From Haplodiscus bocki (lineage: Eukaryota), in the NCBI GenBank assembly GCA_965655095.1, contig OZ296655.1:27528001-27592000 (forward strand): a stretch of 64,000 bases of DNA, read 5' to 3'. The number at the start of each line of letters is the position of its first letter. Positions within the stretch are counted from its first letter, which is position 1. Positions 1 to 64,000 of this stretch are shown here, piece after piece. Below the pieces are notes generated by a model. That model saw only the letters and a program-made list of their open reading frames with translations. It had not been told where the DNA came from and did no database searches. The position numbers and the translations under genes are program-made.

Positions 1-907
1 ATGTAAATATAGACTGGGATGGATGAACCACATATAGAAACAGGTCATAAGGAAGTGCATACAGTTGGTTGTCGCACATGATAAGTAATAGGTTCTTGTG
101 GAGCCACAATTTGTTTGAAAGACAATGATCACCGGTTGGACATATCTGGTCGTACACCTGGATTAGATTCTTCAAATTCAATATCCGACATTTCAAATTG
201 TATGCAATGGCTAGCTCCTGTGGGAATACTACGGGGTGTTTTCGGAGCAGGCACGTCACAGTTAGAATAAAAATTTTCGAATTATGTTTGAGTCAGTTCT
301 CTAGCAGAGCGGATCATGTCCTGGAGCTCGTTGGCTCTGAAATCAGGCTCCTTGATCAGAGCATTCACTTTTTTCAATCGCTCCCGCTTGACTGAGGAAG
401 GCAGATTTGCCTCTTCGGTGGAACGTATGATCTTCTAAAAGGTTGTCGGTGCATCAGATAGAGCGCGCTTGAACTGATTGGATGAAGCACTGTAAATTGA
501 AGCAGCGGCAGTGACTTATTCATACACTTGATGCATAATGGCTCACTGACATTGTAAAGAGAACTGGGTGTTTCTGCACTACTCAACTTAATAGCTTTCT
601 AAATGGGGATACCGGATTGCTGGCTGTTGGGGAGAACGATGGTGAGATGCAGTTTGTTCCAAGGTTAGAGGAGCATCAAGGTATTCTCTTCTGTCTCGGA
701 ACTCATCATAATGGTAGAATTCAGTCAATTGCTTCTTCACCCCATCAAACATCTTGTGAAACTCACTGACACCTGCAAGAATCTGGGTCCATGCGGGAGA
801 TTTTATGCCGATAGGCACGGCTTGGACAAAAATCTGCAATTGTACTGTCTGGATTAAAATAGGTCTCAACAATAGCATGGTAAACCTCTTCCTCCTCTTC
901 AACTCTG
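1..907 (-). pseudogene. L: Partial copy of the viral L fragment (N-terminal part), cut by the window edge
   Basis: Same sequence as ~2587-3490; ORF 588-902 contains EYLDAPLTLE. Confidence 0.85.
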
Positions 908-989
908 CGAGAAACGATAAAATTTTGTTTTGTCTTTATAAAAGAGATGGTCAAACACCAGAAATTCGATGTGCTGGACGATGAAGATG

Positions 990-3490
990 TTCTCAAGACA
1001 CCACCTTCAGATCCGCAAGCACAGTGTCTGAGAGATATATTTTTTTTCTTGTTGTAACGGGTGAGGGTAGATGATCTGGAAGTCTTCTCAGGCTTCAGAA
1101 AAAGCACTACCCTGCACAGAATTTTCTCAGTTCGTTCATGAACTCAGTATTGTAATGTGATGTCAAATTAGAAACAACCCTGACAGCTGGCGTTACATCA
1201 ATACCACACACAACCTTTTTCCCGGATGATGCTTTGGACCCTGTGTAAATATGTATCTTCTTGAAGGCACTCACTTTCAGTCCAGTCATCCATCCCCATA
1301 TGTCCTGGAGAATACCCTCATTCCATCCGAGGTGACCAGTCCATGTTCTAGATTCTGTCTCGGGGGTCCTGGGAACATCAGATGCGGAAGGTGAATAAAA
1401 GCCTCCCTACCGGTGAATTGGTTGGTGAAATGTCCTACGACACCTCTCGATCAGGTGGTCGTACTCAAGTATGTCATTTGCTATCTTGAAAAACGGCATT
1501 TCAAGCTCAAGCTGGAAGAAGAGGTTCCAAGTTTCAAAGTCAATCTCATTGATAACGCGTGACCGTGGGTATCAAATTTTTGATAATTTGTGAAACCGAT
1601 GATTCAACTGATCGCCAATCTCGGTAACAGGGTTGTATGAAAAACTTGGTGTCATGTACTGGCGGAATTTTTTCAACACTGGAACTTATCAATCGAGATA
1701 TGAAATGTTGGGAGATTAGTGTTGCTTTGAAATCTTTCTTCAAAGTCGGCTTGCCAACGATGTCAGCTTGTTCAAATCCAAAGGACTCAATCAGGTCTCC
1801 ATGCTCTTTAAGGTCCATTTGTTTTAATGTTCTGACTGTCATCCTGTACTTGTCTCTGACATCTGTTGCGAAACAGTTTTTGAGATGAGGGGCTTGAGGA
1901 GTTTGGCTTTTGTCCTTAATGGTTGCGGCAGGGCCAATATGATAGTCAAACTTATACATACAACTTTCCAAATTTAACCTTAATAGTCTCCCCTGTCCCA
2001 CAGGTCAGCAGCATTTAGTGGGTCTTTCTCCTTTGCTAGCTTGTGGAAACTTGGGGACAAAGTATCCAAGTTCGTTATCAGGGGCCATTTTCTACGGTGG
2101 TAATGGTAGGCTGTCATGGCTACTAATCCCTCAGTACTTTCTTCTTGGGTCTTCTAATGGTCTAGGTTCAGTTGCTGTCCCAACCCTTTGGGTCTTCTCT
2201 AAACATTCTGATGCGTGAAAGATTGGGAATTTTAGGGATTTTGTGACATTGCTCAGTTCTAGGGCCGCTGAACCTGACAATTCACCAATACATTTCCGAA
2301 CTAACAGTTGCAACTTGTCCGAAGGATGGATAGAACCTAATTTCCATTCAGTGTATCTTCTTTACAAGACTTGAGATAAGAATTCTTGATCAGAGTGATC
2401 GGATCTTCCATGTTGACCATATTGTTGATCAATCCATGTAAATATTTTGCCTCCACTGCACTCTCAACAGGAGCAGTTTCTATCATTTCGTGCTTCCACC
2501 GAAAAAAATAGCGGAGGTATTGGTGTGCTTGTTGATTAACTGTGTTTCTTTTAAACTTCATGTCATATGGATCCAGGAAACCTCGGATGTAAGTATAGAC
2601 TGGGATGGATGAACCACATCGAGAAACAGGTCATAGGGAACTGCATACAGTTGGTTGTCGCACATGATAAGTAATAGGTTCTTGTGGAGCCACAATTTGT
2701 TTGAAAGACAATGATCACCGGATGGACATATTTGGTCGTACACCTGGATTAGATTCTTCAATTTCAATATCCCACATTTCAAATTGTATGCAATGGCTAG
2801 CTCCTGTGGGAATACTACGGGGTGTTTTTTGGGAGCAGGCACGTCACAGTTAGAATAAAATTTTTCAAATATGTTTGAGTCAGATCTATAGCAGAGCGGA
2901 TCATGTCCTGGAGCTCGTTGGCTCTGAAATCAGGCTCCTTGATCAGAGCATTCACTTTTTTCAGTCGCTCCCTCTTGACTGAGGAAGGCAGATTTGCCTC
3001 TTCGGTGGAACGTATGATCTTGAAGGTTGTCGGTGCATCAGATAGAGCGCGCTTGAACTGATTGGAGGGAGCACTGTAAATTGAAGCAGCGGCAGTGACT
3101 GATTCATACACTTGATGCATAATGGCACACTGACATTCTAAAGAGAACTGGGTGTTTCTGCTCTACTCAACTTAATAATTTTGTAAATGGGGATACCGGA
3201 TTGCTGGCTGTTGGGGAGAATGATGGTGAGATGCAGTTTGTTCCAAGGTTAGAGGAGCATCAAGGTGTTCTCTTCTGTCTCGGAACTCATCTTAATGGTA
3301 GAATTCAGTCAATTGCTTCTTCACCCCATCAAACATCTTGTGAAACTCACTGATACCTGCAAGAATCTGGGTCCATGCGGGAGATTTTATGCCGATAGGC
3401 ACGGCTTGGACAAAAATCTGCCATTGTACTGTCTGGATTAAAATAGGTCTCAACAATAGCATGGTAAACCTCTTCCTCCTCTTCAACTCT
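990..3490 (-). pseudogene. L: Endogenous viral element: frameshifted 5' fragment of a Mononegavirales/chuvirus-like L protein (RNA-dependent RNA polymerase), representative full monomer
   Basis: Minus-strand motifs occur in the correct order. EHLDAPL (~3250-3270) resembles paramyxovirus HLDSPI. ELSNVTKSL(I)FPIFHASECLEK is at 2131-2313, and AYHYHRR(K)KWPLI at ~2075-2115. FDYHIGPAATIKDKS and KPTLKK(E)FK are in ORF 1546-2001. Motif A INEIDFETWNLFF is at ~1512-1553, motif B WTGHLG(G)NEGILQDIWGW at ~1290-1343, motif C position SSGK(N/K)VV at 1215-1223, and motif D LFLKPE(E)T..S.LTRYNK at ~1050-1107. HLDAP to motif C is about 680 codons, as expected for L proteins. Boundaries are approximate. Confidence 0.9.
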
Positions 3491-3572
3491 GCGAGAAACG
3501 ATAAAATTTTGTTTTGTTTTATAAAAGAGATGGTCAAACACCAGAAAATCGATGTGCTGGACGATGGAGATG

Positions 3573-6500
3573 TTGTCAAGATACCACCTTCAGATCCGCA
3601 AGCACAGTGTCTGAGAGATAATTTTTTTTTCTTTTTGTAACGGGTGCGGGTAGATGATCCGGAAGTGTCCTCAGGCTTCTCAAGAAGCACTACCCTGCAC
3701 AGAATTTTCTCAGTTCGTTCATGAACTCAGTATTATAATGTGATGTCAAATTAGAAACAACCCTGATAGCTGGCGTTACATCAATACCACGCACAACGTT
3801 TTTCCCGGATGATGCTTTGGACCCTGTGTAACTATGTATCTTCTTGAAGGCACTCACTTTCAATCCAGTCATCCATCCCCATATGTCCTGGAGAGTACCC
3901 TCATTCCCTCCGAGGTGACCAGTCCATGTTCTAGATTCTGTCTCTGGGGTCCCGGGAACATCAGATGCGGAAGGTGAATAAAAGCCTCCCTACCGGTGAA
4001 TTGGTTGGTGAAATGTCATACGACACCTCTTGATCAAGTGGTCCTACTGAAGTATGTCATTTGCTATCCTGAAAAACGGCGTTTCAAGCTCAAGCTGGAA
4101 GAAGAGGTTCCAAGGTGTAAATCATTCTCATTGGTAACCCATGACCGTGAGTATCAACTTTTTTTGATAGTTTGTGAAACCGATGATTCAACTGATCGCC
4201 AATCTCGGTAACAGGCTTGTATGAAAAACTTGGTATCATGTACTGGCGGAATTTTTTTAACACTGGCAATTATAATTCGAGGTATGAAATGTTGGGAGAT
4301 TAGTGTTGCTTTGAACTCTTTCGTCAAAGTCGGCTTGACAACGTGGTCAGCTTGTTCGAATCCATAGGATTCAATCAGGTCTCCATGCTCTTAAAGTTCC
4401 ATTTGTTTGAATGTTCTGACTGTCATCATGTACTTGTCTTTGACATCTGTTGCAAAACAGTTTTTGAAATGAGGGGCTTGAGGAGCTTTGCTTGTCCTTA
4501 ATGGTTGCGGCAGGGCCAATATTATAGGCAAAGTTATACATACAACTTTCCACATTTAAACTTAATAATCTCCCATGTCCCACAGGTCAGCAGCATTTGG
4601 TGGTTCTCTCTCTTTGCTAGCTTGTGCAAACTTCGGGACAAAGTATCCAAGTTCGTTATCAGGGGCCATTTCTTTCTACGATGCTACTGGTAGGCTATCA
4701 TGGCTACTAATCCCTGTTTTTACTTCTTGGGTCTTCTAATGGTCTAGGTTCAGTTGCTGTCCCAACCCTTTGGGTCTTCTCTAAACATTCTGATGCGTGA
4801 AAGATTGGGAATATTAGGGATTTCTTGACATTGCTCAGTTCTAGGGCCGCTGAAGCTGACAATTCACCAATACATTTCCGAACTAACAATTGCAACTTGT
4901 TCGAAGGATGGATAGAACCTAATTTCCATTCAGTGTATCTTCTTTGAAAGACTTGAGGTAAGAATTCTTGATCAGCTTGATCGGATCTTCCATGTTGACC
5001 ATATTGTTGATCAATCCATGTAAATATTTTGCCTCCACTGCACTCTCAACAGGAGCAGTTTCAATCATTTCGTGCTTCCACCGAAAGAATTAGCGGAGGC
5101 ATTGGTGTGCTTGCTGATTAACTGTGTTTCCTTGAAACTTCATCTAATATGGTTTCAGGAATTCTCGGAGGTAAGTATAGACTGGGATGGATGAACCACA
5201 TATAGAAACAGGTCATAAGGAACTGCATACAGTTGGTTGTCGCACATGATAAGTAATAGGTTCTTGTGGAGCCACAATTTGTTTGAAAAGACAATGATCA
5301 CCGGATGGACATATCTGGTCGTACACCTGGATTAGATTCAAATTCAATATCCCACATTTCAAATTGTGTGCAATGGCTAGCTCCTGTGGGAATACTACGG
5401 GGTGTTTTTTGGGAGCAGGCACGTCACAGTTAGAATAAAATTTTTCAAATATGTTTGAGTCAGATCTATAGCAGAGCGGGTCATGTCCTGGAGCTCGTTG
5501 GCTCTACAATCAGGCTCCTTGATCAGAGCATTCACTTTTTTCAATCGCTCCCGCTTGACTGAGGAAGGCAGATTTTCCTCTTCTGTGGAACGTATGATCT
5601 TCTTGAAGGTTGTCGGTGCATCAGATAGAGCGCGCTTGAACTGATTGGAGGGAGCACTGTAAATTGAAGCAGCGGCTGTGACTGATTCATACACTTGATG
5701 CATAATGGGACACTGACATTGTAAAGAGAACTGGGTGTTTCTGCACTAATCAACTTAATAGTTTTCTAAATGGGGATACCGGTCTGCTGGCTGTTGGGTA
5801 GAGTGATGGTGAGATGCAGTTTGTTCCAAGGTTAAAGGAGCATCAAGGTGTTCTCTTCTGTCTCGGAACTCATCATAATGGTAGAATTCAGTCAATTGCT
5901 TCTTCACCCCATCAAACATCTTGTGAAACTCACTGACACCTGCAAGAATGTGGGTCCATGCGTGAGATTTTAAGCCGATAGGCACGGCTTGGACAAAAAT
6001 CTGCAATTGTACTGTCTGGATTACAATAGGTCTCAACAATAGCATGGTAAACCTCTTCCTCCTCTTCAACTCTGCGAGAAACGATAAAATTTTGTTTTGT
6101 CTTCATAAAAGAGATGGTCAAACACCAGAAAGTCGATGTGCTGGACGATGAAGATGTTCTCAAGACACCACCTTCAGATCCGCAAGCACAGTGTCTGAGA
6201 GATAATTTTTTTCTTGTTGTAACGGGTGAGGGTAGATGATCCGGAAGTCTCCTCAGGCTTCAGAAAAAGCACTACCCTGCACAGAATTTTCTCAGTTCGT
6301 TCATGAACTCAGTATTGTAATGTGATGTCAAATTCGAAACAACCCTGATAGCTAGAGTTACATCAATACCACACACAACGTTTTTCCCGGATGATGCATT
6401 GGACCCTGTGTAACTATGTATCTTCTTGAAGGCACTCACTTTCAATCCAGTCATCCATCCCCATATGTCCTGGAGAATACCCTCATTCCCTCCGAGGTGG

Positions 6501-9500
6501 CCAGTCCATGTTCTAGATTCTGTCTCTGGGGTCCCGGGAACATCAGATGCGGAAGGTGAATAAAAGCCTCCCTACCGGTGAATTGGTTGGCGAAATGTCA
6601 TACGACACCTCTCGATCAAGTGGTCCTACTGAAGTATGTCTTTTGCTATCCTGAAAAACGGCATTTCAAGCTCAAGCTGGAAGAAGAGGTTCCAAGATGT
6701 AAAATCAATCTCATTGATAACCCATGACCGTGAGTATCAACTTTTTTTGATAGTTTGTGGAACCGATGATTCAACTGATTGCCAATCTCGGTAACAGGCT
6801 TGGATGAAAAACTTGGAATCATGTACTGGCGGAATTTTTTCAACACTGGCATTTATCATTCGATGTTTGAAATGCTGGGAGATTAGTGTTGCTTTGAACT
6901 CTTTCTTCAAAGTCGGCTTGACAACGAGGTCAGCTTGTTCAAATCCATAGGATTCAATCAGGTCTCCATGCTCTTAAAGGTCCATTTGTTTGAATATTCT
7001 GACTGTCATCCTGTATTTGACTTTGACATCTGTTGCAAAACAGTTTTTGAAATGAGGGGCTTGAAGAGCTTGGCTTTTGTCCTTAATGGTTGCGACAGGG
7101 CCAATGTGATAGTCAAAGTTATACATACAACTTTCCACATTTAACCTTAATAATCTCCCATGTCCCACAGGTCAGCATTATTTGGTGGGTCTTTCTCCTT
7201 TGCTAGCTTGTGGAAACTTGGGGAAAAAGTATCCAAGTTCGTTATCAGGGGCCATTTTTTTCTACGGTGGTAATGGTAGGCTATCATGGCTACTAATCCC
7301 TCAGTTTTTACTTCTTGGGTCTTCTAATGGTCTAGGTTCAGTTGCTGTCCCAACCCTTTGGGTCTTCTCTAAACATTCTGATGCGTGAAAGATTGGGAAT
7401 ATTAGGGATTTTGTGACCTTGCTCAGTTCTAGGGCCGCTGAAGCTGACAATTCACCAATACATTTCCGAACTAACAAATGCAACTTGTCCGAAGGATGGA
7501 TAGAACCTAATTTCCATTCAGTGTATCTTCTTTAAAAGATTTGAGGTAAGAATTCTTGATCAGCTTGATCGGATCTTTCATGTTGACCATATTGTTGATC
7601 AATCCATGTAAATATTTTGCCTCCACTGCACTCTCAACAGGAGCAGTTTCAATCATTTCGTGCTTCCACCGAAAGAATTAGCGGAGGCATTGGTGTGCTT
7701 GCTGATTAACTGTGTTTCCTTGAAACTTCATCTAATATGGTTTCAGGAATTCTCGGAGGTAAGTATAGACTGGGATGGATGAACCACATATAGAAACAGG
7801 TCATAAGGAACTGCATACAGTTGGTTGTCGCACATGATAAGTAATAGGTTCTTGTGGAGCCACAATTTGTTTGAAAAACAATGATCACCGGATGGACATA
7901 TCTGGTCGTACACCTGGATTAGATTCTTCAAGTTCAATATCCCACATTTCAAATTGTATGCAGTGGCTAGCTCCTGTGGGAATACTACGGGGTGTTTTTT
8001 GGGAGCAGGCACGTCACAATTAGAATAAAAATTTTCAAATATGTTTGCGTCAGATCTATAGCAGAGCGGATCATGTCCTGGAGCTCGTTGGCTCTGAAAT
8101 CAGGCTCCTTGATCAGAGCATTCACTTTTTTCAATCGCTCCCGCTTGACTGAGGAAGGCAGATTTGCCTCTTCGGTGGAACGTATGATCTTCTTGAAGGT
8201 TGTCGGTGCATCAGATAGAGCGCGCTTGAACTGATTGGAGGGAGCACTGTAAATTGAAGCAGCGGCAGTGACTGATTCATACACTTGATGCATAATGGCA
8301 CACTGACATTGTAAAGAGAACTGGGTGTTTCTGCACTACTCAACTTAATAGTTTTCTAAATGGGGATACCGGTCTGCTGGCTGTTGGGGAGAATGATTGT
8401 GAGATGCAGTTTGTTCCAAGGTGTAAGGAGCATCAAGGTGTTCTCTTCTGTCTCGGAACTCATCATAATAGTAGAATTCAGTCAATTGCTTCTTCACCCC
8501 ATCAAACATCTTGTGAAACTCACTGACACCTGCAAGAATGTGTGTCCATGCGGGAGATTTTATGCCGATAGGCACGGCTTGGACAAAAATCTGCAATTGT
8601 ACTGTCTGGATTAAAATAGGTCTCAACAATGGCATGGTAAACCTCTTCCTCCTCTTCAACTCTGCGAGAAACGATTAATTTTTGTTTTGTCTTTATAGAA
8701 GAGATGGTCAAACACCAGAAAATCGATGTGCTGGACGATGAAGATGTTCTCAAGACACCACCTTCAGATCCGCAAGCACAGTGTCTGAAAGATAATTTTT
8801 TTTCTTGTTGTAACGGGTGAGTGTAGATGATCCGGAAGTCTCCTCAGGCTTCAGAAAAAGCACTACCCTGCACAGAATTTTCTCAGTTCGTTCATGAACT
8901 CAGTATTGTAATGTGATGTCAAATTCGAAACAACCCTGATAGCTAGAGTTACATCAATACCACACACAACGTTTTTCCCGGATGATGCATTGGACCCTGT
9001 GTAACTATGTATCTTCTTGAAGGCACTCACTTTCAATCCAGTCATCCATCCCCATATGTCCTGGAGAGTACCCTCATTCCCTCCGAGGTGACCAGTCCAT
9101 GTTCTAGATTCTGTCTCTGGGGTCCCGGGAACATCAGATGCGGAAGGTGAATAAAAGCCTCCCTACCGGTGAATTGGTTGGTGAAATGTCATACGACACC
9201 TCTTGATCAAGTGGTCCTACTGAAGTATGTCATTTGCTATCCTGAAAAACGGCGTTTCAAGCTCAAGCTGGAAGAAGAGGTTCCAAGGTGTAAATCATTC
9301 TCATTGGTAACCCATGACCGTGAGTATCAACTTTTTTTGATAGTTTGTGAAACCGATGATTCAACTGATCGCCAATCTCGGTAACAGGCTTGTATGAAAA
9401 ACTTGGTATCATGTACTGGCGGAATTTTTTTAACACTGGCAATTATAATTCGAGGTATGAAATGTTGGGAGATTAGTGTTGCTTTGAACTCTTTCGTCAA

Positions 9501-12500
9501 AGTCGGCTTGACAACGTGGTCAGCTTGTTCGAATCCATAGGATTCAATCAGGTCTCCATGCTCTTAAAGTTCCATTTGTTTGAATGTTCTGACTGTCATC
9601 ATGTACTTGTCTTTGACATCTGTTGCAAAACAGTTTTTGAAATGAGGGGCTTGAGGAGCTTTGCTTGTCCTTAATGGTTGCGGCAGGGCCAATATTATAG
9701 GCAAAGTTATACATACAACTTTCCACATTTAAACTTAATAATCTCCCATGTCCCACAGGTCAGCAGCATTTGGTGGTTCTCTCTCTTTGCTAGCTTGTGC
9801 AAACTTCGGGACAAAGTATCCAAGTTCGTTATCAGGGGCCATTTCTTTCTACGATGCTACTGGTAGGCTATCATGGCTACTAATCCCTGTTTTTACTTCT
9901 TGGGTCTTCTAATGGTCTAGGTTCAGTTGCTGTCCCAACCCTTTGGGTCTTCTCTAAACATTCTGATGCGTGAAAGATTGGGAATATTAGGGATTTCTTG
10001 ACATTGCTCAGTTCTTGGGCCGCTGAAGCTGACAATTCACCAATACATTTCCGAACTAACAATTGCAACTTGTTCGAAGGATGGATAGAACCTAATTTCC
10101 ATTCAGTGTATCTTCTTTGAAAGACTTGAGGTAAGAATTCTTGATCAGCTTGATCGGATCTTCCATGTTGACCATATTGTTGATCAATCCATGTAAATAT
10201 TTTGCCTCCACTGCACTCTCAACAGGAGCAGTTTCAATCATTTCGTGCTTCCACCGAAAGAATTAGCGGAGGCATTGGTGTGCTTGCTGATTAACTGTGT
10301 TTCCTTGAAACTTCATCTAATATGGTTTCAGGAATTCTCGGAGGTAAGTATAGACTGGGATGGATGAACCACATATAGAAACAGGTCATAAGGAACTGCA
10401 TACAGTTGGTTGTCGCACATGATAAGTAATAGGTTCTTGTGGAGCCACAATTTGTTTGAAAAGACAATGATCACCGGATGGACATATCTGGTCGTACACC
10501 TGGATTAGATTCAAATTCAATATCCCACATTTCAAATTGTGTGCAATGGCTAGCTCCTGTGGGAATACTACGGGGTGTTTTTTGGGAGCAGGCACGTCAC
10601 AGTTAGAATAAAATTTTTCAAATATGTTTGAGTCAGATCTATAGCAGAGCGGGTCATGTCCTGGAGCTCGTTGGCTCTACAATCAGGCTCCTTGATCAGA
10701 GCATTCACTTTTTTCAATCGCTCCCGCTTGACTGAGGAAGGCAGATTTTCCTCTTCTGTGGAACGTATGATCTTCTTGAAGGTTGTCGGTGCATCAGATA
10801 GAGCGCGCTTGAACTGATTGGAGGGAGCACTGTAAATTGAAGCAGCGGCTGTGACTGATTCATACACTTGATGCATAATGGGACACTGACATTGTAAAGA
10901 GAACTGGGTGTTTCTGCACTAATCAACTTAATAGTTTTCTAAATGGGGATACCGGTCTGCTGGCTGTTGGGTAGAGTGATGGTGAGATGCAGTTTGTTCC
11001 AAGGTTAAAGGAGCATCAAGGTGTTCTCTTCTGTCTCGGAACTCATCATAATGGTAGAATTCAGTCAATTGCTTCTTCACCCCATCAAACATCTTGTGAA
11101 ACTCACTGACACCTGCAAGAATGTGGGTCCATGCGTGAGATTTTAAGCCGATAGGCACGGCTTGGACAAAAATCTGCAATTGTACTGTCTGGATTACAAT
11201 AGGTCTCAACAATAGCATGGTAAACCTCTTCCTCCTCTTCAACTCTGCGAGAAACGATAAAATTTTGTTTTGTCTTCATAAAAGAGATGGTCAAACACCA
11301 GAAAGTCGATGTGCTGGACGATGAAGATGTTCTCAAGACACCACCTTCAGATCCGCAAGCACAGTGTCTGAGAGATAATTTTTTTCTTGTTGTAACGGGT
11401 GAGGGTAGATGATCCGGAAGTCTCCTCAGGCTTCAGAAAAAGCACTACCCTGCACAGAATTTTCTCAGTTCGTTCATGAACTCAGTATTGTAATGTGATG
11501 TCAAATTCGAAACAACCCTGATAGCTAGAGTTACATCAATACCACACACAACGTTTTTCCCGGATGATGCATTGGACCCTGTGTAACTATGTATCTTCTT
11601 GAAGGCACTCACTTTCAATCCAGTCATCCATCCCCATATGTCCTGGAGAATACCCTCATTCCCTCCGAGGTGGCCAGTCCATGTTCTAGATTCTGTCTCT
11701 GGGGTCCCGGGAACATCAGATGCGGAAGGTGAATAAAAGCCTCCCTACCGGTGAATTGGTTGGCGAAATGTCATACGACACCTCTCGATCAAGTGGTCCT
11801 ACTGAAGTATGTCTTTTGCTATCCTGAAAAACGGCATTTCAAGCTCAAGCTGGAAGAAGAGGTTCCAAGATGTAAAATCAATCTCATTGATAACCCATGA
11901 CCGTGAGTATCAACTTTTTTTGATAGTTTGTGGAACCGATGATTCAACTGATTGCCAATCTCGGTAACAGGCTTGGATGAAAAACTTGGAATCATGTACT
12001 GGCGGAATTTTTTCAACACTGGCATTTATCATTCGATGTTTGAAATGCTGGGAGATTAGTGTTGCTTTGAACTCTTTCTTCAAAGTCGGCTTGACAACGA
12101 GGTCAGCTTGTTCAAATCCATAGGATTCAATCAGGTCTCCATGCTCTTAAAGGTCCATTTGTTTGAATATTCTGACTGTCATCCTGTATTTGACTTTGAC
12201 ATCTGTTGCAAAACAGTTTTTGAAATGAGGGGCTTGAAGAGCTTGGCTTTTGTCCTTAATGGTTGCGACAGGGCCAATGTGATAGTCAAAGTTATACATA
12301 CAACTTTCCACATTTAACCTTAATAATCTCCCATGTCCCACAGGTCAGCATTATTTGGTGGGTCTTTCTCCTTTGCTAGCTTGTGGAAACTTGGGGAAAA
12401 AGTATCCAAGTTCGTTATCAGGGGCCATTTTTTTCTACGGTGGTAATGGTAGGCTATCATGGCTACTAATCCCTCAGTTTTTACTTCTTGGGTCTTCTAA

Positions 12501-15500
12501 TGGTCTAGGTTCAGTTGCTGTCCCAACCCTTTGGGTCTTCTCTAAACATTCTGATGCGTGAAAGATTGGGAATATTAGGGATTTTGTGACCTTGCTCAGT
12601 TCTAGGGCCGCTGAAGCTGACAATTCACCAATACATTTCCGAACTAACAAATGCAACTTGTCCGAAGGATGGATAGAACCTAATTTCCATTCAGTGTATC
12701 TTCTTTAAAAGATTTGAGGTAAGAATTCTTGATCAGCTTGATTGGATCTTTCATGTTGACCATATTGTTGATCAATCCATGTAAATATTTTGCCTCCACT
12801 GCACTCTCAACAGGAGCAGTTTCAATCATTTCGTGCTTCCACCGAAAGAATTAGCGGAGGCATTGGTGTGCTTGCTGATTAACTGTGTTTCCTTGAAACT
12901 TCATCTAATATGGTTTCAGGAATTCTCGGAGGTAAGTATAGACTGGGATGGATGAACCACATATAGAAACAGGTCATAAGGAACTGCATACAGTTGGTTG
13001 TCGCACATGATAAGTAATAGGTTCTTGTGGAGCCACAATTTGTTTGAAAAACAATGATCACCGGATGGACATATCTGGTCGTACACCTGGATTAGATTCT
13101 TCAAGTTCAATATCCCACATTTCAAATTGTATGCAGTGGCTAGCTCCTGTGGGAATACTACGGGGTGTTTTTTGGGAGCAGGCACGTCACAATTAGAATA
13201 AAAATTTTCAAATATGTTTGCGTCAGATCTATAGCAGAGCGGATCATGTCCTGGAGCTCGTTGGCTCTGAAATCAGGCTCCTTGATCAGAGCATTCACTT
13301 TTTTCAATCGCTCCCGCTTGACTGAGGAAGGCAGATTTGCCTCTTCGGTGGAACGTATGATCTTCTTGAAGGTTGTCGGTGCATCAGATAGAGCGCGCTT
13401 GAACTGATTGGAGGGAGCACTGTAAATTGAAGCAGCGGCAGTGACTGATTCATACACTTGATGCATAATGGCACACTGACATTGTAAAGAGAACTGGGTG
13501 TTTCTGCACTACTCAACTTAATAGTTTTCTAAATGGGGATACCGGTCTGCTGGCTGTTGGGGAGAATGATTGTGAGATGCAGTTTGTTCCAAGGTGTAAG
13601 GAGCATCAAGGTGTTCTCTTCTGTCTCGGAACTCATCATAATAGTAGAATTCAGTCAATTGCTTCTTCACCCCATCAAACATCTTGTGAAACTCACTGAC
13701 ACCTGCAAGAATGTGTGTCCATGCGGGAGATTTTATGCCGATAGGCACGGCTTGGACAAAAATCTGCAATTGTACTGTCTGGATTAAAATAGGTCTCAAC
13801 AATGGCATGGTAAACCTCTTCCTCCTCTTCAACTCTGCGAGAAACGATTAATTTTTGTTTTGTCTTTATAGAAGAGATGGTCAAACACCAGAAAATCGAT
13901 GTGCTGGACGATGAAGATGTTCTCAAGACACCACCTTCAGATCCGCAAGCACAGTGTCTGAAAGATAATTTTTTTTCTTGTTGTAACGGGTGAGTGTAGA
14001 TGATCCGGAAGTCTCCTCAGGCTTCAGAAAAAGCACTACCCTGCACAGAATTTTCTCAGTTCGTTCATGAACTCAGTATTGTAATGTGATGTCAAATTCG
14101 AAACAACCCTGATAGCTAGAGTTACATCAATACCACACACAACGTTTTTCCCGGATGATGCATTGGACCCTGTGTAACTATGTATCTTCTTGAAGGCACT
14201 CACTTTCAATCCAGTCATCCATCCCCATATGTCCTGGAGAATACCCTCATTCCCTCCGAGGTGGCCAGTCCATGTTCTAGATTCTGTCTCTGGGGTCCCG
14301 GGAACATCAGATGCGGAAGGTGAATAAAAGCCTCCCTACCGGTGAATTGGTTGGCGAAATGTCATACGACACCTCTCGATCAAGTGGTCCTACTGAAGTA
14401 TGTCTTTTGCTATCCTGAAAAACGGCATTTCAAGCTCAAGCTGGAAGAAGAGGTTCCAAGGTGTAAAATCAATCTCATTGATAACCCATGACCGTGAGTA
14501 TCAACTTTTTTGATAGTTTGTGAAACCGATGATTCAACTGACCGCCAATCTCGGTAACAGGCTTGAATGAAGAACTTGGTATCATGTACTGGCGGAATTT
14601 TTTTAACACTGGCCATTGTCATTCGAGGTTTGAAATGTTGGGAGATTAGTGTTGCTTTGAACTCTTTCTTCAAAGTCGGCTTGACAACGAGGTCAGCTTG
14701 TTCAAATCCATAGGATTCAATCAGGTCTCCATGCTCTTAAAGGTCCTTTTGTTTGAATTTTCTGACTGTCATCCTGTATTTGTCTTTGACATCTGTTGCA
14801 AAAGTTTTTGAAATGAGGGGCTTGAGGAGCTTGGCTTTTGTCCTTAATGGTTGCGGCAGGGCCAATATGATAGTCAAAGTTATACATACAACTTTCCACA
14901 TTTAACCTTAATAATCTCCCATGTCCCACATGCACATGTCAACAGCATTTGGAGGGTCTTTCTCCTTTGCTAGCTTGTGGAAACTTCGGGACAAAGTATC
15001 CAAGTTCGTTATCCGGGGCCATTTCTTTCTACGGTGGTAATGGTAGACTATCATGGCTACTAATCCCTCAGTTTTTACTTCTTGGGTCTTCTAATGGTCT
15101 AGGTTCAGTTGCTGTCCCAACCCTTTGGGTCTTCTCTAAACATTCTGATGCGTGAAAGATTGGGAATATTAGGGATTTTGTGACCTTGCTCAGTTCTAGG
15201 GCCGCTGAAGCTGACAATTCACCAATACATTTCCGAACTAACAAATGCAACTTGTCCGAAGGATGGATAGAACCTAATTTCCATTCAGTGTATCTTCTTT
15301 AAAAGATTTGAGGTAAGAATTCTTGATCAGCTTGATCGGATCTTTCATGTTGACCATATTGTTGATCAATCCATGTAAATATTTTGCCTCCACTGCACTC
15401 TCAACAGGAGCAGTTTCAATCATTTCGTGCTTCCACCGAAAGAATTAGCGGAGGCATTGGTGTGCTTGCTGATTAACTGTGTTTCCTTGAAACTTCATCT

Positions 15501-18500
15501 AATATGGTTTCAGGAATTCTCGGAGGTAAGTATAGACTGGGATGGATGAACCACATATAGAAACAGGTCATAAGGAACTGCATACAGTTGGTTGTCGCAC
15601 ATGATAAGTAATAGGTTCTTGTGGAGCCACAATTTGTTTGAAAAACAATGATCACCGGATGGACATATCTGGTCGTACACCTGGATTAGATTCTTCAAGT
15701 TCAATATCCCACATTTCAAATTGTATGCAGTGGCTAGCTCCTGTGGGAATACTACGGGGTGTTTTTTGGGAGCAGGCACGTCACAATTAGAATAAAAATT
15801 TTCAAATATGTTTGCGTCAGATCTATAGCAGAGCGGATCATGTCCTGGAGCTCGTTGGCTCTGAAATCAGGCTCCTTGATCAGAGCATTCACTTTTTTCA
15901 ATCGCTCCCGCTTGACTGAGGAAGGCAGATTTGCCTCTTCGGTGGAACGTATGATCTTCTTGAAGGTTGTCGGTGCATCAGATAGAGCGCGCTTGAACTG
16001 ATTGGAGGGAGCACTGTAAATTGAAGCAGCGGCAGTGACTGATTCATACACTTGATGCATAATGGCACACTGACATTGTAAAGAGAACTGGGTGTTTCTG
16101 CACTACTCAACTTAATAGTTTTCTAAATGGGGATACCGGTCTGCTGGCTGTTGGGGAGAATGATTGTGAGATGCAGTTTGTTCCAAGGTGTAAGGAGCAT
16201 CAAGGTGTTCTCTTCTGTCTCGGAACTCATCATAATAGTAGAATTCAGTCAATTGCTTCTTCACCCCCTCAAACATCTTGTGAAACTCACTGACACCTGC
16301 AAGAATGTGGGTCAATGCGGGAGATTTTATGCCGATAGGCACGGCTTGGACAAAAATCTGCAATTGTACTGTCTGGATTAAAATAGGTCTCAACAATGGC
16401 ATGGTAAACCTCTTCCTCCTCTTCAACTCTGCGAGAAACGATTAATTTTTGTTTTGTCTTTATAGAAGAGATGGTCAAACACCAGAAAATCGATGTGCTG
16501 GACGATGAAGATGTTCTCAAGACACCACCTTCAGATCCGCAAGCACAGTGTCTGAAAGATAATTTTTTTTCTTGTTGTAACGGGTGAGTGTAGATGATCC
16601 GGAAGTCTCCTCAGGCTTCAGAAAAAGCACTACCCTGCACAGAATTTTCTCAGTTCGTTCATGAACTCAGTATTGTAATGTGATGTCAAATTCGAAACAA
16701 CCCTGATAGCTAGAGTTACATCAATACCACACACAACGTTTTTCCCGGATGATGCATTGGACCCTGTGTAACTATGTATCTTCTTGAAGGCACTCACTTT
16801 CAATCCAGTCATCCATCCCCATATGTCCTGGAGAATACCCTCATTCCCTCCGAGGTGGCCAGTCCATGTTCTAGATTCTGTCTCTGGGGTCCCGGGAACA
16901 TCAGATGCGGAAGGTGAATAAAAGCCTCCCTACCGGTGAATTGGTTGGCGAAATGTCATACGACACCTCTCGATCAAGTGGTCCTACTGAAGTATGTCTT
17001 TTGCTATCCTGAAAAACGGCATTTCAAGCTCAAGCTGGAAGAAGAGGTTCCAAGGTGTAAAATCAATCTCATTGATAACCCATGACCGTGAGTATCAACT
17101 TTTTTGATAGTTTGTGAAACCGATGATTCAACTGACCGCCAATCTCGGTAACAGGCTTGAATGAAGAACTTGGTATCATGTACTGGCGGAATTTTTTTAA
17201 CACTGGCCATTGTCATTCGAGGTTTGAAATGTTGGGAGATTAGTGTTGCTTTGAACTCTTTCTTCAAAGTCGGCTTGACAACGAGGTCAGCTTGTTCAAA
17301 TCCATAGGATTCAATCAGGTCTCCATGCTCTTAAAGGTCCTTTTGTTTGAATTTTCTGACTGTCATCCTGTATTTGTCTTTGACATCTGTTGCAAAACAG
17401 TTTTTGAAATGAGGGGCTTGAGGAGCTTGGCTTTTGTCCTTAATGGTTGCGGCAGGGCCAATATGATAGTCAAAGTTATACATACAACTTTCCACATTTA
17501 ACCTTAATAATCTCCCATGTCCCACATGCACATGTCAACAGCATTTGGAGGGTCTTTCTCCTTTGCTAGCTTGTGGAAACTTCGGGACAAAGTATCCAAG
17601 TTCGTTATCCGGGGCCATTTCTTTCTACGGTGGTAATGGTAGACTATCATGGCTACTAATCCCTCAGTTTTTACTTCTTGGGTCTTCTAATGGTCTAGGT
17701 TCAGTTGCTGTCCCAACCCTTTGGGTCTTCTCTAAACATTCTGATGCGTGAAAGATTGGGAATATTAGGGATTTTGTGACCTTGCTCAGTTCTAGGGCCG
17801 CTGAAGCTGACAATTCACCAATACATTTCCGAACTAACAAATGCAACTTGTCCGAAGGATGGATAGAACCTAATTTCCATTCAGTGTATCTTCTTTAAAA
17901 GATTTGAGGTAAGAATTCTTGATCAGCTTGATCGGATCTTTCATGTTGACCATATTGTTGATCAATCCATGTAAATATTTTGCCTCCACTGCACTCTCAA
18001 CAGGAGCAGTTTCAATCATTTCGTGCTTCCACCGAAAGAATTAGCGGAGGCATTGGTGTGCTTGCTGATTAACTGTGTTTCCTTGAAACTTCATCTAATA
18101 TGGTTTCAGGAATTCTCGGAGGTAAGTATAGACTGGGATGGATGAACCACATATAGAAACAGGTCATAAGGAACTGCATACAGTTGGTTGTCGCACATGA
18201 TAAGTAATAGGTTCTTGTGGAGCCACAATTTGTTTGAAAAACAATGATCACCGGATGGACATATCTGGTCGTACACCTGGATTAGATTCTTCAAGTTCAA
18301 TATCCCACATTTCAAATTGTATGCAGTGGCTAGCTCCTGTGGGAATACTACGGGGTGTTTTTTGGGAGCAGGCACGTCACAATTAGAATAAAAATTTTCA
18401 AATATGTTTGCGTCAGATCTATAGCAGAGCGGATCATGTCCTGGAGCTCGTTGGCTCTGAAATCAGGCTCCTTGATCAGAGCATTCACTTTTTTCAATCG

Positions 18501-21500
18501 CTCCCGCTTGACTGAGGAAGGCAGATTTGCCTCTTCGGTGGAACGTATGATCTTCTTGAAGGTTGTCGGTGCATCAGATAGAGCGCGCTTGAACTGATTG
18601 GAGGGAGCACTGTAAATTGAAGCAGCGGCAGTGACTGATTCATACACTTGATGCATAATGGCACACTGACATTGTAAAGAGAACTGGGTGTTTCTGCACT
18701 ACTCAACTTAATAGTTTTCTAAATGGGGATACCGGTCTGCTGGCTGTTGGGGAGAATGATTGTGAGATGCAGTTTGTTCCAAGGTGTAAGGAGCATCAAG
18801 GTGTTCTCTTCTGTCTCGGAACTCATCATAATAGTAGAATTCAGTCAATTGCTTCTTCACCCCATCAAACATCTTGTGAAACTCACTGACACCTGCAAGA
18901 ATGTGGGTCCATGCGGGAGATTTTATGCCGATAGGCACGGCTTGGACAAAAATCTGCATTTGTACTGTCTGGATTAAAATAGGTCTCAACAATGGCATGG
19001 TAAACCTCTTCCTCCTCTTCAACTCTGCGAGAAACGATTAATTTTTGTTTTGTCTTTATAGAAGAGATGGTCAAACACCAGAAAATCGATGTGCTGGACG
19101 ATGAAGATGTTCTCAAGACACCACCTTCAGATCCGCAAGCACAGTGTCTGAAAGATAATTTTTTTTCTTGTTGTAACGGGTGAGTGTAGATGATCCGGAA
19201 GTCTCCTCAGGCTTCAGAAAAAGCACTACCCTGCACAGAATTTTCTCAGTTCGTTCATGAACTCAGTATTGTAATGTGATGTCAAATTCGAAACAACCCT
19301 GATAGCTAGAGTTACATCAATACCACACACAACGTTTTTCCCGGATGATGCATTGGACCCTGTGTAACTATGTATCTTCTTGAAGGCACTCACTTTCAAT
19401 CCAGTCATCCATCCCCATATGTCCTGGAGAATACCCTCATTCCCTCCGAGGTGGCCAGTCCATGTTCTAGATTCTGTCTCTGGGGTCCCGGGAACATCAG
19501 ATGCGGAAGGTGAATAAAAGCCTCCCTACCGGTGAATTGGTTGGCGAAATGTCATACGACACCTCTCGATCAAGTGGTCCTACTGAAGTATGTCTTTTGC
19601 TATCCTGAAAAACGGCATTTCAAGCTCAAGCTGGAAGAAGAGGTTCCAAGGTGTAAAATCAATCTCATTGATAACCCATGACCGTGAGTATCAACTTTTT
19701 TGATAGTTTGTGAAACCGATGATTCAACTGACCGCCAATCTCGGTAACAGGCTTGAATGAAGAACTTGGTATCATGTACTGGCGGAATTTTTTTAACACT
19801 GGCCATTGTCATTCGAGGTTTGAAATGTTGGGAGATTAGTGTTGCTTTGAACTCTTTCTTCAAAGTCGGCTTGACAACGAGGTCAGCTTGTTCAAATCCA
19901 TAGGATTCAATCAGGTCTCCATGCTCTTAAAGGTCCTTTTGTTTGAATTTTCTGACTGTCATCCTGTATTTGTCTTTGACATCTGTTGCAAAACAGTTTT
20001 TGAAATGAGGGGCTTGAGGAGCTTGGCTTTTGTCCTTAATGGTTGCGGCAGGGCCAATATGATAGTCAAAGTTATACATACAACTTTCCACATTTAACCT
20101 TAATAATCTCCCATGTCCCACATGTCAGCAGCATTTGGTGGGTCTTTCTCCTTTGCTAGCTTGTGGAAACTTCGGGACAAAGTATCCAAGTTCGTTATCC
20201 GGGGCCATTTCTTTCTACGGTGGTAATGGTAGACTATCATGGCTACTAATCCCTCAGTTTTTACTTCTTGGGTCTTCTAATGGTCTAGGTTCAGTTGCTG
20301 TCCCAACCCTTTGGGTCTTCTCTAAACATTCTGATGCGTGAAAGATTGGGAATATTAGGGATTTTGTGACATTGCTCAGTTCTAGGGCCGCTGAAGTTGA
20401 CAATTGACAGACTTGAGATAAGAATTCTTGATCAGCTTGATCGGATCTTCCATGTTGACCATATTGTTGATCAATCCATGTAAATATTTTGCCTCCACTG
20501 CACTCTCAACAGGAGCAGTTTCAATCATTCCGTGCTTCCACCGAAAAAAATAGCGGAGGTGTTGGTGTGCTTGCTGATTAACTGTGTTTCCTTGAAGCTT
20601 CATCTCATATGGATCCAGGATTTCTCGGAGGTAAGTATAGACTGGGATGGATGAACCACATATAGAAACAGGTCATAAGGAACTGCATACAGTTGGTTGT
20701 CGCACATGATAAGTAATAGGTTCTTGTGGAGCCACAATTTGTTTGAAAGACAATGATCACCGGATGGACATATCTGGTCGTACACCTGGATTAGATTCTT
20801 CAAATTCAATATCCCACATTTCAAATTGTATGCAATGGCTAGCTCCTGTGGGAATACTACGGGGTGTTTTTTGGGAGCAGGCACGTCACAGTTGGAATAA
20901 AAATTTTCAATTATGTTTGAGTCAGATCTATAGCAGAGCGGATCATGTCATGGAGCTCGTTGGCTCTGAAATCAGGCTCCTTGATCAGAGCATTCACTTT
21001 TTTCAATGGCTCCCGCTTGACTGAGGAAGGCAGATTTGCTTCTTTGGTGGAACGTATGATCTTCTTGAAGGTGTCGGTGCATCAGATAGAGCGCGCTTGA
21101 ACTGATTGGAGGGAGCACTGTAAATTGAAGCAGCGGCTGTGACTGATTCATAAACTTGATGCATAATGGGACACTGACATTGTAAAGAGAACTGGGTGTT
21201 TCTGCACTAATCAACTTAATAGTTTTCTAAATGGGGATACCGGTCTGCTGGCTGTTGCGTAGAGTGATGGTGAGATGCAGTTTGTTCCAAGGTTAAAGGA
21301 GCATCAAGGTGTTCTCTTCTGTCTCGGAACTCATCATAATGGTAGAATTCAGTCAATTGCTTCTTCACCCCATCAAACATCTTGTGAAACTCACTGACAC
21401 CTGCAAGAATGTGGGTCCATGCGGGAGATTTTAAGCCGATAGGCACGGCTGGGACAAAAATCTGCAATTGTACTGTCTGGATTACAATAGATCTCAACAA

Positions 21501-24500
21501 TAGCATGGTAAACCTCTTCCTCCTCTTCAACTCTGCGAGAAACGATTAATTTTTGTTTTGTCTTCATAAAAGAGATGGTCAAACACCAGATAGTCGATGT
21601 GCTGGACGATGAAGATGTTCTCAAGACACCACCTTCAGATCCGCAAGCACAGTGTCTGAGAGATAATTTTTTTCTTGTTGTAACGGGTGAGGGTAGATGA
21701 TCCGGAAGTCTCCTCAGGCTTCAGAAAAAGCACTACCCTGCACAGAATTTTCTCAGTTCGTTCATGAACTCAGTATTGTAATGTGATGTCAAATTCGAAA
21801 CAACCCTGATAGCTGGCGTTACATCAATACCACACACAACCTTTTTCCCGGATGATGCTTTGGACCCTGTGTAACTATGTATCTTCTTGAAGGCACTCAC
21901 TTTCAATCCAGTCATCCATCCCCATATGTCCTGGAGAATACCCTCATTCCCTCCGAGGTGACCAGTCCATGTTCTAGTTTCTGTCTCTGGGGTCCCGGGA
22001 ACATCAGATGCGGAAGGTGAATAAAAGCCTCCCTACCGGTGAATTGGTTGGCGAAATGTCATACGACACCTCTCGATCAAGTGGTCCTGCTGAAGTATGT
22101 CATTTGCTATCCTGAAAAACGGCATTTCAAGCTCAAGCTGGAAGAAGAGGTTCCAAGGTGTAAAATCAATCTCATTGATAACCCATGACCGTGAGTATCA
22201 ACTTTTTTTGATAGTTTGTGGAACCGATGATTCAACTGATTGCCAATCTCGGTAACAGGCTTGGATGAAAAACTTGGAATCATGTACTGGCGGAATTTTT
22301 TCAACACTGGCATTTATCATTCGAGGTTTGAAATGCTGGGAGATTAGTGTTGCTTTGAACTCTTTCTTCAAAGTCGGCTTGACAACGAGGTCAGCTTGTT
22401 CAAATCCATAGGATTCAATCAGGTCTCCATGCTCTTAAAGGTCCATTTGTTTGAATATTCTGACTGTCATCCTGTATTTGTCTTTGACATCTGTTGCAAA
22501 ACAGTTTTTGAAATGAGGGGCTTGAAGAGCTTGGCTTTTGTCCTTAATGGTTGCGACAGGGCCAATGTGATAGTCAAAGTTATACATACAACTTTCCACA
22601 TTTAACCTTAATAATCTCCCATGTCCCACAGGTCAGCATTATTTGGTGGGTCTTTCTCCTTTGCTAGCTTGTGGAAACTTGGCGAAAAAGTATCCAAGTT
22701 CGTTATCAGGGGCCATTTTTTTCTAGGGTGGTAATGGTAGGCTATAATGGCTACTAATCCCTCAGTTTTTACTTCTTGGGTCTTCTAATGGTCTAGGTTC
22801 AGTTGCTGTCCCAACCCTTTGGGTCTTCTCTAAACATTCTGATGCGTGAAAGATTGGGAATATTAGGGATTTTGTGACCTTGCTCAGTTCTAGGGCCGCT
22901 GAAGCTGACAATTCACCAATACATTTCCGAACTAACAAATGCAACTTGTCCGAAGGATGGATAGAACCTAATTTCCATTCAGTGTATCTTCTTTAAAAGA
23001 TTTGAGGTAAGAATTCTTGATCAGCTTGATCGGATCTTTCATGTTGACCATATTGTTGATCAATCCATGTAAATATTTTGCCTCCACTGCACTCTCAACA
23101 GGAGCAGTTTCAATCATTTCGTGCTTCCACCGAAAGAATTAGCGGAGGCATTGGTGTGCTTGCTGATTAACTGTGTTTCCTTGAAACTTCATCTCATATG
23201 GATCCAGGAATTCTCGGAGGTAAGTATAGACTGGGATGGATGAACCACATATAGAAACAGGTCATAAGGAACTGCATACAGTTGGTTGTCGCACATGATA
23301 AGTAATAGGTTCTTGTGGAGCCACAATTTGTTTGAAAGACAATGATCACCGGATGGACATATCTGGTCGTACACCTGGATTAGATTCTTCAAATTCAATA
23401 TCCCACATTTCAAATTGTATGCAATGGCTAGCTCCTGTGGGAATACTACGGGGTGTTTTTTGGGAGCAGGCACGTCACAGTTGGATTAAAAATTTTCAAT
23501 TATGTTTGAGTCAGATCTATAGCAGAGCGGATCATGTCATGGAGCTCGTTGGCTCTGAAATCAGGCTCCTTGATCAGAGCATTCACTTTTTTCAATCGCT
23601 CCCGCTTGACTGAGGAAGGCAGATTTGCTTCTTTGGTGGAACGTATGATCTTCTTGAAGGTGTCGGTGCATCAGATAGAGCGCGCTTGAACTGATTGGAG
23701 GGAGCACTGTAAATTGAAGCAGCGGCAGTGACTGAGTCTTACACTTGATGCATAATGGCACACTGACATTCTACAGAGAACTGGGTGTTTCTGCACTACT
23801 CAACTTAATAATTTTCTAAATTGGGATACCGGTCTGCTGGCTGTTGGGGAGAATGATTGTGAGATGCAGTTTGTTCCAAGGTGTAAGGAGCATCAAGGTG
23901 TTCTCTTCTGTCTCGGAACTCATCATAATAGTAGAATTCAGTCAATTGCTTCTTCACCCCATCAAACATCTTGTGAAACTCACTGACACCTGCAAGAATG
24001 TGGGTCAATGCGGGAGATTTTATGCCGATAGGCACGGCTTGGACAAAAATCTGCAATTGTACTGTCTGGATTAAAATAGGTCTCAACAATGGCATGGTAA
24101 ACCTCTTCCTCCTCTTCAACTCTGCGAGAAACGATTAATTTTTGTTTTGTCTTTATAGAAGAGATGGTCAAACACCAGAAAATCGATGTGCTGGACGATG
24201 AAGATGTTCTCAAGACACCACCTTCAGATCCGCAAGCACAGTGTCTGAAAGATAATTTTTTTTCTTGTTGTAACGGGTGAGTGTAGATGATCCGGAAGTC
24301 TCCTCAGGCTTCAGAAAAAGCACTACCCTGCACAGAATTTTCTCAGTTCGTTCATGAACTCAGTATTGTAATGTGATGTCAATTTCGAAACAACCCTGAT
24401 AGCTAGAGTTACATCAATACCACACACAACGTTTTTCCCGGATGATGCATTGGACCCTGTGTAACTATGTATCTTCTTGAAGGCACTCACTTTCAATCCA

Positions 24501-27500
24501 GTCATCCATCCCCATATGTCCTGGAGAATACCCTCATTCCCTCCGAGGTGGCCAGTCCATGTTCTAGATTCTGTCTCTGGGGTCCCGGGAACATCAGATG
24601 CGGAAGGTGAATAAAAGCCTCCCTACCGGTGAATTGGTTGGCGAAATGTCATACGACACCTCTCGATCAAGTGGTCCTACTGAAGTATGTCTTTTGCTAT
24701 CCTGAAAAACGGCATTTCAAGCTCAAGCTGGAAGGAGAGGTTCCAAGGTGTAAAATCAATCTCATTGATAACCCATGACCGTGAGTATCAACTTTTTTGA
24801 TAGTTTGTGAAACCGATGATTCAACTGACCGCCAATCTCGGTAACAGGCTTGAATGAAGAACTTGGTATCATGTACTGGCGGAATTTTTTTAACACTGGC
24901 CATTGTCATTCGAGGTTTGAAATGTTGGGAGATTAGTGTTGCTTTGAACTCTTTCTTCAAAGTCGGCTTGACAACGAGGTCAGCTTGTTCAAATCCATAG
25001 GATTCAATCAGGTCTCCATGCTCTTAAAGGTCCTTTTGTTTGAATTTTCTGACTGTCATCCTGTATTTGTCTTTGACATCTGTTGCAAAACAGTTTTTGA
25101 AATGAGGGTCTTGAGGAGCTTGGCTTTTGTCCTTAATGGTTGCGGCAGGGCCAATATGATAGTCAAAGTTATACATACAACTTTCCACATTTAACCTTAA
25201 TAATCTCCCATGTCCCACATGTCAGCAGCATTTGGTGGGTCTTTCTCCTTTGCTAGCTTGTGGAAACTTGGGCACAAAGTATCCAAATTCGTTATCAGGG
25301 GCCATTTCTTTCTACGGTGGTAATGGTAGACTACCATGTCTACTAATCCCTCAGTTTTTACTTCTTGGGTCTTCTAATGGTCTAGGTTCAGTTGCTGTCC
25401 CAACCCTTTGGGTCTTCTCTAAACATTCTGATGCGTCAAAGATTGGGAATATTAGGGATTTTGTGACATTGCTCAGTTCTAGGGCCGCTGAAGCTGACAA
25501 TTCACCAATACATTTCCGAACTAACAATTGCAACTTGTCCGAAGGATGGATAGAACCTAATTTCCATTCAATGTATCTTCTTTGAAAGACTTGAGGTAAG
25601 AATTCTTGATCAGCTTGATCGGATCTTCCATGTTGACCATATTGTTGATCAATCCATGTAAATGTTTTGCCTCCACTGCACTCTCAACAGGAGCAGTTGC
25701 AACCATTTCGTGCTTCCACCGAAAAAAAAATAGCGGAGGTATTGATGTGCTTGCTGATTAACTGTGTTTCCTTGAAGCTTCATCTCATATGGATCCAGGA
25801 AACCTCGGATGTAAGTATAGACTGGGATGGATGAACCACAGATAGAAACAGGTCTGAAGGAACTGCATACAGTTGGTTGTCGCACATGATAAGTAATAGG
25901 TTCTTGTGGAGCCACAATTTGTTTGCAAGACAATGATCACCGGATGGACATATCTGGTGGTACACCTGGATTAGATTCTTCGAATTCATTATCCCACATT
26001 TCAAGTTGTATGCAATGGCCAGCTCCTGTGGGAATACTACGGGGTGTTTTTTGGGAGCAGGCACGTCAGTTAGAATAAAAATTTTCTAATTATGTTTGAG
26101 TCCGATCTATAGCAGAGCGGATCTTGTCCTGGAGCTCGTTGGCTCTGAAATTAGACTCCTTGATTAGAGCATTCACTTTTTTCAATCGCTCCCGCTTGGT
26201 TGAGGAAGGCAGATTTGCCTCTTCGGTGGAACGTATGATCTTCTTGAAGGTTGTCGGTGCATCAGATAGAGCGCGCTTGAACTGATTGGATGGAGAACTG
26301 TAAATTGAAGCAGCGGCAGTGACTGATTCATACACCTGATGCATAATGGCACACTGTCATTCTCAACTGGGTGTTTCTGCACTACTCAACTTATTAGTTC
26401 TCTAAATGGGGATACCGGATTGCTGGCTGTTGGGGAGAATGATGGTGAGATGCAGTTTGTTCCAAGGCTACAGGAGCATCAAGGTGTTCTCTTCTGTCTC
26501 GGAACTCATCATATTGGTAGAATTCAGTCAATTGCTTCTTCACCCCATCAAACATCTTGTGAAACTCACTGACACCTGCAAGAATGTGGGTCCATGCGGG
26601 AGATTTTAAGCCGATAGGCACGGCTGGGACAAAAATCTGCAATTGTACTGTCTGGATTACAATAGATCTCAACAATAGCATGGTAAACCTCTTCCTCCTC
26701 TTCAACTCTGCGAGAAACGATTAATTTTTGTTTTGTCTTCATAAAAGAGATGGTCAAACACCAGATAGTCGATGTGCTGGACGATGAAGATGTTCTCAAG
26801 ACACCACCTTCAGATCCGCAAGCACAGTGTCTGAGAGATAATTTTTTTCTTGTTGTAACGGGTGAGGGTAGATGATCCGGAAGTCTCCTCAGGCTTCAGA
26901 AAAAGCACTACCCTGCACAGAATTTTCTCAGTTCGTTCATGAACTCAGTATTGTAATGTGATGTCAAATTCGAAACAACCCTGATAGCTGGCGTTACATC
27001 AATACCACACACAACCTTTTTCCCGGATGATGCTTTGGACCCTGTGTAACTATGTATCTTCTTGAAGGCACTCACTTTCAATCCAGTCATCCATCCCCAT
27101 ATGTCCTGGAGAATACCCTCATTCCCTCCGAGGTGACCAGTCCATGTTCTAGTTTCTGTCTCTGGGGTCCCGGGAACATCAGATGCGGAAGGTGAATAAA
27201 AGCCTCCCTACCGGTGAATTGGTTGGCGAAATGTCATACGACACCTCTCGATCAAGTGGTCCTGCTGAAGTATGTCATTTGCTATCCTGAAAAACGGCAT
27301 TTCAAGCTCAAGCTGGAAGAAGAGGTTCCAAGGTGTAAAATCAATCTCATTGATAACCCATGACCGTGAGTATCAACTTTTTTTGATAGTTTGTGGAACC
27401 GATGATTCAACTGATTGCCAATCTCGGTAACAGGCTTGGATGAAAAACTTGGAATCATGTACTGGCGGAATTTTTTCAACACTGGCATTTATCATTCGAG

Positions 27501-30500
27501 GTTTGAAATGCTGGGAGATTAGTGTTGCTTTGAACTCTTTCTTCAAAGTCGGCTTGACAACGAGGTCAGCTTGTTCAAATCCATAGGATTCAATCAGGTC
27601 TCCATGCTCTTAAAGGTCCATTTGTTTGAATATTCTGACTGTCATCCTGTATTTGTCTTTGACATCTGTTGCAAAACAGTTTTTGAAATGAGGGGCTTGA
27701 AGAGCTTGGCTTTTGTCCTTAATGGTTGCGACAGGGCCAATGTGATAGTCAAAGTTATACATACAACTTTCCACATTTAACCTTAATAATCTCCCATGTC
27801 CCACAGGTCAGCATTATTTGGTGGGTCTTTCTCCTTTGCTAGCTTGTGGAAACTTGGCGAAAAAGTATCCAAGTTCGTTATCAGGGGCCATTTTTTTCTA
27901 GGGTGGTAATGGTAGGCTATAATGGCTACTAATCCCTCAGTTTTTACTTCTTGGGTCTTCTAATGGTCTAGGTTCAGTTGCTGTCCCAACCCTTTGGGTC
28001 TTCTCTAAACATTCTGATGCGTGAAAGATTGGGAATATTAGGGATTTTGTGACCTTGCTCAGTTCTAGGGCCGCTGAAGCTGACAATTCACCAATACATT
28101 TCCGAACTAACAAATGCAACTTGTCCGAAGGATGGATAGAACCTAATTTCCATTCAGTGTATCTTCTTTAAAAGATTTGAGGTAAGAATTCTTGATCAGC
28201 TTGATCGGATCTTTCATGTTGACCATATTGTTGATCAATCCATGTAAATATTTTGCCTCCACTGCACTCTCAACAGGAGCAGTTTCAATCATTTCGTGCT
28301 TCCACCGAAAGAATTAGCGGAGGCATTGGTGTGCTTGCTGATTAACTGTGTTTCCTTGAAACTTCATCTCATATGGATCCAGGAATTCTCGGAGGTAAGT
28401 ATAGACTGGGATGGATGAACCACATATAGAAACAGGTCATAAGGAACTGCATACAGTTGGTTGTCGCACATGATAAGTAATAGGTTCTTGTGGAGCCACA
28501 ATTTGTTTGAAAGACAATGATCACCGGATGGACATATCTGGTCGTACACCTGGATTAGATTCTTCAAATTCAATATCCCACATTTCAAATTGTATGCAAT
28601 GGCTAGCTCCTGTGGGAATACTACGGGGTGTTTTTTGGGAGCAGGCACGTCACAGTTGGATTAAAAATTTTCAATTATGTTTGAGTCAGATCTATAGCAG
28701 AGCGGATCATGTCATGGAGCTCGTTGGCTCTGAAATCAGGCTCCTTGATCAGAGCATTCACTTTTTTCAATCGCTCCCGCTTGACTGAGGAAGGCAGATT
28801 TGCTTCTTTGGTGGAACGTATGATCTTCTTGAAGGTGTCGGTGCATCAGATAGAGCGCGCTTGAACTGATTGGAGGGAGCACTGTAAATTGAAGCAGCGG
28901 CAGTGACTGAGTCTTACACTTGATGCATAATGGCACACTGACATTCTACAGAGAACTGGGTGTTTCTGCACTACTCAACTTAATAATTTTCTAAATTGGG
29001 ATACCGGTCTGCTGGCTGTTGGGGAGAATGATTGTGAGATGCAGTTTGTTCCAAGGTGTAAGGAGCATCAAGGTGTTCTCTTCTGTCTCGGAACTCATCA
29101 TAATAGTAGAATTCAGTCAATTGCTTCTTCACCCCATCAAACATCTTGTGAAACTCACTGACACCTGCAAGAATGTGGGTCAATGCGGGAGATTTTATGC
29201 CGATAGGCACGGCTTGGACAAAAATCTGCAATTGTACTGTCTGGATTAAAATAGGTCTCAACAATGGCATGGTAAACCTCTTCCTCCTCTTCAACTCTGC
29301 GAGAAACGATTAATTTTTGTTTTGTCTTTATAGAAGAGATGGTCAAACACCAGAAAATCGATGTGCTGGACGATGAAGATGTTCTCAAGACACCACCTTC
29401 AGATCCGCAAGCACAGTGTCTGAAAGATAATTTTTTTTCTTGTTGTAACGGGTGAGTGTAGATGATCCGGAAGTCTCCTCAGGCTTCAGAAAAAGCACTA
29501 CCCTGCACAGAATTTTCTCAGTTCGTTCATGAACTCAGTATTGTAATGTGATGTCAATTTCGAAACAACCCTGATAGCTAGAGTTACATCAATACCACAC
29601 ACAACGTTTTTCCCGGATGATGCATTGGACCCTGTGTAACTATGTATCTTCTTGAAGGCACTCACTTTCAATCCAGTCATCCATCCCCATATGTCCTGGA
29701 GAATACCCTCATTCCCTCCGAGGTGGCCAGTCCATGTTCTAGATTCTGTCTCTGGGGTCCCGGGAACATCAGATGCGGAAGGTGAATAAAAGCCTCCCTA
29801 CCGGTGAATTGGTTGGCGAAATGTCATACGACACCTCTCGATCAAGTGGTCCTACTGAAGTATGTCTTTTGCTATCCTGAAAAACGGCATTTCAAGCTCA
29901 AGCTGGAAGGAGAGGTTCCAAGGTGTAAAATCAATCTCATTGATAACCCATGACCGTGAGTATCAACTTTTTTGATAGTTTGTGAAACCGATGATTCAAC
30001 TGACCGCCAATCTCGGTAACAGGCTTGAATGAAGAACTTGGTATCATGTACTGGCGGAATTTTTTTAACACTGGCCATTGTCATTCGAGGTTTGAAATGT
30101 TGGGAGATTAGTGTTGCTTTGAACTCTTTCTTCAAAGTCGGCTTGACAACGAGGTCAGCTTGTTCAAATCCATAGGATTCAATCAGGTCTCCATGCTCTT
30201 AAAGGTCCTTTTGTTTGAATTTTCTGACTGTCATCCTGTATTTGTCTTTGACATCTGTTGCAAAACAGTTTTTGAAATGAGGGTCTTGAGGAGCTTGGCT
30301 TTTGTCCTTAATGGTTGCGGCAGGGCCAATATGATAGTCAAAGTTATACATACAACTTTCCACATTTAACCTTAATAATCTCCCATGTCCCACATGTCAG
30401 CAGCATTTGGTGGGTCTTTCTCCTTTGCTAGCTTGTGGAAACTTGGGCACAAAGTATCCAAATTCGTTATCAGGGGCCATTTCTTTCTACGGTGGTAATG

Positions 30501-33500
30501 GTAGACTACCATGTCTACTAATCCCTCAGTTTTTACTTCTTGGGTCTTCTAATGGTCTAGGTTCAGTTGCTGTCCCAACCCTTTGGGTCTTCTCTAAACA
30601 TTCTGATGCGTCAAAGATTGGGAATATTAGGGATTTTGTGACATTGCTCAGTTCTAGGGCCGCTGAAGCTGACAATTCACCAATACATTTCCGAACTAAC
30701 AATTGCAACTTGTCCGAAGGATGGATAGAACCTAATTTCCATTCAATGTATCTTCTTTGAAAGACTTGAGGTAAGAATTCTTGATCAGCTTGATCGGATC
30801 TTCCATGTTGACCATATTGTTGATCAATCCATGTAAATGTTTTGCCTCCACTGCACTCTCAACAGGAGCAGTTGCAACCATTTCGTGCTTCCACCGAAAA
30901 AAAAATAGCGGAGGTATTGATGTGCTTGCTGATTAACTGTGTTTCCTTGAAGCTTCATCTCATATGGATCCAGGAAACCTCGGATGTAAGTATAGACTGG
31001 GATGGATGAACCACAGATAGAAACAGGTCTGAAGGAACTGCATACAGTTGGTTGTCGCACATGATAAGTAATAGGTTCTTGTGGAGCCACAATTTGTTTG
31101 CAAGACAATGATCACCGGATGGACATATCTGGTGGTACACCTGGATTAGATTCTTCGAATTCATTATCCCACATTTCAAGTTGTATGCAATGGCCAGCTC
31201 CTGTGGGAATACTACGGGGTGTTTTTTGGGAGCAGGCACGTCAGTTAGAATAAAAATTTTCTAATTATGTTTGAGTCCGATCTATAGCAGAGCGGATCTT
31301 GTCCTGGAGCTCGTTGGCTCTGAAATTAGACTCCTTGATTAGAGCATTCACTTTTTTCAATCGCTCCCGCTTGGTTGAGGAAGGCAGATTTGCCTCTTCG
31401 GTGGAACGTATGATCTTCTTGAAGGTTGTCGGTGCATCAGATAGAGCGCGCTTGAACTGATTGGATGGAGAACTGTAAATTGAAGCAGCGGCAGTGACTG
31501 ATTCATACACCTGATGCATAATGGCACACTGTCATTCTCAACTGGGTGTTTCTGCACTACTCAACTTATTAGTTCTCTAAATGGGGATACCGGATTGCTG
31601 GCTGTTGGGGAGAATGATGGTGAGATGCAGTTTGTTCCAAGGCTACAGGAGCATCAAGGTATTCTCTTCTGTCTCGGAACTCATCATAATAGTAGAATTC
31701 AGTCAATTGCTTCTTCACCCCCTCAAACATCTTGTGAAACTCACTGACACCTGCAAGAATGTGGGTCAATGCGGGAGATTTTATGCCGATAGGCACAGCT
31801 TGGACAAAAATCTGCAATTGTACTGTCTGGATTAAAGTAGGTCCCAACAATAGCATGTTAAACCTCTTCCTCCTCCTGTTCAACTCTGCGAGAAAGGATA
31901 AAATTTTGTTTTGTCTTTATAAAAGAGATGGTCAAACACAAGAAAATCGATGTGCTGGACGATGGAGATGCTCTCAAGACACCACCTTCAGATACGCAAG
32001 CACAGTGTCTGAGAGATAATTTATTTTCTTGTTGTAACGGGTGAGGGTAGATGATCCGGAAGTCTCCTCAGGCTTCAGAAAAAGCACTACCCTGCACAGA
32101 ATTTTCTCAGTTCGTTCATGAACTCAGTATTGTAATGTGATGTCAAATTCGAAACAACCCTGATAGCTGGCGTTACATCAATACCACACACAACCTTTTT
32201 CCCGGATGATGCTTTGGACCCTGTGTAACTATGTATCTTCTTGAAGGCACTCACTTTCAATCCAGTCATCCATCCCCATATGTCCTGGAGAATACCCTCA
32301 TTCCATCCGAGGTGACCAGTCCATGTTGTAGATTCTGTCTCTGGGGTCCCGGGAACATCAGATGCGGAAGGTGAATAAAAGCCTCCCTACTGGTGAATTG
32401 GTTGGTGAAATGTCCTACGACACCTCTCGATCAGGTGGTCGTACTCAAGTATGTCATTTGCTATCCTGAAAAACGGCATTTCAAGCTCAAGCTGGAAGAA
32501 GAGGTTCCAAGATTCAAAATCAATCTCATTTATAACCCGTGACCGTGAGTATCAACTTTTTTGATAGTTTGTGAAACCGATGATTCAACTGATCGCCAAT
32601 CTCGGTAACAGGCTTGTATGAAAAACTTGTTATCATGTACTGGCGGAATTTTTTTAACACCGGCATTTATCATTCGAGGTATGAAATTTTGGGAGATTAG
32701 TGTTGCTTTGAACTCTTTCTTCAAAGTCGGCTTGACAAGGTCAGCTTTTTCAAATCCATAAGACTCAATCAGGTCTCCATACTCTTTAAGGTCCTTTTGT
32801 TTGAATTTTCTGACTGTCATCCTGTATTTGTCTTTGACATCTGTTGCAAAACAGTTTTTGAGATGAGGGGCTTGAGGAGATTGGCTTTTGTCCTTAATGG
32901 TTGCGGCAGGGCCAATATGATAGTCAAAGTCATACATACAACTTTCCAAATTTAACCTTAATAATCTCCCCTGTCCCACAGGTCAGCAGCATTTGGTGGG
33001 TCTTTCTCCTTTGCTAGCTTGTGGAAACTTGGGCACAAAGTATCCAAATTCGTTATCAGGGGCCATTTCTTTCTACGGTGGTAATGGTAGACTACCATGT
33101 CTACTAATCCCTCAGTTTTTACTTCTGGGGTCTTCTAATGGTCTAGGTTCAGTTGCTGTCCCAACCCTTTGGGTCTTCTCTAAACATTCTGATGCGTCAA
33201 AGATTGAGAATATTAGGGATTTTGTGACATTGCTCAGTTCTAGGGCCGCTGAAGCTGACAATTCACCAATACATTTCCGAACTAACAATTGCAACTTGTC
33301 CGAAGGATGGATAGAAACTAATTTCCATTCAATGTATCTTCTTTGAAAGACTTGAGGTAAGAATTCTTGATCAGCTTGATCGGATCTTCCATGTTGACCA
33401 TATTGTTGATCAATCCATGTAAATGTTTTGCCTCCACTGCACTCTCAACAGGAGCAGTTGCAACCATTTCGTGCTTCCACCGAAAAAAAAATAAGGGAGG

Positions 33501-35696
33501 TATCGATGTGCTTGCTGATTAACTGTGTTTCCTTGCAGCTTCATCTCATATGGATCCATGAAACCTCGGATGTAAGTATAGACTGGGATGGATGAACCAC
33601 ATATAGAAACAGGTCTTAAGGAACTGCATACAGTTGGTTGTCGCACATGATAAGTAATAGGTTCTTGTGGAGCCACAATTTGTTTGAAAGACAATGATCA
33701 CCGGATGGACATATCTGGTCGTACACCTGGATTAGATTCTTCAAATTCAATATCCCACATTTCAAATTGTATGCAATGGCTAGCTCCTGTGGGAATACTA
33801 CGGGGTGTCTTTTGGGAGCAGGCACGTCAGTTAGAATAGAAATTTTCTAATTATGTTTGAGTCAGATCTATAGCAGAGCGGATGTTCTCCTGGAGCTCGT
33901 TGGCTCTGAAATTAGACTCCTTGATCAGAGCATTCACTTTTTTTCAATCGCTCCCGCTTGACTGAGGTAGGCAGATTTGCCTCTTCGGTGGAACGTATGA
34001 TCTTCTTGAAGGTTGTCGGTGCATCAGATAGAGCGCGCTTGAACTGATTGGATGGAGCACTGTAAATTGAAGCAGCAGCAGTGACTGATTCATACACCCG
34101 ATGCATAATGGCACACTGACATTCTCAACTGGGTGTTTCTGCACTACTCAACTTAATAGTTTTCTAAATGGGGATACCGGATTGCTGGCTGTTGGGGAGA
34201 ATGATGGTGAGATGCAGTTTGTTCCAAGGCTACAGGAGCATCAAGGTGTTCTCTTCTGTCTCGGAACTCATCATATTGGTAGAATTCAGTCAATTGCTTC
34301 TTCACCCCATCAAACATCTTGTGAAACTCACTGACACCTGCAAGAATCTGGGTCCATGCGGGAGAAAATTTTATGCCGATAGGCACAGCTTGGACAAAAA
34401 TCTGCAATTGTACTGTCTGGATTAAAGTAGGTCTCAACAATAGCATGTTAAACCTCTTCCTCCTCCTCTTCAACTCTGCGAGAAAGGATAAAACTTTGTT
34501 TTGTCTTTATAAAAGAGATGGTCAAACACCAGAAAATCGATGTGCTGGTTGATGGAGATGTTCTCAAGACACCACCTTCAGATCCGCAAGCACAGTGTCT
34601 GAGAGATAATTTTTTTCTTGTTTTAACGGGTGAGGGTAGATGATCCAGAAGTCTCCTCAGGCTTCACAAAAACCACTACCCTGCACAGAATTTTCGCAGT
34701 TCGTTCATGAACTCTGTATTGTAATGTGATGTCAAATTCGAAACAACCCTGGTAGCTGGCATTACATCAATACCACACACAACGTTCTTCCCGGATGATG
34801 CTTTGGACCCTGTGTAACTATGTATCTTCTTGAAGGCACTCACTTTCAATCCAGTCATCCATCCCCATATGTCCTGGAGAATACCCTCGTTCCCTCCGAG
34901 GTGACCAGTCCTTGTTCTAGATTCTGTCTCTGGGGTCCCGGGAACAACAGATGCGGAAGGTGAATAAAAGCCTCCCTACCGGTGAACTGGTTGGTGAAAT
35001 GTCATACGACACCTCTCGGTCAAGTGGTCCTACTCGAGGATGTCATTTGCTATCCTGAAAAACGGCATTTCAAGCTCAAGCTGGAAGAAGAGGTTCCAAA
35101 ATATAAAATCAATCTCATTGATAACCCGTGACCGTGAGTATCAACTTTTTTTGATAGTTTGTCAAACCGATGATTCAACTGATCGCCAATCTCGGTAACA
35201 GGCTTGTATGAAGAACTTGGTATCATGTACTGGCGGAATTTTTTAACACTGGCATTTATCATTCGAGGTATGAAATGTTGGGTGATTAGTGTTGCTTTGA
35301 ACTCTTTCTTCAAAGTCGGCTTGACAACGAGGTCAGCTAGTTCAAATCCATAGGACTCAATCAGGTCTCCATGCTCTTTAAGGTCCATTTGTTTTAATGT
35401 TCTGACTGTCATCTTGTACTTGTCTCTGACATCTCTTGCAAAACAGTTTTTGAGATGAGGGGCTTGAGGAGATTGGCTTTTGTCCTTAATGGTTGCGACT
35501 GGGCCAATATGATAGTCAAATTTATACATACAACTTTCCAAATTTAACCTTAATAATCTCCCCTGTCCCACAGGTCAGCAGCATTTGGTGGGTCTTTCTC
35601 CTCTGCTAGCTTGTGGAAACTTGGGCACAAAGAATCCAAATTCGTTATCAGGGGCCATTTCTTTCTACGGTGGTAATGGTAGGCTATCATGGCTAC
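3573..35696 (-). pseudogene. L: Twelve further full copies plus one LTR-truncated copy of the viral L pseudogene fragment
   Basis: Approximate copies: 3573-6072, 6155-8663, 8746-11245, 11328-13836, 13919-16430, 16513-19026, 19109-21533, 21616-24123, 24206-26708, 26791-29298, 29381-31887, 31970-34476 and 34559-35696 (truncated). All carry the motif A-D region, with stops and frameshifts. Confidence 0.88.
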
Positions 35697-36190
35697 TGTA
35701 ACATTCCATGTTACGATCGGAATGCTGAAAGCATGTCCATATGAGAAGAACGCCCATTTAAACTCAAAACTCCTAACCTCCCACTCTCTTAATCACCCTT
35801 CAATCATTTAATGACGCCACATTCTTTCGATGAACTTCAAATTTTAGAACTTATCTTAGAGTCAAAATGATGCTTAATTTAGATAAATATGTCAGATTAC
35901 GGAAATACCTCATGATTTAAATTGTCTCTTATCATTATCTTCGGCACATATAAATTTTGATATATAACAAGCGGCGACGCAGTACAGAAAAGTTGAATTC
36001 AAAAATCTGCAAAACTAACCAATTCTTCGAAAGCTTGAAGAGTTATAGAACAGATCACTTGTAGCAAGTCAAACCGCGGGACCTCGCATCCAAAAAGAAC
36101 ATTGAATCTGAAATACTTTGAGATTACTAAATACCCGCTCAGGCTTAAGGAAAACACTACGAAACACAGAAGACGACGTGCGATCTTAGA
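35697..36190 (+). repeat. Putative 5' LTR (~494 bp)
   Basis: Begins TGTAACA exactly where the satellite sequence is interrupted and ends ...CTTAGA (probably a decayed ...TTACA) immediately before a PBS. There is no second copy in the window, so the end is inferred from the PBS. Confidence 0.7.
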
Positions 36191-36204
36191 TGGTGACAGG
36201 AGTG
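36191..36204 (+). promoter_or_regulatory. Primer-binding site, tRNA-Leu-like
   Basis: TGGTGACAGGAGTG matches the typical tRNA-Leu PBS TGGTGTCAGGAGTG at 13 of 14 positions and lies between the putative LTR and gag. Confidence 0.7.
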
Positions 36205-36632
36205 TGCGACGACGAGCTACACTGTGATCATCTACAACGACAACTGAAGAATCTGGACTGCTGGTCTAAAATAGAAGCAGCAGGACGATCCTGACAAAAC
36301 CAGAAAATTGGGAACTCTACTTCTATTGGGAAATACAAACGACACTCTAGCCCAACACTAGTGCAAAGATGAAGCTGAAAACGATTTTGGTTGCCTGTAA
36401 GTTTCACATTCCTTCTTTTCCTAGAGAGTTTTAGAAGCAGTAAAATCATCTCAATTGAAATCATCGCTTTAACTTAGAGCGCCGAAGTAGTAAATTTATT
36501 TTGAGGTAGTAACTACTAAAATTCCCGTTTTTCTAAATTGATTCATTCCGTCATTCCTTGTCTGTAGATTTTCGATCCGCTCAAATAAGCCCGTCACTCT
36601 TGAATTTTCGAAAACCTTGGTAATTTGCAAAA

Positions 36633-37880
36633 ATGGCAGCAGCAGCTCAATCTACAGTAAGCCTACCAAAATACGCCGGAAGTTCAACAGACAACTGGAC
36701 AGATTTTGAATCTTTATTCCGTAGTATAGTTGAAGTTACAGGAATTGCTGATGCACAACGAGTAGAATTTTTGAAACTACACTTAAAAGACTCAGCATTA
36801 CAATTTTTCCACACACTAGACCAAAAATCCAGAGCAGACTTAGAATTAACATTAACAGCGTTGAAAAATCATTTTTGCAATCCAAACTTGAAAGAAATAC
36901 ATCATATCAACTCAGAAAATATTAAATTTAATCACAAAACAGAATCACCGGAAGAATTTTTGCTCAAACTTCAAAATTTAGCTCTGAAAGCTTATCCAAC
37001 ACCGGTTGATATACCAGTAGCACCTGTAGATGGAGACGTACCAAATGACCAGGACAGATTCGATCGAAAAACACGAGAAAATCAAAATTTTTGCGCAAAT
37101 AGAAAGAGAAAGACATGTAATTCGTCTCTTCAAAAAAGCAATGCCAAACTTCATCAGATTAAAACTTCTGGAAGAACCAGAGGATGCAACTATCCAAGGA
37201 TTATGCACAAAAGCAAGACAAAAACTGATTCTTAGAGAATTATGTCCAGTTGACGATTTGTCAAGAGACGGATTTAATGAGATGAGCTCTGAAAATTCAA
37301 AAATTTCTAACGGTTCTCACAAAAATGTCTGAAAATCAAAACTCCCTTGAAAACAGATTTGATGCCTTGACGCAAAAGCTTAATTCACCGCAACAAAATT
37401 CATCAAATAACTATAAGGACAATGAACAACAAACTTGGCGAGGGAATTTCAGAGGCCGAACGTACCAAAATAGAGGAAACCGAGGATATTCAAATAAATC
37501 AAGGATATCAAAATCGAAGCTATCAAAATCAAGGATCGAATAATTATCAAAACAACCAAGATCGCGGCAGATATGGTAATAATTTAAATCGAGTAGGCTA
37601 TCGAGGGAGAAATAACTTTAGAGGCAATAATGGAGGAAACTTCTCGAATAACTATAACAATAATTTCACTAACAACAATTTTCAGCAGCAAGGATATCAA
37701 AGTAACGAAACAACATTAAACACTGGAAATTCAGGAGGGCATATTGAAACTACTGCATTTTCACAAAAAGTTTGCTATGGTTGCGGTTATCCAAATCATA
37801 CCTCTCGAAATTGTGAAGCTAGAGGAAAAAGCAGTACCAGAGGTGGACAAATACCGTTCAACTCGCAACCAAAAAACTAA
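36633..37880 (+). pseudogene. gag: gag (frameshifted): capsid-like N-terminus, N/R/G-rich region, CCHC zinc knuckle
   Basis: ORF pieces 36633-37235, 37030-37332, 37325-37543 and 37422-37880. LPKYAGSSTDNWTDFESLF...LKLHLKDSALQFF is a retrotransposon-gag pattern. CYGCGYPNHTSRNC (37773-37814) fits CX2CX4HX4C. Confidence 0.88.
37871..37877 (+). promoter_or_regulatory. -1 programmed ribosomal frameshift slippery heptamer A_AAA_AAC at the gag/pol junction
   Basis: gag ends CCA AAA AAC TAA. The pol ORF (37928) is in the -1 frame relative to gag, and the heptamer fits X_XXY_YYZ. Confidence 0.72.
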
Positions 37881-37927
37881 TAAAGCCACACACGTCAGCC
37901 AGTCCATAGAAAAACATTAACTTCACT

Positions 37928-39265
37928 ATGCACACCAGAGATAACATTTTAGAAACTTCAGAACAAGTAACGCACCCAGAGAAGACTCTAACCAATAAAA
38001 ATGAATGGTTAGAAATGAAATTAATGTTGGAAATTAATGAAGTTATTCTGCTTGAAGGAGAAAACCTCATGTATATTCCATTGAAATCTGAAAATAAGTT
38101 ACGCAGGAGAGCACTAATCGACACAGGGGCATGTGCAAACGCAATGCCAGCGGATTTTTATACAAAATTGAAACAGGAATCCCCTAATTTCATTTCCGAA
38201 TTACAACAAGCCTCATTTTTGAATGTAAAACTAGCCTCTGGGCGAACAGTAAAAGTTTTAACTCAGGTGGATGTTAAATTCAAAGTTAATGACCACAATT
38301 TTCAAGATAGTTTTCTGATACTTCCTTCAATGAATAGTGTTGTTCTAGGGAACCCGTTTTTCAAAAAATATAATATTGAAATCAGTCCTGGCGAAAATCT
38401 TTTGAAACTGCCAGAAATGACTTATCAGCTCAATGAGATAGCAATACCCAAGGAAGGAAGACGCAAAATTCCAAAAAGTAGATATCCAGTTTTTATGTGC
38501 CAAAAAACAACTGTCAAGCCTCAAAATCAAGAAATTCTCTACACACAAATAGAATTTTCAAAAAATCTTGAAGTACACATAGGAGCGATAATTCCACTTG
38601 AAGAATATGAAAATAGTACGGAGTTGAAACTGTCATCATCTGTTGTTACAGTCGGAAAAGACAATATCGTATCCATATTAGCTCTCAACCTCAATGATCA
38701 TTCAATAACCTTTCCGAAAAACAAACAAGTAGCAGTTTTCCAAATTCTTTCACCACAAGAGGAAGAAAAACTGATAGACATTGGACCGGAACTCCTAGCG
38801 CTGGACAAAATGAAAAACGGTGAACTTTTGAATCAAATAAATCAATTTTTACGAGTTAGAAATAACAGAAGTAGCCGACAGCCCAAACGTCCATCGCCTG
38901 AGTACGATAAAATTTGGTTTCCGACCCCAGAAACATGTCAAAACCCGGAAAATCTACCCCTACTTCAGAGGGAAGTTTTCGATAATATTTCTGAATTACA
39001 ACAACGCGATTCACTTCATCCGCAGTCTAACGAAAAAGATAAAGAAACATTTCTGAAACAGTTCGACTGGTTAAAATCATCATTAAATGCAGATCAGATT
39101 GCTGAAATGCAACATCTTTTGATTGAATATTATGACACTTTTGCAAAGCATCGCTTCGATGTTGGTTATAATACAGAATTGAAAGTGAAATTAACACCGG
39201 CACATGATTTACCAGTCTATGTTCAAAGTCCGCCAACACCAATTCATTTGAGAGATGAAATCTGA
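37928..39265 (+). pseudogene. pol: pol part 1: aspartic protease, possible dUTPase-like spacer domain, start of RT
   Basis: ALIDTGA catalytic motif and VVLGNPFF flap-like motif; in frame with 39281 across a single TGA. Confidence 0.9.
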
Positions 39266-39280
39266 GTTGAATTAGCCCTA

Positions 39281-40333
39281 ATGCAATATTATGGCATTGT
39301 CACACTTTTACCAAATTCTAACTATAGCAGTCCAATGTTTGCACAACGCAAGCCGTCAGGGAAACTGAGAATATTAATCGATTTGAGGCGTGTTAATCAC
39401 CTCCTTCGAAATGATTACAGCGATAACAATTTCCCAATTTCAAATATGACATACGCCGTTCATCATTTTGCAGGAAAGACCTTGTTTACCAAGTTAGATT
39501 GTTCACAAGCTTATCATTGCGTTCAAATGGCTGACCCCTTGTCAGTCCAACTCTTCTCATTCAACTTCTCTTCTAGAACAAACGCCTACACGAGATTAGC
39601 TCAAGGATTAAACAAATCAGTGACAGGATTTAGCTCATTTGTCAGATCTTATCTTGACTCTTGTCTTGCAGCTAATTTATGTACACAGTATATGGATGAT
39701 ATCGGATGTGGAGTGGAAACATTTCAACAAATGATTCCAACTCTTGGACAAATATTTGACTGTTTGAGAAAATCAGGACTCCGATTGACACCACATAAAT
39801 GTGAACTTCGAATGACCTCAATTAATTTTCTTGGCAATACAATAACACCTCAAGGACTAAAACCTGTAACGGAGAAAATCGAAAATTTTCTGAAAACGAT
39901 GAAACTACCAGCAACAGTGCGACAAGTGAAACGCGTGGTAGGATTTGTCCTATTTTTCCGTTCATTTTCACCAAACTTGGCACAAAATTTGATGCCGTGG
40001 TATAAATTATTACGCAAAGACGTTGAATTTGAACTACAAGATGACCATTTGAAAAGTTTTGAAACAATAAAGAAAGACTTGTTACAAGCAACGAAAACAA
40101 CCCTACAATTAGCAAAACCAGGACAACAATACGTAATCCTATGTGACGCTAGCTACTACAGTAGCGAATTTGTTTTAATGATAGAAGATTACTTAGTAGA
40201 AAAGGATGGAAAGAAAAAACAAGCGTATGCACCAGTCTCCTTTGGTTCACAATTGTTCAATACAAGTCAATTGAAAATGTCTACATACTGTAAGGAATGT
40301 TTGGCACTGTATTTTGCTCTAGAACATTTCTAA
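39281..40333 (+). pseudogene. pol: pol part 2: reverse transcriptase and RNase H
   Basis: YSSPMFAQRKPSGKLRILIDLRRVN, KLDCSQAYH and YMDD (39689-39700); RNase H ILCDAS and KECLAL. Confidence 0.95.
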
Positions 40334-40360
40334 CACTTCATTTGGGGTGCAGAAAAACCA

Positions 40361-42668
40361 GTGATAGTTTTGACTGATAACAAAAGCCTAACAAGTTTTT
40401 TTCAATCAAAATCACTCTATCCATCGCTTTGGAACTTTATGGATAGAGTAATTGCGTATAACATAGTATTAGCGCATATTCCAGGAAAGGCGAATGCTGC
40501 AGCAGACTTTTTATCAAGAATGCAAACAGATCCTAATGAAAGTCTCGAACTTCAATTAGTAGATTCGATTCCGATGAAGCAATTAGAAATAAACATGAAA
40601 GCAAAAACACCTGATGTAGCAATGCTAGCAATAGAATCAGTTCAAGAAATTGAAGCAAAACCTGCTGTACCTAAAGACCTGATCGAAAAAATTCAATCTA
40701 ATGATGCGCTACAGCATTTGATTCCAAATTTGAACGAAATACTGAAATCAGCATCGAATGATCAGACACCCGAACTTTACGCTATAAAAAGAGCAACCGA
40801 AATAAACTCAATACAAGAAAAAGATCCGATGAATTTTTTTCAAGTGTCCAGCTTAAATTCAAAGGCATTAGATATTGAAACTGAGCAGAAAAAAGATCCT
40901 GTATTACGAAAGGTAATGACATGGATTGACACCGGATGCAATGATGATCTAACATATGCATCTCTTGAATTCAGAAAGTATTATAAACATCTCACGCGTC
41001 TACAAATGCAAAAAGGTATTTTGGTCCGTCAATTTTTCGATGACGTAGGAAAAATTTCACATTACCAAATATGTGTTGTGAAACATCTGAAGAAAGAAGT
41101 AGTCTACAGAATACATAACTCACCAACAGCGGGAAATCTTGGAATTGTTCGCACAGCGAAAGAGTTTAGACAGCGATTCTACTTTCCAGGATTCACAGAA
41201 TTCCTCACAGACTACATCAAAAATTGTCTGTCATATTCAACCCTGAAAAGAGTTTCCAAACGACAAATAAATCCACCTTTGCAGCCTATATCATCAGAGC
41301 AACTTTTACCTGGTGATATGATGCAAATTGATTCAGTTGGACCGTTCCAATCGCCTGTTTACAAATACGTCTTATCAGGCATAGATGTCTTTTCCAAATA
41401 CTTATTTGCAATACCCTTAACATCTGCACACGCTGGAGGCATTAGTTTCTATATTCTTTCAACATATTTATATCCCTACAACTATTTTGTCTGGTTTGGG
41501 AACGAGTTTTGCAAAATTGCTGCATGAACTCACTAACCTATTAGAAATTAAACTGCAACATGCTTCTTTGAAGCATCCACAATCAATCGGGGTAGTTGAA
41601 AGATCTCATTCTGCATTGAAGCGGATTCTGAAACTCAATACAGACGAAAAATGGACAACGTGGTACAAATATGTTGACCTAGCAACATTTATACTCAATA
41701 CTTCGTATCATTCATCTCTTGGATGCACACCTAGTTCTTTATTTCATGGACGAGAGCCTATTAAACCAATTGATTTGAGATTTAGAAGTCATACACTCGC
41801 TCAAAAAGAACTTACCTCAGACTATTTAGTCGATTTGCAGGATTCGTTACTGCAAAAGTTTTCGCATACCAAATCTCGTTTATTAGATGCTTATCATAAA
41901 TATCGAACCTACTATGCTAAAAAAGCAGCAGCAAAACTATTAGTACAAAAACAGCATTGCTTACTACTAAACCCTTCGTTATTGACACAAAGTGATTTTG
42001 CAGCCAAATCTTGCACTATATGGCTTTCATTATACAAAATTGAAAAAGTCTTGACAAAATCTAACTGCTTGATTAGAAAAATCGGTACACCGTACACGCA
42101 ATGTGTCCACCGCATACGACTAAGACCGATAACGCCTAATTATGACGTGGAAGATATCAATGTAACGATGCAAGCTTTCAAACCTGACCCTTCTTTGGGA
42201 AAATACCGTTCTGAACATGAAATTTTCGATGAAGCGCTTGAAAACTACCTAAATGAGGACATCGTTGAGATGCCAGAAGTTCCGACGACTGACAGTAACA
42301 GAACAGACGAAGTGCAACACACAATACGTGGTGTAATAACGCCAGCCACGACAGAACAGCCAGCGCCAGCTGGAACTGCAGAGCCAGCCGCAGTTATTGA
42401 AGAGGCAGACACAGTGCCCCCGTTCCCACCACCACCCGTACCTGGATCAGACGAAACCGCGCGATTGGACGACGAAAATTTTCCTGAACCTACTCACCTA
42501 AACGACCCGATCCAGATACAGGCCACAAGCTCTCAGCAATCTCCGACGACCGAACGAACCTATCCTACAAAAACTGACGAGGGAGCCGCATTGTCGACGG
42601 AAGATCCTACGCGTCATCAACGGATGACCAGACAGTCGCAAATACCTATTGCACCTCATAGTTCATAA
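40361..42668 (+). pseudogene. pol: pol part 3: RNase H C-terminus and integrase (frameshifted, catalytic and zinc residues mutated), low-complexity tail
   Basis: TDNKSL and HIPGKANAAADFLSR; decayed HHCC (HNSPTAGNLG...CLSY); core QIDSVGP, IDVFSKY, HPQSIGVVERSH and NTSYHSSLGCTP. There is a frameshift between ORFs 40361-41527 and 41487-42668. Confidence 0.92.
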
Positions 42669-42911
42669 ACAAAAACTCCGCCACGGCAGAGACTTAGATT
42701 CGATAGCTATGACCTTTTTTGGGACATTCTCACGAGAAGAGCACTAACTGAAGGTGGTTACTATAAATTTCTAAATCAGCAAGAATTAGAGCTCCCGCTA
42801 TCAAAGGAAGAAAAACGCAGAATATTAGTAAATACCGCACAGAAAACGAGACCTATTTCACAATCGGGGATCCCAGTTCCTAACATAAATAAGACACCAG
42901 AGAAGTCTATT

Positions 42912-43571
42912 TTGAAAAAACGATATCCCGAACGCTCTAATCGAGGACAGCCTCCTCCGTCTAACGACATTTATTCAGCTAGTTTTCAACTGAATATGTG
43001 CGCTAATTCAATTGAAAGCGTTGACCTTCCTGAAAATGTTCGAATTTTACAGGGAGACCTATTCCGAGACCAAACCGCAAATTTTGGACACTGTGTTTCA
43101 TCTGATTTGGCAATGTCAGCAGGAATCGCTACACAATTTGTGCGAATATACCCTGAATTGGAAAACTTACGCCCGCATTATCGAAATTTAAAGGCAGGAT
43201 CTCTAATTGCGCACCTTTCAAGCCAAAATGGCAATTGGATTTACAATTTGGTAACAAAAAATAAACGTTATGATAGACCGACTTATTTAAACTTACGAAA
43301 AAGTCTCTGTCGCATGAAACGTCATATGTTAACGTATGCAATCAAAGAAATCAACTTACCACAAATCGTGTGTGGACTTGATAAATTAGAATGGGCACGA
43401 GTTTTCAATATAATACTGTGCTTATTTGCCAATACTGATCTTCGGGTCAACATCTTCTTGCAGAAAGTTCACGTGAATTCCAACCTTGACAATACTCTTC
43501 TCGCGGAAGAATATCTGAACGACGAAAAACACGAATGGACATATTCCACATGGCTAATGCACGAAAATTAG
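42912..43571 (+). CDS. Macrodomain, TARG1/OARD1 (Poa1p-like) ADP-ribose glycohydrolase type, C-terminal extension of Pol
   Basis: GDLF...GHCVSSDLAMSAGIATQF...IYNLVTK...PTY.NLRKSL..MK.H......INLPQIVCGLDKLEW aligns motif by motif with TARG1 (GDLF, AHCISEDCRMGAGIAVLF, IYYLITK, PTYENLQKSL, MPRIGCGLDRLQW). It is in the same frame as 41487-42668 and open from 42669. Confidence 0.9.
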   Translation: MKKRYPERSNRGQPPPSNDIYSASFQLNMCANSIESVDLPENVRILQGDLFRDQTANFGHCVSSDLAMSAGIATQFVRIYPELENLRPHYRNLKAGSLIAHLSSQNGNWIYNLVTKNKRYDRPTYLNLRKSLCRMKRHMLTYAIKEINLPQIVCGLDKLEWARVFNIILCLFANTDLRVNIFLQKVHVNSNLDNTLLAEEYLNDEKHEWTYSTWLMHEN

Positions 43572-43992
43572 CTTTTGAAGGAAGCTCAAAACGCCTATTC
43601 ATTAACCGAAACGACCGCGCAATCGAGCTGAGGTCAATTAATTTTCAGCGACGTACTTAGAATACACAGCCCACCGATAATTGATGCAATTTTGATGTTG
43701 ACCGATCTTCACAAATCCGATACTTAGTGCGATCAACCGATTAGTTAGCAAATACCTTTATCAACTCTTTGGCGTCTTACTGTCTGATACAAGTGACTTC
43801 AATATTTACTTAAGATAAGAGTTCGCAGTACTAGCTGTCAATAAATTCTAATCAAAAATAGCCACTCAATACTTATCAGAAGTCAAATTAGAGTTCAAAT
43901 TTCAGAAATAAAGCCCTCATAGGTCAACTTACTGCCTTAGCAAAGCGTACAAGCTCCTCGGATTACATTCCATCACATTCAAAGGACTGAAA

Positions 43993-44298
43993 ATGAATAA
44001 CCTCTTTTGGGGCTATCAGCACCGTACTCTAACATGCGAGATATTCCATAATATCACGATTAGAAGAATTGAACATCGTGGACTAACTCCACCACGTCTT
44101 CGACTTTATACAGAGAGGTGGCACCACCAAATGCTGGTGTTTGATGAATTTAATGTCCTACCGCATACATTTGAATGGAGTGCACTGATTGACTCCGCCA
44201 GGCAATATGCTGATAGCGAAGAGCTGCAAAATTTTGCTGACTGGCTTATCACAGTCGAGCACCCACAAAGGCGCACATTTTTCTTCATGTTCTTGTAA
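43993..44298 (+). CDS. Small orphan protein, paralog 1 of 3 (101 aa)
   Basis: ATG ORF sharing M..L.W, C(E/D)(I/V), PP, P...(E/A)W..L...A...A and DW(L/M) with the two downstream ORFs. Confidence 0.65.
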   Translation: MNNLFWGYQHRTLTCEIFHNITIRRIEHRGLTPPRLRLYTERWHHQMLVFDEFNVLPHTFEWSALIDSARQYADSEELQNFADWLITVEHPQRRTFFFMFL

Positions 44299-44357
44299 CA
44301 TGACACCTGAACTCGCTTATTGATCTTGGATCAATCATCATTAATCTTATCAGCCTC

Positions 44358-44393
44358 TATAAAAACACAGATTTTCCACTTCTATCATCAGTC
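44358..44393 (+). promoter_or_regulatory. Candidate Pol II core promoter (TATA + Inr) for paralog 2
   Basis: TATAAAA at 44358-44364, TCAGTC at 44388-44393 (canonical ~30-bp spacing), then CACCATG with ATG at 44425. Confidence 0.5.
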
Positions 44394-44424
44394 TTAACTC
44401 AGTCATTCAACGTTAGATACCACC

Positions 44425-44706
44425 ATGAGTCGTTTATTTTGAAGAATTCCCATCACTAGATACACATGTGATATTCATGGCGTTCCTGTGGTTTGGAGAG
44501 CGACCCCTTCATACATCACCCCCCGAGTGGATTTCACAATCCGTTATTGGAGTCAAGGAGAACTCATATACAAAGATTTTACAATTTACCCGGAATCACC
44601 GGAATGGAGCACACTCATGAGTGCCGCTGCTCCCTACGCTCATGACTTCAACTTGGCTGAAGATCTCATGGACTGGATGAGCAGACAATTTCGAAGCCAT
44701 TTGTGA
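44425..44706 (+). pseudogene. Small orphan protein, paralog 2 of 3 (TGG>TGA at codon 6)
   Basis: Reads MSRLF*RIPITRYTCDIHGVPVVW..., in frame with ORF 44488-44706. The stop sits at the Trp conserved in paralogs 1 and 3. Confidence 0.65.
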
Positions 44707-45038
44707 ATTCAGATCATGACATCACTCCAGCTCATGATATCATAACCTTAATTACACTTATAGACAGAACTATCTTTTCATGAATATTCCCAGGAAAAAA
44801 AATAAAAAAACACCCAAACTTTTTCATTGAGTCACAATATCTGAGTTTTTAAAAATCCAATTTAGGAATTGTTCATTCATTAGGACAAAATATTTCTTTG
44901 ACATCAGTTTTGCTTGATGAAAAACAAACAAATTTGCAGTTAGACTTTCTAGAGACTATGAGAACGCTTGACAGCTCTCGTCATTGTTGCATTCTCCTGC
45001 GCGTATGCTAATATTTTCGAGCAGTTTCAGTTTTAAAA

Positions 45039-45347
45039 ATGCACCATTTAAATTGGCTTTATTCCCACGAATATTATGTTTGCGACGTTTTTGGGAGAGT
45101 TCAACTAGTCGGTATTAGCGGCGAATTTGGCTACCCCCCACTGATATTGACATTCCGCCGACGGAATTATGGCCATTTGTTGTATTGGCACGACCCTATA
45201 TTCCCTAACACCCCAGCTTGGAATGAGCTGATCGCATGCGCAGCCCGTAACGCGGAATCAGCCAGCCAAGATTCACTCGTCGACTGGCTAATTCACCTTG
45301 ACGTCTTTGCCATCCAATCCATGTCTTGGTATAATCAGAGCGAATGA
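45039..45347 (+). CDS. Small orphan protein, paralog 3 of 3 (102 aa)
   Basis: MHHLNW...CDVFG...YPPL...IFPNTPAWNELIACAARNA...LVDWL follows the same pattern as 43993-44298. Confidence 0.65.
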   Translation: MHHLNWLYSHEYYVCDVFGRVQLVGISGEFGYPPLILTFRRRNYGHLLYWHDPIFPNTPAWNELIACAARNAESASQDSLVDWLIHLDVFAIQSMSWYNQSE

Positions 45348-46308
45348 CTGTAATAACATTTTGAATGGTAACTTTAATTTTCTAATTCATTCTATCAGTA
45401 TAATTTTTCATTTTACACTTTCTCAAAATTGACCTTTTTTTTCCTTGTTTTCTCTTATATCGCACGAGACGCTATAAGGAATTTAATTGGAAAAAAAACT
45501 GACACTAATAAAATTGTCAGATGGTAACGGCAACCCCCTGAATACTTGCAGACGGACGTTTTCCGCTCTTTGACCTTGTAAAGTTTGGACAAACAAGACC
45601 ATCAACTTTGATATGTTTTAGTCTCAGTGACCATAACTTTTCCTCAATTTTGTGCTCGAAAATACAAAATCCGCCATGTACGATTTTTCGCCCTCCTGTT
45701 GGCCTTCTTTTGAAGCACCTTTTATGGCCTAATATTCGTCATACATATATAAAAAAACCGAGGCCATATTATCCTCCGACAACTCAGCGCCGAAGAGTCA
45801 TTTTTACCTGTTTTTTTTTCGGATAACAAACACTTCTTTTTCAACTTTTTGGCAGAAATTCAAAAATCCACCACCAAAGTTCGGTAGAGCTGGTGTTTGG
45901 CCGTTGATAGGTGGAGGATAGGATCCCTATCCTGACCTCTCTTCAAAGGGGACAAAAATTGAAAACACTGAGTTCTAACAAATTTCCTCTGAAAATCGCT
46001 GTTTTTCATTTCTTTATTCTGTTTTTTTTTTCTCAATGCTTCATGCGTTCGTTTTTTTTTCGGAACAAAAGAATTACTTGAACCATGTATTTACCAGTTG
46101 CATCCTCAGATTGCCACTTGCGACATGATAACAATCATGATACGGTGCTTAATTACCGTTTCTTCTTTATTTCACTCATAGCAGCCTGCTCCCAACCTGT
46201 TATAACACATTGCAACATACAATTAATACTAACGAAAATAGGGTGGAACACAGCATTACGTTGGGACCATTATAGACAAAGGACTCACGAACACTCTCTT
46301 AACGTTTT

Positions 46309-46821
46309 TCAATTCTTGCATGCGTGCAGCCTTCTTTTGCACTCTCGGGAGATTATTTGTTCTTCTTTGATGCCGTGATTTTCGACCTTTCTTGCCCCAC
46401 CAAAAATTTTTCCGTCCACTTTGAAACACTCCACATGTTGCCCAAGTTCTGTCTTACTCCGCCCAGTATCACGTAAATAATTAGATAGAGTAGTGTAGGT
46501 ACACGTGTGGACGGCCAAGAATTTTGTCTCTTTGCGCATTCCAGGGGAATAATAATTGAGCACTTGTCTTTGTCGCAGGTCATCCTCTACAAGCTTAGCT
46601 TCAAAGCCAGCGACAATAGCTGGCCCTTCAGAGAGCGTTATCACCGTATGAGCACATAAACCAGGTTGAATCATTAGTGAAGTCGGAGTAGTCACATAAA
46701 ACCTTACCTTATTTCGAACAGCATTAGTTGAAGGCCCTTTTAGTAGAAAGTTTACCAACGCTTTCGTACTTTGAAGGAGCTTCTCTAATAATCTCGAGTG
46801 ATACCCACGTTCAGCATTGAT
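46309..46821 (-). pseudogene. 5'-truncated ORF with a cupin/JmjC-like C-terminal motif, repeated in every array-2 unit
   Basis: TTPTSLMIQPGLCAHTVITLSEGPAIVAGFE resembles the JmjC/cupin 'PG..l.iP....H.V.T....i..G' strand. The frame stays open upstream of the called start (INAERGYHSRLLEKLLQSTKALVN) up to the junction at ~46821. Confidence 0.45.
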
Positions 46822-46845
46822 CGTGGGTATCCTACGATGTCACGT

Positions 46846-47682
46846 ATTATTTTGTGACATTGCTCAGTTCTAGGGCCGCTGAAGCTGACAATTCACCAAT
46901 ACATTTCCGAACTAACAATTGCAACTTGTCCGAAGGATGGATAGAACCTAATTTCCATTCAGTGTATCTTCTTTAAAAGACTTGAGGTAAGAATTCTTGA
47001 TCAGCTTGATCGGATCTTCCATGTTGACCATATTGTTGATCAATCCATGTAAATATTTTGCCTCCACTGCACTCTCAACAGGAGCAGTTTCATCATTTCG
47101 TGCTTCCACCGAAAAAAATAGCGGAGGTGTTGGTGTGCTTGCTGATTAACTGTGTTTCCTTGAAGCTTCATCTCATATGGATCCAGGAATTCTCGGAGGT
47201 AAGTATAGACTGGGATGGATGAACCACATATAGAAACAGGTCATAAGGAACTGCATACAGTTGGTTGTCGCACATGATAAGTAATAGGTTCTTGTGGAGC
47301 CACAATTTGTTTGAAAGACAATGATCACCGGATGGACATATCTGGTCGTACACCTGGATTAGATTCTTCAAATTCAATATCCCACATTTCAAATTGTATG
47401 CAATGGCTAGCTCCTGTGGGAATACTACGGGGTGTTTTTTGGGAGCAGGCACGTCACAGTTAGAATAAAAATTTTCAATTATGTTTGAGTCAGATCTATA
47501 GCAGAGCGGATCATGTCATGGAGCTCGTTGGCTCTGAAATCAGGCTCCTTGATCAGAGCATTCACTTTTTTCAATCGCTCCCGCTTGACTGAGGAAGGCA
47601 GATTTGCTTCTTTGGTGGAACGTACGATCTTCTTGAAGGTTGTCGGTGCATCAGATAGAGCGCGCTTGAACTGATTGGAGGG
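46846..47682 (-). pseudogene. L: ~0.84-kb internal fragment of the viral L pseudogene, present in each complete array-2 unit (9 copies)
   Basis: Near-identical to array-1 positions ~2236-3070 (from ATTTTGTGACATTGCTC to CTGATTGGAGGG); ORF MPAPKKHPVVFPQEL is shared. Confidence 0.93.
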
Positions 47683-50600
47683 AAAACCGAGGCCATTTTA
47701 TCCTCCGACAACTCAGCGCCGAGGAGTCATTTTTACCTGTTTTTCTTCGGATAACAAACACTTCTTTTTCAACTTTTTGGCAGAAATTCAAAAATCCACC
47801 ACCAAAGTTCGGTAGAGCTGGTGTTTGGCCGTTGATAGGTGGAGGATAGGATCCCTATCCTGACCTCTCTTCAAAGGGAACAAAAATTGAAAACACTGAG
47901 TTCTAACAAATTTCCTCTGAAAATCGCTGTTTTTCATTTCTTTATTCTGTTTTTTTTTCTCAATGCTTCATGCGTTCGTTTTTTTTCGGAACACGAGAAT
48001 TACTTGAACCATGTATTTACCAGTTACATCCTCAGATTGCCACTTGCGACATGATAACAACCATGATACGGTGCTTAATTACCGTTTCTTCTTTATTTCA
48101 CTCATAGCAGCCTGCTCCCAACCTGTCATAACACATTGCAACATACAATTAATACTCACAAAAATAGGGTGGAACACAGCATTACGTGAAGACCAGTATA
48201 GACAAAGGACTCACGAACACTCTCTTAACTTTTTTAAATTCTTGCATGCGTGCAGCCTTCTTTTGCACTCTCGGGAGATTATTTGTTCTTCTTTGATGCC
48301 GTGATTTTCGACCTTTCTTGCCCCACCAAAAGTTTTTCCGTCCACTTTGAAACACTCCACATGTTGCCCAAGTTCTGTCTTACTCCGCCCAGTATCACGT
48401 AAATAATTAGATAGAGTAGTGTAGGTACACGTTTGGACGGCCAAGAATTTTGTCTCTTTGCGCATACCAGGGGAATATTAATTGAGCACTTGTCTTTTTC
48501 GCAGGTCATCCTCTACAAGCTTAGCTTCAAAGCCAGCGACAATAGCTGGCCCTTCAGAGAGCGTTATCACCGTATGAGCACATAAACCAGGTTGAATCAT
48601 TAGTGAAGTCGGAGTAGTCACATAAAACCTTACCTTATTTCGAACAGCATTAGTTGAAGGCCCTTTTAGTAGAAAGTTTACCAACGCTTTCGTACTTTGA
48701 AGGAGCTTCTCTAATAATCTCGAGTGATACCCACGTTCAGCATTGATCGTGGGTATCCTACGATGTCACGTAGGATTTTGTGACATTGCTCAGTTCTAGG
48801 GCCGCTGAAGCTGACAATTCACCAATACATTTCCGAACTAACAATTGCAACTTGTCCGAAGGATGGATAGAACCTAATTTCCATTCAGTGTATCTTCTTT
48901 AAAAGACTTGAGGTAAGAATTCTTGATCAGCTTGATCGGATCTTCCATGTTGTCCATATTGTTGATCAATCCATGTAAATATTTTGCCTCCACTGCACTC
49001 TCAACAGGAGCAGTTTCATCATTTCGTGCTTCCACCGAAAAAAATAGCGGAGGTGTTGGTGTGCTTGCTGATTAACTGTGTTTCCTTGAAGCTTCATCTC
49101 ATATGGATCCAGGAATTCTCGGAGGTAAGTATAGACTGGGATGGATGAACCACATATAGAAACAGGTCATAAGGAACTGCATACAGTTGGTTGTCGCACA
49201 TGATAAGTAATAGGTTCTTGTGGAGCCACAATTTGTTTGAAAGACAATGATCACCGGATGGACATATCTGGTCGTACACCTGGATTAGATTCTTCAAATT
49301 CAATATCCCACATTTCAAATTGTATGCAATGGCTAGCTCCTGTGGGAATACTACGGGGTGTTTTTTGGGAGCAGGCACGTCACAGTTAGAATAAAAGTTT
49401 TCAATTATGTTTGAGTCAGATCTATAGCAGAGCGGATCATGTCATGGAGCTCGTTGGCTCTGAAATCAGGCTCCTTGATCAGAGCATTCACTTTTTTCAA
49501 TCGCTCCCGCTTGACTGAGGAAGGCAGATTTGCTTCTTTGGTGGAACGTATGATCTTCTTGAAGGTTGTCGGTGCATCAGATAGAGCGCGCTTGAACTGA
49601 TTGGAGGGAAAACCGAGGCCATTTTATCCTCCGACAACTCAGCGCCGAGGAGTCATTTTTACCTGTTTTTCTTCGGATAACAAACACTTCTTTTTCAACT
49701 TTTTGGCAGAAATTCAAAAATCCACCACCAAAGTTCGGTAGAGCTGGTGTTTGGCCGTTGATAGGTGGAGGATAGGATCCCTATCCTGACCTCTCTTCAA
49801 AGGGAACAAAAATTGAAAACACTGAGTTCTAACAAATTTCCTCTGAAAATCGCTGTTTTTCATTTCTTTATTCTGTTTTTTTTCTCAATGCTTCATGCGT
49901 TCGTTTTTTTTCGGAACACGAGAATTACTTGAACCATGTATTTACCAGTTACATCCTCAGATTGCCACTTGCGACATGATAACAACCATGATACGGTGCT
50001 TAATTACCGTTTCTTCTTTATTTCACTCATAGCAGCCTGCTCCCAACCTGTCATAACACATTGCAACATACAATTAATACTCACAAAAATAGGGTGGAAC
50101 ACAGCATTACGTGAAGACCAGTATAGACAAAGGACTCACGAACACTCTCTTAACTTTTTTAAATTCTTGCATGCGTGCAGCCTTCTTTTGCACTCTCGGG
50201 AGATTATTTGTTCTTCTTTGATGCCGTGATTTTCGACCTTTCTTGCCCCACCAAAAGTTTTTCCGTCCACTTTGAAACACTCCACATGTTGCCCAAGTTC
50301 TGTCTTACTCCGCCCAGTATCACGTAAATAATTAGATAGAGTAGTGTAGGTACACGTTTGGACGGCCAAGAATTTTGTCTCTTTGCGCATACCAGGGGAA
50401 TATTAATTGAGCACTTGTCTTTTTCGCAGGTCATCCTCTACAAGCTTAGCTTCAAAGCCAGCGACAATAGCTGGCCCTTCAGAGAGCGTTATCACCGTAT
50501 GAGCACATAAACCAGGTTGAATCATTAGTGAAGTCGGAGTAGTCACATAAAACCTTACCTTATTTCGAACAGCATTAGTTGAAGGCCCTTTTAGTAGAAA

Positions 50601-53600
50601 GTTTACCAACGCTTTCGTACTTTGAAGGAGCTTCTCTAATAATCTCGAGTGATACCCACGTTCAGCATTGATCGTGGGTATCCTACGATGTCACGTAGGA
50701 TTTTGTGACATTGCTCAGTTCTAGGGCCGCTGAAGCTGACAATTCACCAATACATTTCCGAACTAACAATTGCAACTTGTCCGAAGGATGGATAGAACCT
50801 AATTTCCATTCAGTGTATCTTCTTTAAAAGACTTGAGGTAAGAATTCTTGATCAGCTTGATCGGATCTTCCATGTTGTCCATATTGTTGATCAATCCATG
50901 TAAATATTTTGCCTCCACTGCACTCTCAACAGGAGCAGTTTCATCATTTCGTGCTTCCACCGAAAAAAATAGCGGAGGTGTTGGTGTGCTTGCTGATTAA
51001 CTGTGTTTCCTTGAAGCTTCATCTCATATGGATCCAGGAATTCTCGGAGGTAAGTATAGACTGGGATGGATGAACCACATATAGAAACAGGTCATAAGGA
51101 ACTGCATACAGTTGGTTGTCGCACATGATAAGTAATAGGTTCTTGTGGAGCCACAATTTGTTTGAAAGACAATGATCACCGGATGGACATATCTGGTCGT
51201 ACACCTGGATTAGATTCTTCAAATTCAATATCCCACATTTCAAATTGTATGCAATGGCTAGCTCCTGTGGGAATACTACGGGGTGTTTTTTGGGAGCAGG
51301 CACGTCACAGTTAGAATAAAAGTTTTCAATTATGTTTGAGTCAGATCTATAGCAGAGCGGATCATGTCATGGAGCTCGTTGGCTCTGAAATCAGGCTCCT
51401 TGATCAGAGCATTCACTTTTTTCAATCGCTCCCGCTTGACTGAGGAAGGCAGATTTGCTTCTTTGGTGGAACGTATGATCTTCTTGAAGGTTGTCGGTGC
51501 ATCAGGTAGAGCGCGCTTGAACTGATTGGAGGGAAAACCGAGGCCATTTTATCCTCCGACAACTCAGCGCCGAGGAGTCATTTTTACCTGTTTTTCTTCG
51601 GATAACAAACACTTCTTTTTCAACTTTTTGGCAGAAATTCAAAAATCCACCACCAAAGTTCGGTAGAGCTGGTGTTTGGCCGTTGATAGGTGGAGGATAG
51701 GATCCCTATCCTGACCTCTCTTCGAAGGGAACAAAAATTGAAAACACTGAGTTCTAACAAATTTCCTCTGAAAATCGCTGTTTTTCATTTCTTTATTCTG
51801 TTTTTTTTTTCTCAATGCTTCATGCGTTCGTTTTTTTTCGGAACAAGAGAATTACTTGAACCATGTATTTACCAGTTGCATCCTCAGATTGCCACTTGCG
51901 ACATGATAACAACCATGATACGGTGCTTAATTACCGTTTCTTCTTTTTTTCACTCATAGCAGCCTGCTCCCAACCTGTTATAACACATTGCAACATACAA
52001 TTAATACTCACAAAAATAGGGTGGAACACAGCATTACGTAGAGACCAGTATAGACAAAGGACTCACGAACACTCTCTTAACTTTTTTAAATTCTTGCATG
52101 CGTGCAGCCTTCTTTTGCACTCTCGGGAGATTATTTGTTCTTCTTTGATGCCGTGATTTTCGACCTTTCTTGCCCCACCAAAAATTTTTTCCGTCCACTT
52201 TGAAACACTCCACATGTTGCCCAAGTTCTGTCTTACTCCGCCCAGTATCACGTAAATAATTAGATAGAGTAGTGTAGGTACACGTTTGGACGGCCAAGAA
52301 TTTTGTCTCTTTGCACATACCAGGGGAATAATAATTGAGCACTTGTCTTGTCGCAGGTCATCCTCTACAAGCTTAGCTTCAAAGCCAGCGACAATAGCTG
52401 GCCCTTCAGAGAGCGTTATCACCGTATGAGCACATAAACCAGGTTGAATCATTAGTGAAGTCGGAGTAGTCACATAAAACCTTACCTTATTTCGAACAGC
52501 ATTAGTTGAAGGCCCTTTTAGTAGAAAGTTTACCAACGCTTTCGTACTTTGAAGGAGCTTCTCTAATAATCTCGAGTGATACCCACGTTCAGCATTGATC
52601 GTGGGTATCCTACGATGTCACGTAGGATTTTGTGACATTGCTCAGTTCTAGGGCCGCTGAAGCTGACAATTCACCAATACATTTCCGAACTAACAATTGC
52701 AACTTGTCCGAAGGATGGATAGAACCTAATTTCCATTCAGTGTATCTTCTTTAAAAGACTTGAGGTAAGAATTCTTGATCAGCTTGATCGGATCTTCCAT
52801 GTTGACCATATTGTTGATCAATCCATGTAAATATTTTGCCTCCACTGCACTCTCAACAGGAGCAGTTTCATCATTTCGTGCTTCCACCGAAAAAAATAGC
52901 GGAGGTGTTGGTGTGCTTGCTGATTAACTGTGTTTCCTTGAAGCTTCATCTCATATGGATCCAGGAATTCTCGGAGGTAAGTATAGACTGGGATGGATGA
53001 ACCACATATAGAAACAGGTCATAAGGAACTGCATACAGTTGGTTGTCGCACATGATAAGTAATAGGTTCTTGTGGAGCCACAATTTGTTTGAAAGACAAT
53101 GATCACCGGATGGACATATCTGGTCGTACACCTGGATTAGATTCTTCAAATTCAATATCCCACATTTCAAATTGTATGCAATGGCTAGCTCCTGTGGGAA
53201 TACTACGGGGTGTTTTTTGGGAGCAGGCACGTCACAGTTAGAATAAAAGTTTTCAATTATGTTTGAGTCAGATCTATAGCAGAGCGGATCATGTCATGGA
53301 GCTCGTTGGCTCTGAAATCAGGCTCCTTGATCAGAGCATTCACTTTTTTCAATCGCTCCCGCTTGACTGAGGAAGGCAGATTTGCTTCTTTGGTGGAACG
53401 TATGATCTTCTTGAAGGTTGTCGGTGCATCAGGTAGAGCGCGCTTGAACTGATTGGAGGGAAAACCGAGGCCATTTTATCCTCCGACAACTCAGCGCCGA
53501 GGAGTCATTTTTACCTGTTTTTCTTCGGATAACAAACACTTCTTTTTCAACTTTTTGGCAGAAATTCAAAAATCCACCACCAAAGTTCGGTAGAGCTGGT

Positions 53601-56600
53601 GTTTGGCCGTTGATAGGTGGAGGATAGGATCCCTATCCTGACCTCTCTTCGAAGGGAACAAAAATTGAAAACACTGAGTTCTAACAAATTTCCTCTGAAA
53701 ATCGCTGTTTTTCATTTCTTTATTCTGTTTTTTTTTTCTCAATGCTTCATGCGTTCGTTTTTTTTCGGAACAAGAGAATTACTTGAACCATGTATTTACC
53801 AGTTGCATCCTCAGATTGCCACTTGCGACATGATAACAACCATGATACGGTGCTTAATTACCGTTTCTTCTTTTTTTCACTCATAGCAGCCTGCTCCCAA
53901 CCTGTTATAACACATTGCAACATACAATTAATACTCACAAAAATAGGGTGGAACACAGCATTACGTAGAGACCAGTATAGACAAAGGACTCACGAACACT
54001 CTCTTAACTTTTTTAAATTCTTGCATGCGTGCAGCCTTCTTTTGCACTCTCGGGAGATTATTTGTTCTTCTTTGATGCCGTGATTTTCGACCTTTCTTGC
54101 CCCACCAAAAATTTTTTCCGTCCACTTTGAAACACTCCACATGTTGCCCAAGTTCTGTCTTACTCCGCCCAGTATCACGTAAATAATTAGATAGAGTAGT
54201 GTAGGTACACGTTTGGACGGCCAAGAATTTTGTCTCTTTGCACATACCAGGGGAATAATAATTGAGCACTTGTCTTGTCGCAGGTCATCCTCTACAAGCT
54301 TAGCTTCAAAGCCAGCGACAATAGCTGGCCCTTCAGAGAGCGTTATCACCGTATGAGCACATAAACCAGGTTGAATCATTAGTGAAGTCGGAGTAGTCAC
54401 ATAAAACCTTACCTTATTTCGAACAGCATTAGTTGAAGGCCCTTTTAGTAGAAAGTTTACCAACGCTTTCGTACTTTGAAGGAGCTTCTCTAATAATCTC
54501 GAGTGATACCCACGTTCAGCATTGATCGTGGGTATCCTACGATGTCACGTAGGATTTTGTGACATTGCTCAGTTCTAGGGCCGCTGAAGCTGACAATTCA
54601 CCAATACATTTCCGAACTAACAATTGCAACTTGTCCGAAGGATGGATAGAACCTAATTTCCATTCAGTGTATCTTCTTTAAAAGACTTGAGGTAAGAATT
54701 CTTGATCAGCTTGATCGGATCTTCCATGTTGACCATATTGTTGATCAATCCATGTAAATATTTTGCCTCCACTGCACTCTCAACAGGAGCAGTTTCAATC
54801 ATTTCGTGCTTCCACCGAAAAAAATGGCGGAGGTGTTGGTGTGCTTGCTGATTAACTGTGTTTCCTTGAAGCTTCATCTCATATGGATCCAGGAATTCTC
54901 GGAGGTAAGTATAGACTGGGATGGATGAACCACATATAGAAACAGGTCATAAGGAACTGCATACAGTTGGTTGTCGCACATGATAAGTAATAGGTTCTTG
55001 TGGAGCCACAATTTGTTTGAAAGACAATGATCACCGGATGGACATATCTGGTCGTACACCTGGATTAGATTCTTCAAATTCAATATCCCACATTTCAAAT
55101 TGTATGCAATGGCTAGCTCCTGTGGGAATACTACGGGGTGTTTTTTGGGAGCAGGCACGTCACAGTTGGAATAAAAATTTTCAATTATGTTTGAGTCAGA
55201 TCTATAGCAGAGCGGATCATGTCATGGAGCTCGTTGGCTCTGAAATCAGGCTCCTTGATCAGAGCATTCACTTTTTTCAATCGCTCCCGCTTGACTGAGG
55301 AAGGCAGATTTGCTTCTTTGGTGGAACGTATGATCTTCTTGAAGGTTGTCGGTGCATCAGATAGAGCGCGCTTGAACTGATTGGAGGGAAAACCGAGGCC
55401 ATTTTATCCTCCGACAACTCAGCGCCGAGGAGTCATTTTTACCTGTTTTTCTTCGGATAACAAACACTTCTTTTTCAACTTTTTGGCAGAAATTCAAAAA
55501 TCCACCACCAAAAATCGGTAGAACTGGTGTTTGGGCGTTGATAGGTGGAGGATAGGATCCCTATCCTGACCTCTCTTCGAAGGGAACAAAAATTGAAAAC
55601 ACTGAGTTCTAACAAATTTCCTCTGAAAATCGCTGTTTTTCATTTCTTTATTCTGTTTTTTTCTCAATGCTTCATGCGTTCGTTTTTTTTCGGATCAAGA
55701 GAATTACTTGAACCATGTATTTACCAGTTGCATCCTCAGATTGCCACTTGCGACATGATAACAACCATGATACGGTGCTTAATTACCGTTTCTTCTTTAT
55801 TTCACTCATAGCAGAGCCTGCTCCCAACCTGTTATAACACATTGCAACGTACAATTAATACTAACGAAAATAGGGTAGAACACAGCATTACGTCGGGACC
55901 AGTATAGACAAAGGACTCACGAACACTCTCTTCACTTTTTTCAATTCTTGCATGCGTGCAGCCTTCTTTTGCACTCTCGGGAGATTATTTGTTCTTCTTT
56001 GATGCCGTGATTTTCGACCTTTCTTGCCCCACCAAAAATTTTTCCGTCCACTTTGAAACACTCCACATGTTGCCCAAGTTCTGTCTTACTCCGCCCAGTA
56101 TCACGTAAATAATTAGATAGAGTAGTGTAGGTACACGTTTGGACGGCCAAGAATTTTGTCTCTTTGCGCATACCAGGGGAATAATAATTGAGCACTTGTG
56201 TTTTTCGCAGGTCATCCTCTACAAGCTTAGCTTCAAAGCCAGCGACAATAGCTGGCCCTTCAGAGAGCGTTATCACCGTATGAGCACATAAACGAGGTTG
56301 AATCATTAGTGAAGTCGGAGTAGTCACATAAAACCTTACCTTATTTCGAACAGCATTAGTTGAAGGCCCTTTTAGTAGAAAGTTTACCAACGCTTTCGTA
56401 CTTTGAAGGAGCTTCTCTAATAATCTCGAGTGATACCCACGTTCAGCATTGATCGTGGGTATCCTACGATGTCACGTAGGATTTTGTGACATTGCTCAGT
56501 TCTAGGGCCGCTGAAGCTGACAATTCACCAATACATTTCCGAACTAACAATTGCAACTTGTCCGAAGGATGGATAGAACCTAATTTCCATTCAGTGTATC

Positions 56601-59600
56601 TTCTTTAAAAGACTTGAGGTAAGAATTCTTGATCAGCTTGATCGGATCTTCCATGTTGACCATATTGTTGATCAATCCATGTAAATATTTTGCCTCCACT
56701 GCACTCTCAACAGGAGCAGTTTCAATCATTTCGTGCTTCCACCGAAAAAAATGGCGGAGGTGTTGGTGTGCTTGCTGATTAACTGTGTTTCCTTGAAGCT
56801 TCATCTCATATGGATCCAGGAATTCTCGGAGGTAAGTATAGACTGGGATGGATGAACCACATATAGAAACAGGTCATAAGGAACTGCATACAGTTGGTTG
56901 TCGCACATGATAAGTAATAGGTTCTTGTGGAGCCACAATTTGTTTGAAAGACAATGATCACCGGATGGACATATCTGGTCGTACACCTGGATTAGATTCT
57001 TCAAATTCAATATCCCACATTTCAAATTGTATGCAATGGCTAGCTCCTGTGGGAATACTACGGGGTGTTTTTTGGGAGCAGGCACGTCACAGTTGGAATA
57101 AAAATTTTCAATTATGTTTGAGTCAGATCTATAGCAGAGCGGATCATGTCATGGAGCTCGTTGGCTCTGAAATCAGGCTCCTTGATCAGAGCATTCACTT
57201 TTTTCAATCGCTCCCGCTTGACTGAGGAAGGCAGATTTGCTTCTTTGGTGGAACGTATGATCTTCTTGAAGGTTGTCGGTGCATCAGATAGAGCGCGCTT
57301 GAACTGATTGGAGGGAAAACCGAGGCCATTTTATCCTCCGACAACTCAGCGCCGAGGAGTCATTTTTACCTGTTTTTCTTCGGATAACAAACACTTCTTT
57401 TTCAACTTTTTGGCAGAAATTCAAAAATCCACCACCAAAAATCGGTAGAACTGGTGTTTGGGCGTTGATAGGTGGAGGATAGGATCCCTATCCTGACCTC
57501 TCTTCGAAGGGAACAAAAATTGAAAACACTGAGTTCTAACAAATTTCCTCTGAAAATCGCTGTTTTTCATTTCTTTATTCTGTTTTTTTCTCAATGCTTC
57601 ATGCGTTCGTTTTTTTTCGGATCAAGAGAATTACTTGAACCATGTATTTACCAGTTGCATCCTCAGATTGCCACTTGCGACATGATAACAACCATGATAC
57701 GGTGCTTAATTACCGTTTCTTCTTTATTTCACTCATAGCAGAGCCTGCTCCCAACCTGTTATAACACATTGCAACGTACAATTAATACTAACGAAAATAG
57801 GGTAGAACACAGCATTACGTCGGGACCAGTATAGACAAAGGACTCACGAACACTCTCTTCACTTTTTTCAATTCTTGCATGCGTGCAGCCTTCTTTTGCA
57901 CTCTCGGGAGATTATTTGTTCTTCTTTGATGCCGTGATTTTCGACCTTTCTTGCCCCACCAAAAATTTTTCCGTCCACTTTGAAACACTCCACATGTTGC
58001 CCAAGTTCTGTCTTACTCCGCCCAGTATCACGTAAATAATTAGATAGAGTAGTGTAGGTACACGTTTGGACGGCCAAGAATTTTGTCTCTTTGCGCATAC
58101 CAGGGGAATAATAATTGAGCACTTGTGTTTTTCGCAGGTCATCCTCTACAAGCTTAGCTTCAAAGCCAGCGACAATAGCTGGCCCTTCAGAGAGCGTTAT
58201 CACCGTATGAGCACATAAACGAGGTTGAATCATTAGTGAAGTCGGAGTAGTCACATAAAACCTTACCTTATTTCGAACAGCATTAGTTGAAGGCCCTTTT
58301 AGTAGAAAGTTTACCAACGCTTTCGTACTTTGAAGGAGCTTCTCTAATAATCTCGAGTGATACCCACGTTCAGCATTGATCGTGGGTATCCTACGATGTC
58401 ACGTAGGATTTTGTGACATTGCTCAGTTCTAGGGCCGCTGAAGCTGACAATTCACCAATACATTTCCGAACTAACAATTGCAACTTGTCCGAAGGATGGA
58501 TAGAACCTAATTTCCATTCAGTGTATCTTCTTTAAAAGACTTGAGGTAAGAATTCTTGATCAGCTTGATCGGATCTTCCATGTTGACCATATTGTTGATC
58601 AATCCATGTAAATATTTTGCCTCCACTGCACTCTCAACAGGAGCAGTTTCATCATTTCGTGCTTCCACCGAAAAAAATAGCGGAGGTGTTGGTGTGCTTG
58701 CTGTTTAACTGTGTTTCCTTGAAGCTTCATCTCATATGGATCCAGGAATTCTCGGAGGTAAGTATAGACTGGGATGGATGAACCACATATAGAAACAGGT
58801 CATAAGGAACTGCATACAGTTGGTTGTCGCACATGATAAGTAATAGGTTCTTGTGGAGCCACAATTTGTTTGAAAGACAATGATCACCGGATGGACATAT
58901 CTGGTCGTACACCTGGATTAGATTCTTCAAATTCAATATCCCACATTTCAAATTGTATGCAATGGCTAGCTCCTGTGGGAATACTACGGGGTGTTTTTTG
59001 GGAGCAGGCACGTCATAGTTAGAATAAAAGTTTTCAATTATGTTTGAGTCAGATCTATAGCAGAGCGGATCATGTCATGGAGCTCGTTGGCTCTGAAATC
59101 AGGCTCCTTGATCAGAGCATTCACTTTTTTCAATCGCTCCCGCTTGACTGAGGAAGGCAGATTTGCTTCTTTGGTGGAACGTATGATCTTCTTGAAGGTT
59201 GTCGGTGCATCAGATAGAGCGCGCTTGAACTGATTGGAGGGAAAACCGAGGCCATTTTATCCTCCGACAACTCAGCGCCGAGGAGTCATTTTTACCTGTT
59301 TTTCTTCGGATAACAAACACTTCTTTTTCAACTTTTTGGCAGAAATTCAAAAATCCACCACCAAAGTTCGGTAGAGCTGGTGTTTGGCCGTTGATAGGTG
59401 GAGGATAGGATCCCTATCCTGACCTCTCTTCGAAGGGAACAAAAATTGAAAACACTGAGTTCTAACAAATTTCCTCTGAAAATCGCTGTTTTTCATTTCT
59501 TTATTCTGTTTTTTTTTTCTCAATGCTTCATGCGTTCGTTTTTTTTCGGAACAAGAGAATTACTTGAACCATGTATTTACCAGTTGCATCCTCAGATTGC

Positions 59601-62600
59601 CACTTGCGACATGATAACAACCATGATACGGTGCTTAATTACCGTTTCTTCTTTATTTCACTCATAGCAGCCTGCTCCCAACCTGTTATAACACATTGCA
59701 ACATACAATTAATACTAACGAAAATAGGGTGGAACACAGCATTACGTTGGGACCAGTATAGACAAAGGACTCACGAACACTCTCTTAACTTTTTTCAATT
59801 CTTGCATGCGTGCAGCCTTCTTTTGCACTCTCGGGAGATTATTTGTTCTTCTTTGATGCCGTGATTTTCGACCTTTCTTGCCCCACCAAAAATTTTTCCG
59901 TCCACTTTGAAACACTCCACATGTTGCCCAAGTTCTGTCTTACTCCGCCCAGTATCACGTAAATAATTAGATAGAGTAGTGTAGGTACACGTTTGGACGG
60001 CCAAGAATTTTGTCTCTTTGCACATACCAGGGGAATAACAATTGAGCACTTGTCTTGTCGCAGGTCATCCTCTACAAGCTTAGCTTCAAAGCCAGCGACA
60101 ATAGCTGGCCCTTCAGAGAGCGTTATCACCGTATGAGCACATAAACCAGGTTGAATCATTAGTGAAGTCGGAGTAGTCACATAAAACCTTACCTTATTTC
60201 GAACAGCATTAGTTGAAGGCCCTTTTAGTAGAAAGTTTACCAACGCTTTCGTACTTTGAAGGAGCTTCTCTAATAATCTCGAGTGATACCCACGTTCAGC
60301 ATTGATCGTGGGTATCCTACGATGTCACGTAGGATTTTGTGACATTGCTCAGTTCTAGGGCCGCTGAAGCTGACAATTCACCAATACATTTCCGAACTAA
60401 CAATTGCAACTTGTCCGAAGGATGGATAGAACCTAATTTCCATTCAGTGTATCTTCTTTAAAAGACTTGAGGTAAGAATTCTTGATCAGCTTGATCGGAT
60501 CTTCCATGTTGACCATATTGTTGATCAATCCATGTAAATATTTTGCCTCCACTGCACTCTCAACAGGAGCAGTTTCATCATTTCGTGCTTCCACCGAAAA
60601 AAATAGCGGAGGTGTTGGTGTGCTTGCTGATTAACTGTGTTTCCTTGAAGCTTCATCTCATATGGATCCAGGAATTCTCGGAGGTAAGTATAGACTGGGA
60701 TGGATGAACCACATATAGAAACAGGTCATAAGGAACTGCATACAGTTGGTTGTCGCACATGATAAGTAATAGGTTCTTGTGGAGCCACAATTTGTTTGAA
60801 AGACAATGATCACCGGATGGACATATCTGGTCGTACACCTGGATTAGATTCTTCAAATTCAATATCCCACATTTCAAATTGTATGCAATGGCTAGCTCCT
60901 GTGGGAATACTACGGGGTGTTTTTTGGGAGCAGGCACGTCATAGTTAGAATAAAAGTTTTCAATTATGTTTGGGTCAGATCTATAGCAGAGCGGATCATG
61001 TCATGGAGCTCGTTGGCTCTGAAATCAGGCTCCTTGATCAGAGCATTCACTTTTTTCAATCGCTCCCGCTTGACTGAGGAAGGCAGATTTGCTTCTTTGG
61101 TGGAACGTATGATCTTCTTGAAGATTGTCGGTGCATCAGATAGAGCGCGCTTGAACTGATTGGAGAGAAAACCGAGGCCATTTTATCCTCCGACAACTCA
61201 GCGCCGAAGAGTCATTTTTATCTGTTTTTTTTCGGATAACAAACACTTCTTTTTCAACTTTTTGGCAGAAATTCAAAAATCCATCACCAAAGTTCGGTAG
61301 AGCTGGTGTTTGGCCGTTGATAGGTGGAGGATAGGATCCCTATCCTGACCTCTCTTCAAAGGGGACAAAAATTGAAAACACTGAGTTCTAACAACTTTCC
61401 TCTGAAAATCGCTGTTTTTCATTTCTTTATTCTGTTTTTTTTCTCAATGCTTCATGCGTTCGTTTTTTTTTTCGGAACAAAAGAACTACTTGAACCATGT
61501 ATTTACCAGTTGCATCCTCAGATTGCCACTTGCGACATGATAACAATCATGATACGGTGCTTAATTACCGTTTCTTCTTTATTTCACTCATAGCAGCCTG
61601 CTCCCAACCTGTTATAACACATTGCAACACACAATTAATACTAACGAAAATAGGGTGGAACACAGCATTACGTTGGGACCAGTATAGACACAGGACTCAC
61701 GAACACTCTCCTAACTTTTTTCAATTCTTGCATGCGTGCAGCCTTCTTTTGCACTCTCGGGAGATTATTTGTTCTTCTTTGATGCCGTGATTTTCGACCT
61801 TTCTTGCCCCACCAAAAATTTTTCCGTCCACTTTGAAACACTCCACATGTTGCCCAAGTTCTGTCTTACTCCGCCCAGTATCACGTAAATAATTAGATAG
61901 AGTAGTGTAGGTACACGTTTGGACGGCCAAGAATTTTGTCTCTTTGCACATACCAGGGGAATAACAATTGAGCACTTGTCTTGTCGCAGGTCATCCTCTA
62001 CAAGCTTAGCTTCAAAGCCAGCGACAATAGCTGGCCCTTCAGAGAGCGTTATCACCGTATGAGCGCATAAACCAGGTTGAATCATTAGTGAAGTCGGAGT
62101 AGTCACATAAAACCTTACCTTATTTCGAACAGCACTAGTTGAAGGCCCTTTTAGTAGAAAGTTTACCAACGCTTTCGTACTTTGAAGGAGCTTCTCTAAT
62201 AATCTCGAGTGATACCCACGTTCAGCATTGATCGTGGGTATCCTACGATGTCACGTAGGATTTTGTGACATTGCTCAGTTCTAGGGCCGCTGAAGCTGAC
62301 AATTCACCAATACATTTCCGAACTAACAATTGCAACTTGTCCGAAGGATGGATAGAACCTAATTTCCATTCAGTGTATCTTCTTTAAAAGACTTGAGGTA
62401 AGAATTCTTGATCAGCTTGATCGGATCTTCCATGTTGACCATATTGTTGATCAATCCATGTAAATATTTTGCCTCCACTGCACTCTCAACAGGAGCAGTT
62501 TCATCATTTCGTGCTTCCACCGAAAAAAATAGCGGAGGTGTTGGTGTGCTTGCTGATTAACTGTGTGTCCTTGAAGCTTCATCTCATATGGATCCAGGAA

Positions 62601-64000
62601 TTCTCGGAGGTAAGTATAGACTGGGATGGATGAACCACATATAGAAACAGGTCATAAGGAACTGCATACAGTTGGTTGTCGCACATGATAAGTAATAGGT
62701 TCTTGTGGAGCCACGATTTATTTGAAAGACAATGATCACCGGATGGACATATCTGGTCGTACACCTGGATTAGATTCTTCAAATTCAATATCCCACATTT
62801 CAAATTGTATGCAATGGCTAGCTCCTGTGGGAATACTACGGGGTGTTTTTTGGGAGCAGGCACGTCACAGTTGGAATAAAAATTTTCAATTATGTTTGAG
62901 TCAGATCTATAGCAGAGCGGATCATGTCATGGAGCTCGTTGGCTCTGAAATCAGGCTCCTTGATCAGAGCATTCACTTTTTTCAATCGCTCCCGCTTGAC
63001 TGAGGAAGGCAGATTTGCTTCTTTGGTGGAACGTATGATCTTCTTGAAGATTGTCGGTGCATCAGATAGAGCGCGCTTGAACTGATTGGAGAGAAAACCG
63101 AGGCCATTTTATCCTCCGACAACTCAGCGCCGAAGAGTCATTTTTACCTGTTTTTTTTCGGATAACAAACACTTCTTTTTCAACTTTTTGGCAGAAATTT
63201 AAAAATCCACCACCAAAGTTCGGTAGAGCTGGTGTTTGGCCGTTGATAGGTGGAGGATAGGATCCCTATCCTGACCTCTCTTCAAAGGGAACAAAAATTG
63301 AAAACACTGAGTTCTAACAAATTTCCTCTGAAAATCGCTGTTTTTCATTTCTTTATTCTGTTTTTTTTCTCAATGCTTCATGCGTTCGTTTTTTTTCGGA
63401 ACAAGAGAATTACTTGAACCATGTATTTACCAGTTGCATCCTCAGATTGCCACTTGCGACATGATAACAACCATGATACGGTGCTTAATTACCGTTTCTT
63501 CTTTATTTCACTCATAGCAGCCTGCTCCCAACCTGTTATAACACATTGCAACATACAATTAATACTAACGAAAATAGGGTAGAACACAGCATTACGTTGG
63601 GACCAGTATAGACAAAGGACTCACGAACACTCTCTTAACTTTTTTCAATTCTTGCATGCGTGCAGCCTTCTTTTGCACTCTCGGGAGAATATTTGTTCTT
63701 CTTTGATGCCGTGATTTTCGACCTTTCTTGCCCCACCAAAAATTTTTCCGTCCACTTTGAAACACTCCACATGTTGCCCAAGTTCTGTCTTGCTCCGCCC
63801 AGTATCACGTAAATAATTAGATAGAGTAGTGTAGGTACACGTTTGGACGGCCAAGAATTTTGTCTCTTTGCGCATACCAGGGGAATATTAATTGAGCACT
63901 TGTCTTTTCCGCAGGTCATCCTCTACAAGCTTAGCTTCAAAGCCAGCGACAATAGCTGGCCCTTCAGAGAGCGTTATCACCGTATGAGCACATAAACCAG

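Follow-up and report, generated by a model that had tools for sequence, protein, structure and literature searches.

A decayed Gypsy retrotransposon copy of Haplodiscus bocki carries, downstream of a pol gene with a predicted macrodomain at its end, a cassette of three small open reading frames (ORFs A, B, and C) which, judged by their protein sequences, are paralogues. They were found in a window of 64,000 nucleotides, the whole stretch of DNA that was analysed and to which all coordinates below refer. The three co-oriented ORFs that the original prediction had placed downstream of pol are all present at the coordinates it gave:

43993..44298, + strand: accessory ORF A, 101 aa; AG at 43983-43984
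44425..44706, + strand: accessory ORF B, 93 codons with an in-frame stop at codon 6; AG at 44415-44416
45039..45347, + strand: accessory ORF C, 102 aa; AG at 45029-45030

Unlike in the window copy, with its stop at codon 6, ORF B is open in many other copies. It is possible, and we hold this view tentatively, that the three small proteins, predicted to be soluble, are host-binding accessory proteins which counter host defence. Below, we describe the element and its macrodomain, the family to which the three ORFs belong, their predicted structure and expression signals, and the roles that such a cassette might play.

The Gypsy copy and the macrodomain of its pol

The window begins with a tandem array of ~2,588-bp units (1-35697), followed by a unique 10-kb block (35698-45753) and then by an array of ~1,926-bp units. 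Pfam matches of successive ORFs in the unique block correspond to gag, protease, reverse transcriptase (RT), RNase H, and integrase, in this order and interrupted by stops and frameshifts. The block represents a Ty3/Gypsy retrotransposon copy that has decayed, with the following features upstream of the cassette:

35697..36190, + strand: probable 5' LTR of ~490 bp with a TGT start; array similarity stops at 35697, and the 3' end is placed by the primer-binding-site-like sequence
36191..36205, + strand: primer-binding-site-like sequence with a TGG start, read from the sequence
36633..37880, + strand: gag in several broken frames, with a CCHC knuckle at its end (Pfam)
37928..42995, + strand: pol with protease, RT, RNase H, integrase, and a long low-complexity linker, containing stops and frameshifts (Pfam)
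42996..43582, + strand: TARG1/OARD1-type macrodomain at the C terminus of pol (phmmer against human C6orf130/OARD1)

The gag matches (DUF1759, E 6e-5; Retrotrans_gag, E 0.004; zf-CCHC, E 0.18) were all below the cut-off, and those in pol were to gag-asp_proteas (E 1e-4), RVT_1 (E 2e-20), RT_RNaseH_2 (E 4e-11), and Integrase_H2C2 (E 4e-10). At the 5' boundary, a contig of run X6 begins at 35696 and is preceded by 28 unrelated bases, representing another insertion, and an X4 contig continues past 35697 into the array, representing an empty site. A second LTR was not found within the 64-kb window, and the right-hand array restarts in a sequence other than the continuation of the insertion site. 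Thus, the 3' end of the Gypsy copy, including its 3' LTR, appears to have been lost. Across 36.2-45.3 kb, summed contig depth was even; it was raised at 35751-36167 and reduced beyond 45342, which is to be taken as a hint and not as a copy number. The sequence is present in four runs of one organism and, to a small extent, in runs labelled coral or coral-reef metagenome, one of which covers 29 of 30 bins at 85% likeness. Other copies seem to depart from the window sequence near 45415. The last ~340 bp of the unique block (45415-45753) occur in neither array, contain a short inverted repeat near 45500-45522, and are possibly the remnant of another insertion.

Within each of the flanking arrays (1-35697 and 45754-64000), units are 92-98% alike, an 840-bp segment is common to both arrays at 95%, and only short broken frames were found in them. 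Two units of the right array at 54678-56904 match the left-array reference at 98% ungapped and their neighbours score 69%, a pattern suggesting either that the two arrays exchanged sequence or that a small indel occurred. An identity of the arrays as RNA-gene arrays received no support, with no tRNA detected in the window and no Rfam match in 30000-50000.

The macrodomain in the window, seen in the ORF at 42996-43571, is clearly homologous to human C6orf130/OARD1 (phmmer E 5e-25 over residues 12-154). The positions of the catalytic lysine and aspartate of TARG1, which we take to be K84 and D125 in the human protein, align and are kept in the window copy, and of 15 long macrodomain copies, 9 have both catalytic motifs. 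In two other copies, P0202 and P0232, the integrase core and the macrodomain lie in a single reading frame, and the open integrase-linker-macrodomain ORF of P0202 maps onto 40622-43582 at 87-95%. The macrodomain is therefore assigned to the C terminus of pol, as a predicted ADP-ribose eraser joined to integrase through the low-complexity linker. ORF A starts ~410 nt downstream of the macrodomain end. Between the first and a second macrodomain subfamily, identity is 55-62%, and further groups stand at about 50% and 40%, which suggests that several Gypsy subfamilies carry a TARG1-type macrodomain.

Domains behind integrase and macro domains in retroelements both have precedents, here and below as far as the accessible portions of the cited papers describe them. 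Chromoviruses carry a chromodomain behind integrase, at the site that the macrodomain occupies here (10.1101/2021.11.30.470311). Macro domain ORFs occur in fish epsilon-like endogenous retroviruses, according to a review citing Basta et al. 2009 (PMC4977317). In contrast to these ORFs, the domain of the Haplodiscus element is fused in frame behind the integrase of a Gypsy pol and precedes a triple ORF cassette.

Paralogy, distribution, and conservation of the A/B/C family

A shared protein signature combined with little DNA similarity had been proposed for the three ORFs, and both parts of this proposal hold. BLOSUM62 local alignment of the proteins yielded scores of 93 (A-B), 108 (A-C), and 92 (B-C), none of which was reached in any of 10,000 shuffles per pair (means 26-27, maxima 62-67), at identities of 23/84, 24/88, and 21/72, respectively (25-30%). 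DNA scores of 18-20 were at shuffle level (means ~18, maxima 28-30). No fourth paralogue was found by tblastn of the window.

A profile built from the three ORFs retrieved 40 homologues from 49 candidates, comprising 18 A-type, 16 B-type, and 6 C-type sequences. Where they align, each shows 70-96% identity to one of the window ORFs; many are truncated or frameshifted, and clusters of homologues comprise as many as 39 members. A profile run against 1.84 billion representative proteins gave 29 matches, all belonging to the A/B/C family, and added A', which is 55-57% identical to A, and several types of 83-129 aa with ~30% identity to A/B/C. Among these cluster representatives, the longest match had 129 aa, and neither fusions nor much longer versions of the proteins were encountered. 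In the A' cluster (n=16), 14 of the 15 members listed have 101 aa. A second search with a wider alignment matched 39 of 490 candidates without bringing in a new subfamily. P0087, P0088, P0091, P0092, P0097, P0101, and P0102 are further subfamilies, mostly of 94 aa and with ~30% identity to A/B/C. In a tree of 23 rows, separate clades were formed by A together with A', by B, by C, and by several groups of 94 aa, the deeper order being weakly supported and long-branch joins being possible. The homologues derive from ENA and, in a few cases, from JGI/IMG, and carry no informative names. They may all represent one species, and the family seems not to extend beyond one host or its close relatives. 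Nucleotide locus searches of JGI metagenomes, viral contigs, and prokaryote genomes gave nothing but short chance matches (L001-L005; one at probability 18%).

In agreement with the view that the family is undescribed, A, C, and codons 7-93 of B matched 0 Pfam families and received no PHROG or PDB-sequence assignment. Two weak single-member Pfam matches among 18 (E 0.07-0.08), one PHROG match in 1 of 11 members (E 0.007), and the best hits of the PDB sequence search (E 0.14 and 0.2) were taken as chance. In the ESM Atlas, P0013 obtained feature scores of at most 0.79 and structure rows below the naming bar, and P0091 no usable match. Neither the A/B/C family nor a TARG1-fused Gypsy pol nor a triple paralogous cassette was found in the literature, which was covered in part and without Repbase.

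Association of the cassette with this Gypsy family was assessed on ENA contigs of at least 2.5 kb, with equal contig size as a proxy for contig identity. Among the matches listed, 46 contigs bear a close macrodomain copy, and 21 of these matched one of 68 A/B/C contigs by this proxy (6 of 12 when contigs <60 kb were considered), compared to 0 of 31 control contigs carrying A' or 94-aa types (Fisher p 3e-6), which upholds the proposed link of A/B/C to the element. By the same proxy and among the matches listed, 14 contigs were common to A and B, 9 to A and C, 5 to B and C, and 4 to all three. A' contigs had 0 in common with the 46 close macrodomains (size proxy, among the matches listed), and the 8 contigs of the second macrodomain group included 2 in common with A' and 1 with A/B/C among the matches listed, which hints weakly at another subfamily of elements that has a cassette of its own with A'. 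For the 94-aa types, 2 of 15 matched close macrodomain contigs and 0 of 15 A/B/C contigs (size proxy, among the matches listed). P0092 and P0101 share one contig by the size proxy, hinting at another multi-gene cassette.

These distributions bear on the question of whether the three ORFs are a passive passenger, namely a host gene cluster that the element acquired or that simply adjoins it. LTR elements can transduce genes, as noted in the accessible text of PMC7264820, the boundary of the window copy is unseen since its 3' LTR is absent, and the size proxy does not tie the 94-aa subfamilies to an element. However, dozens of dispersed copies at 70-96% identity, many of them decayed, are found on pol-macrodomain contigs by the size proxy, a second subfamily retains an open 101-aa frame at 55% identity, and none of the homologues bears an informative name; we consider a passenger improbable. 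The pattern of gene loss is relevant to a further possibility, a selfish addiction or exclusion module composed of a toxin and antidotes or interfering with competing element families. Such a module might explain why several small paralogues are kept together and why subfamilies have different sets, yet no similarity to toxin families was detected in Pfam or PHROGs, and copies lose A, B, or C singly through stops and frameshifts, a kind of loss that would be opposed in an antidote-dependent module, provided that it is expressed. Its prospects are accordingly very slight.

The original prediction further held that the family is maintained under protein-level selection. Identity between the window paralogues was 0.42-0.46 at codon position 1, 0.51-0.55 at position 2, and 0.26-0.34 at position 3, a contrast that is inflated because the alignment was made on protein, and residues identical between paralogues are encoded by the same codon in 22 of 64 cases. 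Mismatches between A and A' had a mean BLOSUM score of -0.09 compared to -0.66 +/- 0.24 in simulated random decay to 55% identity, in which the frame stayed stop-free in 87 of 1,000 runs. The distance between A and A' (55-57%) equals that between the two macrodomain groups (55-62%), i.e., A diverges no faster than the enzyme domain. Third codon positions near saturation and the pace of divergence of A relative to the macrodomain thus argue for selection acting on the protein, as had been claimed, and the conservative A-A' mismatches agree with this. Within A and within C, mean mismatch scores were -0.36 and -0.54, respectively (simulated neutral, -0.49), and most copies look like products of neutral decay after insertion, as would be expected of dead copies.

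Predicted structure and expression signals

The cassette lies at the position of env. As noted previously, no transmembrane segment is evident: in 10 of 10 family members, Kyte-Doolittle hydropathy averaged over 19 residues peaked at 0.59-1.06, and Gly at residue 2, part of the MGxxxS/T myristoylation motif, was absent from all 10. No long ORF with a signal peptide and a transmembrane anchor, as would be characteristic of env, was found, the ORFs having 93-102 aa. Isoelectric points range from 4.1 to 7.8 (n=10), making the family neutral to acidic. An AlphaFold2 model based on 18 sequences (pLDDT 86, pTM 0.77; earlier model, pLDDT 68) places strands at residues 2-8, 21-31, 34-44, and 47-55 and helices at 60-71 and 76-89, corresponding to a predicted soluble domain with a four-stranded antiparallel sheet packed on two helices. 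It is conceivable that the cassette replaces env and mediates cell-to-cell passage of particles, similarly to the FAST-like sORF2 of insect MDG1 elements, considering its env position, the similar size of the proteins, and possible splicing. Nevertheless, this is extremely improbable. A transmembrane stretch and Gly at residue 2 both define sORF2/FAST candidates in the accessible part of the MDG1 study (10.1101/2025.03.14.642691), and the model is that of a globular soluble domain. Such a predicted domain, lacking a membrane segment, argues against env and against a FAST-like fusogen.

All 10 subfamily representatives have Cys15, Leu48, Pro57, Trp62, and Ala69 as invariant residues. The conserved columns are mostly hydrophobic or proline and include no His, Asp, or Glu, a pattern more in line with a binding domain than with an enzyme. 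That the proteins are small enzymes with Cys15 as nucleophile or metal ligand is very improbable, even though this residue is invariant in 18 of 18 aligned sequences and sits in a loop of the model, and although bdelloid LTR elements have enzymatic extra ORFs according to the available text of PMC5408684. An active site would have no second conserved polar residue to draw on, and the domain comprises only ~90 residues. In a fold search with both models against 48,161 representatives, no chain reached Z >=5 (best 4.4), which does not establish a new fold. For the second model, none was found at Z 5 among the Foldseek top 1,000, and at a Foldseek E of 0.001 there was nothing in the PDB (first model only) or among viral models. 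An EF-P-like chain of KOW/SH3-like type (8s8u_B; Z 4.4, rmsd 3.0, 55 aligned) and the USP37 PH domain (3u12_B; Z 4.2, rmsd 3.3, 76 aligned) were tied with unrelated rows.

Each of the three ATGs is preceded by AG at exactly 8 nt, following a moderately pyrimidine-rich stretch (57-63%). This offset is seen at 11 of 167 ATGs in the element, and three random ATGs share any offset of 0-20 in 0.3% of draws, a figure to be read with the pattern having been noticed before the test. Two more signals were considered:

36397..36402, + strand: candidate splice donor GTAAGT in the leader, between the primer-binding-site-like sequence and gag; could be chance
44358..44364, + strand: TATA-like box ~30 nt before an initiator-like TCAGT, upstream of ORF B, read from the sequence

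The candidate donor is one of 3 GT[AG]AG sites in the 10-kb element. In read-through translations, copies of B and of C have the same residues upstream of the start, and the A copies P0081, P0230, and P0014 have different residues there; the AG offset may not hold across A copies. Taken as a best guess, the signals suggest splicing of the leader donor to an acceptor before each ATG, by which each gene would be translated from its own subgenomic mRNA. An internal promoter would fit ORF B equally well, and internal promoters are possible. AATAAA occurs between pol and A at 43840 and 43907, between B and C at 44801, and after C at 45507, as possible internal polyadenylation sites.

Possible roles of the cassette

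LTR retrotransposons are known to carry extra ORFs, usually a single one, and most of these have no known function. Additional same-strand coding sequences that follow pol and are retained by many copies of a family have been described, with splicing reported for Bagy2 (PMC7264820; PMC5408684, accessible portions). Compared to these extra ORFs, the Haplodiscus element has three paralogous genes instead of one, and A/B/C are without a membrane segment and, by Pfam, are neither GDSL esterases nor DEDDy exonucleases. Drosophila MDG1 elements provide a likeness in that sORF1 and sORF2 are small accessory ORFs (~70-110 aa) of an env-less Gypsy element (10.1101/2025.03.14.642691). In the accessible part of that study, the MDG1 sORFs are located upstream of gag, unspliced, and helical, sORF2 is a membrane protein, and they are not described as paralogues, whereas A/B/C are downstream of pol, predicted to be alpha/beta and soluble, and paralogous. 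There are thus already records of extra ORFs that follow pol and of macro domains in fish endogenous retroviruses, and the noteworthy features here are the triplication, the family without assignment, and the macrodomain fusion.

Complex retroviruses possess small 3' accessory genes, such as vif, vpr, and nef, and foamy viruses possess bet. Like these, A/B/C are small, located at the 3' end, plausibly spliced from the leader, and plausibly host-binding. We use this as a working analogy only, since no sequence relation was found and the element is a Gypsy element without env. An anti-silencing or counter-defence role, suggested in the original prediction and tentatively proposed here, draws on this analogy and on the neighbouring macrodomain, and the fusion of an ADP-ribose-removing macrodomain to pol makes it more plausible. 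A, B, and C stem from ancient duplications, and we speculate that a conserved core with divergent surfaces could let them bind different host targets. The macrodomain might strip ADP-ribose marks from proteins or nucleic acid of the element.

The conservation and linkage evidence fits equally well with proteins that serve the element's own cycle by exporting unspliced RNA, regulating splicing or transcription, assembling particles, or mediating nuclear import. Divergence of A no faster than that of an enzyme domain is slow for an arms-race protein, and there are precedents. CERV of the Caenorhabditis elegans element Cer1 is required for genomic RNA export (PMC10309623, accessible text), and sORF1 of MDG1 elements is nuclear (10.1101/2025.03.14.642691, likewise). 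On the other hand, the neutral to acidic proteins have no basic nucleic-acid-binding patch evident in their sequences, and a single housekeeping job would give little reason for keeping three copies at 25-30% identity. We regard a role in the element's own cycle as rather unlikely, without dismissing it.

It is tempting to extend the counter-defence proposal to the element as a whole. An env-less Gypsy lineage would then have independently evolved the layout of a complex retrovirus, with an integrase-fused ADP-ribose eraser and an expanding, spliced family of new fold, comprising at least 8 deep subfamilies, of which each paralogue would disarm a different host factor. This broader scenario we consider unlikely. 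The weight of the findings is limited by the family seeming to be confined to one host or close kin and by the functional role being inferred. Still, a triplicated, deeply diverged, and constrained family of soluble proteins offers easy baits for transposon-restraining host factors outside model animals, and an integrase-fused TARG1-type domain provides a testable case for ADP-ribosylation acting against Gypsy elements. If the broader scenario holds, it would point to ADP-ribosylation and to as yet unknown restriction factors as anti-transposon defences in the host.
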